Virus record (IMG/VR): IMGVR_UViG_3300025528_000027 | Span: 1 to 32,072 of that record | Length of the DNA stretch: 32,072 bases | Direction: 5' to 3' (one strand) | From: a virus | Lineage: Duplodnaviria; Caudoviricetes | Part shown: positions 1 to 32,072 of the stretch, piece after piece | How the letters are laid out: each line of letters starts with the position of its first letter | How positions within the stretch are numbered: the stretch's first letter is position 1 | Notes under the pieces: generated by a model | The model's input: the letters and a program-made list of their open reading frames with translations, nothing else | Databases searched by the model: none | Told to the model about the DNA's origin: nothing | Program-made: the position numbers and the translations under genes

Positions 1-53
1 ATCAGGCCGCGCTGGGCGGCCAGTTCCAGAATGCGCTGGTGCGAACTGTGCAT
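1..53 (-). CDS. 5' fragment of a probable AbiEi-like (type IV toxin-antitoxin) antitoxin/transcription regulator; runs off the window
   Basis: The minus strand from the ATG at 53 reads MHSSHQRILELAAQRGL(I), resembling the N-terminal winged-HTH start of AbiEi-type antitoxins. A promoter and inverted repeat lie just upstream. Only 17 full codons are visible. Confidence 0.45.
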   Translation of the reverse strand, partial: MHSSHQRILELAAQRGL

Positions 54-59
54 GCCGCC

Positions 60-99
60 ATGATGTTGCGATATGTCGGTAGATGTCAATAACTACCGA
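60..99 (-). promoter_or_regulatory. Leftward sigma70-like promoter with an overlapping inverted-repeat operator
   Basis: Minus-strand TTGACA (84-89), 18-bp spacer and CATCAT (60-65), ending about 7 nt before the ATG at 53 (leaderless-like). The inverted repeat TCGGTAG (76-82)/CTACCGA (93-99) straddles the -35 box. Confidence 0.5.
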
Positions 100-107
100 T
101 GATCTTC

Positions 108-176
108 ACCCGCACGCCTAACGCCGGGGTCATGGCCGGCGGACAGCCTGAAGCTCCCAGGTTGGCGGATGCGGGT
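108..176 (+). ncRNA. Putative multi-stem RNA structure upstream of the replication gene
   Basis: Outer stem ACCCGCA (108-114)/TGCGGGT (170-176) encloses the hairpins GCCGG/CCGGC (123-140) and CAGCCTG/CAGGTTG (144-164). Confidence 0.3.
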
Positions 177-201
177 TCCTGGAGTTGCAGAGGGTTGAAC
201 A

Positions 202-1038
202 GTGCGTGATTACGGGAAGGTGCACACCACATTCTGGTCTAGCACCACGATCCGAGGGCTGAGTGAGGACGCCAGGGTGCTAGCGCTGTACCTGTTGACC
301 AGCCCTCATGGGACGATTGCTGGCGTGTTTCGGCTGCCAGATGGGTACGCCTGCGAGGACTTGCAGTGGTCTCCCGAAAGGGTTCGCGAAGGGTTCCGGG
401 AACTGTTCGCTAACGGTTTCGCTAACCGTTGCGAAACCACGAAATGGGTGTGGATCGTCAAGCATTTCGACTGGAACCCGCCGGAGAACCCAAACCAGCG
501 GAAGGCGGCGGCCAAAATTGCCCGGACGATCCCTGACGAATGCGTCTGGAAGCCTGATTTTATGCGGGTTTACGGCGATTCCCTCGGGATCGAATGGAAC
601 CAGGACGCAAACCGTTCCGAAACCGTTCCGAAACCGTTCGCTAACCAGAAACAGGAACAGGAACAGGAACAGGAACAGGATAAGAGAAGCGCGCGCAAAT
701 CCGCGCGCACTCCCTCCGTCCAGTTTTCGACATGGGTTAGTTCTCTGACGGAGGGCGAGGACGCGATCCCTCCCGATGACCCGGTTTTCCGTTTCGCAGC
801 CGATGCGGGGATCCCGGATGACATGCTGGCGCTGGCCTGGTCGTGGTTTGAGCGGACGTACACCGGGAGCCGGAAGACGAAGCGGTACTCCGACTGGCGG
901 CAGGTGTTCCGCAACGCGGTGCAGGGCAACTGGGGTAAGCTGTGGCGGTTCACGGCTGACGGTCAGTGCGTGCTGACGTCCGAGGGCGAGATGCTCCGGC
1001 GAGCGCTGGAGGCCAAGGCGCGGAGGGCCGCGGCATGA
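202..1038 (+). CDS. Phage replication initiation protein (O-like/replisome organizer)
   Basis: 278 aa. N-terminus MRDYGKV..FW..LYLLTSPH is typical of phage initiators. Has an internal QEQEQE linker and iteron-like repeats, and is directly followed by DnaB. Confidence 0.8.
   Translation: MRDYGKVHTTFWSSTTIRGLSEDARVLALYLLTSPHGTIAGVFRLPDGYACEDLQWSPERVREGFRELFANGFANRCETTKWVWIVKHFDWNPPENPNQRKAAAKIARTIPDECVWKPDFMRVYGDSLGIEWNQDANRSETVPKPFANQKQEQEQEQEQDKRSARKSARTPSVQFSTWVSSLTEGEDAIPPDDPVFRFAADAGIPDDMLALAWSWFERTYTGSRKTKRYSDWRQVFRNAVQGNWGKLWRFTADGQCVLTSEGEMLRRALEAKARRAAA
378..679 (+). repeat. Iteron-like repeats (probable phage ori) within the initiator gene
   Basis: AASNGTT heptamers at 378, 389, 401, 412, 424 and at 610, 621, 632 (11-12 bp period), followed by AACAGG x5 (650-679). 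Confidence 0.65.
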
Positions 1039-2483
1039 GCGCAATTGACACTCGCGCCGAGGTCGAGCGCATGGCGGCGCTGTACGGCCACGATGAGGCC
1101 GAGCCGGTCCGCGTCCCGCCGCAGTCCGTGCAGGCCGAGCAGGCGGTGTTGGGCGGCCTGCTACTGGTGCCGGAGGCGTGGCCGGTGGTATGCGACCTGC
1201 TGGCGGAGGGGGATTTCTACCGCCGCGACCACCAGCTGATCTGGCGGGCGGTGGAAGCGCTGGCGACGGCGGGGCGTCCGTTCGACGCGGTAACGGTGGG
1301 CGAGTGGTTCGAGTCGCAGGGGCTGTCGGAGCACGTGGCGGGGGGCGCCTACTTGATCGAGCTGGCGACCACCACACCGTCGGCGGCGAACATCCGCGCT
1401 TACGCCGAGATCGTGGCGGACAAAGCCCGGCTTCGCAGGTTGATCGAGATCGCCACGGAAACGGCGAACGCGGCGTTCGATCCGCAGGGCCGGATGAGCG
1501 ACGATTTGCTCAACGAGGCCACGCGTCGGCTGTCCGAATTGCAGCCAGCGCAGGCGGGCGGGTTGCGTCGTGTCGCCGACGGGCTGTCGCCGTGGTTTGA
1601 TCGGTTTTCGTCGCTGTACGAGAGCGGCGACCGGATGACCGGGCTGCCGACGCAGTGGGCTGGCGTCAACGAGGTTACGCATGGGCTACAGCCGGCGACG
1701 CTGTATCTGATCGCAGCGCGCCCGAGCATGGGCAAATCGGTCTGGGGGTTGAACCTGGCGACGTTCCTAGCGATGCGCGGGAAGGCGGTCGGGTTTTTCT
1801 CGCTGGAGATGTCGATGTCGGATTGCATCGCGCGCGCGGTGTCGTCTCTGACGGACGTTCCTCACGATTGGATCATTGCACCGAACGCGGAAGACGACGA
1901 TGGCTATACGTCGCGGCTGACGCCGGCCATCGCGGATCTCAAGCGGGCCCCGCTGTACATCGATGACACGCCGTCGCTGACGGTCCGGCAGTTCGAGGCC
2001 AGGGCGCGGAGGATGCACGCTAAGCAGCCGCTGGACTGCCTGATCGTGGACCACATTCACGATTTCAAGATCGACCCGAAGCTGGCTCGGTTTGAGTTCG
2101 GCGAGATCGTGCAGCGCGGGAAGACGCTGGCGAAAGAGTGGGGCATCCCGGTTGTGATGCTGGCGCAGTTGAACCGAAACGTTGCGGGCAGGACGGACAG
2201 GCGGCCGACGCTGGCGGACCTGCGCGAGTCTGGCGAGCTGGAGCAGAAGGGCGACGTGATCGCGTTCTTGCATCGTGAGGACTACTACGACGACACAACG
2301 CATCTGCGCGGCGTTGTCGAGCTGCACTTTGCCAAGGGGCGGAACATCCGCGCGGGCGCGCGGGTGCACCTGCGCAATCGATTCGACGTGATGCGCCTGG
2401 ATGATTGGGAGGGGCCGCTTCCGCAAGCGCCCGAGCCAGTCTCAGAGCGGAGGCCGCGCGGGTTCCGTGCGGGGTTCGCATGA
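1035..2483 (+). CDS. dnaB: Replicative DNA helicase, DnaB family
   Basis: PPQSVQAEQAVLGGLL N-domain, Walker A AARPSMGKS, SLEM, IVDHIH, AQLNR, DLRESGELEQ. ATG at 1035 overlaps the upstream stop (ATGA). Confidence 0.95.
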   Translation: MSAIDTRAEVERMAALYGHDEAEPVRVPPQSVQAEQAVLGGLLLVPEAWPVVCDLLAEGDFYRRDHQLIWRAVEALATAGRPFDAVTVGEWFESQGLSEHVAGGAYLIELATTTPSAANIRAYAEIVADKARLRRLIEIATETANAAFDPQGRMSDDLLNEATRRLSELQPAQAGGLRRVADGLSPWFDRFSSLYESGDRMTGLPTQWAGVNEVTHGLQPATLYLIAARPSMGKSVWGLNLATFLAMRGKAVGFFSLEMSMSDCIARAVSSLTDVPHDWIIAPNAEDDDGYTSRLTPAIADLKRAPLYIDDTPSLTVRQFEARARRMHAKQPLDCLIVDHIHDFKIDPKLARFEFGEIVQRGKTLAKEWGIPVVMLAQLNRNVAGRTDRRPTLADLRESGELEQKGDVIAFLHREDYYDDTTHLRGVVELHFAKGRNIRAGARVHLRNRFDVMRLDDWEGPLPQAPEPVSERRPRGFRAGFA

Positions 2484-2668
2484 TCGCCCGCTGCCACCTT
2501 CGCGCACTGGAGCAGGCGGCGAGACTGCCCCGCGATGCGGAGAAATTCCGGGAGCTGCTGGAGTCGTTCCCGGCGGTGTGCCCGCACAACGATTGCAGCG
2601 CGCCGAGCTGCCGGGTTGCGGTTGCGGACCTTTTGCGGCAGGCTTGGATTCAGAAGGGGAGGAAGTAA
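2480..2668 (+). CDS. Hypothetical protein (62 aa, Cys-containing)
   Basis: ATGA overlap with the dnaB stop and TAATG overlap with the next gene. Confidence 0.6.
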   Translation: MIARCHLRALEQAARLPRDAEKFRELLESFPAVCPHNDCSAPSCRVAVADLLRQAWIQKGRK

Positions 2669-3279
2669 TGCGAGTGGAAGTGATCGGAAATGCCACGCTG
2701 TATCTGGGCGACTGCCGCGACATTCTGCCCACGCTTCCGAAGGTGGATGCGGTGATTACGGACCCGCCGTATGGGATATCCGCCAACAAGATGACGCTCG
2801 GCAAAGGGAAGAAGGGCTTCTATCGAGGCGGCGCATGGGATGAAGAGCGGCCGGATATCGCCTGGATACCTGGCTGCGCGCGCTGGTTCTGCGTGTGGGG
2901 TGGTAACTACTTCGCCGACGTGTTGCCACCCACCAACGACATCCTTGTCTGGCACAAGCTGAACGACGGCCGCTCGTTTTCAGAGTGTGAGTTCGCATGG
3001 ACAAACGCAGGGAAGCAGGCCCGCATCCGTCAGCACCATTGGTCTGGCGAGGAAAAGAGCCACCCGACTCAGAAGCCATTGGCGGTCATGGAGTGGTCCC
3101 TCGGTTTCTTCCCCGAGGCGCAGTCCGTTCTTGACCCATTTATGGGCAGCGGCACCACGGGGGTTGCCTGCATGAACCTTGGCCGCCAGTTCATCGGCAT
3201 CGAGATCGAACCCAAGTACTTCGACATCGCCTGCCGTCGCATCGAGGACGCACAGCGTCAGGGGAGGTTGATCGAATGA
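2668..3279 (+). CDS. DNA N6-adenine/N4-cytosine methyltransferase (beta class)
   Basis: LYLGDC, DAVITDPPYG (motif IV), HPTQKP, VLDPFMGSGTTG (motif I). RBS GGAGG before the ATG at 2668. Confidence 0.92.
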   Translation: MRVEVIGNATLYLGDCRDILPTLPKVDAVITDPPYGISANKMTLGKGKKGFYRGGAWDEERPDIAWIPGCARWFCVWGGNYFADVLPPTNDILVWHKLNDGRSFSECEFAWTNAGKQARIRQHHWSGEEKSHPTQKPLAVMEWSLGFFPEAQSVLDPFMGSGTTGVACMNLGRQFIGIEIEPKYFDIACRRIEDAQRQGRLIE

Positions 3280-3653
3280 CTGAGCCCTGGCAGGAAATGC
3301 TGAGCGACGAACAGCGCCGGCTGTTCAACGCGGCGTGCGGCGACCTGTCGCGTTGCATGACGTGGCACGGGTTCCGGCTGAGCAAAGACGATTGGAGGCA
3401 CTTCATCTCCGGCACGATTCTGGGCTGGCGGCTGCTGCCGGGGATCGACCGGGGCGAGGGCGCGCCGGGCTTCGTGATGCTGGGCGGGTCGAGCCTCGAC
3501 TTGACGAAGGCCCAATGCACGGAGGCGATCACGCTGGCGTTTGCGATCGGCGACCAGCCTTGGGAATACGACCCGACGCAGACGAAGCCTGTGCGCTGGA
3601 GCGACGTAGTGCTGTTGGCGCGCGGAATCAATCCGCGAGAGGAGGCCGCATGA
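3276..3653 (+). CDS. ninB: NinB-family recombination protein
   Basis: Pattern GDLSR..WHG.RLS.DDWRHF..PGIDRG..FVMLGGSS.DLTK, located in the nin region. Confidence 0.75.
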   Translation: MTEPWQEMLSDEQRRLFNAACGDLSRCMTWHGFRLSKDDWRHFISGTILGWRLLPGIDRGEGAPGFVMLGGSSLDLTKAQCTEAITLAFAIGDQPWEYDPTQTKPVRWSDVVLLARGINPREEAA

Positions 3654-3916
3654 GAACGAAAAACGCCAAGGCAATCACCCGCGCCGAGGCTGCCCACATG
3701 GCGCGTGTGAAGGAATCGGGCTGTGCGGTGTGCGGTGCGGGCGGGATCGTGGAGGCACACCACATCAAACAGGGCCGGCACTTCACGACGATCGGTTTGT
3801 GCCCGGACTGTCATCGGGGGCCGATGGGGATTCACGGCGACCGGACCATGTGGAAGATTCACAAGATGGACGAGATCGACGCGCTGAATGAGACGTTGAG
3901 GAGGGTGCTGGGATGA
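3650..3916 (+). CDS. Ref-like/HNH-type small nuclease
   Basis: 88 aa with CAVC..EAHH..LCPDCH..GIHG. ATGA-coupled start at 3650. Confidence 0.7.
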   Translation: MRTKNAKAITRAEAAHMARVKESGCAVCGAGGIVEAHHIKQGRHFTTIGLCPDCHRGPMGIHGDRTMWKIHKMDEIDALNETLRRVLG

Positions 3917-4185
3917 AGCAATGCACGCGCTGCGGACAGAGCAAGCCGCTCGACATGTTCAGTCCGTACAAGAATTCGAAGGACGGCCGGCACTCGCACT
4001 GCAAAGCGTGCCGTAGCGAGTACGCGAACGCCCGCAAGAAGCGGGATCGGAAATTCCCGAACCGGGTGAAGGCCCCGAACCGTGACGAGATTTGGCCCAG
4101 GCCGCTGACTGAGCAGCTGCTGGACCTGAAGGCGCGCAACTGGCGCTATCCCGTGAGCGCGGGGCAACTGGTGTGGAGGATCTGA
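3913..4185 (+). CDS. Zinc-finger protein
   Basis: KQCTRC..KPLDMF..KDG..HCKAC, the C4 finger often seen N-terminal to phage endonucleases. No nuclease domain follows. Confidence 0.65.
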   Translation: MKQCTRCGQSKPLDMFSPYKNSKDGRHSHCKACRSEYANARKKRDRKFPNRVKAPNRDEIWPRPLTEQLLDLKARNWRYPVSAGQLVWRI

Positions 4186-4517
4186 TGGGGGGTACATACT
4201 CGCGCGACAATGGCAAGCGTGGCAAGCTGAGGCGGTGGACGGTGCCGGAGATCCGGTCTCTTGGCGGCGGATGCGCTTTGCAGGTGGCGGCCCGGCTCGG
4301 GCGCAGTCCGCGCGCTGTTCAGGACAAGGCGCGATCCATCGGCGTTGAGCCTCCCAGGATGCCGCACGCCTGCTACTGGCCTAAGGCTACGAAGGCTCGG
4401 GCGCTGGCGATGCGGTCAGAGGGGCGCTCGCTGGCGAGTATCAGCAGGGCGACGGGGGTGCCGGTGGGGACTTTGCGGCATTGGGTTTACGGTGAACGTA
4501 ACAGGGGGAGGTCATGA
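4185..4517 (+). CDS. HTH DNA-binding protein
   Basis: Two HTH-like segments (VAARLGRSPRAVQDKA; SLASISRATGVPVGTLRHWV). TGATG-coupled start. Confidence 0.65.
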   Translation: MGGTYSRDNGKRGKLRRWTVPEIRSLGGGCALQVAARLGRSPRAVQDKARSIGVEPPRMPHACYWPKATKARALAMRSEGRSLASISRATGVPVGTLRHWVYGERNRGRS

Positions 4518-4924
4518 GCGGGGCGTACTCTCGCAACAAGGGGGCGCGTGCCGAGCGCGAGCTGTGCGGACTGCTCCGCGAGTATCTCGGGGTCGAGGCT
4601 ACGCGGAACCTGAAGCAGTACCAGAAGGCGCAGCACGGAGACGTGGAGCAGCTCATCGGGCCGTATCTGCTGGAGATCAAGAACCAGGCGAGGCTTTCGC
4701 TTGGCGCATGGTGGGATCAGGCGAGGCGTGCGGCGGGTGCGCGTGGTGACTGCCTGCCGTGCGTGGCGTACCGGCTGCCGAATCGCGGGCTGTATGACCG
4801 CTGGCGGTTCGTGGTGCCGGACGAGCGGAATCCTCGCCACGAGTGGGAACTGGATTACAGGTACACGGCGGACCTTGGTCTGGAGGCGTTCGCTGTGCGG
4901 GTGCGGGAACATATCGGGGGCTGA
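4514..4924 (+). CDS. Holliday junction resolvase-like PD-(D/E)xK nuclease
   Basis: SRNKGARAERE N-terminus, GD..LEIK catalytic motif, WWDQA. Confidence 0.75.
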   Translation: MSGAYSRNKGARAERELCGLLREYLGVEATRNLKQYQKAQHGDVEQLIGPYLLEIKNQARLSLGAWWDQARRAAGARGDCLPCVAYRLPNRGLYDRWRFVVPDERNPRHEWELDYRYTADLGLEAFAVRVREHIGG

Positions 4925-4925
4925 C

Positions 4926-5216
4926 ATGGCTTTCACTGAGCAGACCGTCAAAGAGATCGTGCGCAATGCGGAGTGTGACGGCGCCCCCCCGTCCATTGCG
5001 ATGCGGCTGGAGGCTGACCTGTTCGAGGTGCTACACGCCCACCGCAGGCGTATGGATCGCATCAACCGGCACAATGAGGTGCTTGGCATCGTGGCGAAAG
5101 CGCACTACAACGTGACCCGTGCTGCGGAGATGCTCGGTGTGTCGCGCGAGGCGATCTACAAGCACCTGAGAAAGTCAACCGAAGTGCATAGCGGAGTTGA
5201 CACAGAAGACGCTTAG
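4926..5216 (+). CDS. Fis-type HTH protein (NinH-like/transcription regulator)
   Basis: C-terminal NVTRAAEMLGVSREAIYKHL is a Fis/HTH_8-like motif. Confidence 0.65.
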   Translation: MAFTEQTVKEIVRNAECDGAPPSIAMRLEADLFEVLHAHRRRMDRINRHNEVLGIVAKAHYNVTRAAEMLGVSREAIYKHLRKSTEVHSGVDTEDA

Positions 5217-5248
5217 ATGGGAGCAACGTAGAACCGCGAGGACGCGGA

Positions 5249-5704
5249 ATGCTTCCCACCGATAGCGACGAGCGCAAGACCTACCCGCTGTACTCAGGAC
5301 TCTTCGCCTATTTCCCGGCTGCGCTGGCGGCAATCGCCCATCACAGCTACGTCAACAACGAGAAGCACAACCCCGGCGAGCCGCTTCACTGGAACCGCGC
5401 AAAGTCCGCCGACGAGGCGGACGCACTGCTGCGGCACCTGATGGAAGGGGACTACGTGGGCATGGCGTGGCGAGCGCTGGCCCTGCTCCAGAAGCACCTG
5501 GAGGCCGAGGGCGCGCCGCTGGCACCGGGCGCGGTGGCACCTGAGCGCACCGTCGAGTTTGAGGCCGATCCGGTGTTGCAGGAGCTGCTCGCGCGTGCGG
5601 ACGAGGATGCGCCGGTGGAACATCTGAAGGCCGGTGAAGCGTACCTGTCGGACTTCGGCGCGAACCCGCCGCTGAGCGAGCCTGCGACGGAAGCGGAGGA
5701 TTGA
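5249..5704 (+). CDS. dATP/dGTP diphosphohydrolase-like protein (DUF5664-like)
   Basis: YFPAALAAIA..S...NEKHNPGEPLHW.R.KS.D..DALLRHL..AWRALALLQ, recognised from memory as this phage family. Confidence 0.6.
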   Translation: MLPTDSDERKTYPLYSGLFAYFPAALAAIAHHSYVNNEKHNPGEPLHWNRAKSADEADALLRHLMEGDYVGMAWRALALLQKHLEAEGAPLAPGAVAPERTVEFEADPVLQELLARADEDAPVEHLKAGEAYLSDFGANPPLSEPATEAED

Positions 5705-5708
5705 GCGC

Positions 5709-6446
5709 GTGCGCATCCTGATACTCGATTTGGAAACCAAGCCAGCCATCGTCTATTCGTGGGGGATGTTCAATCAGTCGTTCAGTCCATCGCAGGTCAT
5801 CGACTGGGGCGGCGTCCTTTGCTTCGCGGCCAAGTGGCATGGCGAGGATGAAACCAAGTTCTGGGCGGAATGGAAGGGGCGCGAGCGCATGATCAAGGCG
5901 GCGCACCGGCTGTTGGATCAGGCGGACGCGGTGGTGGGCTGGAACAGCGCGCGATTCGACACCAGGTGGCTGCACGCGGAGTTCGTGCGCATGGGCCTGT
6001 CCCGCCCGAGCCCCTACGTCAACGTGGACCTGATGCGCATCCAGAAGCGCGACACGTTCATGCTGTCGAACAAGCTGGAGTCCCGCCGGCTGTGGCTGGG
6101 CAAGGGGGGCAAGCTGGACACGGGCGGGTTCGGTCTGTGGAGGGCGGTGCTGGCAGGTGACCGGGAGGCGCGCCGGAAGATGGAGGAATACAACCGGCAG
6201 GATGTGGAGATTACGGCCGAGGAGTTTGACCGGATGCGGTCTGGCGGCTGGATTCGCGGCCTGCCCAACTTCGCTATTGACGGCGGCCACGTCTGCCCGT
6301 CCTGCGGCAGCGACCGGCTCCAGTCGCGCGGGTTCCAATACACAAAGACGCGGCGGTATCGCCGGTTCCAGTGCCGCGATTGCAGCTCGTGGAGTCAGGC
6401 GGTGCATTGCGAACCAGGATCTGCTAGCGTGAAGGCGGTGGTATGA
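5709..6446 (+). CDS. RNase H-like (DEDD) 3'-5' exonuclease with C-terminal zinc ribbon
   Basis: ILDLET (ExoI), GWNSARFD (ExoII), YNRQDV (ExoIII), CPSCGS..CRDC. Confidence 0.85.
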   Translation: MRILILDLETKPAIVYSWGMFNQSFSPSQVIDWGGVLCFAAKWHGEDETKFWAEWKGRERMIKAAHRLLDQADAVVGWNSARFDTRWLHAEFVRMGLSRPSPYVNVDLMRIQKRDTFMLSNKLESRRLWLGKGGKLDTGGFGLWRAVLAGDREARRKMEEYNRQDVEITAEEFDRMRSGGWIRGLPNFAIDGGHVCPSCGSDRLQSRGFQYTKTRRYRRFQCRDCSSWSQAVHCEPGSASVKAVV

Positions 6447-6901
6447 GCGACCTGTATTCCACTGATCCGCCCCACCCCTGCGAACGCCTCGCCAGGATTG
6501 AGGGGGAATCGAACTTCCTTAGCCTGCTGGTAGGGATCGAGGCTGGGCGGGACACGACTGAGGACATGGCGGCCCTGTCCTATGCCCGAAATCGGGGCGT
6601 CGTAGTTGAGGCATTGGAGGCTCGGTGGTCGGGGAGTGTCCGGCACCGTGTCGCCCTGTGCCATCTGGTGCTCGGGACCATGCAGGTAGCCGAAAAGGAC
6701 AAGGCGTGGGTCAGGGCGGCGATTCTGGACGGCTACGCCCTGTTCGTCGGCAAAGAGGTCAAGGACAGCGAGACGGCCGCCAAGATGTTCAAGGTCCGGA
6801 AGGGGGACTATCTGGCGGTCCGGAAGTACGCCGAGCGGTTCCTGCTGGCGCTGGCGATGGATGCAGAGCGGCCGTGGATTCGCGCGAGGTTCGGGAACTG
6901 A
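6443..6901 (+). CDS. Putative late-gene regulator (antiterminator Q position)
   Basis: 152 aa with a C-terminal HTH-like segment (SETAAKMFKVRKGDY). Last gene before a -10 box, terminator and lysis cassette. Function is inferred from position. Confidence 0.45.
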   Translation: MSDLYSTDPPHPCERLARIEGESNFLSLLVGIEAGRDTTEDMAALSYARNRGVVVEALEARWSGSVRHRVALCHLVLGTMQVAEKDKAWVRAAILDGYALFVGKEVKDSETAAKMFKVRKGDYLAVRKYAERFLLALAMDAERPWIRARFGN

Positions 6902-6918
6902 GAACGCCGGCTAAAAGC

Positions 6919-6924
6919 TATACT
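6919..6924 (+). promoter_or_regulatory. -10 element of a putative late promoter (pR'-like)
   Basis: TATACT in an AT-rich patch just after the Q-like gene and 20 bp before a terminator. No convincing -35. Confidence 0.4.
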
Positions 6925-6943
6925 TAGATTGAATGAAGGAATC

Positions 6944-6971
6944 AGGGCCGCCATGTGCGGCCCTTTTGTTT
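6944..6971 (+). terminator. Intrinsic terminator (tR'-like)
   Basis: AGGGCCGC-CATGT-GCGGCCCT stem-loop followed by TTTGTTT. Confidence 0.8.
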
Positions 6972-6988
6972 GCCCGGCGCTGCTGGGC

Positions 6989-7025
6989 GGCCGGCAAAAG
7001 TCCGATTGGGACGCCGGCCTTATTT
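6989..7025 (+). terminator. Second hairpin/possible terminator
   Basis: GGCCGGC-(AAAA bulge)-GTCC-GATTG-GGAC-GCCGGCC followed by TTATTT. Confidence 0.4.
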
Positions 7026-7037
7026 GCGGAGCGCCCC

Positions 7038-7274
7038 ATGACCGAGCCTGACGACGACGATATCGAGTGGGTCCCGGGCGAAGCGGTGTACCTGCCGGAG
7101 GACACCTGTTGGGTGGCGGACCCCGATTTCCTGCTGCCGGACAGTGGAGTCGAGGGCGTTCTAGCGATGCAGTACCGTGGGGGTGACCTGTTCTACCTGG
7201 ACGGGGCCACGCGGAAATGGGTCAACGTCGAGGCCGAGGAAAAGCCGACGCGGCGATTGAAGCCGGTCAACTAG
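7038..7274 (+). CDS. Hypothetical acidic protein (78 aa)
   Basis: GGAG RBS before the ATG at 7038. First ORF of the late transcript. Confidence 0.65.
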   Translation: MTEPDDDDIEWVPGEAVYLPEDTCWVADPDFLLPDSGVEGVLAMQYRGGDLFYLDGATRKWVNVEAEEKPTRRLKPVN

Positions 7275-7313
7275 CGGCCTGCTGAGCCGTAACCGGCAGT
7301 CATTTCAGGGGGA

Positions 7314-7565
7314 ATGCATGTGCTAAGGGACATCGACGCGGTCGGCGTGGCGGCCGGCAAGGTCGGGACGTATGGAGGCGGGGCGAGCGCATTTGTGTTC
7401 GGGCTGACGGCAAACGAGTTCGCCGCTCTGGGCGGCATCGTCGTGGGCGTGCTCGGCCTGCTGGTGCAGTGGTACTTCAACCGTAGGCGTGACCGTCGCG
7501 AGCATGAGGAGTTCATCGCTCGCATGAGGCAGTATCGTGAGCGCGCCCAGGAATCTGAGCGGTAA
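7314..7565 (+). CDS. Holin (HP1-like, possible pinholin)
   Basis: Small protein with a hydrophobic segment (FAALGGIVVGVLGLLVQWYF) and a charged C-terminus, immediately upstream of the endolysin. Confidence 0.8.
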   Translation: MHVLRDIDAVGVAAGKVGTYGGGASAFVFGLTANEFAALGGIVVGVLGLLVQWYFNRRRDRREHEEFIARMRQYRERAQESER

Positions 7566-8019
7566 GGTCATCGGCGGCTCGGTGGCGGCTGTGCTGATCG
7601 CTGCCGCGGCGATCATCAGGCCGTGGGAAGGTCTGGAGACGGACCCATACGAGGACGTTGTTGGCGTCTGGACGGTCTGCTACGGCCAGACTGGCGTGGA
7701 GATGCGCAGCTACACGCCGGACGAGTGCGACGCGATGCTGCGTGAGAGTGTCGCGCGGTATGCCGACGCGGTGGGTAAGTGCATCCACCGGCCGCTGACC
7801 GTGAATCAGTGGGCTGCTGTCACGTCGTGGGCCTACAACGTCGGCACCGGCGCGGCCTGCGGCTCGACGCTGGTGCGCCAGATCAACGCGGGCGAGCCGC
7901 CGGAGGTGTGGTGCCGGCAGCTCCTGCGGTGGGACAAGGCGGGCGGGCGGACTGTGCGCGGTCTGACGCTGCGCAGGCAGGCGGAGTATCGCGTCTGCAT
8001 CGGGGAGGCCGAGGAATGA
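7537..8019 (+). CDS. Endolysin, GH24 lysozyme with N-terminal SAR-like segment
   Basis: E-X8-D-X5-T triad (WEGLETDPYEDVVGVWT), CYGQT, YNVG, GLTLRRQAE. Gly/Ala-rich N-terminal hydrophobic stretch. Confidence 0.93.
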   Translation: MSAPRNLSGKVIGGSVAAVLIAAAAIIRPWEGLETDPYEDVVGVWTVCYGQTGVEMRSYTPDECDAMLRESVARYADAVGKCIHRPLTVNQWAAVTSWAYNVGTGAACGSTLVRQINAGEPPEVWCRQLLRWDKAGGRTVRGLTLRRQAEYRVCIGEAEE

Positions 8020-8507
8020 TCAATATGCCCGGCGCCTCTGCGCGGATTTACGTGTACGCGCTGGGTCTCACTATTGCGTTCTGCGCGGGCGCGTGGGTTG
8101 GCTATCAGCCCGGCGCTGTGCGTGCGGAGCGGGCAGAGCGTGCGCTCGCGATGGCGCAGCGTGACGCGGCACAACGGGTGGCGCTGGCAGAGGGCAGGGC
8201 CCGCGAGGCTGAGCGCAGGGCAGCCGAAAGGATCGCTGAGATCGAGGCGGCCCAAGCGGCCCAACAGGAGCGAATCGAAAGTGAAATCGAAGCTCGCACT
8301 CGTGATTTGCGCGATGGCAATCTCCGGCTGCGCCGCGAAATCGCCGCTCTTGCAACCGCCAGCGTGTCCCGAGAGGCCGCCGCTACCGCAGAGTCTGAGG
8401 CAGCCGCTGCACGCGGAGCGGAGCTTGTCGCAGCTGCTGTTGGAATCGGGGCTGCCTGCGACGCCCGAATCCAGGCCCTGATCGAGGCATACGAGGCGAC
8501 CCGATGA
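8016..8507 (+). CDS. Rz: Inner-membrane spanin
   Basis: N-terminal TM segment (IYVYALGLTIAFCAGAWVGY), coiled-coil Ala/Glu/Arg body and an LRDGNLRLR motif. Follows the endolysin. Confidence 0.85.
   Translation: MINMPGASARIYVYALGLTIAFCAGAWVGYQPGAVRAERAERALAMAQRDAAQRVALAEGRAREAERRAAERIAEIEAAQAAQQERIESEIEARTRDLRDGNLRLRREIAALATASVSREAAATAESEAAAARGAELVAAAVGIGAACDARIQALIEAYEATR
8281..8481 (+). CDS. Rz1: Outer-membrane lipoprotein spanin embedded in Rz
   Basis: GTG start at 8281 in a different frame. Signal peptide MKSKLALVICAMA, lipobox ISGC, Pro-rich mature part. Confidence 0.85.
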   Translation: MKSKLALVICAMAISGCAAKSPLLQPPACPERPPLPQSLRQPLHAERSLSQLLLESGLPATPESRP

Positions 8508-8701
8508 CTCCGGACGAGCTGGGCATCGCGTTCGCTCAAGCGTGCCAAGAGCGGGGCCAGGTTGGATTTGCGCTGCGACTGCTGGAATCGGGCAGCGTCC
8601 GGCTGATCGGACTGAGCCTGCCGGGCCACGTTGTCGCGGATCTGCTCCGGACGGCAGCGGACGTGTACGAGGCGAATGCTGCGCCGGAGACGGTGAACTA
8701 A
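8504..8701 (+). CDS. Hypothetical protein (65 aa)
   Basis: ATGA-coupled to the Rz stop, with a GAGG RBS. Confidence 0.6.
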   Translation: MTPDELGIAFAQACQERGQVGFALRLLESGSVRLIGLSLPGHVVADLLRTAADVYEANAAPETVN

Positions 8702-8710
8702 GGAACTCTG

Positions 8711-8905
8711 ATGGGCTGCAAAGCATGTGAGCGCCGCAGGAAACGGATGCGTGAGCTGCGGGACAAGAAGGCGGCCAAGGGCAAGAAGGTTCAGGCGGCG
8801 GTGATTGATGCTGCGCTGAAGGCGTCCGAGGCGGCAGGCAGGGCGCTAGGCATCCACGGCGAGGTGGACGATGAGCGACGAGAGAATCCAGGGGACGGCG
8901 CCTGA
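8711..8905 (+). CDS. Hypothetical basic protein (MGCKAC..., 64 aa)
   Basis: AAGGA RBS, CxxC and a basic N-terminus. Confidence 0.6.
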   Translation: MGCKACERRRKRMRELRDKKAAKGKKVQAAVIDAALKASEAAGRALGIHGEVDDERRENPGDGA

Positions 8906-9047
8906 GTTGTCGGCTGCGCTGAATCGCATCGCTGACGCGCTGGAACGGTTGGCCGACGTGTACCTGTACGTCAATGACCCCGAGGGAGAGGAGGGCGAGC
9001 TGCCGCAATCGCGGGCGCTGCCGGAGGGGTTCAGGGGCATGCGGTGA
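8871..9047 (+). CDS. Hypothetical protein (58 aa; not in supplied ORF track)
   Basis: GAGGTG RBS, ATG at 8871, reads MSDERIQGTAPELSAALNRIADALERLADVY...GMR. Its stop overlaps the HNH start (TGATG). Confidence 0.6.
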   Translation: MSDERIQGTAPELSAALNRIADALERLADVYLYVNDPEGEEGELPQSRALPEGFRGMR

Positions 9048-9391
9048 TGGGCGACAGGGCGAAGGTTGGCAATGGCCACCCTGAGCCCGTCAGCCGCTGG
9101 GGCAGGGGCAGAGGCGGCAGGCCATGGCGTCGGCTGGTAGAGGCAGTCAAGCGCCGGGACAAGTACACCTGCCAAGCATGTGGGCGGGTGACTGAGGACG
9201 GCGAGTGCGACCACATCGTCCCCACGCACAAGGGCGGCAAGACGGAGCTGGCGAACTTGCAGTGGCTGTGCAGGGAGCCGTGCCATGCCGCTAAAACGGC
9301 AAGGGAGGCGCTAGAGGCGCGAGGCGTCGAGCCAGTCAGGGTGAGCCGGGCGGAGCGCAGGAAGCGCCCTGGCGACCACTGGGGCAGGTGA
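9047..9391 (+). CDS. HNH endonuclease (terminase-associated, HK97 gp74-like)
   Basis: RDKYTCQAC..CDHIVP..GG..NLQWLC..CH..KT, immediately upstream of terS. Confidence 0.9.
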   Translation: MGDRAKVGNGHPEPVSRWGRGRGGRPWRRLVEAVKRRDKYTCQACGRVTEDGECDHIVPTHKGGKTELANLQWLCREPCHAAKTAREALEARGVEPVRVSRAERRKRPGDHWGR

Positions 9392-9506
9392 GTGGCGCAG
9401 GATGCCGGGGGGGGGCATTTGTTAAAATTGTGTTAAGCGACGGACACCGCCGCCCGGACCTCTTTTCAGTGAAACCGTAACAATTTCCGAACCGAGGGGT
9501 ACAGGA
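9392..9506. other. Probable cos/packaging initiation region
   Basis: Non-coding gap between HNH and terS containing a G9 run (9407-9415), an AT-rich patch and CGCCGCCCGG (9448-9457). Confidence 0.5.
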
Positions 9507-9905
9507 ATGAGCGACAATGTGGTCGCCCTGTCGGCCCCGAGCGTGCATCTCCAGCCGCCTGCGGGGTTGACGGAAGAGCAGGCGCAGGTTTGGCGCGAAA
9601 CGGTCAATGCGCGGTCGGCGGATTTCTTCGGCCCGGATCAGGTGCCGTTGCTGGAGGAATACTGCCGGGCCGTGGTGACGTGCCGGCTGCTTGGTGCGCA
9701 GATTGAGGCGGCGATTGCCGGGGGTGACCCGGGGGAGCTGAAGGCCGTGCTCGACATGCGGGACAAGGAGAGCAGGCGGCTGGCGTCCTTGGCGACGAAG
9801 TTGCGGCTGACGAATCAGAGCCGCTACACGCCCCAGTCGGCGGCCACGGCTGCCAAGAAGGGCGGCGGCGGGAAGGTATGGCAGTTCGGCAAGACTGGAG
9901 GCTGA
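9507..9905 (+). CDS. terS: Terminase small subunit (P27-like)
   Basis: PP.GL....VW....D..LLEEYC...LATKLRLT.QSR, positioned before terL. Confidence 0.85.
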   Translation: MSDNVVALSAPSVHLQPPAGLTEEQAQVWRETVNARSADFFGPDQVPLLEEYCRAVVTCRLLGAQIEAAIAGGDPGELKAVLDMRDKESRRLASLATKLRLTNQSRYTPQSAATAAKKGGGGKVWQFGKTGG

Positions 9906-11416
9906 AGGGTCCGGAAGGCTGGACTCGGGGCGAGCGGAACGCCGCATGGGTGGAGGCGTTTTGCAGGGTCCCAGAAGGCAAGGATCGCGGCAAGCCTGTC
10001 CGGCTGAGGGATTGGCAGGTAGACGAGTTCCGCCGCCTGTATGACAGCCCGACTCGGACCTTCATTGTTTCGTTCGGTCGCAAGAACGGCAAGACGGCGC
10101 TAATCGCCTTCATCGTCCTGCTGCACCTGTGCGGGCCTGAGGCTGAGATTGGGTCTGAGATAGTGTCTGGTGCGCGATCCCGCGACCAGGCGGCGATGGT
10201 GTTCCGGTATGCGAGCAAGTGCGTTCGCATGAATCCGGACCTCGCCGAGATCGTCCGGATCCGGGACACGGCAAAAGAGCTGGAGTGCCCCGACCTCCAG
10301 ACAATCTACAAAGCGCTGTCTGCGGACGCGGCGACGAACCTTGGCCGGTCGCCCAAGTTGGCGATCCATGACGAGCTGGGGCAGGTCAAGGGGCCGCGTG
10401 ATGACTTCTACGAGGCCATCGACACGGCGCAGGGTGCACACGAACACCCGCTGACCATCATCATTTCGACGCAGGCTCCGAGGTCGGGCGATCTGCTGTC
10501 GATCATGATTGACGACGCCCTGAGGGGGTCTGATCCGATGACCAAGGTGTCGCTGTACACGGCACCGGAGGACATGGACCCGTTTTCAGAGGAAGCGTTG
10601 CGGGCTGCTAACCCGGCCTACGGTGACTTCCTCAACGCGGAGTATTGCCGCGAGCTGGCGGAGAAGGCGCGCCGGATGCCGAGCCGAGAGGCGGCATACC
10701 GGAACCTGATCCTCAATCAGCGCGTCAACATGCACAACCCGTTCGTCACCCGGTCGGTGTGGGAGATGAACGCGGGCGAGCCTGACTTTGACAGGTGCCA
10801 CGAGTTCTACATCGGGCTGGACCTGTCCGCCAGGAACGACCTGACGGCCCTGGTCGTTGTGGGGCGAGACGAGGATGGCGTGATTCACGTCCGGCCGGAG
10901 TTCTTCGGCCCGATGGTGGGCGTTGAGGACCGGTCGGAGCGGGACCGTGAGCCGTATGACGTCTGGGGGCGCGAGGGCTATATCACCCTGACGCCCGGAT
11001 CGTCCGTCGATTACCGCTATGTCGCGGAACGACTGGTGGAGCTGTGCGACGAACTGCCGGTGAAGGCGGTGTCGTTTGACCGCTGGCGGATGGACGTGCT
11101 GAAGCGCGAGCTTTCGGCCTTGGGCGCTGAGTTGCCGTTGGTCGAGTTCGGGCAGGGGTTCAAGGACATGACCCCGGCGCTGGAATCGCTGGAGTCGCTG
11201 CTGTTGGCGGGCATGGTTCGCCACGGCTCGCACCCGGTGCTCGATATGTGCGCCGAGAACGCGGTGGCTGTGATGGACCCCGCAGGCAATCGAAAGCTGG
11301 ACAAGTCCAAGGCGACGGGCCGAATCGACGGCATGGTGGCACTGGCAATGGCGGTGGGCAAGGCGAGCACGCAGCCGGTGGAGCAGAAGAAGCCGCTAGT
11401 GATGCGGTGGATTTGA
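9878..11416 (+). CDS. terL: Terminase large subunit
   Basis: Walker A GRKNGKT, Walker B IHDE, coupling motif ISTQ, nuclease GLDLS..DLTA, and RIDGMVALAMA. Confidence 0.96.
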   Translation: MAVRQDWRLKGPEGWTRGERNAAWVEAFCRVPEGKDRGKPVRLRDWQVDEFRRLYDSPTRTFIVSFGRKNGKTALIAFIVLLHLCGPEAEIGSEIVSGARSRDQAAMVFRYASKCVRMNPDLAEIVRIRDTAKELECPDLQTIYKALSADAATNLGRSPKLAIHDELGQVKGPRDDFYEAIDTAQGAHEHPLTIIISTQAPRSGDLLSIMIDDALRGSDPMTKVSLYTAPEDMDPFSEEALRAANPAYGDFLNAEYCRELAEKARRMPSREAAYRNLILNQRVNMHNPFVTRSVWEMNAGEPDFDRCHEFYIGLDLSARNDLTALVVVGRDEDGVIHVRPEFFGPMVGVEDRSERDREPYDVWGREGYITLTPGSSVDYRYVAERLVELCDELPVKAVSFDRWRMDVLKRELSALGAELPLVEFGQGFKDMTPALESLESLLLAGMVRHGSHPVLDMCAENAVAVMDPAGNRKLDKSKATGRIDGMVALAMAVGKASTQPVEQKKPLVMRWI

Positions 11417-11426
11417 GGGGCAGAAG

Positions 11427-11972
11427 ATGCAATCCAATCGCGCCTATTCGGTGCTCGAAATCAAGTCTGTTGACGTGGAGGAGCGCTCCATCACGGGCAT
11501 TGCGACCACTCCCGAGACTGACCGTGTCGGCGACATCGTGGACCCGCTGGGGGCGAAGTTCGCGGAGGAGATCCCGCTGCTTTGGCAGCACCAGCACGAC
11601 AAGCCTGTGGGCGTTGCGCGATTTGGAAAGGCCACGAAGTCTGGCATCCCATTCACCGCCACGATTGCCAAGATCGCCGAGCCCGGGCCGCTGAAGGACC
11701 TGGTGGATATGGCTTGGCAAGCGGTGAAGGCCAAGCTGGTCCGGGGCGTGTCGATTGGCTTCCGCGCGCTTGGCTATGAGCCATTGGAGACTGGCGGCCT
11801 GAAGTTCACCGAGACCGAGATCTACGAGCTTTCGCTGGTGACGATCCCGGCGAATGCCTCGGCCACGATCCAGACGATCAAGAGCATGGACCGCAAACAT
11901 CTGGAAGGCGCGGTGAAGCTGATCCGCGCCCGCGATGTTGCGATCAAGAACGGAGCGGTTCCGCTCCGCTGA
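11427..11972 (+). CDS. HK97-family prohead protease
   Basis: DRVGDIV, LLWQHQHDKPVG, GVSIGF, ELSLVTIPAN. Confidence 0.93.
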   Translation: MQSNRAYSVLEIKSVDVEERSITGIATTPETDRVGDIVDPLGAKFAEEIPLLWQHQHDKPVGVARFGKATKSGIPFTATIAKIAEPGPLKDLVDMAWQAVKAKLVRGVSIGFRALGYEPLETGGLKFTETEIYELSLVTIPANASATIQTIKSMDRKHLEGAVKLIRARDVAIKNGAVPLR

Positions 11973-11974
11973 GC

Positions 11975-11990
11975 ACTGTCGTGAGACAGC
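11975..11990 (+). repeat. 16-bp direct repeat copy 1 (GUGA-tetraloop hairpin)
   Basis: ACTGTCGTGAGACAGC, identical to 12191-12206; folds as CTGTC-GTGA-GACAG. Confidence 0.85.
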
Positions 11991-12038
11991 GCATCCCCTA
12001 GAGGGAACCGAGCCGGGGCGCTGATCCCCGGCAACTAA

Positions 12039-12114
12039 GCCGGACTAGCTCAATTGGCAGAGCGGGGTCTTTGTAAGACTCGGGTTGGCGGTTCGATTCC
12101 GTCGTCCGGCTCCA
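12039..12114 (+). tRNA. trnT: tRNA-Thr (anticodon UGU)
   Basis: 76-nt cloverleaf: acceptor GCCGGAC/GTCCGGC, D arm GCTC/GAGC, anticodon stem GGGTC/GACTC with loop TT-TGT-AA (anticodon 12072-12074), T loop TTCGATT, encoded CCA. Confidence 0.93.
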
Positions 12115-12121
12115 AATTCAA

Positions 12122-12184
12122 GCGTCCATCCGCCCGTGGAACGGCGGTGCAGGGCTGCGCGTGGAACCGCAGCCGCATGGGCGC
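12122..12184 (+). ncRNA. Putative three-way-junction RNA element in the capsid leader
   Basis: GCGTCCAT/ATGGGCGC closes two hairpins (CCGCC/GGCGG and GGCTGCG/CGCAGCC) that both carry CGTGGAAC. Confidence 0.5.
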
Positions 12185-12190
12185 CAACCG

Positions 12191-12206
12191 ACTGTCGTGA
12201 GACAGC
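12191..12206 (+). repeat. 16-bp direct repeat copy 2 (GUGA-tetraloop hairpin)
   Basis: ACTGTCGTGAGACAGC, identical to 11975-11990. Confidence 0.85.
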
Positions 12207-12254
12207 CGATCGCATCGCCGCGAGGCGACGCATCCGAATACATGGAGCAAGAAA

Positions 12255-13679
12255 ATGAGCAATTACGCGAAGCAGATCGCCGATCTCCAGGCGACCCGCA
12301 AGGCCAAGGCCGAGGAGATGAAGGCCCTCGCCAAGACTGCGGAAGAGCAGGGCCGGACGTTCGATACCGGCGAGCAGGAGCAGTTTGACGAGCTGAAGGC
12401 GGCCATTGCGCAGATTGACAAGAGCATTGCCAACCTGCGCGAGCTGGAGGCCATCGAGAAGGCCGAGGCCGCCGATGCCGCGACCGCGAAGGCGGTTTCG
12501 GGCGACGAGCGCGCCAAGTCTGCGGTGTCCGTGGTCCGTGGCGGCGACGTGCAGGTCAAGGACACCACCAAGCTGGACAAGGGTATCAGCTTTGCCCGCA
12601 TGGCTCGCGTCAAGGCGCTGGCGTTCACTGGTCAGGCTGGCACCCGCAACGAGATCGAGATTGCCCAGAACCTGTATCCGGGCGACGAGTCGCTGGTGAA
12701 GTCGATCCAGAAGGCTGCGGTCCCGGCGGCGAATACCCTTACGGGCAGTGCCACCTGGGCGGGCAACCTGATCAACGAGGGTGGCGCTGCGTTCGCCGAC
12801 TTCGTGGAGTACCTGCGCGAGCGTTCGCTGTATGGTCAGATCAGCGACCGATTCCGCAGGCTGCCGTTCGACGCGCCGGTGCTGGTGCAGAGTTCTGGCG
12901 GCACTGCCCAGTGGGTCAAGGAGGGTGACGCGAAGCCGCTGACGCAGTGGACCTACACCCGCGCCAAGCTGACCCCGCTGAAGGTGGCCGCGATTGCCGC
13001 TGCGACCAAGGAGACGCTGATGCGCGCCTCGGTCAATGCTGATGCGTTCCTGCGTGACGAGCTGGCCCGTGCGGTCAATGCTCGCATCGACGGCACGCTG
13101 ATCAGCGCCGCCGCTGCCGTGACCGATGAGTCGCCGGCTGGCCTGCTGAACGGCACTGCGCCGCTGACCCTTTCGGGCGACGGTTCGGTGGCGGGCATCC
13201 GCTGCGACATCGCGCAGTTCCTGAAGGAGCTTGTCGGCGACAACCTGAGCGTGTCGGGCGCCTTCTGGGTCATGCCCGAGACGGTCGCGATTGACCTGTC
13301 GCTGGCGACCAACGAGGTCGGCGCTCCGGCGTTCCCGGGCATCACCCCGAACGGCGGCACGCTGGCGGGTCTGCCGGTGTTCACGTCGCAGTACGTGCCG
13401 ACCGACTCGGACGGCCCGGTTGTGGCGCTGATCAAGGGCGACGAGATCTTCCTCGGCGACGAGGGCGGCGTTCAGGTGTCTGTGTCGGATCAGGCGTCGC
13501 TGCTGATGGACAACGCGCCGACGATGGACAGCACCACGCCGACCGGCTCGAACTCGGTGGTCAGCATGTGGCAGACCAACAGCGTTGCGTTCCTGGTCGA
13601 GCGTTTCATCAACTGGCAGAAGCGTCGCGCTTCGGCGGTTGTGTGGGCGCACGTCAACTGGAATGCCTGCGCGTCCTAA
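12255..13679 (+). CDS. Major capsid protein, HK97 fold with N-terminal delta (scaffold) domain
   Basis: Coiled-coil N-terminus, WVKEG..KP, LTPLKVAAI, TLAGLPVFTSQYVP, SMWQTNSVAFLVER. Confidence 0.95.
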   Translation: MSNYAKQIADLQATRKAKAEEMKALAKTAEEQGRTFDTGEQEQFDELKAAIAQIDKSIANLRELEAIEKAEAADAATAKAVSGDERAKSAVSVVRGGDVQVKDTTKLDKGISFARMARVKALAFTGQAGTRNEIEIAQNLYPGDESLVKSIQKAAVPAANTLTGSATWAGNLINEGGAAFADFVEYLRERSLYGQISDRFRRLPFDAPVLVQSSGGTAQWVKEGDAKPLTQWTYTRAKLTPLKVAAIAAATKETLMRASVNADAFLRDELARAVNARIDGTLISAAAAVTDESPAGLLNGTAPLTLSGDGSVAGIRCDIAQFLKELVGDNLSVSGAFWVMPETVAIDLSLATNEVGAPAFPGITPNGGTLAGLPVFTSQYVPTDSDGPVVALIKGDEIFLGDEGGVQVSVSDQASLLMDNAPTMDSTTPTGSNSVVSMWQTNSVAFLVERFINWQKRRASAVVWAHVNWNACAS

Positions 13680-13689
13680 GCGGCACTTC

Positions 13690-13720
13690 GGAGGGGCTGG
13701 GAAACCGGCCCCTCCTTTTT
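13690..13720 (+). terminator. Intrinsic terminator after the capsid gene
   Basis: GGAGGGGCTGG-GAAA-CCGGCCCCTCC followed by TTTTT. Confidence 0.88.
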
Positions 13721-13734
13721 CGGCGAGGTGACAA

Positions 13735-13929
13735 GTGCGAATTCAATATCGAGCGAACGGTATGCAGCGCGAGGTGCGGGACAGCGTGGGCGAGGTTCTG
13801 ATTGCCCGCAATCTTGCGACCCGCGTTTACCGGACGCGTGAGCTTGTGGCCGATGAGCCGGAAGAGGCACCTCGCACGGGCAAGTCAAAGCGGAAATACA
13901 AGCGGCGCGATCTGGCTGCCGAGGACTGA
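13735..13929 (+). CDS. Hypothetical small basic protein (64 aa)
   Basis: GAGGTG RBS, GTG start, C-terminal KRKYKRRDL. Lies between capsid and portal. Confidence 0.7.
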   Translation: MRIQYRANGMQREVRDSVGEVLIARNLATRVYRTRELVADEPEEAPRTGKSKRKYKRRDLAAED

Positions 13930-13930
13930 G

Positions 13931-15316
13931 ATGCGAATTTTCGGGTTCAACATCACGCGCGAGAAGGCGGCGAAGCCCGTGACTGACTGGCGTCGTGGCT
14001 GGCGCGTCATCCATGAACCCTATACGGGCGCGTGGCAGAAGAACGACGAGCTGAAGCGCGGCGACCTGACCTGCTACCCGGCGCTGTATGCGTGCCTGAA
14101 TCGAATCACGCAGGACATTGGCAAGCTGCCGTTCCTGCTGAAGAGGAGGGGCGCGAACGGGATCTGGGAGGTTGCCGAGAACCCGGCATGGTCGCCCGTC
14201 CTGCGCAAGCCGAATGGCTACCAGACCGCGCAGCAGTTCCGCGAGGCGTGGATTCTGTCGAAGCTGCTGGACGGAAACACGTTTGTCCTGAAGCAGCGCG
14301 ACAATCGAGGCGTGGTCACGTCTCTGTACGTTCTGGACCCGAGCCGCGTTGAGCCGCTGGTGTCGGAAGCGGGCCGCGTGTTTTACCGGCTGAACTATGG
14401 CACGGCCAACAACCTGCTGCCCGATGCCTACGGCGGGGAGCAGATCACGGTTCCGGCGTCGGAGATCATCCACGACCGGATCAATCCGTTCCATCATCAG
14501 CTGCTCGGCGTGCCGCCTCTGTGCGCGGCTGCGCTGGCGGCAGGAAAGAATTTCAAGATCCTTCGCAACAGTTCGGCGTTCTTTGCCAACAACGCAAGTC
14601 CGGGCGGCCTGATTACCGCGCCCGCGGGCTTGACTGAGGAAGAGGCCGACGCAATCCAGGCCGCGTTCAATGAAAGGTACAGCGGCGAGAACAGCGGCAA
14701 GATCGCTGTGATCGGTGCCGACCTGAGGTTTACGCCGTTCTCCTTCAAGGCGGCGGATTCGCAGCTTGTCGAGCAGCTTCGCTACTCGGACGAACAAATC
14801 TGCCAGCCTTTCGGCATCCCGCCGTTCAAGATTGGCATCGGCTCGATCCCCGCAGGCATGACGGTTGACCAGATCAACCTGCTCTACCACGAGGACGCGC
14901 TGAGCGGCCATATCGAGGCGATGGAGAACCTGCTGGATGAGGCCCTGAACCTGCCACAGGACTGGGGGATCTGGCTGGATACGGAACCGCTGTTCCGCAT
15001 GGACGAGGGCAAGCGTGCGGAGATCGAGACGAAGCTGGTCGGCGGGATGATCAAGACGCCTGACGAGTCCCGCGCGAAGTTTGGCCTTGCCCCGACCGCT
15101 GGCGGCAATACGTTGTGGGGCCAGCATCAAGACTACCCGCTCGGGACGCTGGCCAATCGCCTGCCGCCTGACCAGAAGCCGCAGTCGCCTGAGCAGGCAG
15201 CCCCCACGGCGGATGAAGGCACGGCGAGAGAGGAAGAGCGGGCTATGGTGGCGGCTGCGATTGCGCAGCTCGCCCGTCAGTCGCTGAAGAAGAGGAAAGC
15301 GGCAAATGCAGCTTGA
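13931..15316 (+). CDS. Portal protein, HK97 family
   Basis: YAC..RI..DIGKLP, LRKPNGYQT, LLDGN, EIIHDR, FFANNASPGG, DSQLVEQ, PFGIPP, KTPDESR. Start at ATG 13931. Confidence 0.93.
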   Translation: MRIFGFNITREKAAKPVTDWRRGWRVIHEPYTGAWQKNDELKRGDLTCYPALYACLNRITQDIGKLPFLLKRRGANGIWEVAENPAWSPVLRKPNGYQTAQQFREAWILSKLLDGNTFVLKQRDNRGVVTSLYVLDPSRVEPLVSEAGRVFYRLNYGTANNLLPDAYGGEQITVPASEIIHDRINPFHHQLLGVPPLCAAALAAGKNFKILRNSSAFFANNASPGGLITAPAGLTEEEADAIQAAFNERYSGENSGKIAVIGADLRFTPFSFKAADSQLVEQLRYSDEQICQPFGIPPFKIGIGSIPAGMTVDQINLLYHEDALSGHIEAMENLLDEALNLPQDWGIWLDTEPLFRMDEGKRAEIETKLVGGMIKTPDESRAKFGLAPTAGGNTLWGQHQDYPLGTLANRLPPDQKPQSPEQAAPTADEGTAREEERAMVAAAIAQLARQSLKKRKAANAA

Positions 15317-16040
15317 CGTGAAGGCGCTTGGCGAAATGATCGCCGACCTGATTGCAGATGCGGTCGAGCCGTTGGAGAAGGCGAACGCCGAGCTGCGCAA
15401 GGAGATCGATGCCCTCAAGGCGCGCGAGCCTGACAGCATCGAAGCCCGGCCGGTCGAGATTGACGTGTCCGATGTGGTGAAGGAGCTGCTCGCAGCCGAC
15501 GAGATCAGGCAGTTGGTCGGGCTGGAGGTCGAGGCGTACCTGACGGAGAACCCGCCGCCCCCCGGCGAGCCGGGAAAGTCTGTGACGCTGGACGACGTGT
15601 CCGTGTTTCTGGAAGCCGCTGTCGCCAAGCACGTGCTGGACTTTGAGCGCCGCGCGAGCGAGAAACTGGACAGGGCCATTGAGCGCATCCCGGTGCCGAG
15701 GGATGGACGGGACGGCGTGGACCTGACCGAGCTTTCGCTGGACTACGACGGCGAGCGCACGGTGACGGTCAAGGGCCGTACGGGCACGGTGACCAAGCGC
15801 GTCCCAGTCCCGCTGTGGCGCGGCTACTGGTCGCCGGGTGTCGTTGCAGAGAAGGGCGACATCCTGACGCACAATGGCACGGCTTACATCGCAATCGTGG
15901 ACAACCCACGGTGTGAGCCGGGCGTTGGCAAGTACGACCACGAGTGGAAGGTGTTCGCGCGCAAGGGGCGCGACGGCAGGGATGGCCGAAACGGGATCGA
16001 CAAGACGGCTCCGGTCAAGGTGACGCGCGACGATGAGTGA
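15306..16040 (+). CDS. Head-associated protein with short Gly-X-Y tracts and a CBM5/12-like C-terminal motif
   Basis: Coiled-coil N-terminus, GEPGKS/GRDGVD/GRDGRDGRNG tracts, WRGYW....KGDILTHNGTAYIA. Confidence 0.6.
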   Translation: MQLDVKALGEMIADLIADAVEPLEKANAELRKEIDALKAREPDSIEARPVEIDVSDVVKELLAADEIRQLVGLEVEAYLTENPPPPGEPGKSVTLDDVSVFLEAAVAKHVLDFERRASEKLDRAIERIPVPRDGRDGVDLTELSLDYDGERTVTVKGRTGTVTKRVPVPLWRGYWSPGVVAEKGDILTHNGTAYIAIVDNPRCEPGVGKYDHEWKVFARKGRDGRDGRNGIDKTAPVKVTRDDE

Positions 16041-16446
16041 ATTGATCACCCGCGAGCAGGCATACGAGCACCTGCGGCTGGACTACGACAGCAGCGGCAG
16101 CGCCGATGACGGCTGGCTGGACGTGTTCATCCCGGCAGTCTCTGAGGCCGTGCGGCGGTGGCTGAAAGAGGACTGGCGTCTGTACGAATGGGAGACTGAC
16201 AGCGACGGCAACATCGTGCGAGACTCCGACGGCAACCCCGTCCCGCTTCTTGATAGCGACGGCGAGCCGGTGGTGAAGCCTGTGGTGCGCGCCGCCTGCC
16301 TGCTCGAACTGGCGTCGCAGTACCGATTCCGCGAGGGCGATGGCCGCGACAACGCCGTGCCGTCGCATGAAGGGTACGGCCACGGCCTGACCAGTAAGGC
16401 GGCTGTGGCGCTTCTGACGACGATTCGACGTCCGACGGTGGCATGA
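16033..16446 (+). CDS. Head-tail connector (HK97 gp6-like)
   Basis: LITREQAYEHLRLD, VRAACLLELASQYRFREG, LL..IRRPTVA. Contains three DSDG repeats. Confidence 0.85.
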   Translation: MSELITREQAYEHLRLDYDSSGSADDGWLDVFIPAVSEAVRRWLKEDWRLYEWETDSDGNIVRDSDGNPVPLLDSDGEPVVKPVVRAACLLELASQYRFREGDGRDNAVPSHEGYGHGLTSKAAVALLTTIRRPTVA

Positions 16447-17348
16447 ACTACGACCTTTACCACGGCGACTGCCTAGAGGTGATGGCGGGGCTGCCGGATG
16501 GGTCCGTTGATGCTGTGATCTGTGACCCGCCATATGGGACGATGCAAGGGTTCAACGGCATAGATTGGGACGTTGCGCTGGACCCCGCCGCCGTGTTCGA
16601 GCACTGCAACCGCGTGTTGCGGATGAACGGCGCGCTGGTGCTGTTCTCACAAGAGCCGTACACGTCCCGCCTCATTACCGAGGCGCACGGGAACCTGCCG
16701 TTTAGCTACCGCATGACGTGGCTCAAAGACAGTTTCGCCAATCATTTGATGTGCAAGAAGGCGCCGGTCTCCTACACCGAGGACGTGCTGGTTTTCTTCA
16801 AGAAGTACGACACGCTGGCGCAGCATCCACTACGGAAGTACGCCGCGCGGGTGCTGGCGGCATGCGGTGGTGATCTGAAGGCGATCAACGCGCGGCTGGG
16901 CCATCGTCGCGCGGAGCATTTCTTCTATGTGGAGTCCACGCAGTTTGGGCTTTGCACAGAACAAACCTACGCGCAGTTGTGCGAGGTGTACGGGCTGGAG
17001 GACTTTGAGTGGTTTAAGCCATACGCGGAGCTTGAGGAAATCAACCGCCGCTTCAAACGCCGCTTCAATCTGCCCGAAGGCCAGAAGTACAAGTCCAACG
17101 TCCTGCAATACCCGAAGGACTACACCGGCCACCATCCGACGCAGAAGCCGGTGGCGCTGATGGAGGACTTGGTAAAGACGTACACGGACCCCGGCGAAAC
17201 GGTGCTTGACTTCACGATGGGCAGCGGATCGACCGGCGTCGCCTGCGCGAACACGGGCCGGCGCTTCATTGGCATCGAGCGCGACGACAAATACTTCGCC
17301 ATCGCATCCGAGCGGATCGCGGAAGCGTATCGGAAAGAGGCCGCCTGA
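16443..17348 (+). CDS. DNA N6-adenine/N4-cytosine methyltransferase (beta class) with internal insertion
   Basis: LYHGDCLEVM, DAVICDPPYG, HPTQKPVALME, VLDFTMGSGSTG. Carries an extra segment of roughly 80 aa (HPLRKY...INRRF). Confidence 0.92.
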   Translation: MNYDLYHGDCLEVMAGLPDGSVDAVICDPPYGTMQGFNGIDWDVALDPAAVFEHCNRVLRMNGALVLFSQEPYTSRLITEAHGNLPFSYRMTWLKDSFANHLMCKKAPVSYTEDVLVFFKKYDTLAQHPLRKYAARVLAACGGDLKAINARLGHRRAEHFFYVESTQFGLCTEQTYAQLCEVYGLEDFEWFKPYAELEEINRRFKRRFNLPEGQKYKSNVLQYPKDYTGHHPTQKPVALMEDLVKTYTDPGETVLDFTMGSGSTGVACANTGRRFIGIERDDKYFAIASERIAEAYRKEAA

Positions 17349-17349
17349 C

Positions 17350-17694
17350 ATGCCCGCAGTAGCTTCCGGCAACCTGCGCCACAAGGTGTGGTTGCAAGCC
17401 AAGCAGATCACGCAAGACCCGGTGACGGGCGAAATGCTGACCACATGGGTCACCATCGCCCGCCCGTGGGCCGAGATCGTGCCCATGTCGGGGCGTGAGT
17501 TCATGGCCGCCGGTGCGGAGCAGTCCGAGGTGCGCGGGCGGATCGTGATCCGGTATCGCGATGACGTGGACGCCTCCATGCGCGTCGTCTATCGCGGGCG
17601 GTACTACAACATCTTGGCTGTGCTGCCGGATGCGGAATCCGGGCGCGAACACCTCACGCTGATGACTGGCGAAGGGGTCAGGCTTGACCAGTGA
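17350..17694 (+). CDS. Head closure/head-tail adaptor (SPP1 gp16-like)
   Basis: GNLRHKV.LQ..QDPVTGE...W.....WAEI.P.SGREF..IRYR....MRV..YNI.AVLPD. Confidence 0.88.
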   Translation: MPAVASGNLRHKVWLQAKQITQDPVTGEMLTTWVTIARPWAEIVPMSGREFMAAGAEQSEVRGRIVIRYRDDVDASMRVVYRGRYYNILAVLPDAESGREHLTLMTGEGVRLDQ

Positions 17695-18236
17695 CGACAT
17701 GGGCATTACTCGCGCCGGGTCCTTCCGCTTCGGCGGAGGATGCCGAGCGCGTCAGGGCGGCAGGAATTCCGCTGGGGGTCATCGGAAACGCCTTCCAGCT
17801 CGCGCCGTGGGCCGACTTTCTGGCCGCTACCGATGCGGCGTGGTGGCGGAAGTACCCTGAGGCGCTGACGCTGCCGGGCGCGAAGTACACGATGCACCAG
17901 GTCAAGGGCGTCGAGCGCGTCAAGGTGGCGGGCTACGTATCCGTCAACAGCGGCGTTCTGGGGCTGGAAGTGGCCCGGTCGAAAGGGGCCAGCCGGATCC
18001 TGCTGTTTGGGTTCGACATGCACGGCACGCATTTCTTCGGCCCGTACACCAACGGCCTGAGCAACACCAGCGAGGCCAAGCGCCGGATGCACTTGGCGCA
18101 GTACGCGCGATGGGCGAAGCGGAATCATGAGATACAGGTAATCAACTGCACGCCAGGTTCGGCGCTGCAATGTTTCCCAACGGCGAGGCTGGATGAATAT
18201 CTACGTACCGGACAGGTGCCTGCCGCTGCTTCGTGA
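17691..18236 (+). CDS. Putative Maf/GT29/GT42-like (DUF115-type) transferase
   Basis: APGPS, a downstream N, ADFLAATDAAWW, NSG..GLEVA...GASRILLFGFDM..HFFG, VINCTPGSAL. This motif order is seen in nucleotide-sugar-using Rossmann-like transferases. Confidence 0.55.
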   Translation: MTTWALLAPGPSASAEDAERVRAAGIPLGVIGNAFQLAPWADFLAATDAAWWRKYPEALTLPGAKYTMHQVKGVERVKVAGYVSVNSGVLGLEVARSKGASRILLFGFDMHGTHFFGPYTNGLSNTSEAKRRMHLAQYARWAKRNHEIQVINCTPGSALQCFPTARLDEYLRTGQVPAAAS

Positions 18237-18777
18237 GCAGAGGACGCACTACAGGGACATTCGGGCAGAGTACGGGCGGGAGATCGAGGCGACGTTTGCC
18301 ACGTTCCGAGACTACCTGCCGGAGACTGCCGACAACATTCTGGACATCGGTTCGGGCATGGCCGGTATCGATGTCCTGCTGGGTGGGCACTACCCGGGGG
18401 CTACGCTTCACCTGCTGGACAAGTCTGGCGTGTCGCCGAGGATCAACGCCGGATTCAACGAACGGGCTGAGGACTTCGCGCACTACAACGACTTCGACGC
18501 GGCGCGGGAATTGCTGGCGGCAAACGGAATTACGAATCCGGTTGTCTGCCATGACATGCACTGTGATCCATTCCCGGATCAGCTGTTCGATGTAGTGGTG
18601 AGCCTGCTGTCGTGGGGGTTCCACTATCCGATTTCGACCTATGCGCCGCGCTGCCGTGGAATCATGGTGGTAGACGTGAGGAAGGGAACAGGCGGTGAGG
18701 CAATGCTGGCCGAGTACGGAGACTTGAAAGTCGTCCACGAAGGCAGGAAATATCGGCGGGTCGTCGTCAAGTGCTGA
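18193..18777 (+). CDS. Class I SAM-dependent methyltransferase (non-DNA type)
   Basis: ILDIGSGMAG (motif I), LHLLD (motif II), FDVVVSLLSWGFHYP. No DPPY/NPPY or PC motif. Confidence 0.8.
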   Translation: MNIYVPDRCLPLLREQRTHYRDIRAEYGREIEATFATFRDYLPETADNILDIGSGMAGIDVLLGGHYPGATLHLLDKSGVSPRINAGFNERAEDFAHYNDFDAARELLAANGITNPVVCHDMHCDPFPDQLFDVVVSLLSWGFHYPISTYAPRCRGIMVVDVRKGTGGEAMLAEYGDLKVVHEGRKYRRVVVKC

Positions 18778-19466
18778 CTTTCGTCTGCTTCAAATGGCGT
18801 CCGGTGCGAACCGGCTTCCAGCTCCCGTCGGTGTGTCAGTACACAGCCAAGCACGTCAATGTGCTGCGTTCCATGTTGGAACGACATGTGCATATTCCGC
18901 ACAGACTGGTTTGTGTGACCGATGATCCAGCCGGGATAGATCCGCGTGTGGAGATCGTTCCGCTGTGGGACAAGTGCCGAGCGCTGGGCGGGTGCTACAA
19001 TCGGCTATGGGTGTTCAGCCACGAAGCGCGTGACCTGTTCGGCGACCGATTCGTGTGCATCGATCTGGACGTGGTGCTGGTGCGGGACTGCACGACGCTG
19101 TTCGCGAGGCCCGAGGACTTCGTGATCAACGCCTACAACCCAATCCGCGAAGGCGAAAACGATCAGCACTACAACGGCGGACTTTTCATGATGACCGCCG
19201 GAGCGCGGGCATCGGTCTGGGAGCAGTTCGATCCGCAGACAACGCCAGCCGTTGTGCAGGCGGACCCTCGTGTCATCGGCTCGGATCAGGCGTGGATCAG
19301 GCTTCACCTCGGGCGAGGCGAAGCGCGCTGGACGAATGCCGATGGCGTCTACGAGGCCCGGCAGGTCAGGCACGAGCTGCCGGAGAACGCGCGTCTTGTG
19401 CTGTTCTCCGGCAAGCGTGACCCATCGCGCTTTCCGTATCCGTGGATTCGGGAACACTGGCGATGA
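18771..19466 (+). CDS. GT-A fold glycosyltransferase (GT8-like)
   Basis: VCFKW, LVCVTDD, CIDLDVV (DxD), YNGGLFMM, SDQAWI, LVLFSGKRDP. Confidence 0.82.
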   Translation: MLTFVCFKWRPVRTGFQLPSVCQYTAKHVNVLRSMLERHVHIPHRLVCVTDDPAGIDPRVEIVPLWDKCRALGGCYNRLWVFSHEARDLFGDRFVCIDLDVVLVRDCTTLFARPEDFVINAYNPIREGENDQHYNGGLFMMTAGARASVWEQFDPQTTPAVVQADPRVIGSDQAWIRLHLGRGEARWTNADGVYEARQVRHELPENARLVLFSGKRDPSRFPYPWIREHWR

Positions 19467-20128
19467 GGACCATCGCTTGCGTGCTGAAAACCGGCGTGTG
19501 GCGCAACCGGCACATGCGGGTCGAGTACGGCCCGGATCATGTGCGGTGGCTGCGCGATCAGCTCCCGAGGTACGTGGGGACGGCGTATCGGTTCGTCTGC
19601 CTGAGCGACATTCCGATTGCCGGGGTGGACGTGATCCCGCTGAGGGATGACCTGCCGGGGTGGTGGTCGAAACTTGAGCTGTTCCGCGAGTTGGAGGATG
19701 CGTTCTACGTTGACCTCGATACGGTCATCGTCGGCGACATCACGCGGATGGTGAAGCACAAGCACAGGTTCACCGTGCTGCGGAACCTGTCGAGCAGGCA
19801 GAATGGTCGCATCGGTTCCGGCGTCATGGCGTGGCGGGGCGACTACTCGCACCTATACCGCACATTCATGGAGGACCCGCAGCGGCATATGGCCGAGTGC
19901 GTCACCCCGGCCAAGTGGGGCGATCAGGGGTTCATCCAGCACGTCCAGCGCGAGCATGGCGGCTGGGATTATTTCCAGGACCTGTGGCCGGGGCGCATCC
20001 AGTCGTTCAAGACGGACCTGCGCTACGGCGACCCGGGGAAGGATTGCCGGATCGTGTGTTTCCACGGCGAGCCTCGGCCATGGGCGTCGGGCAAGTCTTG
20101 GGTTCCGGAGTTGAAGCATGGACATTAG
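19463..20128 (+). CDS. GT-A fold glycosyltransferase (GT8-like), second paralogue
   Basis: FVCLSD, GWWSKLELF, YVDLDTVIVGDI (DxD), GSGVMAW, WGDQGFI, CFHGEPRPW. ATGA-coupled start at 19463. Confidence 0.85.
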   Translation: MRTIACVLKTGVWRNRHMRVEYGPDHVRWLRDQLPRYVGTAYRFVCLSDIPIAGVDVIPLRDDLPGWWSKLELFRELEDAFYVDLDTVIVGDITRMVKHKHRFTVLRNLSSRQNGRIGSGVMAWRGDYSHLYRTFMEDPQRHMAECVTPAKWGDQGFIQHVQREHGGWDYFQDLWPGRIQSFKTDLRYGDPGKDCRIVCFHGEPRPWASGKSWVPELKHGH

Positions 20129-20594
20129 CGTCAACGTGCAGGGCCTGGCAGAGATCGAGCGCAAGCTGAAGCTGCTGCCGGAGCGTATCGGCAACAACGC
20201 CATGCGTCGCGCGCTCCGAAAGGGCGCGAATGTCATCCGAGATGCAGCGCGTGCGAACGCAAAGCGGATCGACGACCCGGAAACCCGCGAGGCGATCTAC
20301 AAGAACATCGCCGTGGCCGGTGGTGGCCGGAGGCGCGAGCGGCAGGCCGGTGGCGTGATGATGCGAGTCGGCGTCCGTGGCGGCGCGAGGCCGCTGAGGA
20401 AGGGGACCGATACCGGTCTGCCGGGCGGCAACACGACCCACTGGCGATTCGTTGAGTTCGGGACCAGCCAGGCGCGAGCGCAGCCGTTCATGCGCCCAGC
20501 CGCTGCCAGCTCCGCCGGTGCGGCGTATCAGGCTGTGGCGGCGGCAGCGCCTGCCGAGATCGACAAAGAGCTGCGCAAGCTGGGGATCACCTGA
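20118..20594 (+). CDS. HK97 gp10-family tail completion protein
   Basis: V.GL.E..RKL, RRALRKGANVIRD.A, WRFVEFGTS..AQPFMRPA. Confidence 0.9.
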   Translation: MDISVNVQGLAEIERKLKLLPERIGNNAMRRALRKGANVIRDAARANAKRIDDPETREAIYKNIAVAGGGRRRERQAGGVMMRVGVRGGARPLRKGTDTGLPGGNTTHWRFVEFGTSQARAQPFMRPAAASSAGAAYQAVAAAAPAEIDKELRKLGIT

Positions 20595-20968
20595 TGTATC
20601 CGGACATTTTCCAGACTGCTAAGAAAAGCTCGGCAGTTACCGCGCTGCTCGGCAGCAATCCGGTGAGGTTCTGGCCGTTTGGCACCGCGCCGCAGGGCGA
20701 GGAGCGTCCCTATGCGGTCCACCAGCTTGTGTACGGCACGCCGGCTAACACGCTGTCCTGCCCGCCGTCCGAGGACGTGATGGGCATCCAGGTGGATTGC
20801 TACGCCAAGAGCGTGAGTTCCGCCCGAGCCGTCGCCGCAGCCCTGCGGGACGCGATCGAGGGCGACTTCAACCACGTAGTCGCATGGAACGGTGAGGACT
20901 ACGAGCCCGCCACCGGCCTGTGGCGCGTCAGTTTTACTGCCGAGTTCTTCATGGAACGCGGCACCTGA
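20594..20968 (+). CDS. Tail terminator (DUF3168-like)
   Basis: VTALLG..RFWPFG.APQ..PYAV.Q..G.P.N.L...IQVDCYA, positioned before the tail tube gene. Confidence 0.82.
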   Translation: MYPDIFQTAKKSSAVTALLGSNPVRFWPFGTAPQGEERPYAVHQLVYGTPANTLSCPPSEDVMGIQVDCYAKSVSSARAVAAALRDAIEGDFNHVVAWNGEDYEPATGLWRVSFTAEFFMERGT

Positions 20969-21031
20969 TTCGGTCTGTGCACAGGCCGAAACGGCTGCCG
21001 TGAGGCAGTCGGAAACCCCGCCGTGAGGCGG
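20969..21031 (+). promoter_or_regulatory. Tandem hairpins in the tail tube leader
   Basis: TTCGGTCTG-TGCA-CAGGCCGAA, GGCTGCC-GTGA-GGCAGTC and CCGCC-GTGA-GGCGG. Confidence 0.55.
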
Positions 21032-21060
21032 CACATCCCAACGTTGGAAGGAAAATGTAG

Positions 21061-21537
21061 ATGCGTACCGCAGGAACCGAGCTGTACTTCATTGACCCGA
21101 ACGATTGCAGTGTCGTGCAGGTTGGCTGCCCGACTTCGATCACCGGCCTTGATTCCACCATTGAGCAGCTGGAAACCACTTGTCTGGAATCCACCGCTCG
21201 CACCTACGAAGCGGGCCTTGCCACTCCCGGCACGGCTTCATTCACGCTGAACCTTGACCCGCAGGACCCGTCACACATTCGCCTGCTGGAACTCAAGACT
21301 GCGGGCACTTCGCTGAAGTGGGTCATCGGCTTCCCGGATGCCATCGGCACCGCCCCGACCGGAACGACCGACTCTGACGGCGAGTGCGCATTCGTCCTCC
21401 CGTCGAACCGGACGTGGCTGGAGTTCGAGGGCTTCGTGAACAGCTACGCCTTCGATTTCAGCCTGAATGCGCTGATCACTGCGACTGTCGGCATTCAGGT
21501 GTCCGGCGACCCGGTGCTGACCCCGGCGGGTAGCTAA
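21061..21537 (+). CDS. Major tail tube protein
   Basis: GTELYFID, LETTCLE..RTYEAGL.TPG.ASF.LN.DP, F.GFV....FDF, IQVSG.P. Confidence 0.9.
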   Translation: MRTAGTELYFIDPNDCSVVQVGCPTSITGLDSTIEQLETTCLESTARTYEAGLATPGTASFTLNLDPQDPSHIRLLELKTAGTSLKWVIGFPDAIGTAPTGTTDSDGECAFVLPSNRTWLEFEGFVNSYAFDFSLNALITATVGIQVSGDPVLTPAGS

Positions 21538-21556
21538 CGGCGATTGATTCAACTTC

Positions 21557-21621
21557 GGGCGGGTCAGCGGGCGTTTCCTCGCCGTGCGTACCGCGCCGCC
21601 CACCTATTCAACGGTGAGGAA
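21557..21621 (+). promoter_or_regulatory. Putative RBS-sequestering pseudoknot before the tail chaperone
   Basis: Hairpin 21557-21601 whose loop TTCCTCGCCGT (21575-21585) is complementary to ACGGTGAGGAA (21611-21621), which contains the SD. Confidence 0.55.
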
Positions 21622-21624
21622 TGC

Positions 21625-22038
21625 ATGAAGATTGACTTCAAGAAGCTACAGGAGATTGGCGCATTCGTCGGCGCTCCTGTCGAAAAAACTATCAAGTGGA
21701 CGTTGACCAGGGAGGACGGCACTACGGAGGATTTCGAGGGTGTGGTCTATGTCCGTCGAAACTCCTGCGCGACATTCGAGCGTGATATCAAGGCGCACAT
21801 GGCCGGGCAGGAAGCGGCGGCGACCAAGATCAGCACGAACGTCTGCGACGAGAACGGCAATCCGATCCTGACCTATGAGCAGGCGCTCGACCTTGCAGAG
21901 CCGCTTGCTGCTGCGTTGCTCGCCGCGATCATTGAGGTCAACGCCCCAAAAAACTCGAACCCGCCGACGAACTCTGGCACGAACTCGTCCTCGCAGGCGT
22001 CGGCGGGCGAACAATCGCAGAAGCGAAACGAAACCTGA
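21625..22038 (+). CDS. Tail assembly chaperone (gpG-like)
   Basis: Lies between tube and tape measure. GAFVGAPVEKTIKW, VCDENGNPI. GAGGA RBS before the ATG at 21625. Confidence 0.85.
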   Translation: MKIDFKKLQEIGAFVGAPVEKTIKWTLTREDGTTEDFEGVVYVRRNSCATFERDIKAHMAGQEAAATKISTNVCDENGNPILTYEQALDLAEPLAAALLAAIIEVNAPKNSNPPTNSGTNSSSQASAGEQSQKRNET

Positions 22039-22313
22039 GTCAAGCCGAGTTCCTGCAATGGGCTGAGTACCGCAGGAAGTGGGGACCGCTGAACCCGATG
22101 GCACGAAACGACGCAGGCTTTGCGCTTCTGGCTGGGCTGCTGTGCGCGGCTCACGGGATCAAGGGGCAGGACGGGCAACGCCTGACGCAAAAGGACTTCA
22201 TGCCGTACCCGGTGACGGAGCGGGATGACGAGTTCACCCCAGAGAAGGCACTTCTCATGTTCAAGAACCTGGCCTCGAAGTCGAAGGCCGCCAAGAAACG
22301 GAAGCAGTCATAG
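21625..22313 (+). CDS. Tail assembly chaperone frameshift fusion (gpGT-like)
   Basis: The -1 frame after the slippery site is open: KLEPADELWHELVLAGVGGRTIAEAKRNLSQAEFLQWAEYRRKWGPLNP, continuing into the 22098-22313 ORF. Confidence 0.82.
21945..21954 (+). other. -1 programmed ribosomal frameshift site
   Basis: C CCA AAA AAC in the chaperone reading frame, giving two overlapping X XXY YYZ heptamers. Confidence 0.85.
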
Positions 22314-25306
22314 TGGCCACAAGATCGCTCGGCACGCTGACCATCGACGTATTGGCCCGCACGGCAAACCTGACGCAAGGCATGTCGAAGGCCGCGCGTG
22401 AGGTGGACAACGAGGCCAAGCGCATCCGTCGCTCTCTGGAATCGAATGTTGCACAAGGCGCAAACACGGCCAGCGATGCGCTAAACCGATTTGGCGCTCA
22501 GGTTGTGTCCATCGCGGCGGCGTGGCGGGGGCTTTCTGCCGGCATTGCAGCTGCGGACACATGGACGAATCTGAATAACAGACTCCGCCTTGTCACGGAT
22601 GGGCAGGACCAGTTCGTGGCGGCACAGGAGAACGTGCTGCGCATCGCCAAGGAGACCCGGCAACCGCTTGAGGCGACGGCAGAACTCTACCAGCGAATTG
22701 CCACGAACCAGAAGGAGCTGGGCCTCAGCGGGCAGGGCGTCGCGGACATTGTGGAGACGATCAGCAAGGCGATGGTCGTCTCTGGCACGTCGGCCCAAGG
22801 AGCGCAGGCCGCTCTCGTTCAGCTCGGTCAGGCATTCGCATCCGGAACCCTCCGTGGCGAGGAGCTTAACTCGGTTCTGGAACAGGCACCGGCACTGGCG
22901 AATGCAATCGCTGCTGGCCTTGGCGTCCCCATCGGCAAGCTGCGCGAACTTGGCAAGGCGGGCGAGCTTACCGCCGAGCAGGTCATTGGCGCGCTCCAAG
23001 ATCAGGCCGATGAGATTGATGCCGCATTTGGCAAGATGGACACGACCATCGGGCAGGCGTTGACCAACGTCCGCACCAATCTCACCGAGATCATCGGGCG
23101 GTTCAGCGAGGCGACCGGGGCTGCTTCTGGACTGGCATCCGCGATTAACTTCCTTGGCAACAACTTGCCGCAGGTCGCCGCCGCATTCGCTGCCTTCGCA
23201 TCTGTCAAGCTCACGCAGCAGCTAGTAGATCGTGTCCGGGCTTTCCGCGAGACGCAGGCTGCGCTTGTCGCGCAGACAAAGGCGGAGCTTGCAAACGCTC
23301 AGGCTATCGAGCTGAAGACCCGCGCAGCGCTACTGGATGCGCAGGCCGAAGTGCGCAGGGCTCAGGCCATCGGCGGCAGTGTTGCGGTCAGCGCGCAGGC
23401 CGCGCAGGCGACACTGGCGCACCGGCAGGCGGTTATCGCACTGGAGGCCGCGCAGGCCAGGGCTGCCGCCGCCGCGAATGTCTGGGGCCGGGCAGCCGGC
23501 AGTCTGCTCGGGTTCTTTGGCGGTCCGGCCGGCCTTGCCGTCATGCTCGCCACCACGGCTGCATCGTGGCTGCTGTTCCGCGACAACACGGACAAGGCGT
23601 CGCAAGCCTTGATTGACTTCTCCGGCGCGGCTGACACCGCGATTGAGAAGTTCAGGGAACTCAACCGGCAGCAGCAGGCGGGGGAAATCCTGCGCCTGCA
23701 GGAAGAGATGTCGGACAACTTTGGCGACATCGCGCTTAGGGTATCTCAGGTCTCCAATCTCATATCCGGACTTGGCGTTAACGCCGATTTGCCCGGCTTC
23801 ATTGACCGAGTGGAAGATCTGAAGGACGCATTCCACGCCGGGCGGATATCCGCAGACGAGTTTTCCCAGGCAATCGACGACGCGGCCAGGGAGGCGGTAA
23901 AGGGCGTATCAATTTCCGAGGGGCTTGAGCGTGCGCTAGTTGACCAGACAGCGGCACTTGGCACGCTTGCCAGGGACTATGAGCGTCAGCGCAAGCTGCT
24001 TGATGAGTTCACAGGAGCCCAGCGCGGGGCGGAAGCATCTGTCGATAGCAACACCAAGGCGATCAGGGATCAGGCCGCCGCGCTGGCCCAAGGGCAGAAG
24101 GCGCTTTCCGACTACATCGGGAAGATGGACCAGATGATCAACCAGGGGGTTGTCAGCCTCGTCCGAAAGACCAAGGGCGAGTTCGCGGCCCTCCAGGTTG
24201 AGGTCGGCCAGCTTATCAATGCCGCTGGCGGCGTGGATGCTCTGGACCCGCAGCAACGGGCCGCGATCAATAAGTTCCTTGAGATCAGGCGCCGGCAGAT
24301 CCAACTGGAGCAGGAATACGACGCCCAGAGGAAGGCAGCGCGAGGTGGTCGTGGCAGGAAGTCAGACGCCGAGCGCGAAGCGGAGCAGTTGCAGCGCTCC
24401 TACGAATCCATGATGGAGTCAATGCGCGAACGGATCGCGCTGTTCGGCCAGGAGGGAGAGGCGGCGCGGGTTCGCTACGAGATCGAACATGGTTCGCTGA
24501 AGGCGCTTGATGATGCCAAGAAGCAGGCGCTTCTGACCGAGGCTGAGCGCCTCGACACAATGAGGCGGCTGGCTGAGCAGCAGGAGGCGGCCGACAGGGC
24601 GGTGCGCGAGGATTACGAGCGCATTCAAGAGGGGCTGAAGTACGGCAAGGAGCTGCTTGCCGACCTTCAGTTCGAGCTTGAACTCATGCGGATGACCAAC
24701 GCGGAGCGCGCGACCGCGATTCAGCTTCGGGGCATGGAAGCTGAGGCAGTTGCAGAGTACGGCGAGGCCATCGCAAGAGCGAACCGTGACATCGAAGAAT
24801 CGATGAAGCAGATGCGGCTCATGGATGACATGAGGAACGAGTTCTCCAATTTCTTCGAGGACATCATCTCGGGTACTGAGTCGGTATCGGATGCGTTCAA
24901 GAATCTTCTGAATGGAATTGCCAATGCAATAACCCGTTTCGTTTCTCAGCGGCTGGTCGAGCAGCTATTCGGCCAGTTCGGGACTATGGGCGGCGGCTCT
25001 ACAGGCTGGATTTCTTCAATCGCGGGAATCTTCGCCGGGCGTCGCGCATCTGGTGGCTGGGTCGGGGCGAACAGTCTGGCCGAGGTCAACGAGCGCGGCT
25101 TTGAAATGGCGACCGTCAACGGCCGCGACTACCTGTTGACCGGGAACAGGCCAGTGGAGATCACCCCGAATCACATGCTTGGATTCGGCGGGGCTTCCGT
25201 TACCAACAATTTCGCATTCGCCGCGCCAACATCGCCGAAGACGCAATCGCAGATTGCGGCCCGAGTCGGCTATGAGATCCGGCGCGCTCAGAGGCTTGGT
25301 GTATGA
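22313..25306 (+). CDS. Tail tape measure protein
   Basis: 997 aa, Ala-rich and helical. SLGTLTIDV N-terminus, tape-measure domain QLGQAFASGTLRGEELNSVLEQAP, C-terminal RASGGWV..EVNERGFE. Confidence 0.95.
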   Translation: MATRSLGTLTIDVLARTANLTQGMSKAAREVDNEAKRIRRSLESNVAQGANTASDALNRFGAQVVSIAAAWRGLSAGIAAADTWTNLNNRLRLVTDGQDQFVAAQENVLRIAKETRQPLEATAELYQRIATNQKELGLSGQGVADIVETISKAMVVSGTSAQGAQAALVQLGQAFASGTLRGEELNSVLEQAPALANAIAAGLGVPIGKLRELGKAGELTAEQVIGALQDQADEIDAAFGKMDTTIGQALTNVRTNLTEIIGRFSEATGAASGLASAINFLGNNLPQVAAAFAAFASVKLTQQLVDRVRAFRETQAALVAQTKAELANAQAIELKTRAALLDAQAEVRRAQAIGGSVAVSAQAAQATLAHRQAVIALEAAQARAAAAANVWGRAAGSLLGFFGGPAGLAVMLATTAASWLLFRDNTDKASQALIDFSGAADTAIEKFRELNRQQQAGEILRLQEEMSDNFGDIALRVSQVSNLISGLGVNADLPGFIDRVEDLKDAFHAGRISADEFSQAIDDAAREAVKGVSISEGLERALVDQTAALGTLARDYERQRKLLDEFTGAQRGAEASVDSNTKAIRDQAAALAQGQKALSDYIGKMDQMINQGVVSLVRKTKGEFAALQVEVGQLINAAGGVDALDPQQRAAINKFLEIRRRQIQLEQEYDAQRKAARGGRGRKSDAEREAEQLQRSYESMMESMRERIALFGQEGEAARVRYEIEHGSLKALDDAKKQALLTEAERLDTMRRLAEQQEAADRAVREDYERIQEGLKYGKELLADLQFELELMRMTNAERATAIQLRGMEAEAVAEYGEAIARANRDIEESMKQMRLMDDMRNEFSNFFEDIISGTESVSDAFKNLLNGIANAITRFVSQRLVEQLFGQFGTMGGGSTGWISSIAGIFAGRRASGGWVGANSLAEVNERGFEMATVNGRDYLLTGNRPVEITPNHMLGFGGASVTNNFAFAAPTSPKTQSQIAARVGYEIRRAQRLGV

Positions 25307-25896
25307 CCACGATCAACGCGGAGCTGGAACTGTGCCCGGGCTATGGCTGGCAGGTGCAGCCGGAGTTCAACACCCTGATCAAGCAGTTGCGCAGTGGTCG
25401 TGAGCGTCGGCGCTCGCTGTGGGAGTACGTCAAGCACCGATATGTGCTACCGTTTGCTAACATCACGGATGATGCCTACCTGACACACTTGAAGTCGGTT
25501 TTTCTGGCGTGCCGGGGCTCCGCAGAGTCGTTCCTGGTCAAGGACTACTCCGACTACCGCGCCAATAGGGCGGTGTTCGGCGTTGGCGATGGCACGGAAA
25601 CGGAGTTCGACCTATACATCATCTCCACGTTCGGCTCGGCTAGCTACGCGCGCCGGATTTTCTACCCGGTCGATCCGGTGTTCTACGTGGACGGCACGCC
25701 GGCATCGGCGACGGTGACGGATGGTGTTGTGACGTTCGATACCGCGCCCGGCAACGGTTCGGTGCTGTCGTGGTCCGGCGAATTCAGGGTGCCCGTGCGC
25801 TTCGCCACTGACACGTTCCCGATGAGTATAGACAACCGCTCTGGGGATCGCTATGTTATGAACGGCTCGGTGGAGCTGGTGGAGGTCTGGGAGTGA
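25303..25896 (+). CDS. Distal tail protein (DUF2460-like)
   Basis: PEFNT.I....SGRERR...W, FGVGDG....F.L, WSGEFRVPVRF..D, VELVEV. Confidence 0.85.
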   Translation: MTTINAELELCPGYGWQVQPEFNTLIKQLRSGRERRRSLWEYVKHRYVLPFANITDDAYLTHLKSVFLACRGSAESFLVKDYSDYRANRAVFGVGDGTETEFDLYIISTFGSASYARRIFYPVDPVFYVDGTPASATVTDGVVTFDTAPGNGSVLSWSGEFRVPVRFATDTFPMSIDNRSGDRYVMNGSVELVEVWE

Positions 25897-26834
25897 GTCG
25901 GCAGATCCCGGTTGCGCTGCAATCGAACCTTGACAACTCGGTCCAGTACCTGACCCGGTGCGTTCGATTCCGGCTGAAGGACGGGACTGTCCTCGGGTTC
26001 GCAATGTGGGACCGTGACATCACCTACGACCACGGAGACGGCTACGGGCCGACGGTCTACTCCGCGTCTCAGGGCATCGACCCTTCGACCATCGCGGCGG
26101 ACGTGAACTACTCCGTGGCGAATTCCGAGGGCCGCATCCTGGCGAAAACGACGCTCACCGGCCTGACGATTGAAATGGTCGAGGCCGGGGCGCTGGACGA
26201 CGGGGAATGGGATTGCTTCTTGCTTGACTGGCGCAACCCGGTGACCGGCTCGGCAATGCTGCTGGATGCAGGTGATATTGGCGAAGTTCGCACCGAGGAC
26301 GGGCTGGTCATCATCCCGGAACTTCTGTCGTATGCCATGCGCCTGCGGCAGACCATCGGGACGGTTTGGCAGCGGCCGTGCCGGGCGATTTTCGGCACGC
26401 CCCCTGACTCGCAGACAGGATGCGGGGTGAATGCGGATGCGCTGTGGGTTGATGGCGAGGTCCAGTCTGTCGGAGCGGAGTCCGACCGCACCTTCACGGG
26501 CGATATTGCCGCCTACATGCCGGGGCGCGTGGAGTTCACGTCCGGCCAGAATGTTGGCCGTCGCTATGCCGTGGAATCTGTGGACGGAAATACGATCACG
26601 CTCGCAGAGACAACGCCGTTCCCGATTCAGGCCGGTGATACGTACCGCCACCGGCCCGACTGCACCAAGCTGAAAGATGGGCCGCTCGGCTGCGACCACT
26701 GGGGGAACTGGCCGAACTTCAAGGGCGAGTGGACGATCCCCGTGGGCGATGGTGTCGCGGGTTCGGTGCCGGGCGGCAACCTGCCCGGTGGCGGCGGATG
26801 GGTTGGCGAGAATCCCGTGCAGGAGCTTTTATGA
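25893..26834 (+). CDS. Tail hub protein (DUF2163/BR0599-like)
   Basis: DGTVLGF...DRDI, AGALD, CRAIFG....CGV, C-terminal DCTK....C....N..NFKGE. Confidence 0.85.
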   Translation: MSRQIPVALQSNLDNSVQYLTRCVRFRLKDGTVLGFAMWDRDITYDHGDGYGPTVYSASQGIDPSTIAADVNYSVANSEGRILAKTTLTGLTIEMVEAGALDDGEWDCFLLDWRNPVTGSAMLLDAGDIGEVRTEDGLVIIPELLSYAMRLRQTIGTVWQRPCRAIFGTPPDSQTGCGVNADALWVDGEVQSVGAESDRTFTGDIAAYMPGRVEFTSGQNVGRRYAVESVDGNTITLAETTPFPIQAGDTYRHRPDCTKLKDGPLGCDHWGNWPNFKGEWTIPVGDGVAGSVPGGNLPGGGGWVGENPVQELL

Positions 26835-27265
26835 TGAGCGGGCCGGAACGTGTGGTCGCGCATGCCCGGTCCATGATCGGCGTGCCGTGGCGGCATCAGG
26901 GCCGCAAACCGTGGGCAGTGGATTGCATCGGGCTGGTGGTCGTGGCGATGCGGGCGGCCGGCTGGCCGGGACCGCTGGACGTGCCGCGAGGTTACGGCCG
27001 CGAGCCGTGGGACGACCAGTTGCGGGCGGGTCTACGCCGTCACTTCGGCGAGCCCGTCTCCGGCGATTGGCAGCCGGGCGACATCGCGCTGTTCCGTTGG
27101 GGCAAGGGTGAGCCGTCTCACGTCGGTATCATTGCTGATCACCCGCATGGCGGTCTATCGATCATCCATGCTAGCAACCTGCGAAACGTAGTGGAGACGT
27201 CGCTGTCCGGCCGGCTGTTGTCGTGCGTCGAGGAAGTCTATCGGCCGAAGTGGGGTGAAGCGTGA
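26831..27265 (+). CDS. NlpC/P60 (C40) tail-associated peptidase
   Basis: ARSMIGVPWRHQGR...VDCIGLV, PGDIALF, HVGI, IIHA. Start is ATG 26831 or 26834. Confidence 0.9.
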   Translation: MMSGPERVVAHARSMIGVPWRHQGRKPWAVDCIGLVVVAMRAAGWPGPLDVPRGYGREPWDDQLRAGLRRHFGEPVSGDWQPGDIALFRWGKGEPSHVGIIADHPHGGLSIIHASNLRNVVETSLSGRLLSCVEEVYRPKWGEA

Positions 27266-28263
27266 GCGATTACGCAGGTCCCGTTCTCGGCGTCGTTGGC
27301 GCCGTTGTAGGCTTTGCGGTTGGTGGCCCTTCCGGCGCCATGTGGGGCTGGACCATCGGCGCGACGCTCGGCGGCATGTATTCTGCGTCGCAGCAGGTCA
27401 TCCCGGGCCCGAAAATCGGTGATGTACAGAGGCAGACGCAGCAGGAGGGCGGATTCCGCCCCATTGTCTATGGCAGGTCGCATCCGATTGCGGGAAACGT
27501 CATCGCCGATGGCGGGCCGGTCATCGTCAAAAAGCGGCAGCGCCAGGGAAAGGGCGGCCCGAAGGTCGAGACGGAATCTGTCTATCGCACGTATGCGGTG
27601 GGGTTCTGTGAGGGCGAGGCGATACTGCTGCAAGCGTGGCGGAACGGCATTCTCGTCTACGACGCCGAAGACCCGTCGATGGCGGCGGAGAACGCGAAGT
27701 TCCTTGAGTACGCCACTTGGTACACAGGCAGCTTCAATCAGGGGCCGTCTCCTGCGCTGGAGGAGATTTTCGGGGTGGGGCAAGCGCCCTACTTCCGGGG
27801 AACGGCCTATCTCGCACTTCACAACGAGGACGTGACCGACCTGCGAGGCGCTTGGTCGCAATGGCAGGTCCGCGTGTTCCGTGGTGCTGCGCGATCCTAT
27901 ACCACGCCGCCGTATCCGGTGGTCTTCACGGATTCTCTTGGCATCACCTCGCTCGCCCGCAAAGGCGGCCACTATACATTCCCGGTCGAGGGAATGTCGG
28001 TAGAGTCGCTGGCCTTGGGCGGAACGCTCAAAGACACATTTCTCAGCTACGCAAGTCCACCAGAGGAGATGGATATCTCCAGCATTGCGCTCGGTGGAAC
28101 GCTTGGCACGCCACTACAGCACTACGACTACGAACCAGAACCCCTGGATATTTCCAGTGTCGCGCTAGGGGGCGACTTGGAAGTCGTTCTGTTGCGGTAT
28201 CAAAACTACGAACCAGAGGCCATGGACATTTCCAGTGTCGCACTAGGAGGAACCCTGACGTGA
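27262..28263 (+). CDS. Central tail/tip protein, N-terminal part, fused to a repeat domain
   Basis: Gly-rich N-terminus, RPIVYG..IAGNVI, TYAVGFCEG, YTG...Q.P.P.LE...G...PYFRGTAY, then C-terminal DISS.ALGG.L repeats. Confidence 0.8.
   Translation: MSDYAGPVLGVVGAVVGFAVGGPSGAMWGWTIGATLGGMYSASQQVIPGPKIGDVQRQTQQEGGFRPIVYGRSHPIAGNVIADGGPVIVKKRQRQGKGGPKVETESVYRTYAVGFCEGEAILLQAWRNGILVYDAEDPSMAAENAKFLEYATWYTGSFNQGPSPALEEIFGVGQAPYFRGTAYLALHNEDVTDLRGAWSQWQVRVFRGAARSYTTPPYPVVFTDSLGITSLARKGGHYTFPVEGMSVESLALGGTLKDTFLSYASPPEEMDISSIALGGTLGTPLQHYDYEPEPLDISSVALGGDLEVVLLRYQNYEPEAMDISSVALGGTLT
27988..28260 (+). repeat. Four ~25-aa coding repeats E.(M/L)(D/S)(I/V).S.ALGG.L
   Basis: MSVESLALGGTL, MDISSIALGGTL, LDISSVALGGDL, MDISSVALGGTL. 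Confidence 0.8.
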
Positions 28264-29252
28264 TCGATATTTACATCCCAAGCGGGCGGTTCTTAGAAGG
28301 CGAAATTTCCGAAGCGAAAGTTGGTCTTGAGGGCTGGTATACGTTGCGCGCCAGACGCCGCAGCGGGCGCGTGACCCGTGAGCGTACGTTCAAGGTGGAA
28401 GCGTGCCGAGAGCTTCCTCCATTCCATAATCTGATCACCAATCTGGGGCTTGATCGCTTCGGCTCGGCGCCTGCAAATTCACTCTACATCAGGTGCCATG
28501 TTGGCACTGGAACGGCCACCCCTTCGGTAACCGACACGCAGTTGCAGACCTTCTTGGCTGCCGTGAGTACGTCGAACCCGACGACTGCAATCGCCAACTC
28601 TGGCCCCCCCGATTACTACTCGTATCGCACTTTCACTTGGACAAGTTCCATTGGCGCGCTCGGCAACAACAATCTGACCGAGATCGGGATCAGCGGCCAG
28701 AGCACAAACGGCCTGTTGTTCTCGCGCGAACTGATACGCGACTCTGGCGGAAACCCGACAGCTTTCCCGATTTCAGCCGATGAGCAGCTTGAGGTCACGT
28801 ATGAGTTGCGCATCTATCCTAACTTGACTGATGTTCCGGCTACGGTGATGGTCGGGTCGAATAGCCACGATACGATCACGCGCCCAATGTTGGTGAACAA
28901 CACAGGATTCTGGGGCCCGCTCCAAGTAGCGTCCGGTGTTGCGAATGCGGCGCGGGGCGGCGCCGCTGGAACAAATAGGGCGCATTCTGGCGACCTGGTT
29001 CCGTATACAGATTCTCTCCCGTCAGGCAGTCTTGGTGACGCCTCTTCTGGCGCAACCGCCCCGTACACGAATGGCAGTTTTTATCGAGATGTGTCAAACA
29101 CGTGGAACATCTCTACTGGCAACGGGAATATCCGGGTTGTGACGGTTGGATTTGGTTGCGCCGCTTTTCAGGTTCGCTATGACCCGGTTATCACGAAAAC
29201 CAACACGCAAGTCCTCACCCTCCATCAGCGCATTTCGTGGGCGCGGCGATGA
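28260..29252 (+). CDS. Virion structural protein (330 aa, Ser/Thr/Gly/Asn-rich, beta-rich)
   Basis: GTGA-coupled start at 28260. FHNLITNLGLD, VGTGTATP..TDTQL, NLTEIG, LFSRELIRD..GNP, L.VTYELRIY. Confidence 0.75.
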   Translation: MIDIYIPSGRFLEGEISEAKVGLEGWYTLRARRRSGRVTRERTFKVEACRELPPFHNLITNLGLDRFGSAPANSLYIRCHVGTGTATPSVTDTQLQTFLAAVSTSNPTTAIANSGPPDYYSYRTFTWTSSIGALGNNNLTEIGISGQSTNGLLFSRELIRDSGGNPTAFPISADEQLEVTYELRIYPNLTDVPATVMVGSNSHDTITRPMLVNNTGFWGPLQVASGVANAARGGAAGTNRAHSGDLVPYTDSLPSGSLGDASSGATAPYTNGSFYRDVSNTWNISTGNGNIRVVTVGFGCAAFQVRYDPVITKTNTQVLTLHQRISWARR

Positions 29253-31444
29253 TCCCAGAAGACAGGTTTTCGTCCACCACGCTTCAAGGGCAGTTGCATA
29301 ACCCTTGGAGCCGACGGGCCGATATCAGCCTCCATTGGGGGCCGATTGCAATACAGGACCCGTCACAAGGCCTTCGGGCGCGACTGTGGAAAGCGCGTTC
29401 CGTAGGGAATGCGATTCTACTGTCGGCCCCCGGCGTGGCAGAGGAGAATTGGTACACGCACACGGAAGACCTGGAGCAGGTTTCACTTTCCTTCGACCAG
29501 AACGGCCGGCCGGCGGTCGCCTTCGTTGATAGCGCGGGCGGAACCTACCTCAGATGGTTCGATCCAGTACCCAACGCCGTGGTGAACATGCCGCTGGTCG
29601 GGATCACCCCGCGCGTCACCCTCGACGATAGTCGGCCGCAGAACCTGAGCAACTCCGACATCATCCTCGGCTATGTGCGCGGTGGGGTCGTGCGCTATCG
29701 GATACAGCGCGAGAGATTCCAAGATGAGCACACGCCGCCCCTCGGGGTAGGTGGCGCACCAGCACAAGCCAGCCGCCTGCACCATATCAGCATGAACTCC
29801 AACCTGCGCCTGCAGTTCGTGGTAGACGATGGAGGCGGCGATGAGGATTGGACGCTGGCGATGATCATCGAGGACATATGTGAGCGCGCGAACCTTCCGC
29901 CAGAGCGGCTGGGCCTATCTCTCATGGACTGGCAGCGCATCGTGCGCGGCTTCACAATCGGCAACGCCTACACGGCTTCTGGCAGCCTACAGTCGCTGTC
30001 ATCGATCTTTTTCTTCGATCCGCAATCCGCGAACGGCCGCGTCCACTTCGTTCCGCGCGGTGCGGATGCTAAGGCAACGATCTACGAAGATGACATGATC
30101 GACAACGGGGAGCCGATTGAAGAAGGCAGCACCCGGCGTGGAGATCCCATCGGTGTTCCGCGCGTCCTGCACCTGAACTACTACGATGTTGCGGGCGGGC
30201 TGAATACCGATAAACAGCGCAGCGAACGACCCGAGGGTACGCGCTCGGAGGGTGAGCAGTCATTGCAGACCCCGGTTGTGCTGTCGGCCGACGAGGCTGC
30301 AACTGTCGTTGCTCGCACGCACGGGCTGATGGTCGAACAGCAGAAGGGCGAGCTGAATTTCTCGCTGCCCGACAACTGGCTGCGACTCACAGAGTCCGAC
30401 CCGGTGTTCGTGCAGACCGGCACGAAGATGGTCAGGGCGATCATCACAAAGGTGGAGACGGACGAAGGCGAACAGAGATACAAGGCCATACGTGATCGGC
30501 AGAGCCTCTACACGATGCAGGTGCAGGGCATCCCTGCCGCGCCGGTCACCCGGCCTCCGTCGAGCGTTGCCGGTCCGACCATCATCGAGTTCCTCGACAT
30601 CCCGATCCTGCGCGACACGCACGATCAGCTCGGGTTCTACCTCGCCGTGTCCGGCGTCATGCCAGCGTGGCCCGGCGCTTACGTCGAGCTGTCACTTGAT
30701 GGCGGACAGAACTACATCGACGGGCAAACAACTCAAACCGGCAGCGTCATCGGCGAACTTGTGACACCGCTGGGCGATCATCCGCACGAGTTCCCGGACA
30801 CGGTGAACCGGTGCGAAATCCTGATCAAAACACCCAACGAGCCACTGACCGGCACGAACCTGCCCGGAATGCTCAACCGGCGCAACCGAGCGATCATCGG
30901 CAACGAGATCGTCAATTTCGCGGACGTGGACGAAGTGACGCCTGGCATCTGGGATGTGGGGCACTGGCTGCGCGGCCGGCTGGGCACTGATGCGGTGGCG
31001 CACAGCATCGGCGAGCGATTCGTGCTTCTGGACACCGCCATGTTCATCCCGGCTGAATTGGCGTGGCTGGGCCGAGACCTGACGTTCCGCGCGGCAACGC
31101 TTGGGCGCCCGATTGACGAGGCCACGATCACGACGGTCACATTCACCGGGGCATCGCAGACCGAGCGCAAACCTGCCTACCTGTCCGCACGCCGCGACGG
31201 AACGGATGCCGTCATTTCGTGGCAGGGCGTCGGCAGGCTTGGCGCAGGCGCGAACGTCGCAATGGGCGCGTACTTCCAGGGCTACCGCGTCACGCTAACG
31301 GACGGCAGCACCACGCAGACACACGACACCACGGCAAACGCGCTCACTACGTCACTATCCGCGTTTGTTGGGCCGGTCACAGTCCGCGTCCAGCAGCGCA
31401 ACCAAATCACCGGGCTTGGCCCGTACATTGAGGTCACTATCTGA
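29249..31444 (+). CDS. Central tail/tip protein, C-terminal part (Phage-tail_3/GTA megatron-like) with a foreign N-terminal domain
   Basis: N-terminal ~200 aa with DPSQGL and FDQNGRP, then LAMIIEDICERA, FFFD...G.VHFVPRG, LDIPIL, NRAIIGNEIVNF, LRGRLGT, GERFVLL. Confidence 0.82.
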   Translation: MIPEDRFSSTTLQGQLHNPWSRRADISLHWGPIAIQDPSQGLRARLWKARSVGNAILLSAPGVAEENWYTHTEDLEQVSLSFDQNGRPAVAFVDSAGGTYLRWFDPVPNAVVNMPLVGITPRVTLDDSRPQNLSNSDIILGYVRGGVVRYRIQRERFQDEHTPPLGVGGAPAQASRLHHISMNSNLRLQFVVDDGGGDEDWTLAMIIEDICERANLPPERLGLSLMDWQRIVRGFTIGNAYTASGSLQSLSSIFFFDPQSANGRVHFVPRGADAKATIYEDDMIDNGEPIEEGSTRRGDPIGVPRVLHLNYYDVAGGLNTDKQRSERPEGTRSEGEQSLQTPVVLSADEAATVVARTHGLMVEQQKGELNFSLPDNWLRLTESDPVFVQTGTKMVRAIITKVETDEGEQRYKAIRDRQSLYTMQVQGIPAAPVTRPPSSVAGPTIIEFLDIPILRDTHDQLGFYLAVSGVMPAWPGAYVELSLDGGQNYIDGQTTQTGSVIGELVTPLGDHPHEFPDTVNRCEILIKTPNEPLTGTNLPGMLNRRNRAIIGNEIVNFADVDEVTPGIWDVGHWLRGRLGTDAVAHSIGERFVLLDTAMFIPAELAWLGRDLTFRAATLGRPIDEATITTVTFTGASQTERKPAYLSARRDGTDAVISWQGVGRLGAGANVAMGAYFQGYRVTLTDGSTTQTHDTTANALTTSLSAFVGPVTVRVQQRNQITGLGPYIEVTI

Positions 31445-31800
31445 TGACGACACCCAATACCGGTATCCCCTACGTCCCAGAGGGCACGCAAGACCCTGCC
31501 GCTGGCCTGAACCTCGCGCTCAACGTGATAGACGCGCTGTTGCAGACGGCGGTCATCGACATGGGTCAGACCGCACCGCCGGGCTCACCGAACGACGGCG
31601 ATATGCATATCGTGGGCACTGGCGCGACAGGCGCGTGGGCAGGGCAGGACAACAACCTCGCCCGCTACGTTGCCGAGGGCGGCTTCTGGCAGTTCTACGA
31701 AGCTGGGACGCAGGTCCGCATCGTGTTCAACGAGGACGACGGCGGCCTGTACGTCTGGCACGGCGGAGAGTGGAAACTGCTGGCGTCCCTTACTTCGTGA
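31444..31800 (+). CDS. DUF2793-like protein (tail fibre N-terminal-type domain)
   Basis: TPN.GIPY......N.AL..IDALLQ..V.....APPGSP.DGD..IV..GATGAWAGQD..LA....W.F. Confidence 0.82.
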   Translation: MTTPNTGIPYVPEGTQDPAAGLNLALNVIDALLQTAVIDMGQTAPPGSPNDGDMHIVGTGATGAWAGQDNNLARYVAEGGFWQFYEAGTQVRIVFNEDDGGLYVWHGGEWKLLASLTS

Positions 31801-32038
31801 GGAGCGGGCCGCGCCTGGGCAGCCGCCGGCGATTCTGCTGGGCGAGCGCCTCTAGCGCGAACTGCACCGGGTACGGGGCAGGGCGGTAACCGGCAGACTC
31901 GTCGGCGAGGTAGTAGCGCATCACGCGATCCGAGATTCCTATGCTGCGCGCGGCTGCGCGTTGCGACAGCCCCGCCTGTTGCAGCAGCGCCCGGAGGTAT
32001 TCCGGGCGCGGGTCGTGCTTGCTGGCGTCGGGGGTCAT
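31790..32038 (-). CDS. XRE-like HTH DNA-binding protein
   Basis: MTPDASKHDPRPEYLRALLQQAGLSQRAAARSIGISDRVMRYYL..APYPVQFALEALA. Start probably at ATG 32038. Confidence 0.75.
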   Translation of the reverse strand: MTPDASKHDPRPEYLRALLQQAGLSQRAAARSIGISDRVMRYYLADESAGYRPAPYPVQFALEALAQQNRRRLPRRGPLLTK

Positions 32039-32072
32039 GGCATTACCGGTTCGCAACACTCCGGGAACTCGC

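Follow-up and report, generated by a model that had tools for sequence, protein, structure and literature searches.

In many tailed phages of Gram-negative bacteria, the genome comparisons reported here show that a D-S-x-G loop in capsid, neck and tail-tube proteins occurs almost only together with a gene cassette encoding an enzyme of predicted Maf-like fold. The motif is inherited with the cassette, and from this association and from structural models we propose that its serine is probably the site at which phage enzymes O-glycosylate the surface of the virion. A preliminary description of the window (the whole 32,072-nt stretch of viral DNA analysed) had suggested that the serine of a recurrent DSDG is an O-linked acceptor of the neighbouring transferase cassette. 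The link between motif and cassette supports this suggestion, and from it we infer the modification itself.

The motif in the window

A six-frame scan of the window found DSDG five times, in the capsid, connector and tail tube proteins, and DSSG once, in the connector, all at the positions given in the preliminary description (Table 1). The serine codons of the five DSDG copies were TCG, AGC, TCC, AGC and TCT, as had been stated, a mixture of AGY and TCN. Three of the five copies form one internal repeat of the connector. Pfam and PHROG assignments agreed with the gene identities given in the preliminary description. The absence of exact DSDG from non-structural proteins was also confirmed, with none in 29 such proteins (5174 aa) and five in 16 structural proteins (5033 aa). 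The estimate of well under one chance copy agrees with the 0.17 copies expected from residue frequencies in the window proteins, against five observed, but it disregards that the motif was chosen after the fact. Fifteen tetrapeptides no commoner than DSDG were shared by at least three window proteins, compared with a mean of 5.95 in shuffles, and every shuffle gave at least one; in 39% of shuffles at least one pentapeptide did as well as the shared TDSDG. Relaxed to D[ST]xG, the motif occurred nine times in structural and three times in non-structural proteins, with 5.8 expected overall. After this look-elsewhere control we dropped the in-window statistics as proof: the window alone makes a weak case, as a rare tetrapeptide in three proteins often arises by chance. 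Since the window excess of DSDG is not decisive, it is the related phages that establish the excess over chance.

The capsid motif lies in an A-domain loop that is an insertion relative to both the solved capsid 9d9w and cassette-less relatives. The tube motif had been expected in an exposed loop; in the predicted model it forms the tip of an inserted beta-hairpin whose strands are residues 100-103 and 109-112, and in the relative L137 an entire domain is inserted into this loop. Three further sites were set aside. The DSGG at 28740 is doubtful because D[ST]xG is likewise present in the tail-tip protein of L223, the sole cassette-less homolog found, and DSAG at 29528 and DSLG at 27931 are present in near relatives only.

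Table 1. Positions of virion genes, cassette genes and candidate acceptor sites in the window
Feature	Positions	Strand	Basis or remark
HK97-fold major capsid protein, 474 aa	12255..13679	+	Pfam PF05065, phrog_617; aligns to solved capsid 9d9w
DSDG, major capsid residue 384	13404-13415	+	six-frame scan
Capsid C-terminal Ser, second candidate acceptor	13674..13676	+	tracks cassette in relatives
Head-tail connector (Ad1), one DSSG and inserted triple DSDG repeat	16033..16446	+	phrog_40
DSSG, connector	16087-16098	+	six-frame scan
DSDG, connector residue 56	16198-16209	+	six-frame scan
DSDG, connector residue 64	16222-16233	+	six-frame scan
DSDG, connector residue 74	16252-16263	+	six-frame scan
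Core (constant) cassette gene, single-domain Maf/CstII-like protein	17691..18236	+	phrog_4603; model pLDDT 94
SAM-methyltransferase-like gene, variable member	18193..18777	+	weak Methyltransf_25
GT8/glycogenin-like glycosyltransferase 1, variable	18771..19466	+	phrog_1962; profile to glycogenin E 1.5e-5; invariant DxD
GT8-like glycosyltransferase 2	19463..20128	+	homolog of P1 PmgQ / P7 HdmD
Lambda-like tail tube protein (TTP_11)	21061..21537	+	Pfam PF16460; model matches lambda gpV
DSDG, tail tube residue 104, tip of inserted beta-hairpin	21370-21381	+	six-frame scan, tube model
Tail tube C-terminal Ser, second candidate acceptor	21532..21534	+	20/59 cassette-bearing vs 0/20 cassette-less
DSGG, tail-tip protein (28260-29252), doubtful extra site	28740-28751	+	motif scan

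Motif definition

Position 3 of the 127 D[ST]xG motifs in connectors and tubes of cassette-bearing phages was N in 42, S in 28, D in 21 and A in 20. The full motif thus reads D-[S>T]-[N/S/D/A]-G, and DSDG is one variant of this wider family. The Asp-Ser-x-Gly core of the DS(D)G tag originally put forward therefore stands, but its position 3 varies, which rules out exact DSDG as the sequon, and Thr is permitted at position 2. The preliminary description had itself raised a metal-binding turn as an alternative. Calcium-binding loops follow the pattern Dx[DN]xDG; the Asp at -2 is absent at all five DSDG sites, and the second Asp is kept in 21 of the 127 motifs; it is this residue that varies and not the Ser, which rules out a calcium loop. 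The window also contains 50 D-x-x-G turns without S/T. We did not take Ser conservation in close homologs as proof, because other S/T columns are equally conserved and because word-indexed homolog searches favour motif-bearing matches, which biases this measure.

Co-occurrence of motif and cassette in related phages

The preliminary description had proposed asking whether DSxG loops accompany the transferase cassette across relatives, and they do so in tube, connector and capsid. With motif definitions picked after inspection of the data, and cassette absence from contigs judged within ~10 kb, [DN][ST]x[GD] was present at the tube hairpin in 47/57 cassette-bearing and 1/19 cassette-less clusters, and D[ST]xG in the connector in 49/64 versus 0/24, in the head-closure protein in 14/61 versus 0/24 and in the capsid loop in 24/43 versus 0/14 clusters, the last rising to 39/43 versus 0/14 for the looser [ST]xG. 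Cassette-less relatives retain the D-x-x-G turn, and only the hydroxyl residue is replaced: position 2 of these turns in connectors and tubes was S/T in 127/153 cassette-bearing and 1/20 cassette-less cases, and the cassette-less sites read DVAG, DADG, NVAG or GADG in tubes and DDDG, DEAG, DEQG or DDLG in connectors.

On a tree of neck, terminator and tube proteins built without the motif loop, the cassette state changed at least 12 times. Seven independent pairs (starred branches) gave 5.7 in the same direction and none in the opposite direction (median p 0.031), and within this set the motif was present in tube or connector in 48/49 cassette-bearing and 1/19 cassette-less members. The tube-only tree offered just four starred pairs (p 0.25) and the capsid tree just three cassette changes (p 0.25). 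Individual genomes followed the same pattern. SOVA965 has the same gene order and no cassette, and is without the capsid loop, connector repeat and tube motif; in L003 the core gene is the only one lying between those for head closure and neck, and the motifs are retained; DS[SN]G occupies the tube hairpin of D3, PAJU2 and Psp6.

The association has limits. In a more distant fresh set of 81 capsid loci, 43 of them without an assignable cassette class, the strict capsid motif was found in 1/6 cassette-bearing versus 0/12 clusters (p 0.33), the looser [ST]xG in 4/6 versus 0/12 and the connector motif in 1/3 versus 1/12. No link between motif and cassette was detected in D3-type capsids (2/10 cassette-bearing versus 8/19 cassette-less), the neck protein (1/76 versus 0/22) or the terminator protein (4/74 versus 0/27), and the portal motif ran in the opposite direction (8/59 versus 10/21). 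The motif was missing from 15/64 cassette-bearing connectors, many of which have Ser-rich inserts in its place, and P1 possesses the cassette with no internal DSxG in capsid or tube and one DSxG in the sheath. Searches of prokaryote genomes yielded little: a single locus in one, and a TTP_11 match in 3/400 genomes in another.

Capsid and tube each have a second candidate acceptor site in their C-terminal Ser, which also tracks the cassette. A terminal Ser was present in 20/59 cassette-bearing tubes, a minority, and in 0/20 cassette-less tubes. The corresponding counts were 11/36 versus 0/3 for capsids of the type found in the window and 7/11 versus 1/19 for D3-type capsids.

Cassette genes

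The core gene was present in 44/44 full-span cassette clusters. Its product is 181 aa long (median of homologs 183 aa), and the predicted model has the modified GT-A fold of the Maf_flag10/CstII-like type. The top match by both Foldseek and VIA was residues 272-513 of the flagellin O-glycosyltransferase Maf (5MU5), which had a Foldseek E of 1.6e-4 and aligned over 160 residues with Z 14.1 and rmsd 2.8, compared with Z 11.2-11.5 over ~163 residues for CstII; the fold also matches the non-glycosyltransferases SteA (Z 11.5) and thiamine pyrophosphokinase (Z 10). The core gene matched no Pfam family at E 0.01, and hence not PF01973, and its profile had no sequence match in the PDB. Among Atlas clusters with an assigned family, its closest neighbours were a PF01973 cluster at 0.90 (PF01973 in 34% of members) and, as a lead only, a PF01973/WaaZ Kdo-transferase cluster at 0.88. 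We classify the gene as Maf-like, not Maf proper. Modelling the core protein together with connector residues 44-90 gave a score of 0.15 (mark 0.32), which we count neither for nor against binding.

The remaining members vary. The GT8-like genes carry the GT-A motifs DxD, xDQ and G-x-x-x-P-W (invariant D84, D86, D154, Q155, G202 and P206); neither gave a PF01501 match as a single protein, hence 'GT8-like'. The methyltransferase-like gene, likely a glycan modifier, is missing in the close relative L002. Elsewhere the partners include GT2, GT9, GT-D, FkbM and other methyltransferases, and the commonest (21/53 loci) has weak likeness to the WbbB/KpsC Kdo-transferases (E 0.03-0.8), with a Capsule_synth match in 3/18. 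The presence of the core gene in every cassette suggests that its product starts the glycan rather than caps it, and as the two GT8-like genes are missing from most relatives, the Maf-like protein is the likelier initiator. On the structural models it is likely to be an initiating O-glycosyltransferase. The earlier assignment of the neighbouring cassette as writer is supported by the cassette link, with the initiating role probably falling to the Maf-like gene and not to the GT8-like pair.

Alternatives and proposed mechanism

The core protein could instead be a virion component, a decoration or transferase-fold adhesin docking on the D-S-x-G hairpins, with Ser as an unmodified contact residue. 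Within the stretch examined, the PAJU2 record AP009624 labels only the core gene (ORF10) and the capsid and tube genes 'structural protein', and L133, L176 and L178 have the core domain joined to a collagen-PKD stalk, after which L133 and L178 also carry a LamG-like domain. We nevertheless consider docking unlikely: a tethered enzyme would equally occur in virions, the core gene is accompanied by glycosyltransferases and methyltransferases and in L213 forms a fusion with a methyltransferase, its 27 invariant columns (among them NSG, GxD and two His) resemble an active site, and S/T interchange together with the separate terminal-Ser signal suits chemistry on a hydroxyl. A slightly less probable explanation makes the loops no more than Asx-x-x-Gly beta-turns or metal-binding turns that hitch-hike with the cassette, head, neck and tail genes being inherited as a block. 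Such turns are frequent in the window, the tube model puts the motif at the tip of a hairpin, conservation is as high in many other S/T columns, independent pairs are few, and portal DSxG is independent of the cassette. This would leave unaccounted for the replacement of the hydroxyl alone in cassette-less relatives, the repeated state changes with no opposite pair, and the recurrence of one tag across three unrelated folds and across connector subfamilies that are themselves unrelated; moreover, the position 3 Asp that a calcium loop requires is the residue that varies.

That the cassette modifies Ser with a non-sugar first group (for example phosphoryl, pyrophosphoryl or nucleotidyl-linked), with sugars added later or not at all, seems no likelier than hitch-hiking. 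The fold is common to thiamine pyrophosphokinase and MptE-type HPPK (Z 9.4-10.1), and the P1/P7 cassette includes a Ser/Thr phosphatase gene; against this, Maf scores 4 Z units above the kinases, with 160 versus ~120-130 residues aligned, and the partners are glycan enzymes. The usual substrates of CstII-, WaaZ-, KpsC- and GT9-like enzymes are glycolipids, which would fit a cassette acting on host LPS or capsule. Known phage glycosyltransferases modify DNA or host serotype, according to the available part of PMC12619734. Yet action of the cassette elsewhere (on host LPS, capsule or phage DNA), with the Ser loops serving a host enzyme or a separate linked trait, is the most improbable of these readings, as the cassette is embedded in the late head-tail operon, its start and stop codons overlapping, the O-antigen genes of D3 and PAJU2 sit elsewhere, and the loss of Ser along with the cassette would be left unexplained.

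Under the O-glycosylation that we favour, the late-expressed Maf/CstII-like protein would take a CMP-activated keto-sugar of the host, most plausibly CMP-Kdo, and set the first sugar on the hairpin-tip Ser/Thr in the cytoplasm during assembly, perhaps priming the terminal Ser of both capsid and tube as well. CMP-Kdo is made by Gram-negative hosts for LPS. Maf enzymes attach Kdo and Neu5Ac to Ser/Thr in E. coli, according to the accessible portion of 10.1101/2020.06.03.131540. The variable genes, here two GT8-like genes and a methyltransferase, would extend and cap this sugar, and glycans would differ from phage to phage while the tag stays constant. In the least supported step, the coat would be dispensable for assembly and would alter recognition by receptors, decoys, antibodies or host sensors. 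We offer only tentatively the more specific proposal that a widespread family of stand-alone Maf-like enzymes of ~180 residues read a portable D-S-x-G tag and terminal Ser and prime capsid, neck and tail with Kdo from the host LPS pool, on which swappable partners build LPS-core-like or capsule-like glycans.

If the favoured reading is true, virion glycosylation reaches a large group of Proteobacteria phages, with writer and tag both supplied, and the long-unassigned P1 pmgO/pmgQ, P7 hdmB/hdmD and D3 orf7 gain a function. This would matter for phage adsorption, for recognition by antibodies or host sensors, and for reading cryo-EM and proteomics data of cassette-bearing phages. Should Kdo priming also hold, the classic phages D3, PAJU2 and probably P1 would turn out to be glycoviruses that had gone unrecognised, clad in a host-mimicking coat, and the enzyme with its four-residue tag would offer a minimal tool for site-directed O-glycosylation.

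Comparison with known systems

The literature searched, which left most subscription journals outside it, contained no account of a D-S-x-G tag or a Maf-like phage virion transferase. Virion O-glycosylation of tailed phages has already been demonstrated for a few mycobacteriophages (Che8 gp110, Corndog gp38 and Myrna; Freeman et al. 2023), as cited in PMC12363180, PMC12619734 and PMC11256854. As described there, that system likewise uses phage-encoded glycosyltransferases and targets capsid and tail tube, and its C-terminal glycans may have a counterpart in the terminal serines noted above. It differs in that the present hosts are Proteobacterial, the internal D-[ST]-x-G tag occurs in three folds including the connector, and the core gene has a predicted Maf/CstII fold; no mycobacteriophage homologs were among the tblastn matches of the GT8-like glycosyltransferase 2 (32) and the core gene (50) at E 1e-5.

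The Maf flagellin O-glycosyltransferases (PF01973/Maf_flag10) are the best structural match of the core protein. In the accessible portion of 10.1101/2020.06.03.131540, Maf uses Ser/Thr acceptors and CMP-keto-sugar donors including Kdo, as the core protein may do, and no sequon is named for Maf, in contrast to the short tag proposed here. Maf is a multi-domain protein of 632 aa, compared with the single domain of the core protein, and the core gene lies in a phage virion operon rather than a flagellar glycosylation locus; Pfam and PHROG annotation of the window showed neither flagellin nor nonulosonate genes. The CstII/GT42 sialyltransferases, alike in fold, are the source of the PHROG label 'alpha-2,3-sialyltransferase' on the core gene. 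CstII transfers sialic acid onto a sugar acceptor, whereas the acceptor of the core protein would be a protein and its role to start rather than cap a glycan.

Homologous cassettes are present in well-studied phages, namely in P1 (pmgO-pmgP-ppp-pmgQ), whose capsid differs in having no internal DSxG, and in P7 (hdmB-hdmD), D3 (orf7/orf12/orf13) and PAJU2 (ORF10-12). The P1 genes pmgO, pmgP and pmgQ were scored non-essential, according to the available part of PMC10695390, and the annotations of these cassettes go no further than 'putative morphogenetic function', 'head morphogenesis' or hypothetical, apart from the 'structural protein' label of the PAJU2 core gene.

The motif in the window

The window is a lone virus record of 32 kb with 63% G+C. 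Its late region is of the siphovirus type, running from terminase through protease, HK97-fold capsid and portal to the connector, followed by an inserted DNA methyltransferase, head closure, the transferase cassette, neck, terminator, tube, tape measure and tail tip. The inserted methyltransferase, of the N6/N4 type, lies between the connector and head-closure genes, is missing in three 96-97% identical relatives (L002-L004), and has a 41% identical counterpart in its place in L005. Protease and capsid are separate ORFs, as in near relatives, and form a single fused ORF in PAJU2 and FSL SP-016. The relative L003 is mosaic: its neck and terminator are 91-93% identical to those of the window, its tube just 60%, and its cassette is down to the core gene, the constant Maf/CstII-like member.

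Features of the window considered in the analysis
Feature	Position	Remark
DNA methyltransferase	2401-3279	second such gene
Protease and capsid	11427-13679	
Connector	16033-16446	
N6/N4 DNA methyltransferase	16443-17348	insertion
Cassette	17691-20128	four genes
Core gene	17691-18236	within cassette
Tube	21061-21537	lambda-like

A sequence scan reproduced every motif position and Ser codon of the preliminary description, as well as its count of exact DSDG, with five copies in structural and none in non-structural window proteins. Its estimate of well under one chance copy held numerically (0.17 expected), but was post hoc, and equally rare tetrapeptides recur too. Fifteen tetrapeptides as rare as DSDG were present in at least three window proteins, where shuffles gave about 6, and three of the five DSDG copies are a single internal repeat in the connector. 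For these reasons the feature cannot be established from the window alone.

Association of motif and cassette across relatives

We gathered loci by scanning viral contigs for tubes (three scans), connectors (one) and capsids (two), took the best 80 matches of each alignment scan, and added named phages. Loci matching the profile of any cassette gene were classed as cassette-positive, and those with a capsid-to-tube span free of such matches as cassette-negative. The tube set held 264 loci, of which 53 were unclassable and dropped; its 142 distinct tubes formed 74 clusters at 85%, and splitting one mixed cluster gave 76 rows. Loop and cassette co-occurred in this set, as the preliminary description had anticipated for related phages: the tube hairpin motif was found in 47 of 57 positive and 1 of 19 negative rows. 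A looser pattern allowing any S/T gave 56/57 and 10/19. The motif was likewise present in the connector of 49/64 cassette-positive versus 0/24 negative entries, and in head closure in 14/61 versus 0/24. Over all loci, the capsid loop carried the strict motif in 24/43 versus 0/14, and [ST]xG in 39/43 versus 0/14. Position 2 of D-x-x-G turns was S/T in 127 of 153 cases with the cassette and in 1 of 20 without, the sharpest result of the comparison, indicating that cassette-less proteins retain the turn and lose the hydroxyl. SOVA965, which shares the gene order of the window without the cassette, lacks all three insertions (capsid, connector and tube). None of the six named cassette-less phages was among the 50 whole-genome matches of the core gene.

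On a tree built from neck, terminator and tube sequences minus the loop, with 74 rows after removal of L061 and L167, the cassette state changed at least 12 times, and seven starred independent pairs gave 5.7 in the same and 0 in the opposite direction (median p 0.031). The tube-only and capsid trees were underpowered (p 0.25 each).

Motif definition and structural setting

Across relatives the motif reads D-[S>T]-[N/S/D/A]-G: position 2 is Ser in 109 cases and Thr in 18, and both AGY and TCN occur as Ser codons. Of 157 connector homologs, the best 120 retained S/T in the first, second and third repeat in 114, 115 and 107 cases, against 83, 89 and 79 for the second Asp. Of 351 tube homologs, the best 120 had S/T at the Ser position in 119 cases; the D, D and G around it were retained in 90, 88 and 106. 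Since both searches were biased toward motif-bearing matches, and other S/T columns were conserved equally well, this conservation defines the motif and is no proof of function.

In the tube model the motif caps a beta-hairpin (pLDDT 86-91 across the loop) that is an insertion into the gpV-like fold. PseuP_224 (L137) carries an insertion of roughly 75 residues within this loop, which argues that the loop faces outward. Tube Cys109 adjoins the motif, pairs in its distribution with Cys16 among near relatives and is Tyr in more distant tubes; a Cys109-Cys16 disulfide might pin the hairpin. In the capsid, the motif forms a short insertion that the solved structure 9d9w lacks, and the equivalent A-domain loop is presumably external, as judged from P22's I-domain. 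Near-identical capsid loops occur without the cassette (GSGDP, L292) and with it (GSGSP, L299 and L304).

Limits of the tag

A fresh capsid set of 81 loci, 43 of them unclassed, gave the strict motif in 1/6 cassette-bearing versus 0/12 cassette-less capsids and the connector motif in 1/3 versus 1/12; its cassette-bearing capsids carry different Ser-Gly loops. The locus comparison gave no motif-cassette link in D3-type capsids, neck or terminator, and in the portal the relation was reversed. D3-type connectors with the cassette have Ser-rich inserts in place of DSxG. Ser-rich acidic inserts (ESSE, SSSE, SSSSS) occupy the DSxG-repeat site in D3 (L060:6390-6710), Psp6 (L061:12560-12910), L245, L279 and L104. 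No internal motif was found in the P1 capsid and tube, though P1 bears cassette homologs. These results make D-S-x-G the tag of this lineage, and not one universal to cassette-bearing phages.

C-terminal Ser as a second candidate site

A C-terminal Ser was present in 20/59 cassette-bearing versus 0/20 cassette-less tubes, in 7/11 versus 1/19 D3-type capsids (the exception being HK022), and in 11/36 versus 0/3 window-type capsids; it did not track the cassette in connector, neck or head closure. The window capsid and tube are both Ser-terminated. In mycobacteriophages, glycans are reported at the C-terminal ends of these two virion proteins (PMC12619734). The P1 capsid and gp7 terminate in GDSE and gp16 in DSDA, possibly C-terminal variants of the tag. 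In the myovirus phiNP (L057:21858-24288) the cassette lies upstream of terminase and includes an unannotated core-gene homolog, and the decoration protein ends in three serines.

The core gene and its partners

The core gene was present in 44/44 cassette-positive clusters spanning head to tube, of which the other cassette profiles matched 16, 14 and 10. Its model (pLDDT 94) best matched Maf 5MU5 (E 1.6e-4, Z 14.1, rmsd 2.8, 160 residues), followed by CstII and SteA (Z 11.5) and pyrophosphokinases (Z about 10). Maf-like domains are fused to a collagen-PKD stalk and a C-terminal domain in L133:1994-3916, L176:3933-5699 and L178:2578-4479, and to a methyltransferase in L213:7375-8454. Residues invariant in the core protein include N86, D109, H114 and H134. 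P1 has two Maf-like paralogs, pmgO and pmgP, and a Ser/Thr phosphatase precedes pmgQ; the loci for these genes and for the P1 C-termini given above are L288 (P1) 9067-10773, 28119-28847 and 31592-34150, and L287 38366-39202.

Two further window transferases are GT8/glycogenin-like. Across 53 loci, the additional ORFs lying between the core gene and the tube belonged to 40 families, and 26 representatives of these were scanned together with a further 8 proteins. Those scanned included GT2, GT2-GT9, GT-D, TOD1/MUCI70, FkbM and other methyltransferases, along with unrelated cargo (Rha, PKD/LamG, GDPD), and 13 had no family match. This pattern fits a fixed initiator, the core gene, with swappable extenders. 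The largest partner family (21 loci) weakly matched WbbB and KpsC entries, which we take to be Kdo-transferases; together with host metabolism, this makes Kdo a candidate for the first sugar. In E. coli, Maf enzymes attach sugars to Ser/Thr, and Kdo is one that they can use (10.1101/2020.06.03.131540).

Alternative explanations and known systems

The proposal that the DSDG Ser is the cassette's acceptor gained comparative and structural support, while the motif and likely writer had to be redefined. On this evidence, Ser O-glycosylation by the phage cassette is probable. A virion-bound core protein with a docking role is improbable, and stays in consideration because the PAJU2 record labels its gene 'structural protein' and because in three loci this gene is joined to the collagen-PKD stalk. 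Less likely than docking, and about equally so, are a non-sugar modification of the Ser and a motif explained by hitch-hiking turns; action of the cassette on another substrate is the most remote.

Our literature search found no description of a D-S-x-G tag or a Maf-like phage virion enzyme. Virion glycosylation by phage enzymes is known in mycobacteriophages (PMC12363180, PMC12619734, PMC11256854). The window cassette is homologous to P1 pmgO/pmgQ, P7 hdmB/hdmD, D3 orf7 and PAJU2 ORF10, and the P1 pair is non-essential (PMC10695390).

Follow-up and report, generated by a model that had tools for sequence, protein, structure and literature searches.

Predicted virion protein glycosylation cassette with a Maf/GT42-fold enzyme in the head-tail operon of a tailed phage

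The + strand of IMGVR_UViG_3300025528_000027, from an uncultured tailed phage (the window, i.e., the whole stretch of 32,072 nucleotides that was analyzed) carries four intact, conserved and overlapping open reading frames, g1 to g4, between the genes for the head closure protein Hc1 and the HK97 gp10-like neck protein (Table 1). With moderate confidence, we propose that g1 adds a priming sugar, probably Kdo, to virion proteins, that g3 and g4 extend it, and that g2 optionally caps the product. Among related phages, g1 is a fixed lineage gene, whereas the g2-g3-g4 set can be exchanged for other sets of partner genes.

Organization of the locus

A reading made previously from the sequence only had placed a four-gene cassette between the head closure and gp10 genes, and its reading frames, coordinates and flanks (PF05521/phrog_25 and PF04883/phrog_5) were borne out. 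The overlaps that it gave were recomputed with identical results: 4 (GTGA), 44, 7, 4 (ATGA) and 11 nt, in order, along Hc1-g1-g2-g3-g4-gp10. The start of Hc1 is likely the ATG at 17350, as judged from the start of its homologue in locus L013. The two flanking genes had been described as normally adjacent, in agreement with the single gp10-sized gene observed between head closure and tail terminator in eight of nine cultured cassette-free phages. Homologues were found for g1 (414), g2 (194) and g3 (556), and dN/dS values were 0.22, 0.09 and 0.17 for g1, g3 and g4 compared with relative L008, and 0.16 for g2 compared with L088; homologues and dN/dS together ruled out a shadow-ORF artefact.

Table 1. 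Features of the window discussed in the text
Feature	Coordinates	Strand	Length (aa)	Best matches	Remarks
Major capsid protein	12255..13679	+		PF05065	Candidate acceptor; last residue Ser
N6/N4 DNA methyltransferase	16443..17348	+		PF01555 (E 9e-29)	Optional; between Ad1 and Hc1, outside cassette
Head closure protein Hc1	17350..17694	+		PF05521 (E 5.7e-28), phrog_25	Upstream flank
g1	17691..18236	+	181	phrog_4603 (E 5.5e-33)	Maf/GT42-fold enzyme, predicted priming transferase
g2	18193..18777	+	194	Methyltransf_25 (E 0.0027)	Optional class I SAM-dependent methyltransferase, predicted glycan O-methyl cap
g3	18771..19466	+	231	phrog_1962 (E 2.5e-12)	GT-A, GT8-like glycosyltransferase; DLD 98-100
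g4	19463..20128	+	221	phrog_1962 (E 1.7e-55)	g3 paralogue; DLD 84-86; PmgQ/HdmD homologue
HK97 gp10-like neck protein	20118..20594	+		PF04883, phrog_5	Downstream flank
Tail tube protein	21061..21537	+		PF16460	Candidate acceptor; last residue Ser

As the sequence-only reading had stated, no promoter- or terminator-like site was detected on the + strand within the cassette in a low-power scan (one promoter match in 12 kb versus 1.8 expected), and no obvious transmembrane segment was present, the maximum 19-residue hydropathy of the cassette proteins being 1.06 to 1.51 versus 1.90 for the holin. By these weak scans, neither an own promoter or terminator nor the membrane enzymes expected of a serotype-converting moron were seen, and the overlaps at both cassette ends are coupled; the cassette is presumably cotranscribed with the late genes. 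No sugar-nucleotide synthesis genes were present with it.

An additional insert, which that reading did not include, is the N6/N4 DNA methyltransferase gene at 16443-17348; it is missing from the 95% relative L008/L226 and is thus optional. The phage host is probably Gram negative. A GTDB scan with g1 gave two loci only, and since both are phage head-tail regions in MAGs, the host is not reliably assignable from GTDB.

Predicted activities of the cassette proteins

The enzyme classes originally assigned held: a Maf/GT42-like fold for g1, a class I methyltransferase for g2 and GT-A glycosyltransferases for g3 and g4. The g1 model (pLDDT 93) matched best the Maf flagellin O-glycosyltransferase 5mu5 (Z 13.9, rmsd 2.9, 160 residues aligned; Foldseek E 8.9e-4), the next match having a Z of 11.3. 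It has its fold in common with the GT42 sialyltransferases CstI/CstII (Z 10.4), and also with SteA, MptE/HPPK and thiamine pyrophosphokinases (Z 9 to 11). A pyrophosphokinase (MptE/TPK) role for g1 was rejected, being disfavored by the lower Z and by fusions to, and neighborhood with, glycosyltransferases and methyltransferases. Residues D48, S87 and D109 are invariant in the g1 family and parallel, by order and spacing, the Asp...Ser...Asp triad of Maf (Ser-to-Asp spacing of 22 versus 23 in Maf). According to statements in bioRxiv 2020.06.03.131540, this triad is needed for Maf activity, and Maf attaches Kdo to Ser/Thr in Escherichia coli. However, g1 did not reach the PF01973 cutoff, with weak matches in 5 of 99 members; it has 181 residues versus 632 in multidomain Maf, of which 160 are aligned, and no flagellin locus accompanies it. 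Thus, g1 would at most work like Maf and is not a member of that family. Searching solved structures by sequence with the g1 and g3 profiles gave nothing significant.

For its part, g2 displays motif I (D-x-G-x-G) and an acidic residue after strand 2, with G53, G55 and D76 invariant in 117 sequences. Its profile matched small-molecule, RNA and protein methyltransferases (best E 2.6e-4), and its Atlas neighbors support a class I SAM methyltransferase. The gene has been lost in frame from L008 and from run X23, and a tblastn search with g2 gave no match in cultured phages.

The g3 model (pLDDT 94) matched LgtC (Z 17.2), the Skp1 galactosyltransferase (16.1), glycogenin (15.9) and the PBCV-1 capsid glycosyltransferase (PDB 2p6w; 12.0), with sequence identities of 12 to 19% to these GT8 and PBCV-1 structures. 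The fold comparison proposed as a check on the sequence-only reading therefore returned glycosyltransferase folds, g1 resembling Maf and g3 resembling LgtC. The GT-A class of g4 comes from homology only (38% identity to PmgQ and 28% to g3), its nearest named Atlas cluster being GT8. Neither g3 nor g4 matched PF01501 at an E value of 0.1, and both are described as GT8-like, not as assigned to GT8.

Slot context, partner exchange and fusions

All 80 g1 loci lay within 4 kb of a head or tail gene, 66 of them immediately 3' of Hc1 and none in a replication context; g1 was present in 26/26 of the capsid- or tube-anchored loci that spanned the slot. These and the following counts include many close kin and are not independent. 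In only 2 of 55 loci was g1 alone in the slot, while a methyltransferase, from one of several families, stood beside it in 48, and the glycosyltransferases were exchangeable. Alternative partner sets consisted of Kdo-transferase-like, heptosyltransferase-like or GT2-like enzymes plus a methyltransferase. One partner family matched PF05159 (6 of 16 members, best E 1.8e-6) and KpsC/5fa0, and another matched WaaF weakly (E 6e-4); KpsC-type and WaaF-type enzymes act on or with Kdo.

The idea of a single four-gene unit did not survive this comparison: g1 keeps its position, g2 to g4 form a mobile block, and g2 is lost from close relatives. Between L088 and the window, identity was 43% for g1 versus 72 to 81% for g2-g4, indicating differing histories. 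The synteny survey proposed as a check showed that homologues mostly stay in virion operons: g1 did so in 80/80 loci, but 14 of 80 g3 loci adjoined DnaB, thymidylate synthase, UvsX/Y/W or DNA polymerase genes. Thymidylate synthase was the neighbor in five distant loci, and in L122 the g2-g3-g4 block, its order kept, lay 3' of a DNA polymerase gene.

Among the best 150 representatives, five carried the g1 domain fused to collagen repeats; PKD domains were present in three of these fusions and LamG domains in one. In L282, such a fusion follows Hc1 and is accompanied by a full partner set. Further fusions joined g1 to the D3 orf12 family, to methyltransferases and to GT2. A metagenome scan with fibre fusion P0391 gave 24 loci that matched its collagen part only, none with the g1 domain.

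Relatives in cultured phages

Relatives of the cassette genes occur in many phages, including P1 and D3. Homologues of g1 are P1 PmgO (26% identity)/P7 HdmB, D3 orf7 (35%) and PAJU2 ORF10. The P1 pmgO-pmgP-(ppp)-pmgQ and P7 hdmB-hdmC-hdmD clusters share homologues of g1 (PmgO/HdmB) and g4 (PmgQ/HdmD) with the window, although P1 has in addition a second Maf-like gene and a phosphatase gene. The matching slot in PAJU2 is Hc1-g1-glycosyltransferase-methyltransferase-gp10 (ORF10 to ORF12), and in D3 orf12-orf13 immediately precede gp10. The D3/PAJU2 partner is GT9/TibC-like, whereas the window has two GT8-like genes; the orf12 family had no Pfam glycosyltransferase match, matched TibC only at an E value of about 1, and showed no similarity to WaaC. 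In line with the virion reading, the P7 homologues are annotated as head morphogenesis proteins, and the PAJU2 homologue of g1 was deposited as a structural protein. In laboratory P1, pmgO, pmgP and pmgQ are described as nonessential (PMC10695390). The text on the D3 capsid cryo-EM structure (PMC12749128) reports that the capsid protein by itself assembles shells, and it contains no word beginning with "glyc."

Candidate acceptors

Mycobacteriophage glycans reportedly attach at the C terminus of capsid and tube subunits. The last capsid residue was Ser/Thr in 34 of 66 unique tails from cassette-bearing phages versus 3 of 9 cassette-free controls, and Ser/Thr was found within the last three residues in 51/66 versus 8/9. 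For the tube, the corresponding values were 21/53 versus 4/9 and 36/53 versus 7/9. Cassette-bearing and cassette-free phages were not separated by this trait, and C-terminal Ser/Thr was not used further as an acceptor marker.

Proposed pathway and alternatives

Homologues mostly lie in virion operons and g1 is found fused to fibre proteins; therefore, the locus is best read as making a virion glycan, as originally suggested, although the C-terminal residues did not discriminate in its favor. Also speaking against this reading are the g3 loci beside replication or recombination genes, the fold that g1 shares with SteA and pyrophosphokinases, the lack of "glyc" words in the D3 capsid text and the silence of the P1 virion proteome text on PmgO, PmgP and PmgQ. 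A late, cytoplasmic pathway would put a short, variable O-glycan onto virion proteins. Priming of Ser/Thr by the Maf-fold g1, most likely with Kdo, would be followed by the addition of hexoses by the GT8-like g3 and g4, and g2 might methylate the end of the glycan. Since sugar-nucleotide synthesis genes are absent, the donors would come from host housekeeping pools (CMP-Kdo, UDP-hexose and SAM). Such a glycan probably serves to make the surface of the particle variable or to hide it, candidate selective pressures being adsorption, proteases, capsid-sensing defence and grazers.

A substrate in the host envelope seems unlikely. During lytic growth, the enzymes would in this case change or cap nascent LPS core or O-antigen on the cytoplasmic side, or else a receptor on pili or flagella, with reduced adsorption of progeny or rival phages as the outcome. 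LPS-core transferases are soluble or peripheral and need no transmembrane segment, and g1 weakly resembles WaaZ (E 0.01, probability 4%), so that the lack of such a segment does not exclude an LPS substrate. The enzyme types are also those of LPS and capsule synthesis, with WaaZ (weakly) and CstI/II for g1, LgtC for g3, and KpsC/5fa0 and WaaF for the partners. However, g3 had no sequence similarity to WaaO, the cassette lacks an internal promoter-like site, and late enzymes would reach only newly made LPS. Because a C1 operator precedes it, the P1 pmgN-Q block is expected to be silent during lysogeny. In PAJU2, the O-antigen acetylase has its own gene on the opposite strand, and an envelope substrate would leave the g1-fibre fusion unexplained.

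Hypermodification of phage DNA by the glycosyltransferases before or during packaging, which would block restriction or CRISPR nucleases, is improbable. Phage DNA glycosyltransferases can put Kdo, heptose and short chains on 5hmC, as stated in bioRxiv 2023.12.21.572611, and both the g3 loci near replication or recombination genes and the DNA methyltransferase directly upstream of Hc1 would suit this role. Yet according to the same source's account, such modification requires a C5-methyltransferase plus a dioxygenase, or a thymidylate-synthase-type enzyme, and these were absent among the 46 window ORFs scanned (the window being a partial genome) and unnamed among the 79 annotated genes of PAJU2, many of them hypothetical. 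The upstream methyltransferase is of the N6/N4 type and optional, and g1 stays out of replication contexts. We give equally little credence to the view that g1 chiefly serves, bound to the virion, as a structural or sugar-binding module that anchors fibres or is accessory to the neck, with g2 to g4 acquired separately for the same or another target. It is the N-terminal domain of the collagen fibre proteins, the usual position of virion anchors; PAJU2 ORF10 and the Eowyn homologue of g1 carry the label "structural protein," and the histories of g1 and g2-g4 differ. Nevertheless, the fusions retain the putative catalytic residues (D48 and S87 in 5/5, D109 in 4/5), and g1 is also fused to enzymes. 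In addition, a word search of the text of the P1 virion proteome paper (PMC9024508) found no mention of PmgO, PmgP or PmgQ. A structural role and priming could coexist in a g1 that attaches to the particle and also modifies it.

A broader version of the virion-glycan proposal is offered tentatively, as rather doubtful in its full extent. A minimal Maf-type enzyme in a large share of the phages of Gram-negative hosts, P1 and D3 among them, may bind the virion and add Kdo directly to its proteins; on this Kdo, swappable Kdo-, heptosyl- or hexosyltransferases plus a methyltransferase may build a coat that resembles LPS core and differs from strain to strain, a "virion serotype," and the domain may have been co-opted as a collagen-fibre anchor.

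Comparison with known systems

In the open-access full texts searched, virion glycosylation had been demonstrated for no phage with a Gram-negative host; the proven cases that they cite are mycobacteriophages. If the proposal is true, virion glycosylation would be widespread, with a different priming chemistry (Ser/Thr-O-Kdo), virion glycans would diversify like bacterial surface-glycan loci, and the long-orphaned P1 pmgO-Q and D3 orf7, orf12 and orf13 would gain a function. This would bear on adsorption, on particle recognition and on the reading of phage proteomics; P1 and D3 are cultured, and pmgO-Q is dispensable in P1.

The cassette is less isolated than had been implied, given the P1 pmgO/pmgQ and D3 orf7 homologues and a layout, one methyltransferase plus three glycosyltransferases, already known from cluster O mycobacteriophages. 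These phages (Corndog) encode an O-methyltransferase and three glycosyltransferases, and Che8 and Myrna are further cases (Freeman et al. 2023, as cited in PMC11600133 and PMC12363180). No mycobacteriophage was among the matches in tblastn searches with g1, g3 and g4 at an E value of 1e-5. With the Maf flagellin nonulosonic-acid O-glycosyltransferases (PF01973, 5mu5), g1 has in common the fold and, putatively, by order and spacing, the Asp/Ser/Asp pattern, but it is a bare 181-aa catalytic domain with no flagellin or nonulosonate pathway nearby. For its part, g3 has the GT-A fold and DxD motif in common with the GT8 family (LgtC, the Skp1 galactosyltransferase and glycogenin) and the PBCV-1 capsid glycosyltransferase.

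As far as the cited accounts describe it, the mycobacteriophage system resembles the window in having one methyltransferase and three predicted glycosyltransferases in tandem, phage encoded and cytoplasmic. Capsid and tail tube are its proposed targets, and the corresponding proteins of the window are candidate acceptors. The window differs in its probably Gram-negative host, in its predicted priming enzyme with a Maf/GT42 fold and in the swapping of partner genes among close relatives.

Integrity of the cassette and identity of its enzymes

The four genes, g1 to g4, were found at the coordinates proposed by the sequence-only reading, between the head-closure gene (Hc1) and the gp10-like neck gene, with all five overlaps as described there. 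Homologues of these genes occur in the hundreds, and their dN/dS values range from 0.09 to 0.22. A weak scan detected zero promoter-like or terminator-like sites on the + strand within the cassette, in agreement with the proposed lack of a separate promoter or terminator, and no hydrophobic stretch comes near that of the holin, as expected from the claim of no obvious TM segment. The cassette is real, translationally coupled and of glycosylation type.

The g1 model (pLDDT 93) gave as its top structure match a Maf flagellin glycosyltransferase (Z 13.9, rmsd 2.9, 160 residues), followed by SteA (11.3), CstI (10.4), MptE/HPPK (9.9) and then thiamine pyrophosphokinases, thus bearing out the Maf/GT42-like assignment. 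Across 99 sequences, residues D48, S87 and D109 do not vary; they correspond, by order and spacing only, to the residues needed by Maf, which, in the available text of its study, requires an acidic residue, a Ser, and an acidic or Asn residue 23 positions on (bioRxiv 2020.06.03.131540). The g3 model (pLDDT 94) is a GT-A fold nearest to LgtC (Z 17.2), Skp1 galactosyltransferase (16.1) and glycogenin (15.9). The second proposed GT-A enzyme, g4, is known from sequence comparison (28% identity to g3; nearest named Atlas cluster, GT8). For its part, g2 shows the class I methyltransferase motifs, which do not tell its substrate class.

Fixed g1 and exchangeable partners

Among the best 80 of 98 IMG/VR relatives of g1 (one the window's twin, many close kin), all 80 have a head or tail gene within 4 kb; 66 lie directly after Hc1, 4 after Ad1 (upstream of Hc1), 8 further down, and 2 in loci without those anchors. 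An unbiased check, anchored on capsid and tube rather than g1 (49 loci), rendered g1 in 26 of the 26 loci spanning the slot (23 contigs, one the window's twin); 9 others were cut with g1 visible, and 14 were uninformative. Nine cultured phages lacking g1, picked for related tube or capsid genes, served as controls. In eight of them one gp10-sized gene lies between head closure and tail terminator, as anticipated for the slot without the cassette, and the g1-g3 profiles found no match in the slot regions of the nine. SOVA965 and FSL SP-016 share the capsid-portal-neck order of the window phage without the cassette, which is therefore dispensable for building such a virion.

In the 55 g1 loci with both flanks present, the partners were GT2-like plus methyltransferase genes (18), the D3 orf12 and orf13 families (16), PF05159-like plus methyltransferase genes, with or without extras (11), GT2-like genes with no methyltransferase detected (4), none (2), and four singletons, including g2-g3-g4 and g3-g4. 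Five different sets stand beside g1 genes 92 to 96% identical to the window's (the window, L008, L009, L010 and L013, the last with g1 split over two frames). L008 has seven codons from the start of g2 joined in frame to g3, a deletion shared by sequencing run X23, and in L088 g2-g4 are 72 to 81% identical to those of the window, whereas g1, Hc1 and capsid reach only 43 to 50%. Hence g1 is fixed while g2-g4 move as a block, and the single four-gene cassette originally proposed stands as four overlapping genes but not as one unit. A constant g1, able to stand alone, with variable later enzymes would fit priming, then extension and capping. Some slots hold further genes (see table).

For g3 (best 80 of 230 loci), a structural gene was recognised no farther than 4 kb away in 42 loci. 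Annotation covered 36 of the 38 others (143 proteins submitted, covering less than half of 362 clusters): 22 with structural genes, 12 with replication/recombination genes only, and 2 with both. The remaining two are L148, with a capsid gene farther away, and L105, outside the count. Among 56 counted g2 loci (59 surveyed), structural context was recognised at once in 18, and 30 more were annotated, giving 23 structural contexts, 1 with both and 6 unknown (48/56 covered). Thus, the expectation that homologues stay in head-tail operons held for all g1 loci surveyed and for most of g3 and g2, but some g3 loci are replication-side.

Most g3 loci in a replication context belong to large T4-like phages that carry islands of sugar enzymes. 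Five of the replication-context loci place g3 after DnaB and a thymidylate synthase, presumably ThyX-like by motif. The g3/g4 homologues of the T4-like loci (L098-L107, L109, L112, L113 and L115) adjoin DnaB, thymidylate synthase or UvsX/Y/W, and some islands include UDP-glucose dehydrogenase, epimerases, heptose kinase and sulfotransferase.

Sugar donor

One partner family matches PF05159 (6/16 members; best E, 1.8e-6), with PDB matches to 5fa0 (E, 0.005) and KpsC (E, 0.1 to 0.9), all of which we take to be beta-Kdo transferases. The orf12 family shows weak similarity to WaaF (E, 6e-4) and to TibC (E only about 1), both heptosyltransferases. No sugar-nucleotide synthesis genes were identified in the g1 slots, and CMP-Kdo is the CMP-sugar common to Gram-negative hosts; for these reasons, Kdo is our best guess for the g1 donor. 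Kdo transfer onto Ser/Thr by Maf in E. coli is described in the available text of the Maf study (bioRxiv 2020.06.03.131540).

Target of the enzymes

We favour, with moderate confidence, the prediction that the cassette enzymes build a virion O-glycan. Searched with a g1 profile, 1.8 billion representatives yielded 1,610 matches at E 1e-10. Among the best 150, 16 long proteins were scanned, and five carry the g1 domain N-terminally on collagen-repeat proteins, all matching tail-fibre PHROGs, with PKD domains in three and LamG in one; other proteins join the domain to the orf12 family, to methyltransferases or to GT2. In L282 the fusion occupies the Hc1 slot, after portal-Ad1-Hc1, with PF05159-like genes and one methyltransferase-like gene after it. 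Of all the evidence, this g1-fibre fusion points most directly to the virion. It also permits a structural role for g1, although a mainly structural g1 seems to us a slim prospect.

The main counter-evidence to a virion O-glycan comes from the replication-context g3 loci, together with L122, where g2-g3-g4 keep the window order (42 to 61% identity) after DNA polymerase and clamp, g1 being absent. Both would suit enzymes that modify DNA, which we regard as quite improbable; modification of the host envelope is unlikely.

A C-terminal Ser did not single out acceptors of the virion O-glycan: the window capsid and tube end in Ser, as do many cassette-free controls. By word search, the available text of the D3 capsid paper (PMC12749128) mentions no glycan, and that of the P1 proteome paper (PMC9024508) does not mention PmgO/P/Q; neither study is described as looking for glycans. 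Next after the portal comes a conserved protein of 244 aa that contains short Gly-X-X repeats and is a possible acceptor; it is kept in loci with and without the cassette.

The phage and its host

The window is one contig of 32,072 nt, a partial genome of an HK97-type siphophage, encoding on the + strand DnaB, NinB, holin, lysozyme, HNH, terminase, protease, capsid, portal, neck, tail tube, tape measure and a GTA-like tail tip. The full stretch is present in bioreactor metagenomes, from which it may originate, and variants were found in two compost runs. The nearest cultured head-tail module is that of Pseudomonas phage PAJU2 (capsid 44%, tube 57%). In runs X6 and X7, contigs align with the window over about 30 nt and then continue into two kinds of repeat-like sequence, which we take to be types I-E and I-F; the matches are probable CRISPR spacers against this phage. 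The cultured relatives and these CRISPR-like repeats point to a proteobacterium as the likely host.

Coordinates of features in the window and in compared loci
Sequence	Coordinates	Feature
Window	2401-3279; 16443-17348	N6/N4 DNA methyltransferases, 56% identical to each other; the second inserted between Ad1 and Hc1, missing from a 95% relative
Window	11427-16040	Protease-capsid-portal, an unusual gene order, with the 244-aa protein next
Window	12039-12114	tRNA-Thr(TGT), between prohead protease and capsid genes
Window	13037-13069; 14024-14053; 15546; 24394; 25863-25895	~30-nt matches of runs X6/X7
Window	27262-31444	GTA-like tail-tip protein (phrog_4271) as separate N- and C-terminal genes, phrog_4176 gene in between
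L004 (Citrobacter phage phiNP)	5885-7651	PmgO-, PmgP- and PmgQ-like genes
L085; L129; L146	6123-6851; 2691-3377; 2832-3533	Extra slot genes (2OG-Fe(II) oxygenase, glycerophosphodiesterase, hexapeptide acyltransferase)
L122	7372-9428	g2-g3-g4
L282	3058-4854	g1-fibre fusion in the Hc1 slot; g1-collagen/PKD/LamG fusions also in proteins P0376, P0391, P0393, P0399 and P0409

Comparison with known systems

The cassette genes are homologues of already known orphan genes: g1 of D3 orf7 (35%), PAJU2 ORF10 and P1 PmgO/P7 HdmB (26%), and g4 of P1 PmgQ/P7 HdmD (38%). The P7 genes are annotated "head morphogenesis". Those of P1 lie downstream of the C1 operator, with the late promoter further upstream, and are non-essential according to the available text of PMC10695390. 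In PAJU2 the slot order is Hc1-g1-orf11-methyltransferase-gp10, and ORF10 was deposited as "structural protein", a label that, over the first 13 kb, just the capsid and the tube otherwise carry. In phiNP the three Pmg-like genes stand in tandem, with lysis genes on one side and terminase on the other, the PmgO-like gene carrying no annotation in its record. Virion glycosylation and its gene layout are already known from cluster O mycobacteriophages, as described in the available texts of PMC11600133 and PMC12363180; this locus adds the anatomy of a fixed initiator with swappable partners, the partner families pointing to Kdo, and the g1-fibre fusion.
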